From an uncultured delta proteobacterium (lineage in GTDB: Bacteria > Desulfobacterota > Desulfobacteria > Desulfobacterales > JAFDCJ01): a stretch of DNA of 64,000 bases. The position numbers and the translations under genes were made by a program. The notes under the pieces are model-generated. The model saw nothing but the letters and a program-made list of their open reading frames with translations, was not told where the DNA came from and made no database searches. Of this stretch, positions 1 to 64,000 are shown in pieces (within the stretch, counting starts at the first letter, position 1; every line of letters begins with the position of its first letter). The DNA lies in contig CAVYNY010000018.1 in the NCBI GenBank assembly GCA_963769935.1, positions 128,001 through 192,000 of the forward strand, read 5' to 3'.

Positions 1-159
1 ATCGTTGGCTGTCTTGCTTTCTTAATTGACACCGGCCCCCCAACTCACTATTCTATACCATTTAGCAACACCCTGTTCCTGCCGGTGGGCCGGCTGCGCC
101 CATCTTTTATTTCTCGCTATTTTATGTAGTTATATAATTATAAGCATCCAAGTACCGTC

Positions 160-342
160 ATGGTGTTTTCAAACTACAATCACTCACACGCTAAGGCCGT
201 TGCGGATTCCGGTAAGACGCTGGGGGAAGTCCATGTCGGGGCCTCCCTGGACTTCATCGAGCAGGATATACATCGGGAACGCCTGTCGATCCTTTGGATG
301 ACGGTGCCGAATCCAAAGCACCGCTCTCGTTTTAAGCATTGA
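160..342 (+). pseudogene. Possible remnant of a membrane sensor (periplasmic domain/TM boundary)
   Basis: 60-aa ORF; SGKTLGEVHVGASLDFIEQDIHRERLSILWMT resembles the segment preceding TM2/HAMP in sensor proteins (pattern recognition only). Confidence 0.25.
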
Positions 343-390
343 CCCGTCGAATGCTGAAGGAAGTCGATTAATATCGTGAATCTATCCTAA

Positions 391-546
391 GGGTTCACGA
401 AAAAATTAATTCACAGTTTTAGGTGTTGAGGCGCTCTTCCGGCAAGGCGCGAAAACGCAGGAATATCTGGATATTCCGAGCTTTCGCAACGCAGCCGTAA
501 GAGATGCATCGGCGTATAAAATGTGAAGTTATTTTTGAGTGAGCCC
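391..546. mobile_element. MITE-like palindromic element, copy 1
   Basis: Imperfect TIR GGGTTCACGAAAAAATTAATTCACA / TGTGAAGTTATTTTTGAGTGAGCCC; flanked by TAA on both sides (388-390, 547-549); close second copy at 1967-2121. Confidence 0.85.
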
Positions 547-1022
547 TAAGGATTCAATTTTTTCAGCATGGTCCCGGCAGCAGGTTTGGGCCGCAGCAGG
601 AATGAAACCAGAAATGCCGCGCAAGCGGCCAGCAGAAAACGGGCGCTGATCAAAACCCACCAGTTGGCCCCCAGAGCAATAAAAATCAGGGTGTCTTCGA
701 TGACACTATGGCAGATCCCCAGGAAGACGAGCACCAGCGTTAAATCTCTTTTTGTCAGGCTGCCTTCCCTGGCAAAGGCAATGATAACCCCCGAGCCGAT
801 GACGATCCCCAGAAAAAAACCCGCCAGCAGTGGAAAGGCGGCCCGGTTGGAAAGTTTAAGCCGCTTCATGAGCGGCTGCAGAAGTCCGGCGGCCCGGTCC
901 AACAGATGGGCGTCCCGCAATAACGCCAAACCAACCATCACAGGTATAATGACGGCGGCCAGCAACAGCGTGATCCGGACACTGCTGGTGAGTATTTCAC
1001 GGATGATGAGCGGCCAGTCCAG
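546..1022 (-). CDS. Nucleoside recognition (Gate) domain membrane protein, probable CTG start
   Basis: Hydrophobic ORF with GFFLGIVIGSGVII and ICHSVIEDTLIF motifs; frame stays open upstream to CTG GAC TGG, preceded by AAAGGTGGTG and an in-frame TGA. Confidence 0.8.
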   Translation of the reverse strand: MDWPLIIREILTSSVRITLLLAAVIIPVMVGLALLRDAHLLDRAAGLLQPLMKRLKLSNRAAFPLLAGFFLGIVIGSGVIIAFAREGSLTKRDLTLVLVFLGICHSVIEDTLIFIALGANWWVLISARFLLAACAAFLVSFLLRPKPAAGTMLKKLNP

Positions 1023-1090
1023 TTTTCACCACCTTTCAGCAATTTAGACCCAAAATTTGTTTCGCTGGGAATCTGCTGTTTGGGCATTAA

Positions 1091-1304
1091 AGGTGTCAGG
1101 TTTCGGGTGTCAGTGGATTGGAGTCAAGAGGGCGTCAGTAATCTTATTGCTGGACTTGCAATCCCTACCTCCGCTGGATTCAAAACACCCGGTTTGTAAC
1201 GCATGAATCGAAAAAATCTGACCTGAAATCTGCGATTTTTCCTGATCGGCATTTTCACTTTTGGTTTCTGAGTTCTCGAGTTGTACCCTGACACCCGAGA
1301 CCTG
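1091..1304. repeat. Heptamer-periodic inverted-repeat element
   Basis: CAGGTTTCGGGTGTCAG (1097-1113) is inverted as CTGACACCCGAGACCTG (1288-1304), 16/17 match. Confidence 0.7.
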
Positions 1305-1354
1305 CATTTTAACCAATAAATTTGACAATATAAATCGGCCGGGGCCGAATCGCA

Positions 1355-1795
1355 TCAACCCAATTGTGGCATCAGGCTGCCGACCAGCTTCATCAAAGCG
1401 CCGGCCGAAAAAGCCGTAACCAGTCGAATACCCAAAATAGGCCAGGCTGAAATGCCGGTTTTCTTGATAACGGCTGATTCCAGCACAAGTTCGTGGCAAC
1501 AGCACAGCATGACGGCCACAATCGTAATCTGCCAGGCCGATAAACTCAGCGCAATAATGATTGCAAGGGCGGCGTAGAAATTAAAGAGCATTCCCGTCAC
1601 CACTGCCAGGGCGGCCTCGCCGGGCAGCCCCACAAATCGCATCAACGGATCGCCTGCCAGTGAAATCCATTTGATAACCGGTGTGTGCTCCAGCACCTTA
1701 ACGGCAGCAAAAACAGGGATAATGACCTTGAGCAAGGTAAAAAAGGTTTTTAGGCCGTCGGCCATTCCATTTTTCCAGGTGTCTTTTGTGATCAA
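1355..1795 (-). CDS. Nucleoside recognition (Gate) domain membrane protein
   Basis: PLMRFVGLPGEAALAVVTG and CHELVLESAV motifs; TTG start after GGAAGGA; partner of the downstream gene. Confidence 0.8.
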   Translation of the reverse strand: MITKDTWKNGMADGLKTFFTLLKVIIPVFAAVKVLEHTPVIKWISLAGDPLMRFVGLPGEAALAVVTGMLFNFYAALAIIIALSLSAWQITIVAVMLCCCHELVLESAVIKKTGISAWPILGIRLVTAFSAGALMKLVGSLMPQLG

Positions 1796-1966
1796 TTTTT
1801 CCTTCCGGGCGCAGCGATAAAATTCACTTCCGACAGAAACTGACTAAGTCCGGATAACAATCACACCCGGGCATATTTTGCAACACCAATTTACCTCGTC
1901 GAGAAGTTGAACTGTCCTTTAAAGGTTTTTGCAAAAATGCCAATATAGTCTACTGAAGGTCTCTTA

Positions 1967-2121
1967 GGGCTCAAGAAAATATTAATTCACAGTTTTAGCG
2001 TTGAGGCGCCCGACTGACAAGGCGCGAAAACGCAGGAATATCTGGATATTCCGAGCTTTCGCAACGCCGCCAGCCGGGATGCATCGGCGTATAAAATGTG
2101 AAGTTATTTTTGAGTGAGCCC
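1967..2121. mobile_element. MITE-like palindromic element, copy 2
   Basis: GGGCTCAAGAAAATATTAATTCACA...TGTGAAGTTATTTTTGAGTGAGCCC; flanked by TTA (1964-1966, 2122-2124). Confidence 0.85.
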
Positions 2122-2223
2122 TTAGACAAGGATGTCTCCGGGGAGCAAAAAATGGCTATATAACCGCTTTAATCGGTTTGCCATTGATAACATGCACTGC
2201 AGATCTAATAAAATGGGTATGGT

Positions 2224-3621
2224 ATGGCCAGGATTTTGATTATCGATGATGAGCCCATCCTTTGCGAATATTTGCGCGATTTATTTAGTGATGCGAATCA
2301 TGAGGTTCTTTTCGTTCATACATTGAAAGACGGTATCAATTTCTTGTCTCAGGACAGTTTTGATGCTGTGTTTCTTGATGTTATGCTTCCCGACGGCAAC
2401 GGTCTCAGCGGCCTAAGGCAGATGCGGGACGCGCCGTCGTCCCCGGAAATTATTATCATTACCGGGGCGGCGAATCGATCTGAGGCCGAGATAGCGATCA
2501 AAAACGGGGCCTGGGATTATATTCAAAAACCGTTTACAATGTCACAGATCAAAGATTGCCTGAGCAGCGTGTTGCAATACCAACGGGAAAGAGCCAGCCG
2601 GCCGTCACCAGGACGAGTGGTCCACAAGAACATTATCGGTGCCAGCTCCCAAATGAAGCGTTGCCTCGCCCAACTTGCGCCGGCCGCTTTTAGTGATGCC
2701 AGTGTCCTTATTACCGGCGAAACCGGTACTGGAAAAGAGCTGTTTGCCAGGGCGATCCATGACAACAGTCTCCGGAAAATCAATAATTTTGTCATCGTAG
2801 ATTGTGCGGCCCTGCCGGAGCCTCTGGTGGAAAGCACCCTGTTCGGACATGAAAAAGGCGCTTTCACCAGTGCCGATCAAAGCCAGGAAGGCCTTATCAA
2901 ACAGGCCCATAATGGAACGCTTTTCCTCGATGAAGTTGGAGAACTCCCGCTCTCAGTTCAGCGATCCTTTTTGCGCGTGCTCCAGGAACATCGTTTTCGG
3001 CCGGTTGGCAGCAAGCATGAAATAGAAAGTAATTTCAAGCTGGTTGCGGCAACCAATCAGGACCTTGATCAAATGGTCCAGAAGGGAACTTTTCGCCGGG
3101 ATCTTTTATTCAGGCTCCGATCGATTGCAATTGATTTGCCGCCGTTGCGCGAGAGAACCGGCGATATAAAGATAATGACCGCTCATTTCCTGAAGAAACT
3201 CTCCAATCGATACCAAATTAAAGAAAAAAAGATTTCCCCTGATTTTATGGATATCCTGGCAAACTACCATTGGCCGGGAAACATAAGGGAGCTGATCAAT
3301 GCTCTCGAAAAATCAATTTCAACGGCTCAAGGCTGTCCGACATTGTTCTCGATGCATCTTCCTACCAACATCAGAATTCATGTCGTGCAATCATCGGTTG
3401 ACCCGGCGGAAGAATATCTGAACCCCCAACGATTTCAGACGGATGATACCAAACCAATTCCGAATTTGAAAAAGTTGCTGGCCTCGGCCGAAAAGAAATA
3501 TCTTCAGAAGTTAGTTTCCCATACCAGCGGCAATGTCAACAAAATCTGTTGGATATCCGGCCTGTCCCGCTCTCGCGTTTATGAACGACTGAAGAAATAT
3601 GATATATCCCTCCGCGCTTAG
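2224..3621 (+). CDS. Sigma-54-dependent response regulator (REC-AAA+-HTH, NtrC family)
   Basis: N-terminal receiver, GETGTGKE Walker A, GAFTSA (GAFTGA-like) loop, LFLDEVGE, WPGNIREL, C-terminal Fis-type HTH. Confidence 0.95.
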   Translation: MARILIIDDEPILCEYLRDLFSDANHEVLFVHTLKDGINFLSQDSFDAVFLDVMLPDGNGLSGLRQMRDAPSSPEIIIITGAANRSEAEIAIKNGAWDYIQKPFTMSQIKDCLSSVLQYQRERASRPSPGRVVHKNIIGASSQMKRCLAQLAPAAFSDASVLITGETGTGKELFARAIHDNSLRKINNFVIVDCAALPEPLVESTLFGHEKGAFTSADQSQEGLIKQAHNGTLFLDEVGELPLSVQRSFLRVLQEHRFRPVGSKHEIESNFKLVAATNQDLDQMVQKGTFRRDLLFRLRSIAIDLPPLRERTGDIKIMTAHFLKKLSNRYQIKEKKISPDFMDILANYHWPGNIRELINALEKSISTAQGCPTLFSMHLPTNIRIHVVQSSVDPAEEYLNPQRFQTDDTKPIPNLKKLLASAEKKYLQKLVSHTSGNVNKICWISGLSRSRVYERLKKYDISLRA

Positions 3622-3647
3622 TCCCTGTTCCCGCACTACCTGTTTTC

Positions 3648-3695
3648 TCCCGATTTTGGGATTGAAAATTCAGCCAAGCGTCCCAATTTCAGGAC
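3648..3695. promoter_or_regulatory. Candidate upstream activator sites for the sigma-54 promoter
   Basis: Two TCC-N8-GGA dyads (TCCCGATTTTGGGA at 3648, TCCCAATTTCAGGA at 3681), 33 bp apart, ~100-140 bp upstream of -24/-12, with an AT-rich tract in between. Confidence 0.5.
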
Positions 3696-3790
3696 AATTC
3701 CATCATCGTTCTCTTTTTCCGCTTGAACAGAAGATATTCCATCTATCTAAAAATATTAGATAAAATATAAAAATAGACTGATAAATTTTA

Positions 3791-3807
3791 TTGGCACATC
3801 TCTTGCT
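3791..3807 (+). promoter_or_regulatory. Sigma-54 (-24/-12) promoter
   Basis: TTGGCACATCTCTTGCT matches TGGCAC-N5-TTGC, directly downstream of a sigma-54 activator gene. Confidence 0.85.
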
Positions 3808-3874
3808 GAAAAACCCTGTGCGCAATGCCTCAGTAAGCGCATTTGATTTTAAAGCACACCATTTAGGGGGGGAT

Positions 3875-4264
3875 GTGCGCGTATTATTCTACGCTTCAAT
3901 TAAAACAGCAGGCGCCAATCGCTTGGTTGAATTGGTCAAGATCCTTATACCCGGAAAAAGTCTCGAGATATTTGATTCGATCGATAGCATTTCCGTACGG
4001 CTGCGTTATCCCCGAATAGAGCCGATAATCACGGTTATTCAAGTTGCCAGCCGGCAGGAGCTTACCAACATACTCGGTATGAGTGAGTTGGTGGAGGATA
4101 CGAGCCTTTTTCTTGTTTTGCCCGACCGCAGACCCGATACTGTTTCTCAAGGGTATCGGCTCCGACCGCGGTACATCACTTACCGTGATGCCGACCTTGC
4201 GGCGGGAGCCGCTGTTTTGAAAAAAATGTTTGATAAGATCAATCATTGGTCTGTGAGAGCTTGA
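3875..4264 (+). CDS. Hypothetical protein, possibly a degenerate receiver-like fold
   Basis: GTG start after GGGGGGA; the longer ORF call starts inside the sigma-54 promoter; alpha/beta pattern with LFLVLPD...LRPRYIT. Confidence 0.6.
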   Translation: MRVLFYASIKTAGANRLVELVKILIPGKSLEIFDSIDSISVRLRYPRIEPIITVIQVASRQELTNILGMSELVEDTSLFLVLPDRRPDTVSQGYRLRPRYITYRDADLAAGAAVLKKMFDKINHWSVRA

Positions 4265-4394
4265 GCAGGCGAAATACAGTGGTGGAAGGTTTCGGGCGGC
4301 TGAGCAATATTGGCCCAAGCCATGGAAGCAACTTCTGCATCGGCGCAGATTCAATGCAGGCCGTCAAATTAAATCGATTTGGTGATCATCAAAA

Positions 4395-6122
4395 ATGAAT
4401 GAAGATTCAATACCAAAATCTGTATTGATTGTGGATGATGACAGGGATTTTCTTTTTTGTGTAGAAAATTTCCTCAAAGTCTACACGGACCAAATCGAAG
4501 TATTAATTGCCTCGAACGGCCTGCAAGCCTTGCAAATATTGGAGACCAGAAGAGTGGATCTTCTGGTAACCGATATTAAGATGCCCGAGATGGATGGAAT
4601 AGAATTACTGTCCCGCCTGAGCCTGAAAAATCTGGACATCCATGTCATCGTAACCACCGCCTTTGCCACGAGGGAAAATATAGAGCGGTTGAACAAAGTC
4701 GGTCAATTTTATTACCTGGCGAAGCCATTTAGTCTGGAGAACTTTGGCAAGAAGATTTTAAGTGTTTTAAGAGAAAAATCGGAAGCATCCGCCGGCCAGT
4801 TTACCTTGGCAAATTTACTGCAGTTGCTCCATATGGAACAAAAAACCTGCACACTCCTGGTGAAATCAAACGGGAAAGTCGGCTACCTTTACCTCAGAAA
4901 TGGGGAGTTGATAAATGCGGAGACGAATGGAATCGAGGGCCCGGAGGCAGCAAAAATAATTATTTCCTGGGGGAATGCCCAAACGGAGATTCAGGGAACC
5001 TGTCAAAAAGAAAGAAAAATTCATACGACTATCATGTCCATCCTGCTGGAGGCGACCCGATTTGCCGATGAAAATCGTGCCTCCCTTTTTTACACCGATT
5101 TGCTGGAAAAGGCGATTGAGTTGGCTGAAGGCCGACATTTTAAAGAAGCGAAAGGGATATTATCTCAGCTATTAAAGCACGATAATCGGAATGCTAAAGC
5201 GTGGCTGTGGCTTTCCAGAGTCGCCGAAAGCATAAAGACCATCAAAGTATCATTAACCAACGCGGCCAAGATTGCACCGGAAGATCCTAAAATTGCAGCG
5301 GAGGTCGTAAATTTCAATCGAATCACAAACCAGTTGAAAGAAGGACAGTTTCATCGATGCCCGTTTTGCTGGTTCCCCTTCAAGAAGGGCAGCTACCAGT
5401 GTCCAAATTGTGGGGGCCATTTGACAGTTTATGATCGACTGTTAAAGTCCGCACCGGTTGGAGATAAAAGAATCTTTATAGAAACCGTTGATAGGTTCAG
5501 CAGGGCAATCTGTCGCGAAAAAAACGCTAAGGTGCACTATTATTTGGGCCTGGCGCATCTCAATCTGGCGAACTGGGAGGATGCACTTACCCACCTGGAT
5601 AAATCCGTAAAGCTTGCGCCGACGAATAAATCTTATGCCTATCAATTGCAGACTTTGCTGAACCATATGGCTTCTGCCAAAGCGATCCCGGCCAAAGAGT
5701 TGCGATTTCAACAGAAAGAATCGGATCAACCGCGGGTGCTTCACGAAAGCCCGGTCGAAAGAAAAAAGATCCTGGTCGTCGAAGACAGCTCGACGATACG
5801 CAAAGTCATATCGGTCACCCTAGGTCAAACCGGATATGAGATCATCGAGGCCGGAGACGGACTTGAGGCTCTGAGCAAACTGAATGAATCCAGCCCCGAT
5901 TTAATCCTGCTGGATATAATCTTGCCCAAGATGGACGGTTATAAAATTCTTTCCATCATAAAAGAGAATCCTGATTTTTGCGACATTCCGGTAATCATGC
6001 TGACGAGCAAAGATGGTATTCTCAATAAAGTAAAAGGTAAAATGGCCGGGTCGGCAGCCTATCTGACCAAGCCGTTTGATCCGGCTCAACTTGTTGAGAC
6101 GATTGAGCGGCATCTCAAATAG
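4395..6122 (+). CDS. Multidomain response regulator: REC-DUF4388(PatA_N-like)-TPR-Zn ribbon-TPR-PilG-like REC
   Basis: N-terminal REC (DIKMPEMDG); LANLLQLLHMEQKTCTL...GYLYLRNGELINA; CPFC..CPNC; C-terminal REC with MLTSKDGILNKVKGKMAGSAAYLTKPF resembling PilG. Confidence 0.85.
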   Translation: MNEDSIPKSVLIVDDDRDFLFCVENFLKVYTDQIEVLIASNGLQALQILETRRVDLLVTDIKMPEMDGIELLSRLSLKNLDIHVIVTTAFATRENIERLNKVGQFYYLAKPFSLENFGKKILSVLREKSEASAGQFTLANLLQLLHMEQKTCTLLVKSNGKVGYLYLRNGELINAETNGIEGPEAAKIIISWGNAQTEIQGTCQKERKIHTTIMSILLEATRFADENRASLFYTDLLEKAIELAEGRHFKEAKGILSQLLKHDNRNAKAWLWLSRVAESIKTIKVSLTNAAKIAPEDPKIAAEVVNFNRITNQLKEGQFHRCPFCWFPFKKGSYQCPNCGGHLTVYDRLLKSAPVGDKRIFIETVDRFSRAICREKNAKVHYYLGLAHLNLANWEDALTHLDKSVKLAPTNKSYAYQLQTLLNHMASAKAIPAKELRFQQKESDQPRVLHESPVERKKILVVEDSSTIRKVISVTLGQTGYEIIEAGDGLEALSKLNESSPDLILLDIILPKMDGYKILSIIKENPDFCDIPVIMLTSKDGILNKVKGKMAGSAAYLTKPFDPAQLVETIERHLK

Positions 6123-6141
6123 AACAAAAGGAGATTCATGT

Positions 6142-6507
6142 ATGCGTAAATTGAAAGTTTTGGTTGTCGATGACAGCCCTACCGACTTGAAACTGATGAG
6201 TGAACCGTTCATATCGCAGGGGTATGATTTAATTACGGCGAAAGACGGTGAGGAAGCCCTCGAAAGAGCGACGCTCGAGCGACCCGATCTGATTGTGCTC
6301 GACGTCATCATGCCCAAGCTCAATGGGTTCAAAGTCTGTCGCCAGATAAAAAGTTCAGGCAAACTCAAAGACATAAAAATTATCCTGTTAACCAGCAAAA
6401 ACCAGGAAAGTGATAAATTCTGGGGAAAAAAACAGGGAGCCGATGCTTATATGACAAAACCATTCAGCGGTGAGCACTTGCTGGCCATCGCTGAAAAGCT
6501 CTTTTAA
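6142..6507 (+). CDS. pilH: Single-domain response regulator, PilH-like (copy 1)
   Basis: VVDDSPTD, DVIMPKLNGF, QESDKFWGKKQGADAYMTKPF; ATG at 6142 after AAGGAG. Confidence 0.8.
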   Translation: MRKLKVLVVDDSPTDLKLMSEPFISQGYDLITAKDGEEALERATLERPDLIVLDVIMPKLNGFKVCRQIKSSGKLKDIKIILLTSKNQESDKFWGKKQGADAYMTKPFSGEHLLAIAEKLF

Positions 6508-6599
6508 GTAAAAATGCGCCGCTGGCAGATAAACGCTTTTGTAAGCTGAAATGACCGTCAACCTGTATCTGCCACAGCCAACAGCGAGGCTAATCAGTT

Positions 6600-7229
6600 A
6601 TGGATATTAGGAACGATTCTGAAGAAAGCATCCGCCGCTGGATTCAAACAGAGCCGGATAACCCCCGGCTGCCGTTAAATAGTTTGATTGCGAAAATTGA
6701 TCGCGAAACCGGAGAAACGGTTTCGCCCGAATCGCTGAATGAAGCCGGTTCGCACAAATCGGAAAGGGCGGGCGACCGCCTGCAACACCAGTTTATTCTT
6801 TTTGCCATGGAGCGTACTCTTTTTGCCCTGCCGCTTTCCAGCGCCCTGGAAATCGGACACCGGCCCGATATTACCCCCCTGCCCAATCTGCCGCATTGGG
6901 TAATGGGTATCAGTAACATCCGGGGGGAGATCATCTCCTTTGTAAATCTGAAAGCTTTTCTGGGAATCCCTTTCACTGGAAAAAAGGGGAACGACCGTTT
7001 CATCATCATCCATAATAAGCGCCTGAAGACCGGAATAATAGTGGACGGCATCCGGGGAATTGTTGTGCTGAACCGAATAGACCATGATATTCAAAACAGC
7101 CCGTACCGACAAGGAGATATCGCCAGGTATATTTTGGGAGTTGCCGTCTCGGGCGAAAACCTGATGAATATTCTGGATATTGACCGGCTGTTATCTTCTC
7201 AGCGAATGAACAGCTTCAAAGCCGATTAG
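6600..7229 (+). CDS. cheW: CheW (PilI-like) scaffold protein
   Basis: ITPLPNLPHWVMGISNIRGEIISFVNL CheW motif. Confidence 0.9.
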   Translation: MDIRNDSEESIRRWIQTEPDNPRLPLNSLIAKIDRETGETVSPESLNEAGSHKSERAGDRLQHQFILFAMERTLFALPLSSALEIGHRPDITPLPNLPHWVMGISNIRGEIISFVNLKAFLGIPFTGKKGNDRFIIIHNKRLKTGIIVDGIRGIVVLNRIDHDIQNSPYRQGDIARYILGVAVSGENLMNILDIDRLLSSQRMNSFKAD

Positions 7230-7299
7230 AGAATGCCGCCGGGGATGAAAAAACGAATTAAAACCAATTAACCTTGCCGACTGCATAAGGAGACAGTTT

Positions 7300-10200
7300 A
7301 TGCCCAAGCCGCCCAAAGCTGAGATGATAAGTGGGTTTATCGAAGAAGTGAAGAGCTATATTCCTTCTTTGATCGATGGATTGGACGCTCTCAGCAAATC
7401 TCCGGACAAAAGCGAGATGCTTGAGGAGACCCATCGCTTGGTACATACCATTAAAGGGGCGGCCTCAATGGTAGGGCTTTCCGGTCTGAGCAACATCGCT
7501 TTTCAGATGGAAGACTACTTGGACGATGTTATTGCGGGAAAGCAGGTCGTTAGCGACCTATCTCTCGCGACCATGCATAAAACCACTGAAAAATTTCAGG
7601 AATATTGCCGCTGTTATCTCAACGGCGGGGTGGCCTCGCGCACCATGTTCAAAGAAACGGTCACTGATTTCGCACGCACCCGTGGCTTGTCATTGGAAGA
7701 AGAAGCAAAGATTCTCAGTGAGCTAACGGAGTCTGTTCCCGAAATTGAAGCACTTGCAACCGAAGGAGAAAATGCACCTGAAACAAGCATTGCGCGCGAC
7801 CCCGCACGGATCAATAGAATCACTTCCGATTCCGGCGATGAGCAGGGTTCCGATACGGACTTCGCATGTGGTGACCGCTTTGCTGAATATCCGATTGAGG
7901 TCGATGAAGTTGTCGGGAAAAACGTTCAACCCGAACCCCACCGGATTGAACTTCCGCCTGAGCTGATGGAAAGCTTTTATGAAGAAGCCGAGGAACACCT
8001 GGAGGATCTGGCGCGTTCGTTGAATATTATGGAATCACAGGCCAAAGAGCCCATTTCCATTTCCGACTCCCTGCGGGAAGAAATTCGCAGGATAAGGCGA
8101 TCGGTCCACACTTTGAAAGGCGCAGCGGCCGTGATGCGGTTTCAGGAATTTGCCGACCGGGCCCATGCGCTTGAGGACCTTCTGGACTGGCTGTACGAAG
8201 AGGCCCGGGAAATCTCACCAGAAATAGTATCGGTGCTGACGGAATCCTCGGATCTGCTGGCAGAGCTGGTAGCAAAGCCATCCATGGCACATTCATCCAA
8301 GGCGAAATCACTCCAAAAAGAATACCAAAAGATTATGGGCCAGGGCCGCGGAGCCGTGGCAACAGACCCCGCTTCGCTTGAGGCTGAGGGCGAACTTGAG
8401 CTCGAAAACGACTTGAACGAAATACTCCAAGCCGAAGCTTATGCCGAAGATGCCGAAGCGCCGATCCCCTCCGTGGACGCTTCCCAATTGGATGAATCCG
8501 CGGACCCGCACCCGCGATTCAACAGGACACTCAGAGTCGATATGGCCCGAATCGACGATCTGGTCAACCTGGCGGGTGAGCTGATCATTGCCGTAAGCGC
8601 CTTCGACCAAAAAATGGAGATCTTCGCCGATTCCACCCATGACCTTGAATTATCCTGCGATCGGCTCAAAAACGTGGCCCGTGATTTAGAAGTCAATTAT
8701 GAAGTCAAGGCGCTTGACCAGCTAAAGACCGTATCTGATTTCTCGACGGATGTCCGGGGAGCGTCGTTGCCCGCCGGCGGGTTTGATGACTTTGATACCC
8801 TCGAGCTGGATCGGTATTCCGAACTCAATCTGATTATTCGAATGATGAATGAAACCGCCGTCGATTTAGGCGCCCTGAACTCTCAATTGACGAATCTCTA
8901 TCGGGAATTTGACGGTCACCTTCTCCGGCAACGCGTCGTACTCAGTGAGCTTCAGGAAAAAATGATGCTGGTTCGCATGACGCCGATGTCGATCATCACC
9001 AGTAAATTGCGCCGGACGGTGCGTGAGGTCGCCGGTAATCTTGGCAAAAGGGTCGCGTTTAGCATCACGGGCGAAAACATTGAACTTGACAGGATGATTT
9101 GGGAAAAACTTACCGACCCCCTTATGCATTTGCTCAGAAATGCCGTCGATCATGGTATTGAACCGCCTGCCGGGAGGGAGTCTTTGCAGAAGTCACCCGT
9201 TGCAACCGTGAAACTAGATGCATTCCGGGAAGGAAACCAGGTTGTCATTCGCATCGCGGACGATGGTGCCGGTCTGAACTTCCAGGCTATCCGGGCGACA
9301 GCCCGCCGGATGCAACTCGCCGATCACCTCGAGGATATTTCCGAGGATGATTTGTCGCGCTTTATCTTCTTCCCCGGTTTCAGCACCCGCGGCCAAATCA
9401 GCTCCATCTCGGGACGCGGGGTCGGAATGGATGTGGTCAAGGAAAATATACAGGATCTGAAAGGCGTCATCCGGGTTGCTTCTGAAAAAGGAAAAGGAAC
9501 CCAATTTACCATTCGCATACCGCTGACGCTGGCGGTGGTGCGAGCCCTGCTGTTCACCGCGGGCGGGCAGAAATTTGCCATTGCTTTAAACGAGATCAGC
9601 GAAATCATCCGGCTGAATCCGGAACATGTCTTAGGGCCCCATCAGGATGCCGTAAGGCTGAAAGACGAAGTCCTGCCGCTTTTTCAAATGGTCGATCTGC
9701 TGAATGGCGGTAAAAGAAAGGCCGAAGCGGTTATGGCTCCGGAATATCCGATTACCTTGGTGATTGAAAGCGGCGGCCGACGGGCGGCCCTGGTTGTTGA
9801 TACCTTGGTCGGTCAACGGGAAATCGTGATCAAAGGCCTGGGGTCGCATCTTCGCTACGTAAAGGGCATATCCGGGGTAACCATTATGGGTGACGGCAGT
9901 GTGGTTCCGATTCTGAACCTGGAAGAATTCTTGTGGTCCCAGACCTCAAATATTGCGGATACTTACCCTGATGCAGCGCTGGATATTAAAAGGCCCCTGA
10001 AAATAATGGTGGTGGATGATTCCATCAGTATCCGGCAGGTCATATCCCGGCTTGTGGCAGATCAGGGGTGGGAGGCCCAAACAGCCAAAGACGGCATCGA
10101 TGCTTTGGAAAAGCTTAGAGAAGGCCGGCCGGATCTGATCGTGCTTGATATCGAAATGCCACGAATGAACGGCTTTGAATTCCTGGGAGCCGTCAAAACC

Positions 10201-10425
10201 GAGTCCGGCTACGAGGACATCCCTGTGGTTATGTTGACCAGCAGGACAAGTGCCAAGCATCGGCAAAAGGCCAAGAGTCTTGGAGCCAGAGGGTTTATCG
10301 TCAAACCATACAAAGATGACGAATTTGTCCGGTTGATCCAAAAATTGACCGGCCGGCCGACGGGAAAAGATAATTCGCAACCGCAAAACGGGTTCGATAA
10401 TTCCAGCGGCCGGAACCAGGCCTAA
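7300..10425 (+). CDS. cheA: Hybrid chemosensory kinase, ChpA-like (2 Hpt-HATPase-CheW-REC)
   Basis: HTIKGAA and HTLKGAA Hpt motifs; FDTLELDRYSEL (Tfp-class signature); HLLRNAVDHG; SGRGVGMDVV; C-terminal REC. Confidence 0.95.
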   Translation: MPKPPKAEMISGFIEEVKSYIPSLIDGLDALSKSPDKSEMLEETHRLVHTIKGAASMVGLSGLSNIAFQMEDYLDDVIAGKQVVSDLSLATMHKTTEKFQEYCRCYLNGGVASRTMFKETVTDFARTRGLSLEEEAKILSELTESVPEIEALATEGENAPETSIARDPARINRITSDSGDEQGSDTDFACGDRFAEYPIEVDEVVGKNVQPEPHRIELPPELMESFYEEAEEHLEDLARSLNIMESQAKEPISISDSLREEIRRIRRSVHTLKGAAAVMRFQEFADRAHALEDLLDWLYEEAREISPEIVSVLTESSDLLAELVAKPSMAHSSKAKSLQKEYQKIMGQGRGAVATDPASLEAEGELELENDLNEILQAEAYAEDAEAPIPSVDASQLDESADPHPRFNRTLRVDMARIDDLVNLAGELIIAVSAFDQKMEIFADSTHDLELSCDRLKNVARDLEVNYEVKALDQLKTVSDFSTDVRGASLPAGGFDDFDTLELDRYSELNLIIRMMNETAVDLGALNSQLTNLYREFDGHLLRQRVVLSELQEKMMLVRMTPMSIITSKLRRTVREVAGNLGKRVAFSITGENIELDRMIWEKLTDPLMHLLRNAVDHGIEPPAGRESLQKSPVATVKLDAFREGNQVVIRIADDGAGLNFQAIRATARRMQLADHLEDISEDDLSRFIFFPGFSTRGQISSISGRGVGMDVVKENIQDLKGVIRVASEKGKGTQFTIRIPLTLAVVRALLFTAGGQKFAIALNEISEIIRLNPEHVLGPHQDAVRLKDEVLPLFQMVDLLNGGKRKAEAVMAPEYPITLVIESGGRRAALVVDTLVGQREIVIKGLGSHLRYVKGISGVTIMGDGSVVPILNLEEFLWSQTSNIADTYPDAALDIKRPLKIMVVDDSISIRQVISRLVADQGWEAQTAKDGIDALEKLREGRPDLIVLDIEMPRMNGFEFLGAVKTESGYEDIPVVMLTSRTSAKHRQKAKSLGARGFIVKPYKDDEFVRLIQKLTGRPTGKDNSQPQNGFDNSSGRNQA

Positions 10426-10561
10426 CGCCAGCAATCATTATGCATACATACCGGCGTTCGGCCTATTTGACCTTATACGGTAGTTTAAAATTCAACCCGG
10501 CAAAAACGCATACTGAGTTCTTTACGACGCTGGGTATAACTTGATGTAAAAGGGTATCGAA

Positions 10562-11653
10562 ATGACGGAGATACTGCTTTTCCGGGTGGGTGCCATGCAG
10601 TTCGGCATCGATTTGCCGCTCATCAGCAACATCCATAGCGCCAAGTCTTCGATCGTCCTGCAGAAAGAAGGCGGTGCCCGGCTGTTGCGGACAGAATCGG
10701 GTGAGGAAATGCCGGTTTATGATCTTGCATATCTTTTGAAAGGAGATGGCTTTTCCAATGATTCCGAAGACAAAAAGATAATAATGCTCCAAGTGGATAA
10801 AAATCCGATTGGACTGATCGTCGACCGCGTTGACCAGGTTGTGGCTGTCGACAATGCCGGGTTTGAACCGCTTTCTCCCATTTTTAAGGGTCCTGCGCAG
10901 GCCTGTTTTCCCAGAGTCTTGAAACAAGGGGATTCGCTGGTATTACTCCTGGCCCCGGAGGGAATTGTGAAAACAGCCCAGGCGACAATTGACACGCTTG
11001 AGTCCGGGGACGCGCCGGCAGCAGAGAGCGGCTCAAATGAAATCGAGCAGAACCACCGACGCGCCGACGAACCGGCGGACCGTTCAGCCCACGCATTTAC
11101 GCCGCCGGACGACGGCCGCAGACCGGAAGCCTTTTATTGCGAAGCCGCTCACGGCGCGCCCGAATCGGACATCCCGCCGCCCCCCGCTGAAGCAGTCGAA
11201 CCGGACGAGGATGCCGAGCCATACGGGAAAGCCGCCGTTGAAGGGTATTTGAAAGTTGATGCCCCTTCAATACCCGGAAAAGAAGAACGGATCGAAGAAG
11301 AAGCGACAACTCCAATGAAACAGGCTGAATCCAGCGCTGCCTTTCCCCCGGAGCCGGCCGCTGAGCCGGCCGAGGCGCTCGTGGAAGATAACACCGGTTG
11401 TCCCCACGCGGAAATTTTTCACGAGCGATTCGCCGGCAACCGTCACATAGAAAGCGCTGTAGCTGCCGTGTTGCCGGAAGAACAACTGGCTTCAATAGTG
11501 GAGAGGATTACCCATAAAATCATTCTACAAGCCAAGCCGGCTGAATTGGTCCGCAAAATATTCGCGCAGGCTTTGGAAGGTCTTTTACAGCAAAGTGATG
11601 GCAAACAAGGAAATAATTCAGGGCGGACGGGTGCCCAACCGCCTCTGGAATGA
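10562..11653 (+). CDS. CheW-like domain protein with long acidic Pro/Ala-rich linker and helical C-terminus
   Basis: N-terminal LFRVGAMQFGIDL...IGLIVDRVDQV; about 170 aa of low-complexity E/P/A sequence follows. Confidence 0.75.
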   Translation: MTEILLFRVGAMQFGIDLPLISNIHSAKSSIVLQKEGGARLLRTESGEEMPVYDLAYLLKGDGFSNDSEDKKIIMLQVDKNPIGLIVDRVDQVVAVDNAGFEPLSPIFKGPAQACFPRVLKQGDSLVLLLAPEGIVKTAQATIDTLESGDAPAAESGSNEIEQNHRRADEPADRSAHAFTPPDDGRRPEAFYCEAAHGAPESDIPPPPAEAVEPDEDAEPYGKAAVEGYLKVDAPSIPGKEERIEEEATTPMKQAESSAAFPPEPAAEPAEALVEDNTGCPHAEIFHERFAGNRHIESAVAAVLPEEQLASIVERITHKIILQAKPAELVRKIFAQALEGLLQQSDGKQGNNSGRTGAQPPLE

Positions 11654-11674
11654 GTATTCACCTGAAAGGCCGAT

Positions 11675-12169
11675 GTGATGCAGAACAATGCAGACTTTAC
11701 AATGTCACCCGGAAGGGTGCTCATTTTCCCCGCGCAGGTTCCGAGGGTTTCGGACCGCGAGGTTAGCTTTTTATTCAGCCTGCGCCAAATGGAGGATATC
11801 CTGATGGATGCAGCGGTGCGCCCGGTCCCCTTCTCCCCGCCATACGTCGAGGGCATCGCCCAATGGCGCAACCGGGTGCTGCCGGTGGTTTCGCTGGAGA
11901 AGTGTTTGGGGATGGCATCACTGGCCGCGCGCCAGCATCAACGGCTGATGGTAGTCCGGGCGCCAAATAATGATTCCGCGCAGGCAGGTGCGAATCGAAT
12001 CATGCTGCGGGTGGTACCCCCAATCCGAATGCTGACACTTCCGATTGACTGCTCGCCTGCCTCCGACGCCTGGATTTCCCAACCAAATCTGACAAGAGGC
12101 GTCTATGAGTGGCAGAACGGATTTCTCGTGGTGGCCCACCTGGAACATATCATCCAGGGGGAAAATTGA
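11675..12169 (+). CDS. CheW-like protein
   Basis: VRPVPFSPPYVEGIAQWRNRVLPVVSL CheW motif. Confidence 0.8.
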   Translation: MMQNNADFTMSPGRVLIFPAQVPRVSDREVSFLFSLRQMEDILMDAAVRPVPFSPPYVEGIAQWRNRVLPVVSLEKCLGMASLAARQHQRLMVVRAPNNDSAQAGANRIMLRVVPPIRMLTLPIDCSPASDAWISQPNLTRGVYEWQNGFLVVAHLEHIIQGEN

Positions 12170-12187
12170 ACCGGTGATGGAAAGAAC

Positions 12188-13474
12188 ATGAATCAAAAGT
12201 CAACCTTGGAAAACGGTATAAGAGTGGTTACGGAATCCATGGCGGGGCATCGCTCCATTTCAATGGGCATCCTGATTGACGCCGGCCCCCGTGATGAAGC
12301 GCCGGACCAATGCGGGCTGGCCCATCTGGTTGAGCACGTAATGTTTTGCGGCACCAGCAGCCGCAATGCAAGTCAGATCGCCCGTTTCATGGACGAAGCC
12401 GGGGGCCATATGGGTGCTTTCACTGCCAGAGATTATACCTGCTACTCCGCCTCGGTGTTGGATGAATATTTCACCTACGCGCTCGACCTTCTGGGTGACA
12501 TTCTTCTGAACTCCATATTTCCTCCCGACAACCTCGCGCGGGAAAAAAGCGCCATTTTGCGGGAGATGGAATGCGCCGGCGATGTGCCTTCCCAGCAGGC
12601 GCACGATTTTTTAAAGGCATTTGCCTGGCCTGATCACTACCTGGGCCGTCCCATCGCCGGCCGGACGGAAACGATCAATTCCTTGACCAGGGAAGATGTG
12701 ATCTATTTTGTGTATGAACACTATTTACCGGACCGGTTGATCGTGGCGGCCGCAGGCAATGTCGATCACCACGATTTTGTAGCCCAGGTGCGCGACGCCT
12801 TCTGGCGCATGATCGGCAAAAGCCTGCCGGCAGCCGCCGCATTGCCGGCCCACCGGGCAGGCGTGATGCTGGTACACAGGCCGGTCTCGCTGGTCTACTT
12901 TTCCCTGGGTATCCGGGCCTGTGCATACGCCCATCCGGATCGTTATAAATTACATATGCTCAATAACATTCTAGGCGGAGGTATTAGTTCACGGCTGCAC
13001 CGCCGTCTAAGGGAAAAGCGGGGACTCGTTTATCACATCGGCTCTGAATATCATGCCTATCGCGATGACGGGATGCTGGTTATTGAAGGCAGCACGGTGC
13101 CGGAAAATGTCCAGCCGGTCATAAGCCTGGTTGTTGATGAAATTCGGAAACTGATATCTGCAGATGAGCCGGTGGCCGAAGAAGAACTCTGGAAAGCGAA
13201 AATGCAAATCCGCGGACAGCATCTCATCTCCGGTGAAAATACCAATACCCGTATGAGCCGGTTGGCGGTTCAGGAGCTCTATTTCGGAAGGCAGTTGCCG
13301 GAGGACGAAATCCTGGCTGAAATAGACGCCATTCAGGTCGAAAAGCTGCAATCACTGGCCGACGAGGTTTTAAGGGCTGCGCTCAATCGCGCGACGATCG
13401 CAGTTGTCGGACCGGAGGCGCCGGATCACTATCAGAAATCAGCCATTGAAGGACTGTTGGGTGATCCGCATTAA
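12188..13474 (+). CDS. M16 (pitrilysin/insulinase) family zinc peptidase
   Basis: TLENGIRVVTE start, GLAHLVEH inverzincin motif, AFT, distal Glu in ILREM, LGGGISSRL..REKRGLVY. Confidence 0.95.
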   Translation: MNQKSTLENGIRVVTESMAGHRSISMGILIDAGPRDEAPDQCGLAHLVEHVMFCGTSSRNASQIARFMDEAGGHMGAFTARDYTCYSASVLDEYFTYALDLLGDILLNSIFPPDNLAREKSAILREMECAGDVPSQQAHDFLKAFAWPDHYLGRPIAGRTETINSLTREDVIYFVYEHYLPDRLIVAAAGNVDHHDFVAQVRDAFWRMIGKSLPAAAALPAHRAGVMLVHRPVSLVYFSLGIRACAYAHPDRYKLHMLNNILGGGISSRLHRRLREKRGLVYHIGSEYHAYRDDGMLVIEGSTVPENVQPVISLVVDEIRKLISADEPVAEEELWKAKMQIRGQHLISGENTNTRMSRLAVQELYFGRQLPEDEILAEIDAIQVEKLQSLADEVLRAALNRATIAVVGPEAPDHYQKSAIEGLLGDPH

Positions 13475-13500
13475 AGCGATACAAGAAAGGAGGTGATTCA

Positions 13501-13656
13501 ATGGGCCTTAATCCTGTCGTTAAAAAGAACTGGATCGATATCCAGAAGCAGCACGATGTACCGGTCAATGCCATTGGGGTCAAAATTGGTGCCAAGGACG
13601 AAAAGACCATGAAAGTATGGAAAGAGGAGGGGATTGATCAATTTATAAAACGCTGA
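13501..13656 (+). CDS. Unannotated 51-aa protein MGLNPVVKKNWIDIQKQHDVPVNAIGVKIGAKDEKTMKVWKEEGIDQFIKR
   Basis: Read directly from the sequence; preceded by AGAAAGGAGGTGATTCA; starts 26 bp after the M16 stop, same strand; below the ORF-track cutoff. Confidence 0.85.
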   Translation: MGLNPVVKKNWIDIQKQHDVPVNAIGVKIGAKDEKTMKVWKEEGIDQFIKR

Positions 13657-13834
13657 CTTTTGCAATCAAACCTGGAGGGCCGGCGTGACGACGCGCATAC
13701 CCGGCCCTTCCGTCGCCCGGGGGCTGCGGCAAGCAGTTAATTGGTGGCAGCTGCTTTCCGGTCGGAAATATCTTCATCATTGGGACGGAAGACTTTTCCG
13801 AGCTGAAAGCAGCACTAACAGAAGGAGAGAAACA

Positions 13835-14203
13835 ATGACCGACGCAAAAATTCTGGTGGTTGAAGACAGCCCGACATATCTGCGCCAAATATCAAATTTA
13901 CTGCAAGACAACGGGTTCCAAACCATCACCGCTAAGGATGGAGAAGAAGCGCTGGAAAAAGCTGTCCGGGAAAACCCGAGTGTGATCGTCCTGGACATCA
14001 TCTTGCCCAAAAAAAACGGATTCCAGGTTTGTCGTCAGCTGAAAACTTCACCCGCCACCCAAGAAATTAAAATCCTGATGTTGACCAGCAAATCTCAGGA
14101 CAGCGATCGCTTCTGGGGTCTGAAACAGGGTGCAGACGATTATATGACCAAACCGTTTAAAGATGAAGAACTGCTGCATAACATTGCTAAACTTATTTCA
14201 TGA
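13835..14203 (+). CDS. pilH: Single-domain response regulator, PilH-like (copy 2)
   Basis: VVEDSPTY, DIILPKKNGF, QDSDRFWGLKQGADDYMTKPF; ATG at 13835 after GAAGGAG. Confidence 0.8.
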   Translation: MTDAKILVVEDSPTYLRQISNLLQDNGFQTITAKDGEEALEKAVRENPSVIVLDIILPKKNGFQVCRQLKTSPATQEIKILMLTSKSQDSDRFWGLKQGADDYMTKPFKDEELLHNIAKLIS

Positions 14204-14315
14204 GCTTTCGGAACCGAACATGATGGAATCATCGTGTTTTCCGGTCGACAACTCATCCGGTAGCCGGCAGGGATGCACGAACCAAAGAGGGGAAATCGAT
14301 ATAGGGAGGTAAAAA

Positions 14316-16706
14316 ATGATTATCAAGCGAAGGCAGGCCAAAAATCCAAAAACCGCCGAGAAGACCAAGCGTCTGAAAAGATTGTTTAATTTCAATTTGC
14401 CAAACCTGCGGGTGGGCACCAAGCTGCAGGGCGCTATTATCCTGACCGTGGCTTTGGTCCTGGGAATAATCAGCGTAATAATAATAGGATCGTACCAGAG
14501 TTCGATCATCCGCGATAGAAAAAATGTCATGCAATCAAGACTGGATACGATCGCCACGAAAACTGAGATGGAAAACGAACAGGTGGGGTCGATCGTGATG
14601 AACCTGGCGCTGTCCCAGACCAACAGCCATTTTGGTCAAAGAATCAAAGCACTGGAATATTCCAAGGCCCTCCTTCAGAGATTTCCCAATCTTATGAGCG
14701 CCTACATCAACTACGAGCCGAATGCCGATAGCCAGGATGCAAATTACGCCGATCGGGCCCTGTATACCTTGGACGGCAGGTTCTGCCCCTACTGGTACTG
14801 GCAGAACCCGCTGATCAAAGAAGTGCTTCTGCTGATGCCGGCCGAAGAATTGGATACCAGTGAACAGTATAAGGGCGCCAAGGATAAGTGGCAAAAACTG
14901 GTCGGAACCAATGCCGACCCAAAAGAATACCTCTATTTTACCGAACCGTTTGTTAACCAGGAAATTCCGATGATATCGGTCTCATATCCGATTGTTGTCA
15001 ACCGCAAATTCATGGGCGTCGTCGGTGCCGACCGCTCCCTGACGATGTTGACCGAATCGTTGAACTCCTTCAAGCCGTTCTTGAGTGCAGACGTTTTTCT
15101 CTTGAGCCGCAAAGGTGATTTTGTCGCGGCAACCGGAGAATACGTCAAAGCGGGATTGGTCGGGAAAAACCTGAAAGCTGTTCCGGAATTGAAGTCCATT
15201 ATGGAAAAGCACTTCGTTTCAAGAAGCAGGGGCATCATCGAAGTTGCGAAATCTCAAGGCAAGGAAGCCCGCTATGTTGTATTTTCGCCGGTCGGTGTCG
15301 GGGGCTGGATGCTCGCCATGACGGTGGACAAAAGTGAAATCGTGGCACCGGTAAACAGGGTCGTACTCTTAATCGGGGTCATTGCTGCCGTATCGTTTGC
15401 GGTTCTCGCCGGTGTTATCTGGGGTATTTCCCGATTTATCATTGTTCGGCCGATCCGCAGCATTATGAATCTTTTCAGCGAGATCGGGATGGGTAATTTT
15501 GAAGCCCGGGCCGCCGTTGTTACGCAGGATGAGATCGGAGAAATGGCCACCAGTCTCAATGCCATGCTCGACAACACCCTGGTCCTGATTCAAAGCCGGG
15601 AAGAGCGTGATGCCATTCAAGATTCAATCATGAAACTATTAGATGAAATTAGCGGACTGGCGGAAGGTGACCTGACCAGACGGGCGGTTGTGACGGCTGA
15701 AGTAACCGGCGCCATTGCCGACTCCTTTAATACCATGGCGGAACAGCTTAGCGGGGTCGTAAAAAATGTTAAAAAAGCTACTTTAGAAGTTACTTCTGTT
15801 TCACGGGACGCCAACGCCTCAAGCGCACAGCTGGCTAAAGCGAGCGAAGTTCAGGCCAAACAGGTAGCAAAAACGATCGAAGCCATTAACGATATGGCCG
15901 CCTCCATTCGGCAGGTGGCTGACAATGCCGTGCAGTCGGCGACCGTATCCGAACAATCTACCGCCAATGCGAGAGAAGGTTCCGTGGCTGTGCAAAATAC
16001 CAACAAAGCCATGGAGGAAATTCGTAAGAATGTCCAGGAGACGGCACGCTCCATTAAGCGCCTGGGGGAGAGCTCTAAAGAGATCGGAAATATTGTCCAG
16101 CTGATTAACGATATTGCCGATCGGACCTCGATTCTGGCACTAAACGCTTCCATTCAGGCTGCAATGGCGGGTGACGCCGGACGCGGATTCGCGGTAGTTG
16201 CCGAGGAGGTTCAGCGTCTGGCCGAGCGTTCAACCAACGCTACGAAGCAGATCGATACCCTGATAAAAAACATCCAGGGAGAAATCAATGAGGCCGGATC
16301 CAGCATGGAAGAAAGTATCCGGCGGGTTGTGGAAGGCTCCACTCTGGCAAGCAATGCCCATACTAAACTTCAAGAAATCGAATCGGTTTCCAATCAACTG
16401 GCTCAGATAACCCAATCCATTTCCCTGGCAGCAACCCAGCAGGCCAAGTTTTCGGAAAAAATCACGCTGACCATGCAGGAGATGGGCAAGGTCAGCTCCA
16501 AAAACCTTTCCGCAAGCCGGCAGACTACCCAGGCTATCAACCAGCTGACCAAAACTTCAGATGAACTGGCAGCATCGGTCGGCGCCTTCAGGTTGGAGGA
16601 AGAAATAAAATCCCGGAAACCAAAAGAGGCTAAACTGGAAAAAATTAAGCCTGTTACGCCGCATCACCGGGCGGCACCCCAAGGGCAGGCGGAAATTGCC
16701 GTTTAG
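14316..16706 (+). CDS. Methyl-accepting chemotaxis protein, PilJ-like signalling domain with dCache sensor and HAMPs
   Basis: Two TM segments, dCache-like FTEPFVNQ..MISVSYPI, IKRLGESSKEIG, ILALNASIQAAMAGDAGRGFAVVAEEVQRLAERS. Confidence 0.95.
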   Translation: MIIKRRQAKNPKTAEKTKRLKRLFNFNLPNLRVGTKLQGAIILTVALVLGIISVIIIGSYQSSIIRDRKNVMQSRLDTIATKTEMENEQVGSIVMNLALSQTNSHFGQRIKALEYSKALLQRFPNLMSAYINYEPNADSQDANYADRALYTLDGRFCPYWYWQNPLIKEVLLLMPAEELDTSEQYKGAKDKWQKLVGTNADPKEYLYFTEPFVNQEIPMISVSYPIVVNRKFMGVVGADRSLTMLTESLNSFKPFLSADVFLLSRKGDFVAATGEYVKAGLVGKNLKAVPELKSIMEKHFVSRSRGIIEVAKSQGKEARYVVFSPVGVGGWMLAMTVDKSEIVAPVNRVVLLIGVIAAVSFAVLAGVIWGISRFIIVRPIRSIMNLFSEIGMGNFEARAAVVTQDEIGEMATSLNAMLDNTLVLIQSREERDAIQDSIMKLLDEISGLAEGDLTRRAVVTAEVTGAIADSFNTMAEQLSGVVKNVKKATLEVTSVSRDANASSAQLAKASEVQAKQVAKTIEAINDMAASIRQVADNAVQSATVSEQSTANAREGSVAVQNTNKAMEEIRKNVQETARSIKRLGESSKEIGNIVQLINDIADRTSILALNASIQAAMAGDAGRGFAVVAEEVQRLAERSTNATKQIDTLIKNIQGEINEAGSSMEESIRRVVEGSTLASNAHTKLQEIESVSNQLAQITQSISLAATQQAKFSEKITLTMQEMGKVSSKNLSASRQTTQAINQLTKTSDELAASVGAFRLEEEIKSRKPKEAKLEKIKPVTPHHRAAPQGQAEIAV

Positions 16707-16757
16707 GAGCCGATCCAATAAACTAGAAAATCCAGTCTCAATCGAGGAGAATTTGAC

Positions 16758-17705
16758 ATGAAAAAATTCATTGCACTGACAATATGCCTATTTGTGGCCA
16801 TGACCTTCGCTTCAAATGCTATTTCAAAAAGCTACAGCGGCAAGAAGGTTCTTTATATCGACTCTTACCACCAGGGATATGCCTGGAGCGACGGAATTGT
16901 GAAGGGTATTCAAAACAAGCTTAAGGATACCGGTGTTCAGTTGAAAACGATTTACCTTGACACCAAAAGAAATACAGGTGAGGATTTTAAAAAGACGGCC
17001 GCCATAAAAGCGCAGGCCGTGATCAACAATTTCAATCCGGATGTCGTCATCGCAGCCGATGACAATGCCTCAAAATATCTGATTAAACCGTATTATAAAG
17101 ATGCCGATCTGCCGTTTGTTTTCTGTGGGGTCAACTGGGATGCCAAGGTCTATGGCTATCCTTATAAGAATGTGACCGGAATGGTTGAGGTTACCCCGAT
17201 TCCAATCCTGATTGAACAGCTGGAGCTTTATGCGAAAGGAAACCGGATCGGATTTATCGGTCCTGATATTCTGACGGCCAGAAAGGAAGCTGAAAATTAT
17301 CGCAAGGTCTTCGGACTTGACCCCATCGAGTATTTTGCCAAAGACTACGAGGACTGGAAAAAGGGCTTCCTGAAGCTTCAAAAAGATGCCGACATGTTAA
17401 TCGTTGATAGTGACGGCGGCCTTTATGATGATCATAAGGCCGATTATGAAGATTTTGTGCTAAAAAATTCCCGAATTCCTTCGGGCACTTGCTACGATTT
17501 CATGGCCCCCGTGTCACTCATCGGCGTCGTGAAAGTGGCCGAGGAGCAGGGGTTTTGGGCCGCTGACGCGGCACTGCAGATCCTGGATGGGACTTCTCCG
17601 GCCAAAATACCGATCACCACGAATAAACGCGCGAAACTTTTTATTAACAAGAAGATCGGAGACGCAATGGGAATCGATCTGGCTCTATTTCCACGCATCC
17701 GGTAA
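16758..17705 (+). CDS. Periplasmic ABC-type substrate-binding protein with no adjacent permease
   Basis: Signal peptide; IDSYHQGYAWSDGI, LPFVFCGVNWD, EEQGFWAA..ALQILDGTSP. Confidence 0.85.
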   Translation: MKKFIALTICLFVAMTFASNAISKSYSGKKVLYIDSYHQGYAWSDGIVKGIQNKLKDTGVQLKTIYLDTKRNTGEDFKKTAAIKAQAVINNFNPDVVIAADDNASKYLIKPYYKDADLPFVFCGVNWDAKVYGYPYKNVTGMVEVTPIPILIEQLELYAKGNRIGFIGPDILTARKEAENYRKVFGLDPIEYFAKDYEDWKKGFLKLQKDADMLIVDSDGGLYDDHKADYEDFVLKNSRIPSGTCYDFMAPVSLIGVVKVAEEQGFWAADAALQILDGTSPAKIPITTNKRAKLFINKKIGDAMGIDLALFPRIR

Positions 17706-17738
17706 ACAGTTCCGGAGAAATTCAAACAGCGCGGCAGA

Positions 17739-17811
17739 GTAAAGAATCCTGGCCCAGAGGGGTGGTGATTGCTGCCAGAGAACCAATGGAATACTGGAAA
17801 AATGGAATATT
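17739..17811 (+). repeat. Dispersed GTAAAGAATCCTGGCCC...ATGGAAT repeat, copy 1
   Basis: 17-bp identity plus a similar tail shared with 42848-42977. Confidence 0.7.
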
Positions 17812-17869
17812 GAAACTAGCGGATCAAAAGCGGATGGTAGTCTAATTTTATATAATGTTGGTACAAACC

Positions 17870-17906
17870 AGGGGCATCCACCTGAAGGTGCAATGCCCCT
17901 TTTTTT
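17870..17906. terminator. Intrinsic terminator between convergent chemosensory and dsr operons
   Basis: AGGGGCAT...ATGCCCCT stem followed by a T tract. Confidence 0.75.
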
Positions 17907-17925
17907 ATTGACTGGACAATTGTCG

Positions 17926-19083
17926 TCAACCACCGACTTCTTCTTTGACACCCACTGCAATTTTAAACAAAGCGGTCAAAACAAAGAAGCCCAGCGCCCA
18001 GACCCCCAGCGCGATCATAATTTCCGGCGCGGTGGGAATGTAATCGGTGACTTCCTCCAGCGGCGACGGGGTAAACCCCCCGGCGATCATTCCAAAACCC
18101 TTGTCGATCCAGGTTCCCAAAAATATGACCACACAGGCCACCGCCAGGACGCCCTCATTTTTGCGGGTAAGCGGATTTACCGTCAGAATGATGCCCAGAA
18201 CCATCAAGGCCATGGATGACCACATCCAGGGAACATACGCCGTGTGGCCCTGCAAGCCGACAAACAGGTATTTAAGGTGGTCCATGTGCTCGGGGATATT
18301 GCTGTAAAAGGCGACAAACACTTCACACAGAAAGAAAAACACGTTGATGCAAATCGCATAGGCCACGATTTTGGCCAGCGATTGAATTTGTTCCCGCCCC
18401 GGATCAAAACTGCTCACCCGGCGGATAATCAGGCACAGCAAAATCAGCAGGGCCGGGCCGGCTGCAAAAGCAGAGGCCAGAAAGCGCGGCGCCAGAATCG
18501 CGGTCATCCAGAAGCCCCTGCCCGGCAGGCCGCAGTACAGATATGCCGTGACGGTGTGGATGCTGACGGCCCAGGGAATCGATATATAAATCAAAGGCTT
18601 CAGCCAGGCTTGATAGTGGACGCCGTTGCGTTCGGCTTCCAGCACGTTCCAACCGATGACGATGTTTAAAAACAAATAGCCGTTTAAGACGATGGTGTCC
18701 CAGAAAAGCACGGAGTGCAGGGTCGGATAAAGCCAGACATTTAAAATGCGCCTCGGCTGCCCGAGATCGACGACAACAAACGTCAGGCACATGAGAACCG
18801 AGGCAATGGCCAAAAATTCCCCTAAAATCGTTACCTTGCCGAAGGCTTTGTAGTCATGCAGGTAGTAAGGCAATACGACCATAACGCCTCCGGCGGCCAC
18901 CCCGACCAGAAAAGTAAAATTGGCAATATAAAATCCCCAGGAAGTGTTCCGGCTCATGCCGGTGATGCCCAGACCGAAATCGAGCTGCTTGAGGTAGAGG
19001 AGAAAGCCGACGCCGACAATGACCAATAAAAAGGCCATCCACCCATAGTATTTTTTGGTTCCTTTAATCGCTAATTCAAGCAT
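17926..19083 (-). CDS. dsrP: DsrP, NrfD/PsrC-family membrane subunit
   Basis: TGMSRNTSWGFYIANFTFLVGVAAGG, DLGQP, IHTVTA; position in operon. Confidence 0.95.
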   Translation of the reverse strand: MLELAIKGTKKYYGWMAFLLVIVGVGFLLYLKQLDFGLGITGMSRNTSWGFYIANFTFLVGVAAGGVMVVLPYYLHDYKAFGKVTILGEFLAIASVLMCLTFVVVDLGQPRRILNVWLYPTLHSVLFWDTIVLNGYLFLNIVIGWNVLEAERNGVHYQAWLKPLIYISIPWAVSIHTVTAYLYCGLPGRGFWMTAILAPRFLASAFAAGPALLILLCLIIRRVSSFDPGREQIQSLAKIVAYAICINVFFFLCEVFVAFYSNIPEHMDHLKYLFVGLQGHTAYVPWMWSSMALMVLGIILTVNPLTRKNEGVLAVACVVIFLGTWIDKGFGMIAGGFTPSPLEEVTDYIPTAPEIMIALGVWALGFFVLTALFKIAVGVKEEVGG

Positions 19084-19090
19084 AATTACC

Positions 19091-19885
19091 TCACACGATA
19101 TAGTATACGGACGGCTCAGTGCCCAGATTCTGTTTACGCCGAATGGTGTAATTGGTTCGGATGAGTTCCCGCACCTTCGATTCCGGATCGTAAAGATCGC
19201 CGAAAGCGAGCTTTCCCTGCGAAGCTTCTACACAGGCCGGTAATTGACCGACCGCCAGTCGTTCGGCACAGAAATTACATTTTTCGACCACACCTTTGGT
19301 GCGGGTCGGAAATTTGGGATTGATTTCTTTGATAAACGGCCGCGGATCCCGGAAATTAAAGCTGCGGGCCCCGAACGGACAGGCGGCCATGCAAAACCGG
19401 CAGCCGATGCAGCGGTGAAAATCCATCATGACGATCCCGTCGGATTCCCGCTTGAAGGTCGCCTGGGTCGGACAGGCCCGCACACAGGGCGGATTTTCGC
19501 AGTGGTTGCACAGCACCAGAAACGGCTTTTGTTCGACGTCTTCACTTAAGAATTGGCCGCCTGCGCCCGGAAACGCATTGTGGTAATGGGTGCTCCAGAT
19601 CCACTTGATTTCATGGCGTTTGTCTTCAAAGTGAGGAACATTGTGCGTTTTATGGCAGGCTTCAATCAGTGGTTCCAGATCTTCTTCGGTCTCAAATTCC
19701 CGTGTATCTAGGACCATGGCCCATTGCTTGGCCGTTAGGGCGTCCGGGCCTCTCTCGATGATTGCTGCGGTTTTTTCGGCTTGCGCTTCTTCTTTGGCAA
19801 ACGCATTGTAAACGGGCTTGACCGTCAGAGCCAGAGACGAAAGTCCAAGCAACTGCAAAACGCGTCGTCTGCTGATATCCATCAC
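19091..19885 (-). CDS. dsrO: DsrO, periplasmic Fe-S subunit
   Basis: Tat-like SRRRVL; CNHCENPPCVRACP, CIGCRFCMAACP, KCNFC. Confidence 0.95.
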   Translation of the reverse strand: MMDISRRRVLQLLGLSSLALTVKPVYNAFAKEEAQAEKTAAIIERGPDALTAKQWAMVLDTREFETEEDLEPLIEACHKTHNVPHFEDKRHEIKWIWSTHYHNAFPGAGGQFLSEDVEQKPFLVLCNHCENPPCVRACPTQATFKRESDGIVMMDFHRCIGCRFCMAACPFGARSFNFRDPRPFIKEINPKFPTRTKGVVEKCNFCAERLAVGQLPACVEASQGKLAFGDLYDPESKVRELIRTNYTIRRKQNLGTEPSVYYIV

Positions 19886-20271
19886 GATTTCTCCTTCGGG
19901 TTTTCATTATGACAATCCCAGCAATAGGGCCGCACCGAGGCATAATTATGACACCGGTCGCAAAACTCGGCCTTGTTGGAGTGGCAATCCAAACAGGTGT
20001 TGGTCAGACTCATGGTGTATTTCCGGCCGCTGGGACTTACATAAATCCTGTCGCCTTGCCTTACCACCGCTTCCCGCCACAAATCCAGCAGCTGCATATG
20101 CTCGGCTTTCATGTACTCGGTAGAGCGCACGCATACCTTGGCAGCTTTTGCTTTTTCCGTCAGCTGCGGCACCGGTGCGGGAGCGGCTTTTCCCCGGTTG
20201 TACCAGAAGGGGAAGGTCGCGACAACGATGAAAATAATCACTCCGGCAACGATAAGTTTTTTATCCTTCAT
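19882..20271 (-). CDS. dsrJ: DsrJ triheme cytochrome c
   Basis: CLDCH, CDRCH, CWDCH; MKAEHMQLL; ATG at 20271 overlaps the end of dsrK. Confidence 0.95.
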   Translation of the reverse strand: MKDKKLIVAGVIIFIVVATFPFWYNRGKAAPAPVPQLTEKAKAAKVCVRSTEYMKAEHMQLLDLWREAVVRQGDRIYVSPSGRKYTMSLTNTCLDCHSNKAEFCDRCHNYASVRPYCWDCHNENPKEKS

Positions 20272-21907
20272 CAGTTTCTTCCTCCGAATCACCCTCTAAT
20301 CCCGGAATATCTTCGCCACGCAGGTCGGTGGTTCTGTCATTTTGCCCGGTCAGATTCAGGGCATTGGCCACCAGCTCATGCACGCCGGTGACATTCACTT
20401 CGGGCACCCAGTATTCCATCAAGGACGGCAGTGCCGCGCGGTCAATGGCGCAGATGGTCGCCAGCATGTTCACGCCATGTTTTTCGTGTACATATTTGAC
20501 GGCATTGGCCCTGGGCAGTCCGCCGGTCAATCTCAGCTCTATGTCTTCGCCGGCATTCAATCCCGCTCCGCTGCCGCAGCAAAATGTCTGCTCGCGGATG
20601 GTGTTGGCCGGCATTTCATAAAAGTGTTTGCACACATTTTGGATCACATAGCGCGGTTCATCGAACAACCCCATGCCCCGGGCCGGATTGCAGGAGTCAT
20701 GGAAGGTTACTTTGAGATGATCGTTGCGGCTGGGATCCAGATCGAGTTTGCCGTGCTTGATCAAATCAGCGGTAAACTCGGCAATATGCACCATTTTGGT
20801 TGATTTGGCATTTTCGAATTTGGTGCCTGTTATGGGGCTTACCGGCTCTTCCATAAAGTCGGCCGGGCCGTTCATGGTATCCATATACTGGTTGATGACC
20901 CGCCACATGTGGCCGCACTCGCCTCCCAGAATCCACTTGACGCCCAGCCGTTTGGCCTCGGCATACATTTTGGAATTGAGCCGCTTCATGGTTTCGTGGG
21001 AGGTAAAAAATCCGAAGTTTCCGCCTTCGGATGCATACGTACTCCAGGTGATGTCAAAGCCGTATTTTTCCTGCAAAAAATGGAAAAGCATCATATAACC
21101 CATACAGGTGTAAGTGCCGGGATCGGCAAACACGTCCCCGGAAGGGGTAATGAATAAAATATCGGCACCCTTTTTGTTGAATTGCGGTTCCACCCGCACG
21201 CCGGTGATCTCTTCGATGTCATCGACGAAAAAGTCGAGCATGTCTTTAAAGGCATGCGGCTGGATACCCAGATGGTTGCCGGTGCGGTAGCAGTTGGCCA
21301 CCGGCGTCGCAATCCAGTCGATATTCAGACCGAGCAGATTCAACAACTCCCGGCCCATGATGGTAATCTCGGCCGTGTCGATCCCGTAGGGACAGAATAC
21401 CGAGCAGCGCCGGCACTCCGAACACTGGAACAGGTAGTACCACCACTCTTTGAGCACATCCAGCGTCATCGGCCGGGCGCCGTTGATTTTGCCCAGAATC
21501 TTGCCGACCCGGGTAAAATCATTGCGATAAACCGAGCGCAGCAGCTCGGCCCTGACCACCGGCATGTTTTTGGGATCACCGGTCCCGATAAAATAGTGGC
21601 ATTTGTCGGCACAGGCGCCGCAGCGCACACAAATATCCATGAAAACCTTAAACGATCGAAATCGTTCCAGCCGCTCTCTGAAACCGTTGTGGATGATCTC
21701 CTGCCAGTTTTCGGGCAGCTTCCAGTCGTCTTCGACCGGATTCCAGGCTCTGGCATTGGGAAGCCCGACATATTCAACGCTTTTCGGATTCGATGCGTAG
21801 CAGTACATCCCTTTGCGGATGTTGACCGGCGTTTGCATCCAGTCCGTGTTCGGCGGTCGGTGGTCGATCTGGATAAGTTCTTCGGGTTTGGGTATTACGT
21901 CTGCCAT
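20261..21907 (-). CDS. dsrK: DsrK, HdrD-like Fe-S subunit
   Basis: CVRCGACADKC, CSECRRCSVFCP, GGECGH, HDSCN, CCGSG. Confidence 0.97.
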   Translation of the reverse strand: MADVIPKPEELIQIDHRPPNTDWMQTPVNIRKGMYCYASNPKSVEYVGLPNARAWNPVEDDWKLPENWQEIIHNGFRERLERFRSFKVFMDICVRCGACADKCHYFIGTGDPKNMPVVRAELLRSVYRNDFTRVGKILGKINGARPMTLDVLKEWWYYLFQCSECRRCSVFCPYGIDTAEITIMGRELLNLLGLNIDWIATPVANCYRTGNHLGIQPHAFKDMLDFFVDDIEEITGVRVEPQFNKKGADILFITPSGDVFADPGTYTCMGYMMLFHFLQEKYGFDITWSTYASEGGNFGFFTSHETMKRLNSKMYAEAKRLGVKWILGGECGHMWRVINQYMDTMNGPADFMEEPVSPITGTKFENAKSTKMVHIAEFTADLIKHGKLDLDPSRNDHLKVTFHDSCNPARGMGLFDEPRYVIQNVCKHFYEMPANTIREQTFCCGSGAGLNAGEDIELRLTGGLPRANAVKYVHEKHGVNMLATICAIDRAALPSLMEYWVPEVNVTGVHELVANALNLTGQNDRTTDLRGEDIPGLEGDSEEETDEG

Positions 21908-21917
21908 AATTTGCTCC

Positions 21918-22994
21918 TTATTCTTCCGCCGGCGTTTCTTCTTCCGCCGGATCTGCAGCAGGGACTTCCTCGGGCATCTTTACAACAGGCAGCCCGGCCT
22001 CTATCATTTTATCTCTGAATTCATCTTCATATTCTTCGTAAGTGTGGACCGGGACCGGATAATTCCAGGGATTCACGTGCCGGTTGGCCCGGGTGTCCGT
22101 CGTCAGGTTGCGGGTCGGACTCAAAAAGATGCCCCCCAGGTGCATCAATTTGCTGAAGGGGAAGTATGCCAGCAAAGTGCTCACGAATAAAAGATGGATA
22201 TAAAAAACAGCCCCGACCCCTGCGGGAATGGTGGGATGAAAAGTAACCAGCCCCATGGTGAGTTCCTTGGCGGCGGTGACATCGATTTTAGCCACGTAGC
22301 GCATGAGAATGCCGGTCAGCGCAATGCCGAATATCAAAAACAGCGGGAAATAATCGCTGGCCAGGGAGATATATCTGACCTGGCGGATAAAAAGCCGTCT
22401 TGAAAACAGATACGCGGCGGCAGCCAGCAGCACGAAACCGGATAAATAGACCTCCGGCAGGCCGAACTGGATGCTGGGATACAGGATTTCAAATCGGAAA
22501 AAACTGTCCACATTTTCAACCAGGGTGACGAAAAAAGGCACCGGATCCGTAAAAAGCCGCAGGTGGCGTATCAGAACCGTCAGGAAGGCGTAATGGAAGG
22601 CCAATGCCCCCACCCACAAAAAAATCTCCAGCTGATAGGACAATTTCGAGCCTTCCTTTAATCGCATGCGCGTATTGCGAAACAGGGACCGGAAGGTCAA
22701 TATTTCCAGAGCCATGCGTGCAACCACCTGCCATCTGGTGGCGGGGCAGTCCAGCCGGGAATGTTTAATCCAGGGCAGCGATTTCTGCTGGCCGCCGGTG
22801 GTGGGAATTTGAAAAGGGACTGCCGAACGCGACCAACCGACGACTTTGTAGGCAAAACCCACCAGGAATGTGAGCAATGCCAGGTAAGGAATGATAATTC
22901 CGAAAACAACCTGCAGTCCTATCGCCGTACCCGCCCACGCAATTAAAAAAAGCACGATAACCGCAATGAGTGAAAACATGTACCTTGCATTCAT
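21918..22994 (-). CDS. dsrM: DsrM, NarI-like cytochrome b subunit
   Basis: IPTTGGQQKSL, FRSLFRN, YFPFSKLMHLGG..SPTRN; ATG at 22994 after GAGG. Confidence 0.95.
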   Translation of the reverse strand: MNARYMFSLIAVIVLFLIAWAGTAIGLQVVFGIIIPYLALLTFLVGFAYKVVGWSRSAVPFQIPTTGGQQKSLPWIKHSRLDCPATRWQVVARMALEILTFRSLFRNTRMRLKEGSKLSYQLEIFLWVGALAFHYAFLTVLIRHLRLFTDPVPFFVTLVENVDSFFRFEILYPSIQFGLPEVYLSGFVLLAAAAYLFSRRLFIRQVRYISLASDYFPLFLIFGIALTGILMRYVAKIDVTAAKELTMGLVTFHPTIPAGVGAVFYIHLLFVSTLLAYFPFSKLMHLGGIFLSPTRNLTTDTRANRHVNPWNYPVPVHTYEEYEDEFRDKMIEAGLPVVKMPEEVPAADPAEEETPAEE

Positions 22995-23273
22995 TGGCCA
23001 GAACCTCACGTGAAGACTTCCGATAATCAAATCCGATCTATCCTGGAAGCCTCAATCTATAAATTAAGTCCACGAATATGCCGCCGTAAATCTTCGCTGC
23101 GTTCCGGCGGCCTGCGAACGGCTGCGAAAAAATGAAGAAAATCGGTAGATTTTAAATATTTTCAAATGCAAATTGTCGTGATTAAGGAATCTAGCTAATC
23201 CTTGAGATTCAATATAGCGGAGCAAAGCGACCTCCACAAATCGTCAATTTTCAATCGTTGCAATATTCATTCC

Positions 23274-23792
23274 TTAGGGTCCTTCTGCTGTCTCCGAAAT
23301 CAAACCGGCTCGCTCAAAGGCTCTAAGTGTCCGATTTTTTGTCTCGTTGGCACTGATTTGAAATATCTTTTCCCTGCATTGCATATATATATCAAACGCC
23401 ATCAAACAAAGCTGGTCGATTTTAGACTCGACAATGACCAATTCGGAGGCAATTCGACTGTCACGAAGCTCTTTTGCCAGATTCTCTCGCAGAATCTTTT
23501 TTAAAGAAAGGATGAATGCGGTGGCTTGCGAAGGGGTGAAATTTTGTACGGCCCGAATCCGGATGATCGGATCCAGATGGGAGGTGATGGTTTCAGGATC
23601 CATGCCGTGTATAAGTTGATCCAGCAGTACCCTGAGACCGGTCAGCATGGCGCCGCCAACCGGGTTGGCAAACGGATCGGTTTTGCGTTGGAGAAATTCG
23701 GCGGTATCCGGGGCATAGGTCTGGGCGGTTAATTCAAACCATTTTTTTTCCAGCACCGATTGCTTCCGTTCCAATATTTTGTTCAAACTCAT
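23274..23792 (-). CDS. dsrT: DsrT (RsbRD N-terminal domain protein)
   Basis: DPFANPVG, IIRIRAVQNFTPSQA, AFDIYMQCREKI; directly upstream of dsrM. Confidence 0.9.
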   Translation of the reverse strand: MSLNKILERKQSVLEKKWFELTAQTYAPDTAEFLQRKTDPFANPVGGAMLTGLRVLLDQLIHGMDPETITSHLDPIIRIRAVQNFTPSQATAFILSLKKILRENLAKELRDSRIASELVIVESKIDQLCLMAFDIYMQCREKIFQISANETKNRTLRAFERAGLISETAEGP

Positions 23793-23884
23793 TACTCATA
23801 AAAACTCCCGCCAGACCTGATCGTTGATACGATACCGCCGCGCGTTACCCTGCTAAGGGTTTGTTGATCAGGCCGAAAGGCATA

Positions 23885-23913
23885 CGTATAGACGACTTGA
23901 TTTTATCTGTCAA
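23885..23913 (-). promoter_or_regulatory. Candidate sigma-70 promoter of dsrT-dsrMKJOP
   Basis: Minus strand TTGACA-17 bp-TATACG. Confidence 0.55.
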
Positions 23914-23930
23914 GGGTAAATGGGGAGAAT

Positions 23931-24148
23931 AAAATCCCAAATTTCAAATGCCAAATCACAAATAATTCCCAAATTACAATATCCAATGACCGAAACCTTG
24001 CCCTCCGACATAACGCTTCCCAAAACCCGATCCTCCGATGTTGACAATACCGGGAATAAATGCCGACCGATCATTGATCATTTGTTTTGGATTTTGAATT
24101 TAGGTCATTGGGATTTGTTTGAGATTTGACATTTGGTGTTTGGAATTT
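23931..24148. repeat. Heptamer-periodic long inverted-repeat element
   Basis: Left arm AAATCCCAAATTTCAAATGCCAAATCACAAATAATTCCCAA..AATGACC; right arm GGTCATTGGGATTTGTTTGAGATTTGACATTTGGTGTTTGGAATTT; right arm recurs at 49391-49557. Confidence 0.8.
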
Positions 24149-24239
24149 TGATTATTCCATCAGGCGGGCAATTTTGGATATAACGACATAAAAAACCGAG
24201 AATTTTGCGCATAGAAGAACACAGCGCCGGCTCGACCTT

Positions 24240-25391
24240 TTAGGCGACGATACCCAGCAAGAGCGCCTGATCATCATCAGCGGGGTGCCCGCCGGCAAAC
24301 TTTTTGAGATCCGCCATAATCGCGGCGATAACTTCCCGGGGCTCCGCGGCACCCGCGATGGCAAGCGGCTGGAGCAGACGCTCCTCACCGTAAGATTCGC
24401 CGTCTGCATTGAATCGTTCGGTAAGTCCGTCGGTATATATGAGAAAACGGTCTCCGGGCTCGAGTTTGGTTTCCACCACTGGAATCTCGATATCAAAGGG
24501 TTCAATTCCCAATGGATAAACACCGGAACAGTCTAATTCGAACGCCTTTTTCTCCGCTGAACGGTAGATCATCGGCAACGGCTGACCGGCCCGGGCAATC
24601 CGCATTGTCTGAAGTTTGGCATCGTAAACCGCATAGAGGGCCGTCATAAAACTGGGATCGGCAACCTTGCACAGATGCTGGTTGAGATAAAGCAATACGG
24701 CAGCCGGATCGTCGGGAATATCCGGATAGGCTCTGAAAAGCGCACATGTCATGGCCATCAGGACCGCTGCCGGAGCACTGTGACCCTCGGCGTCGGCAAT
24801 TAAAAAACCCCAGCGATTTTCAGATATTTCGACGATGTCATAATAATCCCCGCCGGCATAACGGCTGGTTTCGTAGTGAGCGGCCAGTTTGAATCCGGCA
24901 ATGACCGGCAGCTGTTTTGGCAGGAGCTTACGCTGAACATCGGAAACCACTTCCAGTTCATGCTCGAGCTGATCTTTTTTGATCTCGACCTCACGTTTAA
25001 GCCGATGAATGGTCAGGTGGGTATTGACCCGGGCGATCACCTCGTCGGGCTGAAAGGGTTTTGTAATATAGTCGACGGCGCCCAGATGAAATCCTTTTAC
25101 TTTGTCTTCGGTATCACCAAGGGCGGAGAGAAAAATCACCGGGATGTCCGCCGTGGCATGATTCGATTTTAATTTGCGGCAAACCTCATATCCATCAATA
25201 TCGGGCATCATGATATCAAGCAAGATCAGATCGGGCAGTGCCTTGCCGGCAATGGAGAGCGCGCCTTGTCCGTTTTTGGCAATCAGGAGCTTGCATCCGG
25301 CGCCCTCAAGGGTCTGAAAAAGAATCTGCAGGTTCGTCGGATTGTCGTCAACCAGCAATATGGATTCGGTAGCTGAGTTATTGTTTCCCAT
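24240..25391 (-). CDS. Response regulator fused to PP2C/SpoIIE phosphatase (RsbU-like)
   Basis: REC (DIMMPDIDG), AGGDYYD, IADAEGH, YTDGL, DDQA. Confidence 0.92.
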   Translation of the reverse strand: MGNNNSATESILLVDDNPTNLQILFQTLEGAGCKLLIAKNGQGALSIAGKALPDLILLDIMMPDIDGYEVCRKLKSNHATADIPVIFLSALGDTEDKVKGFHLGAVDYITKPFQPDEVIARVNTHLTIHRLKREVEIKKDQLEHELEVVSDVQRKLLPKQLPVIAGFKLAAHYETSRYAGGDYYDIVEISENRWGFLIADAEGHSAPAAVLMAMTCALFRAYPDIPDDPAAVLLYLNQHLCKVADPSFMTALYAVYDAKLQTMRIARAGQPLPMIYRSAEKKAFELDCSGVYPLGIEPFDIEIPVVETKLEPGDRFLIYTDGLTERFNADGESYGEERLLQPLAIAGAAEPREVIAAIMADLKKFAGGHPADDDQALLLGIVA

Positions 25392-25465
25392 CCCGTAGAC
25401 CCTCGCTGCAACGCGCCCGACCTCCCTGGGTAAACCGGCCCGGCACGAAATGACGCCGTTTAATG

Positions 25466-25801
25466 TTATGAAAGAACCTTTAATCCTGCTTCAACGGATT
25501 CAGCAATCGGAATCAGAGACTGGAAACCACTGACTTCAAAAATTTCCCTTACAAATTCATTCAGGGAGCAGAGAACAATTTTACCATCCCGGCGTCTCAT
25601 TTCTTTGGTAGCACTCAGCAGAACTCTGAGCCCGGCACTGCTGAGATATTCCAAGGCGGCTAAATTAAACAATACACGGTTGCATGACCCCGCAAGGGCT
25701 TCCTTGACTACCTTTTCGGCTTCTGGAGCAGAATCTGCGTCCAATCGTCCTTTGATAGAAATAGAGACAACCCCGTTTTCCTCTTTCTGCGTAATTTCCA
25801 T
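25466..25801 (-). CDS. STAS anti-sigma factor antagonist
   Basis: KGRLDA, LEYLSSAGLRVLL, IFEVSGF. Confidence 0.92.
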   Translation of the reverse strand: MEITQKEENGVVSISIKGRLDADSAPEAEKVVKEALAGSCNRVLFNLAALEYLSSAGLRVLLSATKEMRRRDGKIVLCSLNEFVREIFEVSGFQSLIPIAESVEAGLKVLS

Positions 25802-25947
25802 AGCCCGATCCTTTGTTGAACGAATAGTTAGTTTCTTGCTTTTTTCTTGATTAAATTTAGTATTAATAAATCATTTGTCACCTTAAATCAATATTGATTT
25901 TTTGACATGCGGATTCGAGAGATAATCTGCAAGCCGAGACAATTCCG

Positions 25948-25988
25948 ACAATCTACAACCCTGAAAGCGCTATTTTTCAGGGCGGATT
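25948..25988 (-). repeat. End of AATCCGCCCTGAA-family element
   Basis: Reverse complement AATCCGCCCTGAAAAATAGCGCTTTCAGGGTTGTAGATTGT is similar to 59679-59719 and 45552 onward. Confidence 0.65.
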
Positions 25989-26039
25989 CATGCAGATGAA
26001 TTAAATTGCAAATCGGCCGCTTAAAGAGTAAACTTGACC

Positions 26040-26354
26040 ATGTTCTTTTTTATTGGCGGAATAACACCGAAAACTCGGAAATTAGACGAAAACCCTCGCC
26101 GGTGTCCCGACTGCGGCCTTTTCCAGGCCTATCAGATGCGGGTCGATCATTATCTTAATTTATTTTTCATCCCCGTTCTGAGAGTAAAAAAAGGCGAACC
26201 GTTCATCATGTGTGAACGCTGCCATAAGGTCACCAATGAATTCACCCGGGACTTTTCGCCGTATCGGGAAGAAACCGGGCTTTTGTGTAAATATTGCGGC
26301 AACCCGATACACAAAGGGTTTTTCTACTGTCCCTACTGCGGTAAAAAGCTATAA
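26040..26354 (+). CDS. Zinc-ribbon domain protein
   Basis: MFFFIGGI start; CPDC, LFFIP, CERC, CKYC, CPYC. Confidence 0.85.
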   Translation: MFFFIGGITPKTRKLDENPRRCPDCGLFQAYQMRVDHYLNLFFIPVLRVKKGEPFIMCERCHKVTNEFTRDFSPYREETGLLCKYCGNPIHKGFFYCPYCGKKL

Positions 26355-26502
26355 GGCCGGTTGAAAGGTTCAGGGTTGAAATAATCTTACAAGGTTATAG
26401 CATGGTTTATCCTAAATTTATGAAGCTGTTTCGTCCAAAAGGAGTTTGTGGGGTATTGCGGGTCTTGATCGATTTGAAAAACGGGGCCCTCAGTTTTAGC
26501 CT

Positions 26503-27051
26503 TTGGCCCCTGAACCGATGAGTTTATTTTCGTCAAAATTGAGCAAAAGCCTGCCTCATAACAATAGCCGACAAACTGAGCGCCATGTTGTTCTGGTGGC
26601 CCCGGAAATCCACTGGAATACCGGAAATATCGGTCGAACCTGCCTGGCAACCGACACCTTCCTGCACCTGATCAAACCCCTGGGTTTTTCACTTGACAGC
26701 CGCGAGCTGAAAAGGGCCGGTCTGGATTACTGGGAAAAAGTCAAACTGGCGGTTTGGGATGATTTTGAGATCTTCCTGGCCGGAATGGAGCCTCAAGAGG
26801 GCGAGGTCGCGGTGTTTTCAAAAAGAGGCGCCCGGGCTTTCTGGTCCATGGTCTGCCCGCGGCGGATGTTTCTGGTCTTCGGATCCGAAACCCGCGGTCT
26901 TCCCGCCAACATCCTGCAACGATATGCCGCTGCAACCTATCACATACCCATCACATCACAAATCCGATCGTTAAATCTTTCCACAGCCGCCGGTATTGCC
27001 CTGTATGAGAGTCTGCGCGCGGCAAATCCTTTTCATGCTTGGTCCGGGTAG
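26503..27051 (+). CDS. trmL: tRNA (cytidine/uridine-34-2'-O)-methyltransferase TrmL (start uncertain)
   Basis: VLVAPEIHWNTGNIGRTC, KRAGLDYW, FGSETRGLP, RSLNLS. Confidence 0.92.
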   Translation: MAPEPMSLFSSKLSKSLPHNNSRQTERHVVLVAPEIHWNTGNIGRTCLATDTFLHLIKPLGFSLDSRELKRAGLDYWEKVKLAVWDDFEIFLAGMEPQEGEVAVFSKRGARAFWSMVCPRRMFLVFGSETRGLPANILQRYAAATYHIPITSQIRSLNLSTAAGIALYESLRAANPFHAWSG

Positions 27052-27143
27052 CGGCTAAGCCTCGACCGAGACTTAGTTCGGTAGAAGCGGCCAGTTTAAT
27101 CGAAGACGAAACTTTTTGGAACCAGATGATAGTTTAAGAAACT

Positions 27144-27250
27144 CGTGGGAGCGGTTTTCCCTCCGGGGCGTAAGCCCCACGGGCTGGAGGCAACCGCGAT
27201 TAACTCGGTCGGGCCAAGGTCTGTAATCGTGGTTAAAAGCCACTCCCCCC
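27144..27250. repeat. GTGG-type REP doublet with a nested hairpin
   Basis: GTGGGAGCGGTTTTC[CCTCCGGGGCGTAAGCCCCACGGGCTGGAGG]CAACCGCGATT ... AATCGTGGTTAAAAGCCACTCCC. Confidence 0.6.
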
Positions 27251-27341
27251 CGGCATTAACCATAGTACATAGTTTGATAAATACGGATGGCCTGCTTTGG
27301 AGTCTCGATCCGCATCTAATCTAATCCGCACAGGGCGTCAA

Positions 27342-28574
27342 TCAGTGCGCAGCAGCGGCAGCCCTTTCCTTAAGCTCCGCTGTGACATTCCCATTGCCGT
27401 CCAATTCCGAGAGTACGGCATCCAACCCGGCCGCCAGATCCGTCTTAAACCCCTGTAAGGCCAGAGCCCGGCTGATGGCGGGAATAAAAAAGAGAACGTT
27501 GTCGGCTGAAGAAGAATATCCCATCAACCCAACGCGCCATACTTTCCCTTTGAGGCGCCCGAATCCACCGCCGATATCCAGCTTGAATTTTTCCAGCAGG
27601 TAGCGCCTTAGTTTAATATCGTCCACACCTTCGGGAATCAAAACCGTATTCAGGGTCGGCAGTCGATATTGCGGACTCACCAGCATCTTGAGTCCCAGGG
27701 CTTCGACGCCTGCCACCAGGGCTTTATGATTCTTGAGATGGCGGGCAAACCGGTTTGCCAGTCCTTCTTCGTGGATCAGAAGCAGCGCCTCCAGCAGGGC
27801 ATAATTCAACGTGCTTGAACTCGTGTGATGGTAAACCCGTTCGGTGCCCCAGTATTTTTCAATCAGCGATATATCCAGGTACCAGCTTCGTACGGGATTT
27901 TTGCGCTTTTTTACGGCTTCAAGGCCGCGTTCGCTGATGGTTATCGGGGATAGACCGGCCGGACACCCAATACATTTTTGTGAGCAGCTGAAGCAGCCGT
28001 CGATGCCCCATTCATCCACCTTGACTTCGACACCGCCTAGGGAGGAAACCGTGTCCAGCATCAACAAGGTATCGGTTTCCCGGGCCAGCCGGGCGATGTC
28101 CTCGATGGGCTGCAGAACGCCGGTGGATGTTTCGGCATGCACCAGGGCCACCAGTTTGTAATCGGTCTGCTTTAGCGCGGCCGCCACGCGCTCCGGATCG
28201 ACGGGCCGGCCCCATTCTTCCTCGATAATGGTGATCTCAGCCTCCTGGCGCTCCGCCATTTGCCGGATGCGATCGCCGAAAAAGCCGTTTACACAAATCA
28301 AAACCCGGTCCCCCGGCTCGATCAGATTGGCGACGCAGGCCTCCATGCCGGACGAACCGGTTCCCGGCATTGCGTTGGTGAGCCTGTTGCGGGTGCCGAA
28401 AACCGGCGGCAGCAGTTCGCCGATTCGGTCTAAAACCTTGAGATATACCGGATCCAAATATCCGATGACCGGCGAGGACATCGCCTTGTATACCCGGGGG
28501 TGGACATCCAGCGGTCCCGGCCCCATCAATCTGCGCAATGGTGCTTCCTGTCGTTGTAAGTTCAACGTTTCCAT
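27342..28574 (-). CDS. Alanine-glyoxylate / serine-pyruvate aminotransferase (class V)
   Basis: LMGPGP, GTGSSGMEA, HAETSTG, DTVSSLGG, SQKC, YHHT, WRVGLMG; ATG after GAAGGA. Confidence 0.92.
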   Translation of the reverse strand: METLNLQRQEAPLRRLMGPGPLDVHPRVYKAMSSPVIGYLDPVYLKVLDRIGELLPPVFGTRNRLTNAMPGTGSSGMEACVANLIEPGDRVLICVNGFFGDRIRQMAERQEAEITIIEEEWGRPVDPERVAAALKQTDYKLVALVHAETSTGVLQPIEDIARLARETDTLLMLDTVSSLGGVEVKVDEWGIDGCFSCSQKCIGCPAGLSPITISERGLEAVKKRKNPVRSWYLDISLIEKYWGTERVYHHTSSSTLNYALLEALLLIHEEGLANRFARHLKNHKALVAGVEALGLKMLVSPQYRLPTLNTVLIPEGVDDIKLRRYLLEKFKLDIGGGFGRLKGKVWRVGLMGYSSSADNVLFFIPAISRALALQGFKTDLAAGLDAVLSELDGNGNVTAELKERAAAAAH

Positions 28575-28734
28575 GTTCAAATTTCCTTCTCTATGATAAT
28601 TTCGGCTCAAACCCGTCGATCGCCCCCCCACTCGCAGACTCGAAGGTTCAGCCGGTTTATTAATTCCGACATAAAAATTTTCATATCGGCCGCTCGGGGC
28701 AGCCAAACTGAAAAACTGCAGCTGTAAGCCGACG

Positions 28735-28763
28735 CTTATAGTGGAATCCGGTCGATGTGTCAA
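28735..28763 (-). promoter_or_regulatory. Candidate sigma-70 promoter of the aminotransferase
   Basis: Minus strand TTGACA-17 bp-TATAAG. Confidence 0.6.
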
Positions 28764-28885
28764 GGAGATGAAACAGGGGGTCGAAAGGTTTTCGAATCGT
28801 TAATCCGACTTGATTTATATCCTTTTATAGCCCATAGTGCACCCGTCCATGGTTATCTGAATTTATTCACAAAGGGCATGCCGAA

Positions 28886-29215
28886 TTGCGGAATTTAATA
28901 TCGATCATATCTTTTTTCATGGCTGTTTTCGGCAGCCTGGCGGTCATGTTTATCAGGGATCGCGAAAAACAAAAAATGGCCTCGATGGTGGCTCTGGTTT
29001 TTCTGCTGGCCTTTTTTATCAATATCGGCGGAACCCAAAATCTGTTTTTAAAAATTGCCTGCCTGATTGCGTTTGCAATTTCAATCCTGGGGGGGATTAT
29101 CACCATTTTCAGCAATGTTGAGTACACTCGCATCGGCGCCATGGTCGTCGGCGTGGTTGCTCTCGGCGTCTCCCTTCTGATTCTTTTTACCTCTATCGAA
29201 TTTCCGCTCTTTTGA
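28886..29215 (+). CDS. Small hypothetical membrane protein (about 4 TM)
   Basis: 109 aa with four hydrophobic segments. Confidence 0.6.
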   Translation: MRNLISIISFFMAVFGSLAVMFIRDREKQKMASMVALVFLLAFFINIGGTQNLFLKIACLIAFAISILGGIITIFSNVEYTRIGAMVVGVVALGVSLLILFTSIEFPLF

Positions 29216-29240
29216 TTTCATATCAGCCATGAAATATTTT

Positions 29241-29414
29241 TTCACCGCAGAGCGCGCAGAGAAAAATTTTCACAAGTAATTAAAAAATTTTGATTCAAGA
29301 CTTGAAAATTCGAAGATCGGTTTTTGTAAAGCAGATTATTCTTTATGTTTGCTGCCCCCTCAACGGCAAACATAAAATAAATATCCTCTGCGCACTTTGC
29401 GGCTCTGCGGTGAA
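29241..29414. repeat. CACCGCAGAG-type inverted-repeat element
   Basis: TTCACCGCAGAGCGCGCAGAG ... CTCTGCGCACTTTGCGGCTCTGCGGTGAA, with inner hairpin TTTATGTTTGC/GCAAACATAAA. Confidence 0.75.
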
Positions 29415-29470
29415 TATTAAATCATAATAATGAATGTCTAAATCACTATTTCCACATCAGCCGTATCCCA

Positions 29471-30505
29471 TCAGGCGGCGGCGGTGGATTTTTGGCGGGA
29501 TTCGAAATCTCTTTTGACGTGGTTGAAAAGCAGAGCGGCGCTGTCTTGGACCGGCTGGTGCCAGAATTTTACGATACGCATGGCAATCCGGACAATGTTT
29601 TCGGACGCCAAGCTGCTGTGATAATTGGGTAAGAAGGGATGGCGATTTCTAATGGACGCTAAAACGGACCTGTCTTTGAACACAAAACCGAAGTAATCGG
29701 CTTCGATGGAAAGAATCTCCCCCATGGTCCGACTGATATTAAATGCCATTCTGGAGTCAGCCGGATTTTCTCCCATGTTGATGACGATACGGGGCCGATA
29801 CTGCTGATAATTAGAGCTCACGGCCTCGCCGGCTTCAGGATCTTCAGCCATAATTTTTTGGTGCACATCTTTAATCGATAGGGCTTGTTCTTCCATCGGA
29901 CGTTTGAATAAATCCTGCAGAATTTCCCACGCAGCATGATGGCGAACCATTTCTCTTTCAATTGAACGCAGCAGAAAATTCTTTAAAAATCCAAGCATCC
30001 CCATCACCGCCGTCGGCTCCGGCGTCGTGACCAGCAAACCATTTTCAGAGAGGCGAAAAAAATCCAGGGTATTATAGGAGGAACCGGCGCCAAGATCCAG
30101 CAGGATGTAATCGGCCGGCAGCCTGCGGAGGCGGGTCATGAGTTTGATTTTTTGCGCATAGGCCAGGTTGGCCATAAACGGCGTTTTGCCGGCGCCGGGC
30201 AGGAAAAAGAGATTGGGAGTCCCGGCGGGCACCAGCAGTTCTTCCAGTTCGGCACAGCGGGCTTTGAGAAAATCGCCGATACCGGGGTTCCGGTTGGAAA
30301 GACCCAAAAAGGAATGCAAGTTGGCGCCGCCGAAATCCAGATCGGCCACAATCACCCGGTGTCCCGCTTCGGCCAGGGCCATCGCCAGGTTGGCCGCAAT
30401 AAAAGTTTTGCCGACACCGCCTTTGCCGGAGGCAACCGGAATGATGACGGCGCCCGAATTTGCATCCTGGTAATTGTTTTGCTTCAAAATTCGGAGTGAA
30501 TCCAT
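29471..30505 (-). CDS. MinD/FlhG-like P-loop ATPase
   Basis: ASGKGGVGKT, DLDFGGANLH, LDLGAG, TTPEPT. Confidence 0.9.
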   Translation of the reverse strand: MDSLRILKQNNYQDANSGAVIIPVASGKGGVGKTFIAANLAMALAEAGHRVIVADLDFGGANLHSFLGLSNRNPGIGDFLKARCAELEELLVPAGTPNLFFLPGAGKTPFMANLAYAQKIKLMTRLRRLPADYILLDLGAGSSYNTLDFFRLSENGLLVTTPEPTAVMGMLGFLKNFLLRSIEREMVRHHAAWEILQDLFKRPMEEQALSIKDVHQKIMAEDPEAGEAVSSNYQQYRPRIVINMGENPADSRMAFNISRTMGEILSIEADYFGFVFKDRSVLASIRNRHPFLPNYHSSLASENIVRIAMRIVKFWHQPVQDSAALLFNHVKRDFESRQKSTAAA

Positions 30506-30842
30506 GTCAACAACTTGACGCCACGAAACTATTGAAAATTGAAGATTGAAGATTGAATAATTAAGGAATTCTGCCGATTTTAATACTCACGGCCCGAATG
30601 AAAAGCCCTTATCAAGAAACGATATTCTGTATCCAAGATCAGGCAACACTTTACCAGAATTCCAAAACCTTGCACCGTATGCCTTGAGCCGAATGCCGTT
30701 AACGCTATACCTTACACCTTAAACCGTGCGCCATATATCCGTCTATTTCCAACAGACCAGCATCAAGCAACCGGAATCCAGCATCCAGCATTCCAGTAAC
30801 CAGTATTCCGCAGCCTGCATCCCGCAACTCGCAACGTCCTGT

Positions 30843-30870
30843 TTGACAGAACAAAGAATGTGGTTATATT
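30843..30870 (+). promoter_or_regulatory. Candidate clpB promoter
   Basis: TTGACA-16 bp-TATATT. Confidence 0.45.
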
Positions 30871-30933
30871 TTCAATGCAATTTTCAGACCAACAAACTAT
30901 TTATGGCAGGCATTTTTTATCGGGGGAGACGAT

Positions 30934-33521
30934 ATGCGCTTTGACAAATTTACCATAAAATCTCAGGAACTGATTCAAAATTCCCAGACGCTCGCATCCC
31001 AGCGCGGCCATCAGCAAATTGAGCCCGAGCATCTGCTGGCAGCGATGCTGCAGGAGCGCGAGGGTATTGCCGGCGCTATGCTGCGCAAACTGGGTGTGTC
31101 ACCGGCTGATATCAACCGCCAGGTCATGGCCGCATTGGAAAAATTACCGCAAATCAGCGGCGGCAGTCGGCGAAGCCTACCTGTCGCCCAGGGCCAAAGC
31201 GGTCCTGGAAGGAGCGTTTACCGAAGCCGGCAAAATGAAAGATGAATACGTCAGCATTGAACACATTTTTCTGGCCATTGCCGAAGAGAAAAAGGGCGAT
31301 GCCGCCGGAATTCTTGCCCGCGTCCGGTGTCACCCGGGATTCGATCCTGAAAGTACTGCTGGAAATTCGCGGCACCCAGCGCATTACCGACCCGAATCCG
31401 GAAGAAAAATACCAGGCGCTGGAACGTTTCAGCCGGGATCTCACCGATTTGGCCCGCCGCGGCAAACTCGATCCGGTCATCGGCAGGGATGAAGAAATCC
31501 GCCGCGTCGTGCAGGTCCTTTCCAGAAGAACCAAAAACAATCCGGTGCTGATCGGTGAGCCGGGGGTCGGCAAGACGGCTATCATAGAAGGGCTGGCAGG
31601 GCGCATTGTGGCCGGTGATGTCTCCGAGACCCTGAAAAACCGGCGGCTGGTGGCCCTTGACATGGGTGCGCTGATTGCCGGAGCCAAATACCGGGGAGAA
31701 TTTGAAGACCGCCTCAAAGCGGTTCTAAAAGAAGTGGAAAGTGCCGAGGGTGAGATCATTCTTTTCATTGATGAGCTTCACACCGTGGTGGGGGCCGGTG
31801 CCGCCGAAGGTGCCGTGGATGCCTCCAACATGCTTAAACCGGCCCTTGCCAGGGGCACCCTGCGGTGCGTGGGGGCGACGACCATCAACGAATATCGCAA
31901 GTATATCGAAAAAGATGCCGCGCTGGAAAGACGGTTCCAACCGGTCCTGGTTAAAGAACCCTCCGTGGAGGATACCATCTCGATTCTGCGGGGGCTGAAG
32001 GAAAAATATGAGGTGCACCACGGGGTTCGGATCAAGGATTCGGCCATTGTGGCCGCGGCCACCCTTTCCGAACGGTATATCGCGGATCGCTTTCTGCCGG
32101 ATAAGGCCATTGACTTGATCGATGAGTGTGCTTCCAAACTGCGCATCGAAATTGACAGCATGCCGGCGGAAATCGATGAAATTCAGCGCAAAATTACCCA
32201 GGTGGAGATTGAACGCCAAGCGCTGAAAAAAGAAGCCGACCCGGCTTCCAGAGAGCGGCTCAAGAAATTGGAGGCCGATCTGGCCGACATGAATGATGAG
32301 CTGAAGCAAATGAAAGGGCACTGGCAAAATGAAAAAGACACGATCCAGACCATCCGCAAAATAAAAGAAGAACAGGAACATCTGAACCAGGAAGCACAGC
32401 TGGCGGAACGGGAGGGAAACCTGGCCAAAGTGGCCGAGATCCGCTACGGGAAGGCCACCGAACTTGCCAGACGCCTGGAGGACGCCAATCGAAAGCTCGC
32501 CGAACTTCAGGCCGACAGCAAGATGCTCAAGGAAGAGGTTGATGATGAGGATGTTGCCGAGGTGATTTCCCGCTGGACGGGAATTCCGGTCAGCCGAATG
32601 TTGGAAGGTGAAAGGGAAAAACTGGTGCACATGGAAGAACGGCTCCACCGGCGGGTGATCGGACAAACAGAAGCGGTCGAAGCCGTCTCCAATGCCGTAC
32701 GCCGCGCACGCTCCGGTTTGCAGGACCCCAACCGTCCGATCGGATCCTTTATATTTATGGGGCCGACCGGTGTAGGCAAGACCGAACTGGCCAAAGCACT
32801 GGCGGCCTTTATATTTGACAGCGAGCAGGCCATGATCCGAATCGATATGTCGGAATTTATGGAAAAGCATTCCGTTGCCCGGCTCATCGGCGCCCCGCCG
32901 GGTTACGTGGGCTACGAGGAAGGCGGATACCTCACCGAAGCCGTGCGCCGGCGCCCCTACTCGGTGGTGCTTTTTGATGAAATTGAAAAAGCGCATCCGG
33001 AGGTTTTCAACGTTCTGCTTCAAATTCTGGATGACGGCCGCATGACCGACGGCCAGGGCCGCACGGTGGATTTTAAAAACACCATCGTGATCATGACGTC
33101 AAACATCGGCAGCCAATGGATACAGGAGCTGGCGGCCAGCGACCGGCCGGAAATGGAGCGGCGGGTCACCGAGGCCTTGCGGGCGCATTTTAAACCCGAA
33201 TTTTTAAACCGCATTGATGAAACAATTATTTTTCAGAACCTGTCGCCGGAACAAATTGTTGAAATTGTCGAGATTCAAATTGATAAACTGCGGGCCCGGC
33301 TGACCGCCCAGAACATCGAGCTGAAATTATCCGACAACGGCCTGAGGTTCATTGCCGATAAGGGATATGATCCCGTATACGGCGCCCGGCCGTTGAAACG
33401 GGTGATCCAGCAGTACATCGAAAACCCGCTTTCCCTGGAAATTTTAAAAGGCAACATTGCCGCAGGTAACAGGGTGAAGGCGGATATCGAAGACGGGCAG
33501 CTAATATTTAAAACCTTTTAA
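30934..33521 (+). CDS. clpB: ClpB chaperone; two +1 frameshifts near 31165 and 31320, probably sequence errors
   Basis: MRFDKFT N-domain across three frames; [16 protein letters not shown], middle coiled coil, GARPLKR. Confidence 0.95.
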
Positions 33522-33539
33522 AAAATTCATAAAGCATAG

Positions 33540-33576
33540 AATCCCGGCTTTAGGGCGGCCGGGATTTTATTTTTTT
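33540..33576 (+). terminator. Intrinsic terminator after clpB
   Basis: AATCCCGGC-loop-GCCGGGATT followed by a T tract. Confidence 0.85.
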
Positions 33577-33694
33577 GAAAACGCCCTATTTCAGGCACTT
33601 TTTTAGGCTTTCCAAATTTAAGGTACATTTTTTATTGTAATATAAATGAACTCATCGTAATATCCCACGGATTTAACCGGGATCTTGCAAGTAT

Positions 33695-34685
33695 ATGACA
33701 CTTTCAGCCACAGAAAAACTGCGCCGCTTCTATGATCAATTTTCGGGCAATGACCAGGTTCTCATCGTGATTAATGCAGACCCGGATTCCATTGCCAGCG
33801 CCATGGCCGTCAGTAGATTGCTGTGGCGGAAAGTATCAAATGTCACCATAACCCATGTGAATGAGATCAACCGCCCGGACAATCTGGCAATGCTGCGGCT
33901 TCTGAACGTCAGCCTGGTTCCCCCTCCGAATCTCAATCTTGCCCAGTACAGCAAAAACTGTGATCGTAGATTCCCAGCCCGATCATAATGAATTCATGAA
34001 GCAGCTCAAGCCGGATGTCATCATCGATCATCACCCGGAAGCAAATGCCAAGGCGGCCTTTTTGGATATCCGGCCCACTTACGGTGCTACGGCCACCATC
34101 ATGACCGAATACCTGCTGGCGGCCAGGATAAAGCCCTCGGTAAAGCTGGCCACCGGCCTGTTCTACGCCATTAAAACCGATACCAACGCCTTTAAAGGCC
34201 AGACGCTGATCGAGGATGTGCGCGCTTTTCAGTATCTTTTCCGACATGTCAATATTCATCTGGCCCGCAAAATCGAACAGGCCGACCTCAGGCTCGAATT
34301 TTTAAAATATTTTAAAACCGCCCTGCAGACCATGCGCCTGCGAAAGGGCCGGGTCTTTGTTCATCTGGGACAGGTAGTCAATCCGGATGTCTGTGTCATA
34401 ATTGCCGATTTTTTCATGAGACTTGTTTCCGTCACCTGGAGTATTGTATCCGGCACCTATGATAAAAAACTCATCGTCATATTCAGAAACGACGGCATTC
34501 GAAAAAATGCCGGCAATGTCGCCAAAGAAAGTTTCGGTCAATTCGGCTCCGCGGGAGGGCACATGAACATGGCGCGGGCTGAAATTGCATTGACCGACCT
34601 GACGCAGCAGGTTGACTGCAAGGATGAAAAGAAGCTTTTGCTATGGCTGATTAACCGGGTGGAAAAACGCGCCGGCAAGAAGTAA
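33695..34685 (+). CDS. DHH-family phosphoesterase; +1 frameshift in an A run near 33955
   Basis: ADPDSIAS, IIDHHP, IKTDT, AGGH. Confidence 0.88.
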
Positions 34686-34694
34686 AGAGAAGAA

Positions 34695-35486
34695 ATGTCA
34701 TCAGAAAAATCCGGCATAACCGTCACCATCCTCGGCTCCGGCACCTGTGTGCCTTCGCTGCAGCGCAGTTCGTGTTCGGTTTTAATGTGCATCGGCGCCA
34801 ACCGGCTTCTTTTTGACTCCGGCCCGGGCACCCTCCGAAGGCTGCTTGAGGCGGGCACAACTATTTTTGATCTAAACTATGTCTTCTACAGTCATTTTCA
34901 CCCGGATCATACCGCGGAATTGGTTCCCTTAATTTTCGCCACCAAGTATCCGGACGGCAATCGCAGGCAGTCACCACTGACGATCACAGCTGGACGGGGA
35001 TTTGCGCATTTCTTTGCAGGACTCAAAGCCGTTTATGGAAAATGGATCGAGCTGGCCCCGGGTTTGCTCGATTTTGTAGAGTTGGACAACCGATCGAAGG
35101 ATTCCATAAATTTCCGGGGTTTTACCGTTGAGTCCACGCCGGTGGAGCACAATCCGGAAAGCATTGCCTACCGGATCACGAGTGCCGAAGGGAGCACGGT
35201 TGTTTACAGCGGCGATACGGACTACAGCGAAAATCTCATCGAGTTGGCCAAGGGAGCGGATCTTTTGATCTGCGAATCGGCACAGCCGGACAGTTTGCAG
35301 GTAAAAGGGCACCTGACGCCGTCGTTGGCGGGTGAGACGGCAACCCGGGCCGGTGTGCGCAAACTGGTGCTCACGCATTTTTATCCTGATTGTGAGGGTG
35401 TGGACCTGGCGCAGGAATGCCGCCAAACCTACAGCGGCCCGTTGATCCTGGCCGAAGATCTGATGCAGATAGAAGTTATTCGTTAA
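34695..35486 (+). CDS. MBL-fold hydrolase (RNase Z-like)
   Basis: LGSGT, SHFHPDH, YSGDT, GHLT, LTHFYP. Confidence 0.9.
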   Translation: MSSEKSGITVTILGSGTCVPSLQRSSCSVLMCIGANRLLFDSGPGTLRRLLEAGTTIFDLNYVFYSHFHPDHTAELVPLIFATKYPDGNRRQSPLTITAGRGFAHFFAGLKAVYGKWIELAPGLLDFVELDNRSKDSINFRGFTVESTPVEHNPESIAYRITSAEGSTVVYSGDTDYSENLIELAKGADLLICESAQPDSLQVKGHLTPSLAGETATRAGVRKLVLTHFYPDCEGVDLAQECRQTYSGPLILAEDLMQIEVIR

Positions 35487-35494
35487 TAACGATA

Positions 35495-36151
35495 ATGCGC
35501 TACTACCCTATACACTTAGACATTCAGAACACAAATTGTCTGGTTGTCGGCGGCGGCGGCGTGGGAACGCGCAAAGTTTTCACGCTGCTGAATTGCGGCG
35601 CCAAAGTCACCGTTGTCAGTCCCGACATCTCGGAACAACTGCGTGAGCTTGCGGTATCCCCCTCCCTGACGCTGAAGCAACGTCCCTATCAATCCGGCGA
35701 TCTGGAGGGAATGTTTCTGGTCATCGGAGCCACCGATGATGAGACGTTAAACCGACAAATCAGCACGGACGCCAAACAGCGCGGATTGTTGTGCAACATT
35801 GCCGATCGTCCCGCAATCTGCAACTTTATTCTGCCTTCGATCGTTCAAAGAGATGATTTGATATTCACAATTTCCACATCCGGCAGGAGCCCGGCCCTGG
35901 CAAAAAAGTTGCGCCAATCGCTTGAAGCCCTATTCGGTGAAGAATATGGCGTTTTTCTGAAACTCATGGGAGGCATACGCAAAAAACTGTTAAGCCGGTC
36001 CCATGAACCCGAAGCCCATAAACCCATTTTTGAGCAGCTGATCAACAGCGATCTGATTGCATTGATTCGGGAAAAGAAAACAAAGGACATTGATGCATTG
36101 CTTTTTAACGTATTAGGGGATGGGTATCGTTTTGAGCAATTAATGAAATAG
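35495..36151 (+). CDS. sirC: Precorrin-2 dehydrogenase / sirohydrochlorin ferrochelatase
   Basis: MRYYPIHL, VVGGGGVGTRK, ATDD, CNFILP, STSGRSPALA. Confidence 0.9.
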   Translation: MRYYPIHLDIQNTNCLVVGGGGVGTRKVFTLLNCGAKVTVVSPDISEQLRELAVSPSLTLKQRPYQSGDLEGMFLVIGATDDETLNRQISTDAKQRGLLCNIADRPAICNFILPSIVQRDDLIFTISTSGRSPALAKKLRQSLEALFGEEYGVFLKLMGGIRKKLLSRSHEPEAHKPIFEQLINSDLIALIREKKTKDIDALLFNVLGDGYRFEQLMK

Positions 36152-36407
36152 TGAGGGTTTCATAGGTTCAGGGTTTACCGTTCGAGGCTATATGTTTAAA
36201 AATTGACTGGTTATGAATTAGCAATCCAGGAGCGGACAAGAGGTCTTTGGTATTGGATATCTGACGCTAAAACTTTGGTTCGGAAAATTCAATAAAATGC
36301 GCAGCATAATAAATTTATATGCCGAACCTTCAATCTAACAACTTTATTCAATCAATTCTACAGAACCGATTCAAACTCCGAAGGTGCCATTTACAGGGCG
36401 GATAAAT

Positions 36408-37225
36408 ATGGAAATTTTGCTAATATCGACCATTCTGTTTTACATGCTCAGCAGTGCTGCATATGGCGCGTATTTGTTTCTGCAAAAAAACTATTGGCAG
36501 CTCTGCGGCTATTTTATTCTGATGGCCGGATTTATATTTCAAACGGCATGCTTATTTATGGAATCGCCACACCGGTCACATTCCGGTCGGCAATTTGCAC
36601 GAAACCCTCTTCTTGGCAGGCTGGGCGGTTGCCGGTGTTTTTGTGATCGATTCAAGTAAATTCAACCTGAAAATATTAGGGATATTTGCTGCCCCGCTGG
36701 CAACGCTGATCATGTTGTTGTTGCGCTGCTGCCCAACGAGCCGGTGCAGACAACGAAGATATTCGAAAGTTTCTGGTTGGTTTCCCACGTGATCGCAATC
36801 TTTATCGGCGAGGCCGGTTTTGCCCTGGCAGCGTGGTCTGGGATTTTTTATCTAATCCAGGAAAGCGCAATTAAAACCAAAAAGACACCGGTTCTTTTTT
36901 AAACGCTGCCGTCGCTGGAGCTGCTGGATGCCACCGGATATGCTTGCATCATGGTTGGATTTACGCTGCTTACCCTGGGGCTCATCACCGGTTTTGTATA
37001 CGCCAAATCGGTCTGGGGGCGATTCTGGAGCTGGGACCCTAAAGAAGTCTGGTCCGGAGTTACCTGGCTTTTTTATGCGGTTTTCTGCATGAAAGGCTCA
37101 CCGTCGGATGGCGCGGTCGCCGCTCGGCCATTATGGCAATTGTCGGATTGGGGGTGTTGATCTTTCACTTTCTGGGCGTCAACTTGTTGCTGGAAGGGCA
37201 TCATGCCGAGTTCACCAAGCTCTGA
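36408..37225 (+). CDS. ccsA: Cytochrome c assembly protein CcsA/HemX; multiple frameshifts
   Basis: [34 protein letters not shown] fragments in different frames; lies between sirC and hemA. Confidence 0.8.
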
Positions 37226-37310
37226 AATTCGATTGAAGAGTTGATCAACTGAAAATAACTGCAATTTTAATTTACTTCAATTTCTATCATCATGATTAAG
37301 CGTGCATGCT

Positions 37311-38581
37311 ATGCACGATATCATCCTAATGGGAATAAATCATAAGACCGCTCCGGTGGAGCTGAGAGAGTGTATCGCTTTTGCAGCCGAAGAGTCCCAG
37401 GAGGCCCTTCAAACCCTTCGCCACCAACCCCATATAAATGAAGTGCTTCTGGTTTCTACCTGCAACCGGGTTGAACTCTTATTTACGACAGATAATAAAT
37501 CCCAGTCAATTTCAGACGACCAAAGACATTTATTGCCGAATTTAACAAAATCCCGATCGAGCAGTTTAACGATGCCCTCTATATCCATGAAGGCGATGAC
37601 GCGGTGCGTCATGTATTCAGAGTCGCTTCCAGTCTGGATTCCATGGTGGTCGGCGAGCCCCAGATTCTCGGCCAGATGAAGGAGGCCTATCGCATCGCCA
37701 CCCAGATTCAAAACATCCGGGGTTATCCTAAATCGTCTGCTGCACCGAACATTTTTTGTGGCCAAAAGAATTCGCACGGAAACCGGTATCGGCGACCGGG
37801 CGGTATCCATCAGCTATGCTGCGGTGGAGCTGGGACGCAAAATATTCGGCAACCTGGCCGGCAAAAGCCGTACTGCTGGTGGGTGCCGGAGAAATGGCGG
37901 AGTTGGCCGTCGAACACCTGATCCGCAATAAAGCGGATGATATTTGGGTTGCCAACCGCACTTTTGAAAATGGCGTCGAACTGGCCAAAAAATTTAACGG
38001 AAACGCCATCCGTTTCGAAGAAATATACAAACTGCTTGGAATCCATAGACATTATAATCAGTTCAACAGGCTCGCCGGATTTTGTGATAACCCGCGACCA
38101 GGTAAAAGGCGTTATCCGCAAACGGCGCAATCGGCCGATTTTTTTTATCGATATCGCTGTTCCCCGGGATATTGATCCCCGGATCAACCGGCTGACAAAC
38201 TCGTACGTTTATGATATTGACGACTTGCAGGGAGTCGTTGACGATAACATCGAAGATCGCCAGCAGGAAGCCGTCAAAGGTGAACGAATCATTGATGAAG
38301 CGGTCATCAGCTTCCGGCAGTGGTATGAAAGTTTGGAGGTGGTGCCGACAATTATCGCGCTGAGAAAAAAAATGGAATCCATTGCCGCCGCTGAAATTAA
38401 GAAAACACTGCAATCCAATAAGATTCCCGAATCCAGTGTTTCCGCAATTCACAAAATGACCGGCGCCCTGATCAATAAAATACTGCATGATCCGACGGTT
38501 TTTCTAAAAAAAGACGGGATGGTCAAAGAAAAGTCGGTCTATATTGATACCATAAGAAAAATTTTTAAACTGGATGAATAA
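37311..38581 (+). CDS. hemA: Glutamyl-tRNA reductase; several frameshifts
   Basis: [48 protein letters not shown] in different frames. Confidence 0.9.
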
Positions 38582-38596
38582 ATTGAAGGAAATAAA

Positions 38597-39531
38597 ATGA
38601 AAAAAATCGCTTTTCTCTTCCCCGGTCAAGGCTCCCAGAGTGTGGGGATGGGTGAAGAATTTTACCGTGAATATGACATTGTCCGCGAAATTTTCGATAT
38701 GGCCGAGGAAATTACCCGGCTCAACATTTCCAAACTGTGCTTCAAGGGTCCCATGGAAGATTTGACCATGACGGTGAACCTTCAGCCGGCTGTCACGGCA
38801 GTGAACCTTGCCTGTTTGGCCGTGCTTGAAAAAGAAAACATTGCCTATCAATTCTGCGCCGGGCACAGCCTGGGTGAATTCAGCGCCCTTTGTGCGGCAG
38901 GAGTTAACGAAAAAGAAGACACCTTCCGCCTGGTGTTTAAAAGAGGTGAATTAATGCACCGCGAGGCCGGCCAGCATCAGGGTGCAATGAATGCGATTGT
39001 GGGGCTGCCGATCGACGAAGTCGCAGAACTTGTCTCCAAGGTTCAAATGGATGGAATTGTATCGGTTGCCAACCACAATACCCAATTGCAGATTGTGATA
39101 ACCGGCGCCCCGCCGTCGGTTGACCGGGTTTCATCTCTGGCCGTTGCCAAAGGGGCCAAGTCTGTTCCGCTGAAAGTAAGCGGTGCCTGGCACAGCGAAC
39201 TGATAAAAGGTGCTGTGGCCGAATTCAAAGAATATCTTGACACGATCGCATTTGAGCCCCTCAAAAAAAAGTATTCTTCAATGTCACGGCGGATGTGGAG
39301 GAAAATCCGGCGGAAATTCGGGAAATAATGGCCCGTCAATTATGCAGTCCCGTGCACTGGTATGACACAATGAACAAAATGATGGCTGAAAACGTAGACG
39401 TATTCGTTGAGGTCGGCCCCGGCCGGGTGCTCGCCGGACTGTTAAAAAAGATCCTGCCAAAGGATTATCCGGCCAAAGTGTATAACTTCGCCAACTTGAA
39501 ACAGCTTGAAGCATTGATCAATGAAATTTGA
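38597..39531 (+). CDS. fabD: Malonyl-CoA:ACP transacylase; -1 frameshift in A8 at 39263-39270
   Basis: FPGQGSQ, GHSLGE, VSGAWHS, EVGPGRVL. Confidence 0.92.
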
Positions 39532-39664
39532 TGAAAAAATTTTTATTTTACTCTTTACAAGAATCTAAGGCTATGCTAATCAATAGAGCTTTTAAAAAGT
39601 AAGCTATACAAAACGGCATAAATTATGATGCTGTGAATCATTAAAATTTCATGAGGTCCAGGTC

Positions 39665-40026
39665 ATGAAAAAGAAAGATAAGGAATTCTTCAGGAAATAT
39701 CTCTCCGAACGTTTGGAGGAGCTTTTAAATCAGGCAGACAACACGGTCTCCGGCATGACCGAGACCAAGGAAAACTTTCCCGATCCAACGGATCGTGCGG
39801 CGCTGGAGGCGGACCGCAATTTTATGCTGCGAATCCGTGACCGGGAAGCCAAACTGATAAAAAAAATTAAAGAGGCCTTGGAACGGATTGAAAATGATAC
39901 GTATGGAATCTGCGAATCCTGCGGCGAAGATATTACTCTCAAAAGACTCAAAGCCGACCGGTGACCACGCAGTGCATCGAATGTAAATCCAAAGAGGAGG
40001 CTTTAGAGAAAGCCCTTGGATTATAA
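39665..40026 (+). CDS. dksA: DksA; -1 frameshift near 39956
   Basis: PDPTDRA, YGICESCG, then (ARP)VTTQCIECK in the shifted frame. Confidence 0.92.
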
Positions 40027-40909
40027 TAAGTATGTAGGCATCGACCTTCATATTCACACTACAGCTTCCGACGGCACCCTGACCCCGGCGGAAGTTGTCT
40101 CCCAAGCCGACCGACTTAAGTTAAAAGCGATTGCTATCACGGATCATGATACCGTCGCCGGTTCAATAGAAGCTTTACGCTGCGGCATTCCTCATTCTCT
40201 TGGCTTTCTAACCGGTGTCGAAATCAGTGCGGCGCCTCCTCCGTTTTATCCAGGTTCCGGAAGTTTCCATTTGCTGGGCTATTCAATCCGTCTCGATGAT
40301 TCGCAGCTCAATCAATCCTTGGCAGAGCTGCGGCTGGCCAGAAAAAATCGCAATCCGGCGATTATACGCCGGCTAAATGAGTTGGGAATCCCACTGACCC
40401 TGGATGACGTCCGTAAAGAAGCTGGCGCGGGTCAACTGGGAAGACCTCACATCGCCCAGGCCATGATTAAAAAAGGCGTGGTCGCCGCCATAGATGAAGC
40501 GTTTGATAAATTTTTAGGAACAGGCCGACCGGCTTATGTAACTAAATACCGCCTGGAATGCAGCCAGGTGATAGAAAATATTCTGGGGGCCGGAGGCATT
40601 CCGGTTCTGGCACATCCGGGTTTGTTGGACTGCAGGTATGAAGACCAGTTTGATCCCTTGATCGCAGGCCTAAAGGAGATGGGAATCCAGGGAGTGGAAG
40701 TTTATTATTCAGAGCATACTGCCCGGCAAACCCGCCTTTTTGCTGAACTGGCGCAACGCCATAACTTATTAATGACGGGCGGCACCGACTTCCACGGCGC
40801 CATTCAACCGGAAATAAAAATGGGATCGGGCTCAGGAAATCTGATCGTCCCTTACGAATTGTATGAAAAGTTAATTCAACATGGAAGCAAGAGATCCGGT
40901 AGGTATTGA
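40016..40909 (+). CDS. PHP-domain phosphoesterase
   Basis: DLHIHTTASDG, ITDHDT, LAHPG, GGTDFHG. Confidence 0.92.
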   Translation: MDYNKYVGIDLHIHTTASDGTLTPAEVVSQADRLKLKAIAITDHDTVAGSIEALRCGIPHSLGFLTGVEISAAPPPFYPGSGSFHLLGYSIRLDDSQLNQSLAELRLARKNRNPAIIRRLNELGIPLTLDDVRKEAGAGQLGRPHIAQAMIKKGVVAAIDEAFDKFLGTGRPAYVTKYRLECSQVIENILGAGGIPVLAHPGLLDCRYEDQFDPLIAGLKEMGIQGVEVYYSEHTARQTRLFAELAQRHNLLMTGGTDFHGAIQPEIKMGSGSGNLIVPYELYEKLIQHGSKRSGRY

Positions 40910-41570
40910 ACAGAGATTACACTATGAGTTCAATGACAAAGATCTACTGCAGGAAGCCCTGCGACACAGTTCCTATGTCAATGAACTTGCGGATCCGCAG
41001 CTGCGTGATAACGAACGCCTCGAATTTCTGGGAGATGCGGTCTTAAATCTTATCATCGGCCACATTCTCATGCAGCGCTACCCGGAGTTAAAGGAAGGCG
41101 ACCTTTCCAGAAACCGCGCCAATCTGGTTAACGAAACCCGGCTTGCCAAAATAGCCCGCTCGTTTGAACTGGGATCATTTATTCAGCTCGGCAAAGGAGA
41201 AATGCAAACCCTTGGCCGTGAAAAAAATTCAATCCTGGCCGATACCTTTGAGGCTTTGATGGCGGCCATCTTTCTGGATGGCGGATTCGATACGGCCTAC
41301 CAAATCATCAAGACGAATTTCCAGCCTTTGATAGCGCATTTGGATACCACCGCCAATAATTTTGATTATAAGAGCCAGCTGCAGGAAAAAGTGCAGGTCG
41401 AGCATGGCGTGATGCCCGAATACAACATCATCCGCGAAGACGGTCCGGATCATGATAAAACTTTCTGGATTTCGCTGAAGGTACTCGATATCGATACCCA
41501 GGGCAGCGGAAAAAGTAAAAAAGCAGCCGAGCAGGACGCCGCCCGCCGGGCGCTTGAAATTCTGAATTAA
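40881..41570 (+). CDS. rnc: Ribonuclease III
   Basis: NERLEFLGDAVL, ADTFEA, dsRBD GKSKKAAEQ. Confidence 0.97.
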   Translation: MEARDPVGIEQRLHYEFNDKDLLQEALRHSSYVNELADPQLRDNERLEFLGDAVLNLIIGHILMQRYPELKEGDLSRNRANLVNETRLAKIARSFELGSFIQLGKGEMQTLGREKNSILADTFEALMAAIFLDGGFDTAYQIIKTNFQPLIAHLDTTANNFDYKSQLQEKVQVEHGVMPEYNIIREDGPDHDKTFWISLKVLDIDTQGSGKSKKAAEQDAARRALEILN

Positions 41571-41636
41571 GAGTCTTGATACTGGCTACTGGATGCTGGA
41601 TACTCGTTATTGGAAACTTCGGCTCTCGATTTCCAT

Positions 41637-42851
41637 ATGAATGCCTCCAAGAAAAATAGCATAAAAATCGGTTTCCAAAAATTGGAACCCGGAAACCAGC
41701 CCCCGGCAGCCGGAAATCAGAAGCAAGCAGCCTGCAGCCAGAATCCAGAATCCAATATCAAGCATCCAGTATCCAGCAGCCAGCAGCCAGCAGCCGGAAA
41801 CCGCCCCTTCATCATCCCCATCTTCCTACCCCACGCCGGCTGCCCTCATCGATGTGTTTTTTGCAATCAGGTATCGATTACAGGTGCGGCACAAGGAGCT
41901 GCCGAAGCAAATCAAATCCGTTCCCGAATTCAAGAATTTTTGAATTATAAAACCCAGCTGCGGAAACCCGTACAGATTTCATTTTTCGGCGGCAATTTTC
42001 TAGGACTGAAAATTGATGAGATTCAATGTCTTCTGGCGCTGGCCGCCGAGTTTGTCCAGCAGGGAGTCGTGGACAGCATCCGGTTTTCTACGCGCCCGGA
42101 CACCGTTGACCGAGAGCACCTGGATGTAATTGCCGATTATCCGGTCGCTACGGTAGAACTCGGTGTTCAATCGATGATTGACCCCGTACTGGCCCTGGCC
42201 CAGCGAGGACACACGGCCACGGATACGGTCCGGGCAGTTGAAAGGCTTAAAGCACGACACTACAGCATCGGTTTGCAAATGATGGTTGGACTGCCGGGAG
42301 ACGATGAATCCTTGTCGCTGAAAACCGCCCGCAAAATCGCCGGCCTGCAACCGGATTTTGTCCGCATATACCCTACGATAGTTGTGAAAAACAGCCTGCT
42401 TGCCGGGTGGTATTCCAATGGAACTTATACTCCGCTTTCCCTGGATGCTGCCGTGACGCAGGTGAAAAGCCTTTATCTGTATTTTAAGAAAAACAATATT
42501 CAGATCATCCGGATGGGACTGCAGGCTTCTGCGGATCTGGCGGATGGATCAACGGTGTTGGCGGGTCCTTATCATCCGTCCTTCGGCCATATGGTGTATT
42601 CGGAAATCTTTCTGGACGCAGCGTGTATAGCGGTAAAAACTGCCAATCCCGCCGGACCCAAGATCAGCATTTTTGTCAATCCGCGTCGTATTTCCACCAT
42701 GAGGGGCCTTAATAATTCAAACGTTGAGCGCTTGAGAAGGCGGTTCGGGTTCGATCAAGTCGATATTATTCCAGATAGCTGCATTGATGCGGACAGCATA
42801 AAACTTGACAACGGAAGCCCGCTCTCATGCTTCCCATTTGAAGCTGTGTAA
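41637..42851 (+). CDS. Elp3-like radical SAM protein (start uncertain; repeat-derived N-terminus)
   Basis: IIPIFLPHAGCPHRCVFCNQ, STRPD, ELGVQS, GPYHP. Confidence 0.88.
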   Translation: MNASKKNSIKIGFQKLEPGNQPPAAGNQKQAACSQNPESNIKHPVSSSQQPAAGNRPFIIPIFLPHAGCPHRCVFCNQVSITGAAQGAAEANQIRSRIQEFLNYKTQLRKPVQISFFGGNFLGLKIDEIQCLLALAAEFVQQGVVDSIRFSTRPDTVDREHLDVIADYPVATVELGVQSMIDPVLALAQRGHTATDTVRAVERLKARHYSIGLQMMVGLPGDDESLSLKTARKIAGLQPDFVRIYPTIVVKNSLLAGWYSNGTYTPLSLDAAVTQVKSLYLYFKKNNIQIIRMGLQASADLADGSTVLAGPYHPSFGHMVYSEIFLDAACIAVKTANPAGPKISIFVNPRRISTMRGLNNSNVERLRRRFGFDQVDIIPDSCIDADSIKLDNGSPLSCFPFEAV

Positions 42852-42977
42852 AGAATCCTGGCCCGAATGGCCGGCATTGACTTCACCCCAGCTTCCGGCT
42901 CGTAGAGCCTACAGCTCGGAGAGAGAGGTGGTTTTGGCCGTCGGATACCCCATGGAATGATGGAATGATGGAATATT
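42848..42977 (+). repeat. GTAAAGAATCCTGGCCC repeat, copy 2, with nested REP-like insert
   Basis: Matches 17739-17811 but has ~57 extra bp containing CCGGCTCGTAGAGCCTACAGCTCGG. Confidence 0.7.
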
Positions 42978-45404
42978 TTAGAGATCCTTTTTAAACAGAT
43001 CTTCCGTTTCGCGGGCCTCATTCGGACGTTTAGTGTACTCGGTCGGGACGGTTCCCTCTTTAAAACATTCAAAGACCACATTTTTCGATTCCGGCACCGG
43101 CAGCAAACCCGTATCGGCATCAATTTTTGCAAACACAATGCCATCCGGCGCCTGAAAAACCTGGACCGGTTTACCTTCCAGTGCGCGCTGCATGAATCCG
43201 AGCCAGATAGGACTCGCCGCCCGAGAGCCGGTTTCACCTTTGCCCATCTGGGCTTCTTCATCTAAACCAACCCAAACGCCGGTAATAAATTCGGGGGTGT
43301 ATCCGACAAACCAGGCGTCGAACAAATTGTTGGTCGTTCCGGTTTTACCGGCAACCGGCCGTTTTAACTCTTTAACCCGCCAGCCGGTACCGAATTTGAC
43401 GACCCCCTCCAGCAGGCTGGTCATAATGTAAGCCGTACTCTTTTCGATTACCTTTTTTCTTTCCGGAGCCAATTCTTCCAACACTTTTCCATTGCGGTCC
43501 ACCACTTTCAAAATAAATACCGGTTCGACCAGGTAACCCTGGTTGGCAAAAACCGAATACGCTCTGAGAAGTTCGAGCAGAGAAACACCGGAGGATCCCA
43601 GCGCGATGGAAAGATCCCGGCTCAGATTGGACTCAATGCCAAGTTTGGCGGCATAATTTATCGCATAATCGACCCCGATGTCCTGCAATATCTTTATGGT
43701 CACCAGATTGCGTGATTGGGCCAGCGCATTTCTCAGAAGAGTGGGACCATAATAAGTTTCCTTGTAATTGCGCGGTTTCCAGGTAAAGTCACGTTCCTCG
43801 TCCTTGAAAACGATTGCGGAATCCATGATAATGGTGGCAGGCGTATAGTTTTTTTTCGGATCTTCAAATTGCTTGTCCAGGGCCGCCGCATAAATAATAG
43901 GCTTGAAGGCGGAACCCGGCTGCCTTCTGGACTGGATGGCCCGGTTGAACTGCGTCGCCTGGAAATCACGACCGCCGATCATGGCCTTTACCAGCCCGGT
44001 TCCCGCTTCGATGCACATCAGAGCCGACTGCGCGATGGGCATTTGTTCCAGCGCCGCCGACCACCTGTCTTTACCCTCTTCTTTGGCTTTTAACCGAACC
44101 AAAATCACATCCCCCACCGCAAGTGCCTGTGAGGGGTGCTTAAGTTTTGCTTCGTAATACGCAATCTCCGGATCCGGTTTGCGCGCCCAGCTCATGTCTT
44201 CGAGGGTAATCGTACCCTGTGCTTTACCCATGCGGACCGCTACCGTTTTATTACGGTCATCGACGGCAATCACAACAGCCTTCACGACGGCCTGCTCTTC
44301 AAAAGGGTCTTTATCCAGTTCGGTCTGCAGCTTTTGAGAGAAGGATTCGATTTCTTCGGGCTTTATGTGTTCCAGCGGACCGCGGTATCCTTCACGTTTA
44401 TCCAGGTCGAACAGGCCTTTCCGTATTTCCTCCCTGGCGATCTTCTGCATGTCGATGTTAACGGCGGTATAGACCTGCAATCCCTGAGTATACAGTGCTT
44501 CCTTGCCATATTTATTTTCAAGATAACGACGCACATGCTCGGTATAAAAGGGCACTTCTTCGACATACAGGTTGCGCCGGGGTTTGATGTCCAGCTGGGT
44601 ATTGATGGCTTCGGTGGCCTGGATGTTGGTGATGTAACCTTCTTCCACCATCCGGTTTAAAACATAAATCTGACGCTGCTGGGCTCTTTCCCGGTGCTTG
44701 AAGGGAGAATATTTACTGGGTGCCTGCGGCAATCCCGCCAGCATGGCGCATTCTGCCAGATTCAGGTCTTTGGCGGATTTGCCGAAATAATTTTCAGACG
44801 CCGCCTCTACGCCATAGGCTGCGTGTCCCAGATAAATCTGGTTAAGATACAGATACAGAATATCTTCTTTGGGAAAAGCCTTGTCGATTCGATAAGCCAG
44901 GATGGCTTCCTTGAATTTTCGTTTATAGCTTCGCTCCGGGGTTAAAAGAAATGATTTGGTAACCTGCTGGGTGATGGTACTGCCGCCCTGGACGATGGTG
45001 CCGGCTTCGAGATTTTTAAAAAAAGCTCTGGCAATGCTTATAAAATCGATGCCGCTATGCTTATAAAATCGCGAATCTTCCGCCGCCACAAAGGCATCAA
45101 TCAGCATGCGCGGCATTTCTGCTAACGGAATGACGATGCGACGCTCATCAAAAAACTCGGCGATTTTACGATTGTCGTCCGCATATACGGTCGTAATAAT
45201 CGAAGGCTGATAATCAGCCAACGATGTGATTTTGGGCAGATCCTTGCTGATGGAAAAATAGACGACCAGACCGGCCGCTGCGGCGCAGCCGATTAGAAAA
45301 ACACCCAGCAAAAAGGACCATAAGATAAATGTTCGGAAAAATCCCCTTTTTGCTTGCTGGGTACGCTTCTTGCGAATATCTGAATTGCTTTTTTGCTTTG
45401 ACAT
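42978..45404 (-). CDS. mrcA: Penicillin-binding protein 1A
   Basis: EDSRFYKH, GGSTITQQ, SAFK, SRN, KTG motifs. Confidence 0.95.
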   Translation of the reverse strand: MSKQKSNSDIRKKRTQQAKRGFFRTFILWSFLLGVFLIGCAAAAGLVVYFSISKDLPKITSLADYQPSIITTVYADDNRKIAEFFDERRIVIPLAEMPRMLIDAFVAAEDSRFYKHSGIDFISIARAFFKNLEAGTIVQGGSTITQQVTKSFLLTPERSYKRKFKEAILAYRIDKAFPKEDILYLYLNQIYLGHAAYGVEAASENYFGKSAKDLNLAECAMLAGLPQAPSKYSPFKHRERAQQRQIYVLNRMVEEGYITNIQATEAINTQLDIKPRRNLYVEEVPFYTEHVRRYLENKYGKEALYTQGLQVYTAVNIDMQKIAREEIRKGLFDLDKREGYRGPLEHIKPEEIESFSQKLQTELDKDPFEEQAVVKAVVIAVDDRNKTVAVRMGKAQGTITLEDMSWARKPDPEIAYYEAKLKHPSQALAVGDVILVRLKAKEEGKDRWSAALEQMPIAQSALMCIEAGTGLVKAMIGGRDFQATQFNRAIQSRRQPGSAFKPIIYAAALDKQFEDPKKNYTPATIIMDSAIVFKDEERDFTWKPRNYKETYYGPTLLRNALAQSRNLVTIKILQDIGVDYAINYAAKLGIESNLSRDLSIALGSSGVSLLELLRAYSVFANQGYLVEPVFILKVVDRNGKVLEELAPERKKVIEKSTAYIMTSLLEGVVKFGTGWRVKELKRPVAGKTGTTNNLFDAWFVGYTPEFITGVWVGLDEEAQMGKGETGSRAASPIWLGFMQRALEGKPVQVFQAPDGIVFAKIDADTGLLPVPESKNVVFECFKEGTVPTEYTKRPNEARETEDLFKKDL

Positions 45405-45546
45405 GTTTAATAAAAAGGATTTGACATTAATTTCTGTAACGGTTACTCAAGAGGGTTTAAAAAATCTCTTGGCAGGGTTCGACATTATCAGGGCAAACCG
45501 ATTGAATAATTTATAATAGCGCCTTATGCCGCCAAATTCAACATCA

Positions 45547-45651
45547 TAATTAATCCGCCCTGAATAATAGCGACATGAGGTGGAGCTGAAATATTTTTGT
45601 ACTTTTAAATCTTATGAGCCTATTTTGACGCTGGCCCGGGCGGATTAATTA
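45547..45651. mobile_element. MITE-like element with 14-bp perfect TIR
   Basis: TAATTAATCCGCCC ... GGGCGGATTAATTA; related ends at 25948 and 59676. Confidence 0.75.
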
Positions 45652-45732
45652 ATAATTTCTGAAAATTAGTCGCTCAAAGGCCCATGAATACCGAGTCTAT
45701 TTGCTAACAAATGGAAAATGCGGAGTAATTAA

Positions 45733-46110
45733 ATGATCCAGCTGGACTTTAAAAAAACCGGGGGACTGATACCCGCAATCGTTCAGGATGAAGCAACCGG
45801 AGAAATATTAATGCTGGCTTATATGAATCAGCAGGCCTTTGCGGTTACGCTGTCGACCGGAAAAGCCACCTATTACAGCCGCAGCCGACAAACGTTGTGG
45901 GTTAAGGGGGAAACCTCCGGCAATGTTCAGCTGGTAAAAGAAATTCGAATTGACTGTGACAATGATACCATACTTTTAAAAGTTGAGCAGCTCGGCCGGG
46001 CAGCATGCCACACCGGACATCGCAGCTGCTTTTACAAAAAGGTTGAAAATGGTTCTATCCGGATTATGGGGGAGCCGTTGTTCGATCCCAAGGAGGTATA
46101 CGATAAGTGA
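45733..46110 (+). CDS. hisI: Phosphoribosyl-AMP cyclohydrolase
   Basis: [29 protein letters not shown]. Confidence 0.97.
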
Positions 46111-46982
46111 ATAAACTTCTGAAATTGGGAATACCCAAAGGAAGCCTTCAAAACGCAACCATCGCATTGTTTAAGCGCTCCGGTTGGAATATTAATGTGA
46201 ACGGAAGAAGCTATTTTCCCGAAATTGATGATGATTCGATCGACTGTGCCATATGCCGGGCCCAGGAAATGTCCCGCTATGTAGAAAGCGGTACCCTGGA
46301 TGCGGGACTTACCGGCAAGGATTGGATTGCCGAAAATGAATCGGATGTGCACGTCGTCACGGACCTGGTGTATTCAAAGGTCAGTTCCCGTCCCGCCCGC
46401 TGGGTGGTAGCTGTTCCCTTCGACTCACCGTTCAGGAAAATTGAAGATTTGGCCGGCAAAAAGATTTCGACCGAACTCACGGGATTCACCAGACGCTATT
46501 TCGCCGAACGCGATATTAATGTAATCGTCGAATTTTCCTGGGGGGCCACAGAAGGCAAAGTCGTATCCGGACTGGCCGACGCCATTGTAGAGGTTACCGA
46601 AACCGAGAGCACGATAAAAGCCCATGGCCTGCGTATTATTCATGAGGTGATGCAAACCAACACCCAGCTGATCGTAAACCACCAATCCTGGAACGATCCG
46701 CAGAAAAAGAAAAAAATCAAGCAGATTGCGCTGCTGCTCCAGGGCGCCCTATTGGGTGAAAAAATGGTGGGCCTTAAAATGAATGTGCCGGAGAATCTGA
46801 TGGAAGCGGTCATGGCTTTGCTTCCGAGCCTGAATGCACCAACGGTTGCATCGCTGTACCAGTCTAGCTGGTTCTCCGTGGAAGTCGTCGTCAGCGAGGA
46901 AATAGTTCGGGAGCTTATCCCTCAATTGCTCGAACACGGGGCGGAAGGGATAATAGAGTATCCGCTGAACAAGGTGATTTAA
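46107..46982 (+). CDS. hisG: ATP phosphoribosyltransferase (long form)
   Basis: [21 protein letters not shown]-terminal regulatory domain. Confidence 0.95.
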
Positions 46983-47135
46983 AATAAGTGGCTTTAGCAA
47001 TGATGGTGCAATGGTGTCGTTTGCAATTGTTAATTAAATTCGAAGCCCGAATCTCGAAACAAATTTAAAATTCTTAATCTCAATGTCCGAATAGATGTTG
47101 AATTAACCAGTACTTAATACCCGGTATCCACAAAC

Positions 47136-47723
47136 ATGAACATCAAGTCCGCCGAATTTGTCACCAGCGCCACCAAGCCGTCTCAATACCCAGCGGAAGG
47201 TCTAACGGAAGTCGCTTTTGCAGGCCGTTCCAATGTCGGCAAATCCAGCCTGATCAACATCCTGGTCAACCGAAAGCATCTGGTCAAAACCAGCTCAACC
47301 CCCGGACGGACACAAACAATCAATTTTTTTGACATTAATAAAAATTTAACCTTTGTCGATTTGCCCGGCTACGGATACGCCCGCGTTCCGGAAGCCATCA
47401 AAAAAGAATGGGGGCCTATGGTCGAGACCTATCTGTCCGGCCGCCGAACGTTAAAAGCAGTGGTCGTGATCATGGATATCCGGCGCACACCCCGCCAAGA
47501 AGAGCAGAATCTAATCGAGTGGCTCGAACATCATTCAATTGCCAAAATATTGGTCCTCACCAAGGCGGATAAACTCTCAAAAGTCAAACAGGGCCGACAG
47601 CGGACGGTCCATGCCGAAATACTCGGGGTGGGCAAAGACACTCTCATTCTTTTTTCGGCTAAATCCCGATTGGGAAAAGAAGATCTGTGGCAGGCTATTG
47701 AAAATCGTCTGGGAAAACAATAA
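47136..47723 (+). CDS. engB: GTP-binding protein EngB/YihA
   Basis: GRSNVGKSS, DLPGYGY, TKADK. Confidence 0.96.
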   Translation: MNIKSAEFVTSATKPSQYPAEGLTEVAFAGRSNVGKSSLINILVNRKHLVKTSSTPGRTQTINFFDINKNLTFVDLPGYGYARVPEAIKKEWGPMVETYLSGRRTLKAVVVIMDIRRTPRQEEQNLIEWLEHHSIAKILVLTKADKLSKVKQGRQRTVHAEILGVGKDTLILFSAKSRLGKEDLWQAIENRLGKQ

Positions 47724-47780
47724 ATTAATAAAGAGTTCAAGTAAAGGCCCGCCGTTTTAAAAATTTATAGGCTCAGCAAG

Positions 47781-48689
47781 ATGCAAAATATTCACGACCA
47801 GTTCGAAAATTTTAAATCCGGCTTTGTCGCAATTGCGGGCACTCCCAATGCGGGCAAATCTACGCTGCTGAATCGGATGCTTGGTGAAAAAATCTCTATT
47901 ACATCAAAAAAGCCCCAAACCACCCGCAACCGGATTTTAGGTGTTCTGCACCGTACCGGTTTACAAATAGTTTTTTACGATACCCCTGGATTATTTAAGG
48001 CGAAGGATAAACTGAACATCAGGATTGTGGATGCTGCACTCTCGGCGGTGGGGGATGCCGATTTAATTCTGGTTGTGGTCGATACCGCTCATCCGGACCT
48101 CAATTCCGAACGCTTCCTGGTAAAACAATTGCAAAGTTTGACTCGACCGGTGGTTTTAGCCCTGAACAAAATCGATCTGGTTGAAAAATCCAACTTGCTC
48201 GCAATCATTGATAAATGGGCCAAGACCTATCGATTTAAAGAGGTGGTCCCAATTTCCGCTGTGAACGGTATTCAGATTGACGAACTGATTGGAACCATGA
48301 CCAAACTATTGCCCTGCGGTCCGCCCTATTTCCCGGAAGACACGCTGACCGATGCAACCCAGCGTTTTATCGCTGCCGAGTTGATCCGCGAGCAGGTATT
48401 CCGGCTGGTCGGTGAAGAAATTCCATATGCCACGGCTGTTACTGTAGACAGTTTTAATGAGGCAAATGAGAGACACCTGGCAACCATCGAAGCGACCATC
48501 CATCTGGAACGCGACTCGCAGAAAGGCATCGTCATCGGCAAGAACGGCAGCAAACTAAAGCAGATCGGCATCCAATCCCGTGAGCAGATCGAGCACATGC
48601 TGGGGTGTAAAGTGTATTTGAAACTTTTCGTGAGGGTCCAGAAAAACTGGCGTAAAGACACCAGAGCCATCCGGCGTTTCGGTTATTAA
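47781..48689 (+). CDS. era: GTPase Era
   Basis: GTPNAGKST, QTTR, DTPG, NKID, KH domain. Confidence 0.97.
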   Translation: MQNIHDQFENFKSGFVAIAGTPNAGKSTLLNRMLGEKISITSKKPQTTRNRILGVLHRTGLQIVFYDTPGLFKAKDKLNIRIVDAALSAVGDADLILVVVDTAHPDLNSERFLVKQLQSLTRPVVLALNKIDLVEKSNLLAIIDKWAKTYRFKEVVPISAVNGIQIDELIGTMTKLLPCGPPYFPEDTLTDATQRFIAAELIREQVFRLVGEEIPYATAVTVDSFNEANERHLATIEATIHLERDSQKGIVIGKNGSKLKQIGIQSREQIEHMLGCKVYLKLFVRVQKNWRKDTRAIRRFGY

Positions 48690-48755
48690 GCTTCCATTTC
48701 GATTTGGATCGTATCGCAGCCAGCGGGACAGGGCATGATGCTTTAATGACGGTCC

Positions 48756-49247
48756 TCAGGCGATGATATTGTCGGGTGAGTACCCCCGCTCATGCGCTAT
48801 CAACCATTCTTTACGCCATAGGCCGCCGCCGTATCCGGTCAGGCTCCCGTCGCTTCCAATTACCCGATGACACGGAATGATAATGGCGATCGGATTTTTG
48901 CCGTTGGCACTTCCGACCGCCCGGCAGGCCTTTGGTTTGCCGATAATATCGGCAATATAGGCGTAGGATACCACTGCACCGAAAGGTATTTTTTCAAGCT
49001 GACGCCAGACCAATCTTTGAAATTCCGTACCCCGGGGGGCAAGATTTAAAAAAAACTCTTTCCGTTGGCCTTCAAAATATTCAGCGATTTGCTTGGCACA
49101 CTCTTTGACACAAAACGGGAGGTCGTCATCACCAGGCTGCATTTCTTCCACGAAATCCAGCGCTAAAATGCTGTCTTGGGTCCCGATGATTTTAATAAAT
49201 CCCAGCGGTGATTTGTAATAGGCTTGATACGTTTTCATGATCGACAT
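48756..49247 (-). CDS. ogt: Methylated-DNA-protein-cysteine methyltransferase
   Basis: GTEFQ, RAVG, PCHRV. Confidence 0.95.
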   Translation of the reverse strand: MSIMKTYQAYYKSPLGFIKIIGTQDSILALDFVEEMQPGDDDLPFCVKECAKQIAEYFEGQRKEFFLNLAPRGTEFQRLVWRQLEKIPFGAVVSYAYIADIIGKPKACRAVGSANGKNPIAIIIPCHRVIGSDGSLTGYGGGLWRKEWLIAHERGYSPDNIIA

Positions 49248-49390
49248 TTTTACTAGAAAAGTTTAAGGAAACAGTCAGCAAATATCAAAAGCACCATTAA
49301 AAGAGCACATACTGATATGCATAGTCAAGGCAAACCATCGAAAATTTTCTTGGCCGGGCTGACGTCTTAGTCGATTCCGCACCAGTAGAA

Positions 49391-49557
49391 TGTTTGGAAT
49401 TTTGAATTTAGGTCATTGGAATTTGTTTTAGCCCGCCCTGGCGCGACTTAGTTGGTTGAATGCATCATTCGTTTCCAGTATACAGGTTGAGGGAAAACGC
49501 ACTTTAAGTCTTAATTTGGTCTGGGCCAGGGATTTGGTTTTTGGTGCTTGAAATTTT
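49391..49557. repeat. Right arm of the 23931-type element interrupted by a ~100-bp IR-bounded insert
   Basis: TTTTGAATTTAGGTCATTGG is shared with ~24091; insert bounded by CCCTGGCGCGAC / GTCTGGGCCAGGG. Confidence 0.65.
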
Positions 49558-49699
49558 CCGGAGGAGAGAGTCCTTTCTCATGTTTTTAGCCACAGGTTCA
49601 AATTTTAATAGTTGATATAACGTCCGAACACAATCGGTAATAAAAATCCGGCCTGAATTCCTTTTGTTCCATGGCACGATGGATGTTGCGATGGGATGA

Positions 49700-49885
49700 T
49701 TGAAAAAATGCCGCCAGTAGTGTGTGAATTCCTTGAAATCTTCGTAGACCTGGTTCTTTTGGGGATTGACGATGCTTTCTTTAAACCGCTGGGCATAGTA
49801 GTAATAGAGCAAAAAAAGAACGGTGTCTTCGTAGAGTTGGAGCTCTTTGCGGCTGACGGTCCCCCCTTTTTTCAATTGCCTTTGA
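49700..49885 (-). pseudogene. Internal fragment of a larger protein (resembles N-terminal region of some deltaproteobacterial sigma-54 activators)
   Basis: ELQLYEDTVLFLLYYYY...FTHYWRHFF is protein-like but has no credible start or end. Confidence 0.35.
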
Positions 49886-49889
49886 ATGC

Positions 49890-50133
49890 CGGCAATGATG
49901 ACATAAGCGCGCTCCGCAATCTTGCGGGTATTGGCCTGCTGGGGTTGTTGCTGGCCAAAATCGTTTATGAAACGGCCACCGGTTCAACCATTTTTGTCGA
50001 CAACACCCAGACCAGCATGACTGCGGTGCCCCTGTCGCACCTGGCCGGCGGACTGGTCGGAATAGCAGCAGGAGCGTCGATTTTGGGTACGAAAAAGAAA
50101 ACTTTCGGCCTGGCGAATATAGGAAACCATTGA
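49890..50133 (+). pseudogene. C-terminal fragment of a rhombosortase-like rhomboid protease
   Basis: LLLAKIVYETATG...VPLSHLAGGLVG includes the catalytic-His helix; N-terminal part absent. Confidence 0.55.
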
Positions 50134-50304
50134 ATAACTCGATTTTAATCCTTCAATTCATATTCCGCCCGGTTTTTCAATTCTCACATTCGGGCGTTGA
50201 GATTTTTCTTCCTTGGGGCTTGCATATATTCAAATCAGCATGTTAAGGGTTTATTAAATTGTAAACCGTAACTTCCATAACTGCAAAGGGAGGGATGTTA
50301 ATCC

Positions 50305-51756
50305 ATGAACGCGTCGAAATCCGTCATCATTGGATTGGCCCTCATCCTGGTGGTAGCAATCGGCTATACGCTTTACCTTTATCAAGGTCCAATTAAACGA
50401 ATTTCAACTGAAAATAAAAATCTGGCCGCAGAAATCGATCAGCTGCAGGCAAGCTCGGTAAATATGAATGCCGATTATAAAGCCCGGCTCGACGAAAAAA
50501 TCCAGCAGGTGGAAGAACTTGAAAGTAAAGTGAAAGCGTTGGAGGAGACGGTTGCCCGAGTCAATAAAGAAAAGCAATTAGCCGAATCTGCGCTCGAAAA
50601 TCTGGTTTCACAGGCCAAAAAAGAAAGGGAAAGTGTCGAAGCCGAGCTTCAATCACAAGTCGCTGGTTTGGAAACCCAGCTGACCGAAAGGCAACGCGAG
50701 CTGCAAACATCCCGCAGCGAAACCCAGCAGCTCCAAACGGCTTCCGAAGAAATGAAAGCGACCTATAAAACCGAGCTTGCCGATAAAATTCAGCTCGTGG
50801 AAAGCCTTCAAAGTAAAAGCAGCGAACTGGAAGAGACGCTTTCACGAATCAAAAAAGATGCTGAGACGCTTGAAACCGATCTGCGGGCAACGATAGAGAG
50901 CCTGAAGAATCAGCTGGCGCAATGGGACCGCGAGTTGCAAGCGTCACGCGAAGAAGTGCAAAAGCTGCGCAGCACCGTGGCCCTCCTGGCAAGCAGCCGG
51001 GAGACGCTCAGCCAAAAGTCGGCAGATCTTGACCGGCAGCTGCTGGCGTCCAAAAATCAAATTGAAGGAATGCAAAAAGAAATAGCGGACCAGAAGACAC
51101 AACTCGCAGAGGCCGCGCAAGCGCGTCAGACGCTGATGAAGGAAGTCGATTCGCTGCAAAAGGAAAAGGACGAACTCCAGCGGCTGCGAAGCGCGCTGAA
51201 AAATCAGCTCGGAATGACCCAAAGTCAGATCGCGGAGCTGTCCATGGAGACGGAGGCCAAGGAAAAACAGTTAAAGTCAAAAGAAGACCAGTTAAAGTCA
51301 ATGCAGGAGGCCTTGCAGGAACTCTCAAAACAGTTTGAAAAACAAATTACACAAAAAGAAATAGAAATCAGCGCCCTGGAAGACAAACTAAACATACGTT
51401 TGCTGGATAAAATTCTGTTTGCCTCCGGCAGCGCAGAAATTACTTCGGCCGGTCACCGGGTATTGGAAGGCCTCGCGGCTGAATTGAAAAAAATGAAGGG
51501 ATTTGAGATAGCGGTGGCGGGCCATACCGACAACAAACTCTTGGGACCCACACTCAAAAAGGTATATTATGACAATCTGGGGCTGTCGGTCGCACGTGCC
51601 GCCGCGGTCTCGCGCACACTGAGAGAGATGGGTGTCAGTCCCGACAACCTGTCTGCCGTCGGATACTCCATGTATCGCCCCGTGGCGAGCAATGACACCG
51701 TGGAGGGACGCCAGCAAAACCGCCGGGTGGAAATAATGCTGGAGCCGCTGCGTTAA
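50305..51756 (+). CDS. OmpA/MotB C-terminal domain protein with long coiled coil
   Basis: One N-terminal TM, ~330 aa of heptad repeats, ILFASGSA, GHTDN, LSVARA, NRRVEI. Confidence 0.9.
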   Translation: MNASKSVIIGLALILVVAIGYTLYLYQGPIKRISTENKNLAAEIDQLQASSVNMNADYKARLDEKIQQVEELESKVKALEETVARVNKEKQLAESALENLVSQAKKERESVEAELQSQVAGLETQLTERQRELQTSRSETQQLQTASEEMKATYKTELADKIQLVESLQSKSSELEETLSRIKKDAETLETDLRATIESLKNQLAQWDRELQASREEVQKLRSTVALLASSRETLSQKSADLDRQLLASKNQIEGMQKEIADQKTQLAEAAQARQTLMKEVDSLQKEKDELQRLRSALKNQLGMTQSQIAELSMETEAKEKQLKSKEDQLKSMQEALQELSKQFEKQITQKEIEISALEDKLNIRLLDKILFASGSAEITSAGHRVLEGLAAELKKMKGFEIAVAGHTDNKLLGPTLKKVYYDNLGLSVARAAAVSRTLREMGVSPDNLSAVGYSMYRPVASNDTVEGRQQNRRVEIMLEPLR

Positions 51757-51787
51757 AAGTTGTCTTTGTGCTTCTTGCGCAAAAGAA

Positions 51788-52765
51788 TTGAAAATGACAT
51801 TCAAACTATATCTCGCGCCGTTGCGGGGCTTTACGGACTATATCTTCCGCAATACGTTTAACCGGCATTTTAATGGCTTCGACGCCGCCGTCACACCCTT
51901 TATCTCGACCACGGAGACCAGCCGCGCTAAACTCTCTTATCTCACGGATATCCTGCCTGAAAACAACCCGGCCCTGCCCATTGTACCCCAGATCATCGGC
52001 AACAACCCCGCCTATTTTGTTCCCCTTGCCGAACAGTTGTATGAGATGGGTTATTCAACTGTAAACTGGAACCTGGGATGCCCTTATCCCATGGTGGCCA
52101 AAAAACAGCGCGGCAGCGGACTTTTGCCGTTTCCCGAAAAAATCGATGCGTTTCTGGAAAAAACACTGTCTTGCATTCCCAACCGCATGTCCATAAAAAC
52201 CCGCCTGGGCCGCAATAAGTCGAATGAAATTTTTCAACTGATGCCGATTTTCAACCGCTATCCCCTGGAAGAGATTGTCATTCATCCCAGAACCGGCAGA
52301 CAAATGTACGAAGGCGAGCCGGATCTGGAGGCTTTCGAAAAATGTATCGAATCGACGCATCACCGAATTGTCTACAACGGCGACATTACGGACCTGGCAA
52401 CGTTCCAGCGCTTCTCAACCCGCCTCAGGGCTACGGACCGCTGGATGATCGGCCGGGCAGCCGTGGCCAATCCATTTCTACCGGCCATTGTCAAGAATGG
52501 TAAAGACGACTTCATCAACAAGGTTGAAACCTTCAGGCAGTTTTACGAAGAGTTGTTCGAACGCTATCAGATGGAATTTTCGGGTCCCGGTCATTTGCTG
52601 GCCAGAATGAAGGGATTTTGGACCTATTTTTCGCAGTCGTTTGAAGACGGCCGTAATATCCGCAAAAAAATCCATCGCACCCGTAAACTCCAACGCTATT
52701 TGGATATTGTTGCGCGGTTTTTTGAAGAAGAGGCGCAATGGCAAGAATCTTCTTCCAACCATTAA
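51788..52765 (+). CDS. tRNA-dihydrouridine synthase family protein
   Basis: LAPLRG, NLGCP, KTRLG, HPRT, YNGDI, MIGR. Confidence 0.92.
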   Translation: MKMTFKLYLAPLRGFTDYIFRNTFNRHFNGFDAAVTPFISTTETSRAKLSYLTDILPENNPALPIVPQIIGNNPAYFVPLAEQLYEMGYSTVNWNLGCPYPMVAKKQRGSGLLPFPEKIDAFLEKTLSCIPNRMSIKTRLGRNKSNEIFQLMPIFNRYPLEEIVIHPRTGRQMYEGEPDLEAFEKCIESTHHRIVYNGDITDLATFQRFSTRLRATDRWMIGRAAVANPFLPAIVKNGKDDFINKVETFRQFYEELFERYQMEFSGPGHLLARMKGFWTYFSQSFEDGRNIRKKIHRTRKLQRYLDIVARFFEEEAQWQESSSNH

Positions 52766-53003
52766 CGGAGAGGCGGCTGCACGGGGCGGGCGGGTTTTAC
52801 ATTCATACCTGAAATTGCGGACTAATTGATTATTTCAAAGGTGAAGTGATCGCCGTTTCCCATCTATTTTCTTTGCATTTTATGAAAAAAATTTTCGCCA
52901 CCAAGACGCAAAGATGAAAATTAACTAAAGGTTTTACTTCGGGTCTTGGTGGCAATCTTTTCCGGCTTGTCCGGGTTAGGTTTTGAAACCAGTTCTAAAC
53001 AAG

Positions 53004-53648
53004 CTATCGTTGAAGGCCCGTATTTGCAGCTTCCCAAATCCGTTGGTACTCCGAACGAACACTTTCGTTCAGTTTATCCTTTAATTCCAGCGGCAGGTTC
53101 ATCGCAATCATTAAATCTTGAACATCGGCAAGATCGCGCATGCGATGAGTCGCACTCAATCCGGAGGCCAATTTTAGTTCAATCAGTTTATCAAGCTTAA
53201 TTACCAGAACATCGTCTTCTTCGATTGTTTGGCCTTCAGGCTCAGGAAAGGAAACCGGTTTAGGCAATCCGTCACCGGGAAATTCTCCGGCGGTAATAAT
53301 TTCGATTTTTACGTTGGTTTCGGTATCACGAAATGATTTTGCAGCACCGGGAAAATCCGCAACGTAATCTCGACCGACAAGCTTATCTCGGAACCGCGTC
53401 AGTCCTTCAGGAGTTAGCAGGATATCAACATCAAGGGTCATACGAACGTATCCATGCGCAGCCAGGGCCATGCCGCCGATAACGGCGTAAGGGATACCTT
53501 CGGTTTCCAGGCGTTGAGCCAGGCGTCTCATGGTTTCAAAAACAATACCTTTTTTCATAAAAAAGTCATCCGCTAACATAAGGACATCACGGAAAGACCT
53601 ATTTCTCCGCTTTGGAAAGTTGCCCGTTGTTGGTTTGGGAGTCGACAT
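53004..53648 (-). CDS. Nucleotidyltransferase-family protein
   Basis: YAVIGGMALAAHGYVRMTLDVDILL, LIELKL, RDLADV. Confidence 0.8.
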   Translation of the reverse strand: MSTPKPTTGNFPKRRNRSFRDVLMLADDFFMKKGIVFETMRRLAQRLETEGIPYAVIGGMALAAHGYVRMTLDVDILLTPEGLTRFRDKLVGRDYVADFPGAAKSFRDTETNVKIEIITAGEFPGDGLPKPVSFPEPEGQTIEEDDVLVIKLDKLIELKLASGLSATHRMRDLADVQDLMIAMNLPLELKDKLNESVRSEYQRIWEAANTGLQR

Positions 53649-54029
53649 GATCAGAACAATAACAGACCATTGGCTTTCCGGTCAAATTTAAAGTGAAACA
53701 TCAAATTTAAAAGCGGAAAATATCCTTTTATTAACCACTATTCCATCTTTCCATTATTCCTTGATTGAGGCAATAATCGGGATCTCAAAAAATCTCATTT
53801 ATTTTATTTAAGTTGTAGATATTCCGAGATGTTTAATCCTGAAATTAATGGCATAAGAAGATCCTCCATGTATCTCTTTTTTATAAGACGTCTTGCACCC
53901 GTTGAAAATTGTCAATACCATATTGAGGTGTTGTGAATTAATTAGTATGTTGACAAAAGTTACGTATGTGTATTATTATTGCGCATGTAACGTATAATTA
54001 CAGCCAACAATTATGGGAGATAAGTCGAA

Positions 54030-54302
54030 ATGTCAGTACGAGTTCAAGTCATTTTGAATGAAAAGGAAGCGACTCGATTTAAATCACAGGCGCTGAAAGA
54101 GTCGAAATCCCTCAGTGCATGGTTGCGTGATGCCGGCAATAAAATGATAGACCTAAACCAGCAGCAGCAACGGTTGACAGATCCGGATTCCCTGAAACGA
54201 TTCTTTAAAAAATGCAACCAGCAAGACAGCGGCATAGAGCCGGATTGGGAGGATCATAAGAGGCTTATATTGGACAGCTATCAGGCAGGTAATAAACCAT
54301 GA
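54030..54302 (+). CDS. Antitoxin (RHH-like)
   Basis: RVQVIL strand plus SLSAWLR helix; ATGA overlap with the PIN gene. Confidence 0.75.
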   Translation: MSVRVQVILNEKEATRFKSQALKESKSLSAWLRDAGNKMIDLNQQQQRLTDPDSLKRFFKKCNQQDSGIEPDWEDHKRLILDSYQAGNKP

Positions 54303-54685
54303 TCTTTGTAGATAGCAATGTATTTATCTATGCCGTCGGGCGACCCCACCCATTAAAAACAGAGGCACAAAACTTTTTTATTGATTCCGGCAAAAAGGGG
54401 AAAAGGCTCGTCACATCGGCCGAAGTTTTACAGGAATTGCTGCATGTCTATTTACCCGTCGAGCGCATGGCAACCCTTGATGCCGCCATGGCGCTTGCGA
54501 CACAAGGGGTTGATCAAATCATCCCGATCGATTCCGCCGCCGTTTTACACGCACGCAACCTCGTCGATAATTTTCCCGGATTAACCGCCAGGGATCTGTT
54601 GCATCTTTCAGTGTGTCAGCTTCATAATATCAAAAATTTGAAAACCTTCGACCGCAATTTGCTTGCCGCCTTTAAAAAGGGCTGA
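54299..54685 (+). CDS. vapC: VapC-type PIN toxin
   Basis: IFVDSNVFIY, EVLQE, ARDLLH, TFD. Confidence 0.9.
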   Translation: MIFVDSNVFIYAVGRPHPLKTEAQNFFIDSGKKGKRLVTSAEVLQELLHVYLPVERMATLDAAMALATQGVDQIIPIDSAAVLHARNLVDNFPGLTARDLLHLSVCQLHNIKNLKTFDRNLLAAFKKG

Positions 54686-54704
54686 ATCAGCGCTTCGCTT
54701 GTAT

Positions 54705-54945
54705 CGAATTGAAGCAGCAAAATCCCGGCTTGACACGAACTTTTTCGGCTCTTTAAGAGTTTGCCGAGCTGTTTTGCCAGACATGCGCCGGCAACACGGT
54801 GGGTATATTATTAATATCAGCTCTAGCGGCGGATTGATTGGTCTGCCCTTCCAGAGCGCCTATTGCGCGAGTATATTCGCGCTGGAGGGTGCGATGGATG
54901 CCTTGCGCGGAGGTGCGACCCTTCGGCATCCACGTTGTGCTGGAA
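54705..54945 (+). pseudogene. Internal fragment of an SDR oxidoreductase
   Basis: TNFFG, IINISS, YCASI (YxxxK Lys lost); frameshift before EVRPFGIHVVL; no Rossmann N-terminus. Confidence 0.8.
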
Positions 54946-55198
54946 GATTTGGATCAAGAGCCACTTGAAATAATTGTTAATTCAGAAAAATAGTATGTTA
55001 ACTGAGAGTTGATAAGCATTTTTAATTACAAGATAATATCTTGACGACACTGTGACGATGTCGTACTTTCAATCAAAAAGATCGACCCGACCTGATGAAA
55101 AAAATGCCATATTAGGTTTTTCTGCTTTGAGCTTTCAGTCTGCCCAAGATGCGGCGGATCTTCGATGTTTAGTTTTGAGCTTCGCCCGGAGGGCGCCT

Positions 55199-58100
55199 AT
55201 GCAATGCCCCAAATGTCATTCCGACAACCCTGACGCTGCCAAATTTTGCATCGAATGCGCCAGGCCGCTTGAAACTAAATGTCCACAGTGCGGCGCGATG
55301 AACCCCGCCAAAGCGAAATTCTGCATGGAGTGCGCCCACAATTTAAAAGAGCCGGCGGAAAGTCCTCCCGCAATTCAGCCGGAATCATTAATCGAGGCTT
55401 CCGGCGCCGATACCGACCAACGCACGGATTCGCATCAATTTTTGGAAGGCGAACGCAAACATGTAACGGTTCTTTTTTCGGATCTGTCCGGCTACACCGC
55501 CATGTCGGAAATTCTGGACCCGGAAGAGGTCAAGGAAATTGTAAACCGCATTTTCGGCCAAATAAAATCCGTAATCGCCAAATACGAGGGATTCATTGAA
55601 AAGTTCGCCGGCGATGCCGTGATGGCAATTTTTGGTGTCCCCCGCGCCCATGAAGATGACCCTGTCAGGGCGATAAAAGCTGCCAGTGAAATCCACGATC
55701 TGGTAGACGAAATAAGCCCAGGCCTGGCCGCCAAAATCGGCCGGCCGCTGAACATGCACACCGGCATCAATACCGGCCTGGTAGTAACCGGTGAAATAGA
55801 CCCGGACAAGGGCACCCACAGTGTCTCAGGCGATACCCTCAACGTGGCCTCACGATTGAGTGATCTGGCAGAAGCGGGTCAAATTCTGGTGGGCCAAGCG
55901 ACCTATCGGGGCTGTGAGGGTTACTTCACGTTTGAAAGTCTAAATCCCACCATGGTCAAGGGCAAACAGGAGCCGGTTCCCATTTACAGATTGCTGAGCG
56001 CCAAAGAAGAGCCCATCACCACGCGGTGCGCATCGTGTTTAACAGCGGAGCTGGTCGGCCGCAATGCCGAACTGGCTCAGCTGCAGGAAGCGTTTGGCCG
56101 GCTTCAGCAAGGCAAGGCAACAATTCTGTCCATTGCCGGCGATGCCGGCACGGGCAAAAGCCGCCTGGTCGAGGAGTTCAGATCTTCGCTGGATCTCACT
56201 AAAATTCAATGGCTTCAGGGTCATGCCTATGGCTATTCCCAGACTATGCCTTATTTCCCTTTAATTGATCTGCTGAACCGGACACTACAAATTGAAGAAG
56301 GAGATCCGCCCGAAAGGGTCAGACACAAAATCGAATCCGGCATCGAGTTGCTGGCCGAAGATCGAAAAGACATTGCACCGTATATCGGACGGCTGTATGC
56401 GCTCGATTACCCGGAACTGGCGCAGATCACTCCTGAAAACTGGAAATCCCACCTTCAAAAGGCTGTCCGCACGGTGTTGTCGAATCTGACCCGCACCAAA
56501 GCGACAATTGTCTGCCTGGAGGATCTGCAGTGGTCGGATCCCTCTACGCTGGAGCTGCTGCGCTTTCTCCTATCCGACATCAGCGACCCGGCCATGTTTT
56601 TGTGTACCTACCGACTCCCCTTCAGTATTTTCACCAGTCATCAGCTAAGCGGTCTGGGCAAATCCTATCAGGAAATTCAGCTGAAGGATTTATCCGCTTC
56701 CGAAGCCCAGGTCATGGTGCAATCCCTGCTGCAGACGGAAAACATTCCTGCCGCCCTGCAAAAGTTCATTCAAGATAAGCTGGAAGGCAATCCCTTTTAT
56801 ATGGAAGAAGTCATCAATGCCTTGATTGAGTCGGAGTCTCTCGTCCGTGAAAACGGCGGCTGGAAGCTGACCCGTCCGGTGGCTGAACTGGAAGTGTCAT
56901 CAACCGTTTACGGGGTTATATCCGCCCGGCTCGACCGGCTGGAAAAGGAAGCCAAACGGATTCTCCAGGAAGCCTCGGTTATCGGAAGAACCTTCTTGTA
57001 TGAAATTTTAAAAAGCGTTTCAGAACTAAAGGACAGCCTCGACCGGTGCCTGAGCAGTCTCGAACGGCTTGATTTGATCAGAGCCAGAGCCCTTCATCCC
57101 GACCTGGAGTATTTTTTCAAGCATGCCATGACCCAGGAGGTGGTCTACAACGGTTTGCTTAAAAAGGAGCGCCGCGACATCCACGAACGTGTCGGACTTG
57201 TCATGGAACAGGTTTTTCACGAAAGACTTCCGGAGCTTTATGAAACCCTGGCTTTCCATTTCAAACAGGGCCACTCGGTCCCCAAGGCCATCACATACCT
57301 GGTGAAATCAGGTGAAAAAAGCCTGGAACGATATTCTGTTGAGGAAGCCCATCAATTCTATCAGCAGGCTTTTGAAATTCTGGCTGCGAAAACCGAGAAG
57401 TCAAAAGAAGAAGAAGCCATCCTGATCGACCTGCTAAACAGCTGGGGGTACGTCTACTATTATCTGGGAGATTTCAAAGAATTCACGACGCTGTTCGCTG
57501 CCAACCGGGATCTGGCGGAATCGCTGGGCGATGACGAAAGGCTCGGCATGTTCTACGTATGGCTTGGTATCGCCGATTCAATGTCCGGCCGGGCCAAAGA
57601 CGGCTATGAATACCTGATTAAAGCAAAAAATCTCGGCGAAAAATGCAGCAACTTAAAAATAGAGGGCTATGCCTGTACCTGGCTCGCATGGAACTGCGCC
57701 GATTTGGGGCTCTATGACGAGGGACTCCGCCACGGGGAAAGGGCCCAGCTGATCGCCAAGGATTTTCCGGCCGATCAATATCTTTTCTTCAAGTCCCTGG
57801 CAGGGCTGGCATTTGTCTACAGCTTTATGGGCCTACCCCGGAAAGCAGTTGAATGCGGCAAAATCCTGCTGGAACATGGCCGAAAATATTCCAACAGCCG
57901 CAGTAATGTGATGGGGCACTATGCCATGTCCATGGGGTATGCCATGGCCGGAGATTTTGAGGCCTGCATAAAAAGCAGCCGCCAGGCGATTGCGGTTTCC
58001 AAAGATCCTTTCTACTCCAAGTTTCCTGCCATTGCGATGAATTTAGCCTATGCCTTAGACGGACAAAATGAAAAAGTTTTGGAGACCCAGCAGGAATTGG

Positions 58101-58606
58101 TCGAATTTTGCGAAAAGTACGAGATTGGAGAGCTTCTGATATATGAAAATATTATCCGCGGTGCCGCACTGGTGGCAAGCGGCCGGATGGATCAGGGGTT
58201 GAAGATAATCGAGGAGAGCCGCCAAACCTCCAGCAAAAACGGGAGAAGAACGCCGCTGGCTATATCCGAGTATGTGCTTGGCATGATTTATTCTCAGATC
58301 GCGACCGGCCCCAGGCCGAAACTATCCATCATGGCCAAAAATGTCGGCTTTTTAATGAAGAACGTACCTTCCGCGAGCAGAAAAGCGGAAGCGCATTATC
58401 AAAAAGCCATCGAATTGAGTGAAGAAATCGGTGCGAATGGGTATAGGGGTATATCATACCTCGGGCTCGGGCAATTTTACCAGGCCAGGAAGAAAACCGA
58501 TAAAGCGCGACAATATATCGGCAGGGCTATCGAGATACTTGAGGAATGTAAAGCAGAACAGTTTTTGCAGCAGGCCAAGCAAGCGCTGATGTCGCTGAAT
58601 GAATGA
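55199..58606 (+). CDS. Adenylate/guanylate cyclase with double Zn ribbon, STAND AAA ATPase and TPRs
   Basis: CPKC..CIEC..CPQC..CMEC; VLFSDLSGYT, KFAGDAVMA, GDTLNVASRL; GDAGTGKS; EDLQW; ATG after GGAGGG. Confidence 0.93.
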   Translation: MQCPKCHSDNPDAAKFCIECARPLETKCPQCGAMNPAKAKFCMECAHNLKEPAESPPAIQPESLIEASGADTDQRTDSHQFLEGERKHVTVLFSDLSGYTAMSEILDPEEVKEIVNRIFGQIKSVIAKYEGFIEKFAGDAVMAIFGVPRAHEDDPVRAIKAASEIHDLVDEISPGLAAKIGRPLNMHTGINTGLVVTGEIDPDKGTHSVSGDTLNVASRLSDLAEAGQILVGQATYRGCEGYFTFESLNPTMVKGKQEPVPIYRLLSAKEEPITTRCASCLTAELVGRNAELAQLQEAFGRLQQGKATILSIAGDAGTGKSRLVEEFRSSLDLTKIQWLQGHAYGYSQTMPYFPLIDLLNRTLQIEEGDPPERVRHKIESGIELLAEDRKDIAPYIGRLYALDYPELAQITPENWKSHLQKAVRTVLSNLTRTKATIVCLEDLQWSDPSTLELLRFLLSDISDPAMFLCTYRLPFSIFTSHQLSGLGKSYQEIQLKDLSASEAQVMVQSLLQTENIPAALQKFIQDKLEGNPFYMEEVINALIESESLVRENGGWKLTRPVAELEVSSTVYGVISARLDRLEKEAKRILQEASVIGRTFLYEILKSVSELKDSLDRCLSSLERLDLIRARALHPDLEYFFKHAMTQEVVYNGLLKKERRDIHERVGLVMEQVFHERLPELYETLAFHFKQGHSVPKAITYLVKSGEKSLERYSVEEAHQFYQQAFEILAAKTEKSKEEEAILIDLLNSWGYVYYYLGDFKEFTTLFAANRDLAESLGDDERLGMFYVWLGIADSMSGRAKDGYEYLIKAKNLGEKCSNLKIEGYACTWLAWNCADLGLYDEGLRHGERAQLIAKDFPADQYLFFKSLAGLAFVYSFMGLPRKAVECGKILLEHGRKYSNSRSNVMGHYAMSMGYAMAGDFEACIKSSRQAIAVSKDPFYSKFPAIAMNLAYALDGQNEKVLETQQELVEFCEKYEIGELLIYENIIRGAALVASGRMDQGLKIIEESRQTSSKNGRRTPLAISEYVLGMIYSQIATGPRPKLSIMAKNVGFLMKNVPSASRKAEAHYQKAIELSEEIGANGYRGISYLGLGQFYQARKKTDKARQYIGRAIEILEECKAEQFLQQAKQALMSLNE

Positions 58607-58696
58607 TATCCTCATATTCTTTGAGCTTTCAGCTATCAGTCCGCCAAAAAGACGGCGGATCTGTGACTTTGAGCTCTGCCCTCCGGAGGGCAGCCA

Positions 58697-59676
58697 ATGA
58701 AATGCCGTAAATGCCAGTTGGAAAATTGAGCGTGCAAACACGCTTTGAGGCCGCAGAAGAAATGGGCTTCACCGCTTTTGCCGGGAGAAAGGCTGAATTA
58801 GCCACTTTGCATTCCTGCCTGGAAAAGACAGTGGCGGGCAAGGGCCAATTCGTCACTATCATGGGCGAGGCAGGGTTAGGTAAAGGTCGGCTTGTCTATG
58901 AATTCCGCCACGGTCTGAATAGATCAAAGATCACGTTTCTGCAAGGCCGCTGCCAGTCCTACGGAACAAGCACACCCTATTTTCCCCATATTAATGCTTT
59001 AAGGCGCAGGCTCAATTTGCGTGACGGAGACACAGCCATCGAATTGCATGAAAAGGCGGTTTCTAATGTCCTGGCAATTGATTCGTCACTTGAAAAATAC
59101 ATGCCTGTCTACCTGCACTTGCTGTCGATCCCGAGCCAAGTTTACCCCTTGCCGCAACACCTGCACGGCCGGGAGCTTACCAATGCGATCCTGGAAGCCC
59201 TGTCTGCGCTCTTTATTCTCAACTCCCAAAAGCGGCCGATGGTGTTGGCTTTTGAAGACTGGCATTGGGTTGACGAGGCCTCAGACTCGGCCTTAAAGCA
59301 GATCATCAGTCTAAACGGGAAGCTTGGAAAAGCAATCGAAGCCGCTGAGAAAGCCCTGGGAATTTTCCGCCAAACAGAAGAGCGTTACTTTGGCGCCTGG
59401 GCCCTCTTTGCTATGGCAAAGATTCAGTCCGATAAGCACTCCGGGCAGCCGGAACAGCTAATGCAGAGGTATCTCCAGGCCAAAGATCTGGCGGGTAAAC
59501 TAAAAATGCGCCCGTTGCTGGCACACTGCCGCCTGGAACGCGGGCAATTCTACACCAGAACGGGAGAAAATGAAAAAGCACGCTCTGAACTTTTAAAAGC
59601 CATCGAGTTATACCGTTTTTTAGGTATGAGATTCTGGCAGCCAAAGGCCGAAGCAAAACTTAACGAAGTATCATGA
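58697..59676 (+). pseudogene. Internally deleted paralogue of the STAND cyclase
   Basis: RBS plus MKCRKCQLEN-stop, out-of-frame jump to the ATPase part (GEAGLGKG, EDWHW), then a jump to the last TPRs. Confidence 0.8.
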
Positions 59677-59719
59677 TTAATCCGCCCTGAAAAATGCCGC
59701 ATTCAGAGTTGTAAATTGT
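59676..59719 (+). repeat. End of AATCCGCCCTGAA-family element
   Basis: ATTAATCCGCCCTGAAAAATGCCGCATTCAGAGTTGTAAATTGT, abutting the TGA stop. Confidence 0.65.
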
Positions 59720-59799
59720 ACTTCGAAGATCGAGTCAAAAATATCTTCCTGAAGACCTCATCCATTATTAATTATTTTCAAAACCTTGCGAGCATACTG

Positions 59800-61797
59800 A
59801 TGATATTGCCGTCCTTTATATCCAAAATCCCAATGAAAATTTCATTGCCGCTGCTCTTCACGGCGCCGGTCATTTGCGTGGTGATTTTCCTATCGGCCAT
59901 TACCTATGTGGAAGAAAAAAATGCCGCCAATGATTTAATGGCCCAAAACCTGGTTCAGATTCATAATCACATCGAAAAACGGATTGACGATTTATTGAAT
60001 TTGCCCAACCGCATTCAACTGATAAACGCCAACTTGATCAAAGACGGCTGGCTCGATTTAAAAAATCTGCGTTCCTGGAAACCGCTGCTGCTGGAAGAGG
60101 CACAGGCTTTCAAAGGCCTCAGCAGTCTTACGTGGGGAGGATCCGACGGCAGCAGCGTTGGCATCGCACGCTACCCGGAGCAATCCGGCTATGAATTTAA
60201 CATAAAGGATGATAAAACCGGCCAAAACCTTGAGGAATATTATTTTGATGTATACGGTCGCGGGGAGGTAACGCCCCGCGGTAGATACCTGGAGGATCCC
60301 CGCAATCAGCCCTGGTATAACGCGGCGATCAGAGCAGGCAAACCGGTTTGGACCGATCCATACGTGAGGTCGTACAAATACAACTCAAACACGACCCTGG
60401 CCATGGGATATGTCCAACCGATTTATGACCGCGACAAAATGATCATCGGCGTTATGAATGCCGAATTGACCTTGAATGACATATCGCTTTTCCTCGAAAA
60501 ACTCAGCATCGGCCGCACCGGAAAAGCGTTCCTGGTCAACCGCAGCGGCCGCCTGATTGCCACCTCCAGCGGTGTCCCGGTGACCGGTAAGATGAACTTT
60601 CCGGCCATCGCATCTGAATCTGCCGACAGGCAAATAGCAGCTGCAGCAAAGTATCTTGAGAAATCATTCGGGTCTTATCGGGCCATCGATGCGAGATATC
60701 AAGTCCCCCTGAAGCTTACCGGCAAACCTTATCTGCTGATGATCTCACCGTCCGAACATGAGACCGGATTAACCTGGATCATCGCGACATTGGTGCCTGA
60801 AAGCGATTTTTTGGCGGACATTAAATCCATACGCAGTCGTGGCATCAAAATAGGGATCATCGCCGTATTGATCACCCTGTTGTTCGGCGTGATATTGGGC
60901 GCCATCTCGCTGTGGCCGATGCTGGATTTGGTCCGCTATGTTCACCGGGTTGGAAAAGGCGACCTCAGCCACGAATTGAAACTCGAATATTCCACCGAGT
61001 TTGTCAAGCTTTCCAGGGAAATCAACGCTATGACCTCCGGGCTGAGAGACCGCCTGCGGCTGCGCAATTCCCTGGCTCTGGCCCAGGAAGTGCAGCAGAA
61101 TTTATTGCCGTCTGATACACCAAACGTGGAAGGTTTGGATATTGCCGGCCATGCCACCTATTGCGATGAAACCGGCGGCGATTATTATGATTTCCTTGAT
61201 ATCAGCGGCCTGCCCGGCACAACTGCAGCGATCGTGGTAGGTGATGTGGTGGGGCACGGCGTGGCGGCGGCCATGCTTATGGCAACCGCCCGCGGCATTT
61301 TGCGCAGTCGATGCCGCACGCCGGGAACCCTGGCCGATTTGCTCGCCCATCTCAACGACCAGTTGGTGGAGGATACCGGCGGTGAGCGGTTCATGACCAT
61401 GATGCTGATGGCAATTGATGCCAAACGCAGGGAGATGCGTTGGGCAACCGCCGGTCATGACGCGCCCATTATCTATGATCCGGCTGCCGACAGTTTTATA
61501 GAGCTCGCCGGCAATGGCATCTCCCTGGGTCTTAAGAAAGGCGTCGATTACAAAGAAAACCGTTTTAGCGATGTTCGACCGGGCCAGGTATACATGGCCT
61601 TGACCGACGGATTGTTTGAATCTTTCAACAAAAAGGGCAAAATGTTTGGCAAAAAACGTATTCGCAAATTAATCCGCAATTTTGCCAAACTGCCTGCTAA
61701 GGAAATCGCCGAACAAATTAATATCGAATTGGCAAGATTTCTGGGTGATGCGAGTCCGGACGACGATCTGACTTTCGTTATTGCTAAAGTGCTTTGA
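59800..61797 (+). CDS. dCache-HAMP-SpoIIE (PP2C) sensor phosphatase (start uncertain)
   Basis: Two TMs, DPRNQPWY..WTDPY, HAMP, TGGDYYD, GDVVGHG, TDGL, DDLT. Confidence 0.9.
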   Translation: MILPSFISKIPMKISLPLLFTAPVICVVIFLSAITYVEEKNAANDLMAQNLVQIHNHIEKRIDDLLNLPNRIQLINANLIKDGWLDLKNLRSWKPLLLEEAQAFKGLSSLTWGGSDGSSVGIARYPEQSGYEFNIKDDKTGQNLEEYYFDVYGRGEVTPRGRYLEDPRNQPWYNAAIRAGKPVWTDPYVRSYKYNSNTTLAMGYVQPIYDRDKMIIGVMNAELTLNDISLFLEKLSIGRTGKAFLVNRSGRLIATSSGVPVTGKMNFPAIASESADRQIAAAAKYLEKSFGSYRAIDARYQVPLKLTGKPYLLMISPSEHETGLTWIIATLVPESDFLADIKSIRSRGIKIGIIAVLITLLFGVILGAISLWPMLDLVRYVHRVGKGDLSHELKLEYSTEFVKLSREINAMTSGLRDRLRLRNSLALAQEVQQNLLPSDTPNVEGLDIAGHATYCDETGGDYYDFLDISGLPGTTAAIVVGDVVGHGVAAAMLMATARGILRSRCRTPGTLADLLAHLNDQLVEDTGGERFMTMMLMAIDAKRREMRWATAGHDAPIIYDPAADSFIELAGNGISLGLKKGVDYKENRFSDVRPGQVYMALTDGLFESFNKKGKMFGKKRIRKLIRNFAKLPAKEIAEQINIELARFLGDASPDDDLTFVIAKVL

Positions 61798-62022
61798 TCC
61801 AAGATCGTCTTCGAATAAGAATCTGGACAAACCGCATGCGAAAAAAAATGCCCACGGCATAGGTTGACGGCAAAGCCAATCTCCTCTGACCTGGCCCAAA
61901 GGACCAGGTTTTCAATGTTAAAATAAATCCTCATATTGATTTAGGGTGTCAAATTTCATATATTTTTACCTATTCAATTGCTTCAGTCGCAGTGACCCGG
62001 TCGACCAAGAGGGAATTTAACC

Positions 62023-62665
62023 ATGAAAGACATTCGGCAATATACTTTAATTCCACTCGCCCTTTTTATTTCCGCAGCTGCCGGTGCAGCCTTATTTTTC
62101 AGCTACAATGCCTATAGATCGTCCAAGGAGGTTGAGAAAAATTACAGGCAGTCACTCGGGCAGTTGGCTCAAGAAATTGCCGCACTCAAAGCGCAGCTGG
62201 CGACTATACAGGTGCAGGCAGAAGTTGATTCAACTCAAATAGTGTTCAAAACAGCAAATGCTGCTGCTTTAAAAAATAAAGGGAATCCTCTCGTTTCGCA
62301 GCGCGAAGCCGTCAAGCGGTTGGAAAAAATTGTCGAATCGACCGGACTGGAACAGCCTGATTTCAGGTTTTAGAAGAGACACTTCCGAGGTAGAAAAATA
62401 CTATGATATGCTGCGCCAAAATGAAAATTTTTCAAATGTGGTTACGGACCGCGGCGTTGAAGCGGTGCCGAACATCGAGTATTATCTTGCCCGCCAATAC
62501 CTTCGGCAGGGAAGCATCGACAGCGCCCTGCCTCTGATAGAATCCCTGGAGAAGAACTACTCCGACAGTCGATTGTTTACCGGAAGGTTTGGCAGCCGGC
62601 AACGCTGGCAGCCGGTTTCGCAAGTTATTCCGAGTTTGCGCCAGCAAGCGGAGTCAATGCGATAA
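62023..62665 (+). pseudogene. Membrane-anchored hypothetical protein split by a frameshift or deletion near 62355
   Basis: RBS plus TM and coiled coil, continuing in another frame with a TPR-like YYLARQYL segment. Confidence 0.5.
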
Positions 62666-62849
62666 AGCTGCATTTAGTGTTGCGCCTCGGGAAAACATTA
62701 AAAAAAGACATAGAGGATACCTGACTATCGTCTTTGAATAGAAAAAAATCCTTCACCTTGCACCGAATGCCCTGCACCGAATGCCATCTCAAAATTAATA
62801 AATCCATTGTTGCTGGATGGGATCTTTTTAGGTCTACTTAATTATGACA

Positions 62850-63776
62850 TTATCTGTAATTCAGATCGTGCAGTACCTTTAAGTTTCTTCCCAGCACCGG
62901 TAAATATTCGATAATATCTAGATTCTCCAATTTGTTGACAGCATCCTGCGTTTTCTTTTCCTGGGAGCGGCCCTGCAAAATAAAATCGGTTTCCGCCTCG
63001 GAAAATACCGGTCCCTCCTTCACCGATTGCGGTATATCCTTGTTCACGGGGCAAGCTTTCTGGCAGTACAAACAGCCGACCAGGCAGTTGTGCCAGGAAG
63101 GTTTTATCCATTGGGGGAATTCGCCCCGGCGTTCATTGTGGAAAGTTAGGCAGCGTTCCCCATGGAGCAAAAACCGGTCGGCGGTGATGGCACCCGTAGG
63201 GCAGGCTTTCATACAGGCCTTGCAATTTTCACAGTGTTCAAGCACCTGCGGTTCCTGCCAATAGTCTTCAGTGGCGGGAAGATCGGAAATAAAGGCTGCC
63301 AGCCGATGATAACTTCCCAGGCCGTCAACATAGGTTATGTTGTTTTTGCCGTAATGCGCCAAACCGCTGCGCACCGCCAGCAGCTTCCAGGGCAGTTTTG
63401 CTTTTTTCACCTGAAATCCGGACGGTAATAAATGATGTTCAAGCAATCCTTGTATTTGTCGATCGGTCTCATAACTGTATATCGGGGGGATGATAGCGCG
63501 AAAGGATTCGCCCCGCCGGTTGAATGTAACCCGCACCTGAGGTTGGGGGGCAGCGACAATGATCAGCGATTTTGTACCGGATAGGCTGTCTGAAATCTTA
63601 AAATCAAAGCCGGTTAACTCTTCCGTATAAAACTCCTCATCAAATAAGCCCTGACGATACCGGCCTTCAATTTCTGTCTGAAGATCATGAATGTGCCCAC
63701 TGGATATAATTTTAACCTGACAGCCCCGGCTTGCCAGTTCCTCCTTGATCGAAAAAATGATTTTTCCCGGTCGCAT
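62850..63776 (-). CDS. QueG-like 4Fe-4S dicluster protein
   Basis: AVRSGLAHYGKNN, CENCKACMKACPTGA, CLYCQKACP. Confidence 0.85.
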   Translation of the reverse strand: MRPGKIIFSIKEELASRGCQVKIISSGHIHDLQTEIEGRYRQGLFDEEFYTEELTGFDFKISDSLSGTKSLIIVAAPQPQVRVTFNRRGESFRAIIPPIYSYETDRQIQGLLEHHLLPSGFQVKKAKLPWKLLAVRSGLAHYGKNNITYVDGLGSYHRLAAFISDLPATEDYWQEPQVLEHCENCKACMKACPTGAITADRFLLHGERCLTFHNERRGEFPQWIKPSWHNCLVGCLYCQKACPVNKDIPQSVKEGPVFSEAETDFILQGRSQEKKTQDAVNKLENLDIIEYLPVLGRNLKVLHDLNYR

Positions 63777-63822
63777 AAAAATTTCTCCTTTTAATCTTTA
63801 GACATTTTCGAGTTCCAAAGAT

Positions 63823-64000
63823 TTAGAAGCGCTTGTTAGTGCTTCGAATATAATCTCCGATCCGTTTCATGCGCGCCAGATCTTCGGCAGCAAGGGAGCC
63901 CAGATCCAAGGCTGCCAGCGCTTCCCGCATCTGGCGGATATTGCGGGGACCACACAGGCATACATCCACGGCCGGATTGGTGAGCACAAACCGGTAGCAA
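63823..64000 (-). CDS. Aldo/keto reductase, C-terminal part (continues beyond the window)
   Basis: CYRFVLTNPAVDVCLCGPRNIRQMREAL...RMKRIGDYI. Confidence 0.75.
   Translation of the reverse strand, partial: CYRFVLTNPAVDVCLCGPRNIRQMREALAALDLGSLAAEDLARMKRIGDYIRSTNKRF

Follow-up and report, generated by a model that had tools for sequence, protein, structure and literature searches.

A conserved 51-residue microprotein, with a dedicated M16B peptidase as an optional neighbor, in chemosensory gene clusters of Desulfobacterota and other bacteria

The 51-amino acid microprotein encoded at positions 13501..13656 (+) of the DNA stretch analyzed here (64,000 nucleotides from an uncultured delta proteobacterium, hereafter the window) represents a real, undescribed protein family and, with the M16 peptidase encoded directly upstream, an accessory module on a known kind of chemosensory pathway. 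That the open reading frame is a gene is virtually certain, and the microprotein is very probably a functional part of this pathway. Given that chemosensory pathways are among the best-catalogued signaling systems of bacteria, a conserved accessory protein that belongs to no family and shows no recognized fold is unexpected. The microprotein also exemplifies the class of genes that are dropped from annotation by length cut-offs.

The gene (ATG at 13501, TGA at 13654-13656) starts 26 nt past the stop codon of the gene for a 428-aa M16 peptidase, and a gene for a single-domain response regulator begins 181 nt downstream. The start codon is preceded by an extended Shine-Dalgarno (SD) site, AGAAAGGAGGTGATTCA (13484..13500, +), recognized by its complementarity to the 3′ end of the 16S rRNA of the same genome; positions 13484-13497 are a 14-nt perfect complement of that tail. 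Across 4035 long ORFs, the longest anti-SD match ahead of the first ATG is 11 nt, a crude comparison because it takes the first ATG as the start, and among the eight AAAGGAGGTGAT sites of the genome, only that of the microprotein gene is followed by an ATG. The coordinates, the translation and the near-perfect ribosome-binding site that the preliminary description had reported from the sequence alone are all as described. Very long SD sites do not necessarily speed translation, and therefore the extended site is a hint about the expression level rather than a measurement. The window gene has no sigma-70-like site ahead of it, searches of the upstream DNA of 18 loci and of three spacers of the window revealed no sigma-54 motif, and Rfam gave no match in the window, the spacer at 13650-13840 included.

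Metatranscriptome contigs from sediment (a single study) that derive from a close strain cover the microprotein gene in three of the four runs, and one of them spans both the M16 and the microprotein genes. Such contigs give neither expression level nor strand; their depth over the microprotein gene is about the same as over its cluster neighbors and lower than over dsrMKJOP, although these depths cannot rank genes. The suggestion in the preliminary description that the protein is highly translated retains the SD signals in its favor but gains nothing from the RNA contigs, in which the gene shows no excess over its neighbors.

A protein search retrieved 93 relatives of the microprotein with 65-88% identity, nearly all of 51 aa and either unnamed or labeled ‘hypothetical protein’ (e.g., D1BOALGB6SA_2459), so that the gene is unannotated locally but not in the other genomes that list it. 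A scan of GTDB genomes identified 33 loci which, by record title, belong to Desulfobacterota, Chloroflexota, Acidobacteriota, Planctomycetota and two ‘Clostridia’ MAGs, and the best 80 of the 173 matches confirmed in a metagenome scan were retained. Cultured carriers include Desulfoluna species and Desulfonema magnum; the microprotein and the M16B peptidase are both small soluble proteins, and both are found in cultured organisms. No relatives were found in viral contigs or in plasmids. The patchy distribution suggests horizontal transfer; the peptide tree is mostly unresolved, as is the backbone of the M16 tree.

Among 110 distinct microprotein genes, the ATG is at the same place in 108, the product is 51 aa long in 96, and 96 are preceded by an SD core (GGAG/GAGG/AGGA); one of the 110 is a misplaced fragment (L085) and was left out of the later counts. 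In the resulting set of 109 genes, pN is lower than pS in all 108 comparisons with the window gene, the summed dN/dS over 163 unsaturated pairs is 0.116, and the variation falls mostly on third positions (non-majority fractions of 0.147, 0.072 and 0.464 for codon positions 1, 2 and 3, respectively). The homolog search and the dN/dS estimate (about 0.12) that the preliminary description had proposed accordingly agree: the frame is conserved and the microprotein is under purifying selection. Across 45 loci, its mean p-distance (0.265) is lower than that of the PilH-like regulator (0.364), the chemoreceptor (MCP; 0.405) and M16 (0.455). The chain is conserved throughout, its invariant residues being spread between W11 and E43 (positions 11-43), and has the core motif W-x3-Q-x5-P-V-[ND]-x2-G-x2-I-x10-W-x3-G. 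An exhaustive profile search returned 82 matches at E <= 0.001, a few of which are WD40 or other repeat noise; the divergent members keep W11, Q15, P21, V22, G26, I29, W40 and G44, and one divergent subfamily is acidic. A WD40 identity was rejected because a short ‘D-x-T-x-K-V-W’ stretch, its scores added up across repeats, accounts for the matches, and the longer homologs were rejected as true longer forms, being upstream extensions or a chimera.

The microprotein (5.9 kDa, pI 9.5) contains 9 Lys, 2 Trp and no Cys, in keeping with the Lys-rich composition given in the preliminary description, and the lysines K8, K9, K16, K28, K32, K38 and K50 are conserved in the alignment; the net charge is +2 to +5 in 78 of 100 distinct microproteins. 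The AlphaFold2 model is a confident compact domain (mean pLDDT 88.6), a predicted helix-loop-helix-helix mini-domain with helices at 5-16, 34-42 and 45-48. The protein had been called soluble, with neither a transmembrane segment nor a signal peptide, and inspection of the sequence together with this soluble model, rather than a dedicated predictor, leads to the same judgment. No family had been recognized either, and none of the catalogued families in Pfam, NCBIfam and PHROGs matches the microprotein (P0001); nor is there sequence similarity to the inactivating factors IF7/IF17 or to DUF4278. Fold searches against PDB and BFVD gave no match above noise (best Foldseek E of 6.2 and 2.9; best VIA-align Z of 2.6 at rmsd 3.2 over 42 aligned residues), searches that have little power with a 51-residue model, and the matches in the ESM Atlas, all scoring <0.9, are Rossmann fragments and hypothetical clusters. 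The absence of fold matches does not establish a new fold.

The microprotein gene lies within a cluster of genes that are all on the + strand. These encode, in order, a PilG/PatA-like response regulator with the architecture REC-DUF4388(PATAN)-TPR-REC (4395..6122), a single-domain PilH-like regulator (6145..6507), CheW (6600..7229), CheA (7300..10425), a second CheW with a long acidic C-terminal tail of charge -29 (10562..11653), a third CheW (11675..12169), the M16B zinc peptidase (12188..13474), the microprotein, another single-domain PilH-like regulator (13838..14203) and a chemoreceptor with a Cache-type sensor, HAMP and MCP signaling domains (14316..16706). CheR and CheB are absent from the cluster. 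Loci of Chloroflexota and Acidobacteriota are arranged as M16, microprotein, TPR-REC, DUF4388, REC, (ParA), CheW, MCP, CheR, CheA. A ParA/MinD-type ATPase gene lies between the REC and CheW genes in L026 (10705-11457) and other Chloroflexota loci. Planctomycete loci (L032/L033, 8229-11382) end after CheW; of three genomes searched, two hold the matching MCP on other contigs and one holds the matching CheA.

The window CheA (net charge -51) has two Hpt stretches and a REC domain at 902-1013, with no match for P2, and the cluster encodes two CheY-type regulators, one with PATAN/DUF4388, all of which are features of the Tfp class. Receptors of 40 heptads are another feature of that class, and the C-terminal arm of the window receptor (141 aa, ~20 heptads) fits the 40-heptad class. 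By these domain features, the cluster is assigned to the Tfp-class architecture (PilGHIJ/ChpA-like), with the proviso that the CheA traits, namely several Hpt domains, a C-terminal REC and no P2, are common to ACF-class CheAs as described in part of PMC10782961. The resemblance to Pseudomonas Pil-Chp and the cyanobacterial Tax/Pix (PatA-type) systems, as far as the consulted portions of the sources describe them, lies in the two CheY-type regulators, one linked to PATAN/DUF4388, in CheW and MCP and in a CheA that combines several Hpt domains with a C-terminal REC (PMC10782961; bioRxiv 10.1101/2021.06.11.447907), and the Chloroflexota and Acidobacteriota loci additionally run REC, REC, CheW, MCP, CheR, CheA. 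Unlike these systems, for which the literature searched reports no accessory protein of 51 aa and no M16 peptidase, the window cluster is rearranged and has no CheR or CheB, and the output of the carriers is not uniformly a PilB-type pilus. With regard to control of type IVa pili, the genome of the window contains two PilT-family matches over the cut-off, and PilB-type matches were found in 15 of 20 genomes; however, neither a PilB-type ATPase (E 1e-100) nor flagellin was found in five Chloroflexota carriers (MAGs), so no single motor is common to all carriers.

Two samples of genomes, 401 from the phylum and 151 from the order, with one genome (G000) in both, reveal which neighbor the microprotein follows; many of these genomes are fragmented, and with related genomes and physically linked genes, the counts are not independent. 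In the phylum sample, the MCP clade of the cluster is found in nine genomes, the microprotein in five, all among the nine, and the M16 clade in two, both among the five. In the order sample, the receptor clade is present in 20 genomes and the microprotein in 16 (15 of them with the receptor), and all six genomes with the M16 clade also carry the microprotein. The only carrier without the receptor clade is G737, where the microprotein gene is next to a REC gene at a contig end. The microprotein, then, depends on this pathway clade, and the peptidase occurs only where the microprotein does. The nested counts tie the microprotein to the pathway and depict the peptidase as an add-on that is never seen without the microprotein; together with the cluster context, they bear out the attribution of the protein to the chemosensory unit that had been made in the preliminary description. 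Conversely, 4 of 9 and 5 of 20 receptor-clade genomes, some of them fragmented, gave no microprotein match, and in four receptor-clade genomes examined closely, neither it nor the M16 clade was detected; the pathway can operate in the absence of both.

Ten of the 16 carriers in the order sample and 3 of the 5 in the phylum sample yielded no member of the M16 clade. In several cases, its loss is real: there is no member of the clade in G016 (one contig, 99% complete), G190 or G141, and in G724 and G770 the order is CheW-microprotein-REC/MCP, with no M16 remnant. At six M16-less loci, the pN of the microprotein is 0.11-0.27 against a pS of 0.61-1.15, which indicates that it is under purifying selection without M16. 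Regulation of the peptidase, one of the functions suggested in the preliminary description, cannot therefore be its sole role, whereas the role of a substrate is plausible because the M16 clade was never found without the microprotein.

The peptidase itself contains the H46-x-x-E49-H50 motif, E126 and the R275/Y282 pair, all invariant in 69 of 69 sequences. The HxxEH motif, the distal Glu, the R/Y pair and a single chain of ~50 kDa are what defines M16B in the consulted portion of PMC12731061. The closest solved relative (E 1e-75) is PDB 3hdi, BHP (BH2405/YmxG) of Bacillus halodurans, which has the same H46/E49/H50/E126 numbering; BHP has no known physiological substrate according to the part of PMC12731061 consulted, and the window M16B belongs to a separate clade. 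Members of this clade are 45-74% identical to each other and 34% identical to the generic M16B of the genome, so that the dedicated M16B, an optional partner of the microprotein, forms a clade apart. Peptidasomes of M16A/C take substrates of 30-70 residues, and prokaryotic M16B were suggested to work likewise, their physiological substrates in bacteria being poorly defined (PMC12731061, in part). Clearance by M16B fits the microprotein because its 51 residues are within the range for M16A/C. Prediction of the complex of an M16 dimer with the microprotein scored 0.01, which is informative neither way. That the microprotein would be a substrate of M16B is a possibility to which we give slightly less than even odds.

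We propose that the microprotein would act in trans by binding a pathway protein, a direct contact that we consider somewhat more probable than its absence. The candidates would be the acidic CheA, the CheW scaffold or a receiver domain, contacted through the conserved Lys-rich surface; the conserved lysines, on one side, and the charges of CheA (-51) and of the CheW tail (-29), on the other, suggest where the microprotein may bind. The amount of the microprotein would set the gain or timing of the pathway, and M16B, where present, would enclose and degrade it, serving as an off-switch comparable to the removal of IF7 by Prp1/Prp2. The complete chain, that of a concentration-dependent modulator that acts in trans and is probably cleared by M16B where the latter is kept, falls just short of being probable in our estimate. 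A stricter version, in which an undescribed mini-domain, possibly of a new fold, is dedicated to pathways of this class, controls signaling through its concentration and has an encapsulating M16B of its own as the off-switch, is rather unlikely as a whole. If it is true, the pathway would possess a proteolytic adaptation or reset beside methylation by CheR/CheB, and the microprotein would rank among the few physiological substrates of bacterial M16B homodimers.

Prp1 and Prp2 are peptidases of family M16. In Synechocystis, IF7 (GifA) is a small regulator that acts by protein-protein contact and is apparently removed by the metalloprotease Prp1/Prp2, as outlined in the consulted part of PMC6316151. 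The two systems share a small protein regulator and a metalloprotease, which is an analogy only: IF7 targets glutamine synthetase and has no sequence family match to the microprotein, whereas here a single, genetically linked peptidase gene is involved and the microprotein is predicted to be folded. Neither a description of the module nor any association of M16 with chemosensory or chemotaxis systems was found in the literature searched, which mostly excluded subscription papers and supplements (a proteomics table could list the protein), and the microprotein family is not mentioned in the consulted portion of PMC6390638.

The genes for the microprotein have been repeatedly duplicated and relocated as stand-alone genes. 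Tandem pairs are present at 10 of 122 loci. In G404, a MAG with >1,300 contigs in which mixed strains could account for some of the matches, there are eight on seven contigs, one after M16 and the others alone or paired; the copies away from M16 have a common upstream promoter-like element, and most end in terminator-like hairpins. None of 250 other genomes of the G404 phylum carries the microprotein, so it is rare in that phylum. G405 has three matches, two after M16 and one elsewhere, and the single copies of G688 and G785 are located away from the cluster, the latter behind a gene resembling the PAS/sigma-54 activator found ahead of the G752 cluster. At four loci (L002, L005, L006 and L008), an AT-rich gap of 480-650 nt with a common sigma-70-like element immediately precedes the microprotein gene, and in L002, M16 is divergently oriented. 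Homologs unlinked to M16 or che genes, which were to count against a role in the chemosensory unit, thus exist as stand-alone copies; nevertheless, the genomes with such copies that could be searched also held the pathway receptor. The tandem and stand-alone copies with their own promoter-like and terminator-like sites point to action in trans and to selection on dose.

The stand-alone, multi-copy genes with strong translation signals would also suit an abundant protein that has an output or structural role and is regulated together with the pathway, such as a polarity or localization tag of the motility machinery or a small nucleic-acid binder, which M16B would recycle. The conserved surface lysines and the positive net charge of 78 of 100 distinct proteins fit this explanation, as do the PATAN proteins of the cluster, given that PATAN domains bind the pilus motor in Synechocystis (bioRxiv 10.1101/2021.06.11.447907, in part), and the small-GTPase or roadblock genes next to some loci. 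Rare fusions of the mini-domain could be taken in the same sense: to Smr (P0124), FHA (P0161) and a membrane-anchored SLT-like protein (P0172, E 0.015), or, via a Pro/Ala-rich linker, to a C-terminal YRG motif (P0122, P0126, P0133, P0146 and P0162, an architecture that recurs) that resembles DUF4278 (P0126 tail at E 0.021, under the cut-off); the tail of P0153 does not align with the DUF4388 protein. However, each fusion looked up belongs to a cluster of one or two sequences, and most are single metagenomic proteins, which could be assembly or frameshift artefacts and are leads only. Moreover, no DNA-binding fold matches the model above noise (best Z 2.6), one divergent subfamily is acidic, and the five Chloroflexota carriers with neither a PilB-type ATPase nor flagellin argue against a common motor. 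We regard an output protein as rather unlikely.

A closer association with the peptidase, in which the microprotein is mainly an inhibitor, adaptor or subunit of M16B, would be in line with gene order: M16 lies directly upstream of the microprotein at 79 of 93 loci by script (80 after correction of L054), and the M16 clade always turned up together with it. The 93 are those of 108 distinct loci with enough upstream DNA, and having been fetched by likeness to the window, they are biased to its relatives. Where the two genes are apart, M16 is ~13 kb (G749) or ~11 kb (G799) away or on another contig (G695). Distances between the microproteins correlate with those between the M16 proteins (partial rho 0.43, vs. 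0.12 for MCP), which adjacency alone could explain. The purifying selection on the microprotein where the M16 clade was not found, as in G016 and 10 of 16 carriers of the order sample, makes this explanation improbable.

The proximity of a short ORF to genes for an M16B and a Cache-type receptor also brings to mind the precursor of a peptide signal or RiPP that is matured by M16B and sensed by the receptor of the cluster, since M16B enzymes mature the PQQ and subtilosin precursors (PMC12731061, in part). Unlike PqqA with PqqF and the subtilosin precursor with AlbF/AlbE, which likewise pair a short ORF with an M16B peptidase, no modifying enzymes were seen here, there is no split into leader and core, and the peptidase is dispensable. 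Whole-chain conservation from W11 to E43, the confident globular model, the lack of a signal peptide in the sequence and the retention of the microprotein without M16 render a precursor very improbable; nor was a conserved modifying enzyme or exporter seen among the annotated part of the neighbors.

Immediately 3′ of the stop codon, at 13674..13710 (+), is a 10-bp stem-loop recognized by folding and covariation; in 15 related loci, 94% of the cells are paired and four of the ten pairs are changed on both sides, the loci having been chosen by eye so that the shuffle figures are not probabilities. It is likely an mRNA-stabilizing or terminating hairpin. A 3′ hairpin (z < -2) follows 41 of 107 microprotein genes vs. 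17 of 148 other cluster genes. Two further stem-loops are found at 13716-13810 (+), and the whole spacer at 13650-13840 has z = -4.0. Despite the very strong SD site, the hairpins directly downstream and the position of the microprotein as the first cluster gene in several lineages, it is scarcely tenable that the microprotein is a leader peptide acting in cis, its translation controlling the chemosensory genes that follow. The gene next in line differs among loci (REC, TPR-REC, MCP or none), terminator-like hairpins close the stand-alone copies, G688 and G785 have their only copy outside the cluster, and there are tandem copies and a folded core. The modulator acting in trans on the pathway is thus the reading that we prefer.

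Several genes adjacent to the clusters deserve mention. In the window, the cluster is preceded (2224-4264, +) by an NtrC-like regulator gene and by a 157-aa ORF that matches neither Pfam nor NCBIfam; homologs of both are directly upstream of the divergent microprotein gene of G737 (L165), and the 157-aa protein may be another unnamed component of the cluster. Genes for a small GTPase, which we take to be MglA-like, and for roadblock, DUF4388 and protoglobin proteins adjoin some clusters (L040, 4526-7147; L111, 4261-6033; L116, 5070-6671), the GTPase of L116 giving an Arf match; these neighbors hint at control of cell polarity. Downstream of the window cluster, at 17926-23030 (-), is a complete dsrMKJOP operon, which is well covered in the metatranscriptome contigs and implies that the host is likely a sulfate reducer. 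Beyond it, at 24240-25801 (-), a gene for a REC-phosphatase-like protein lies beside a STAS-like gene, the two probably forming a partner-switching module near the cluster.
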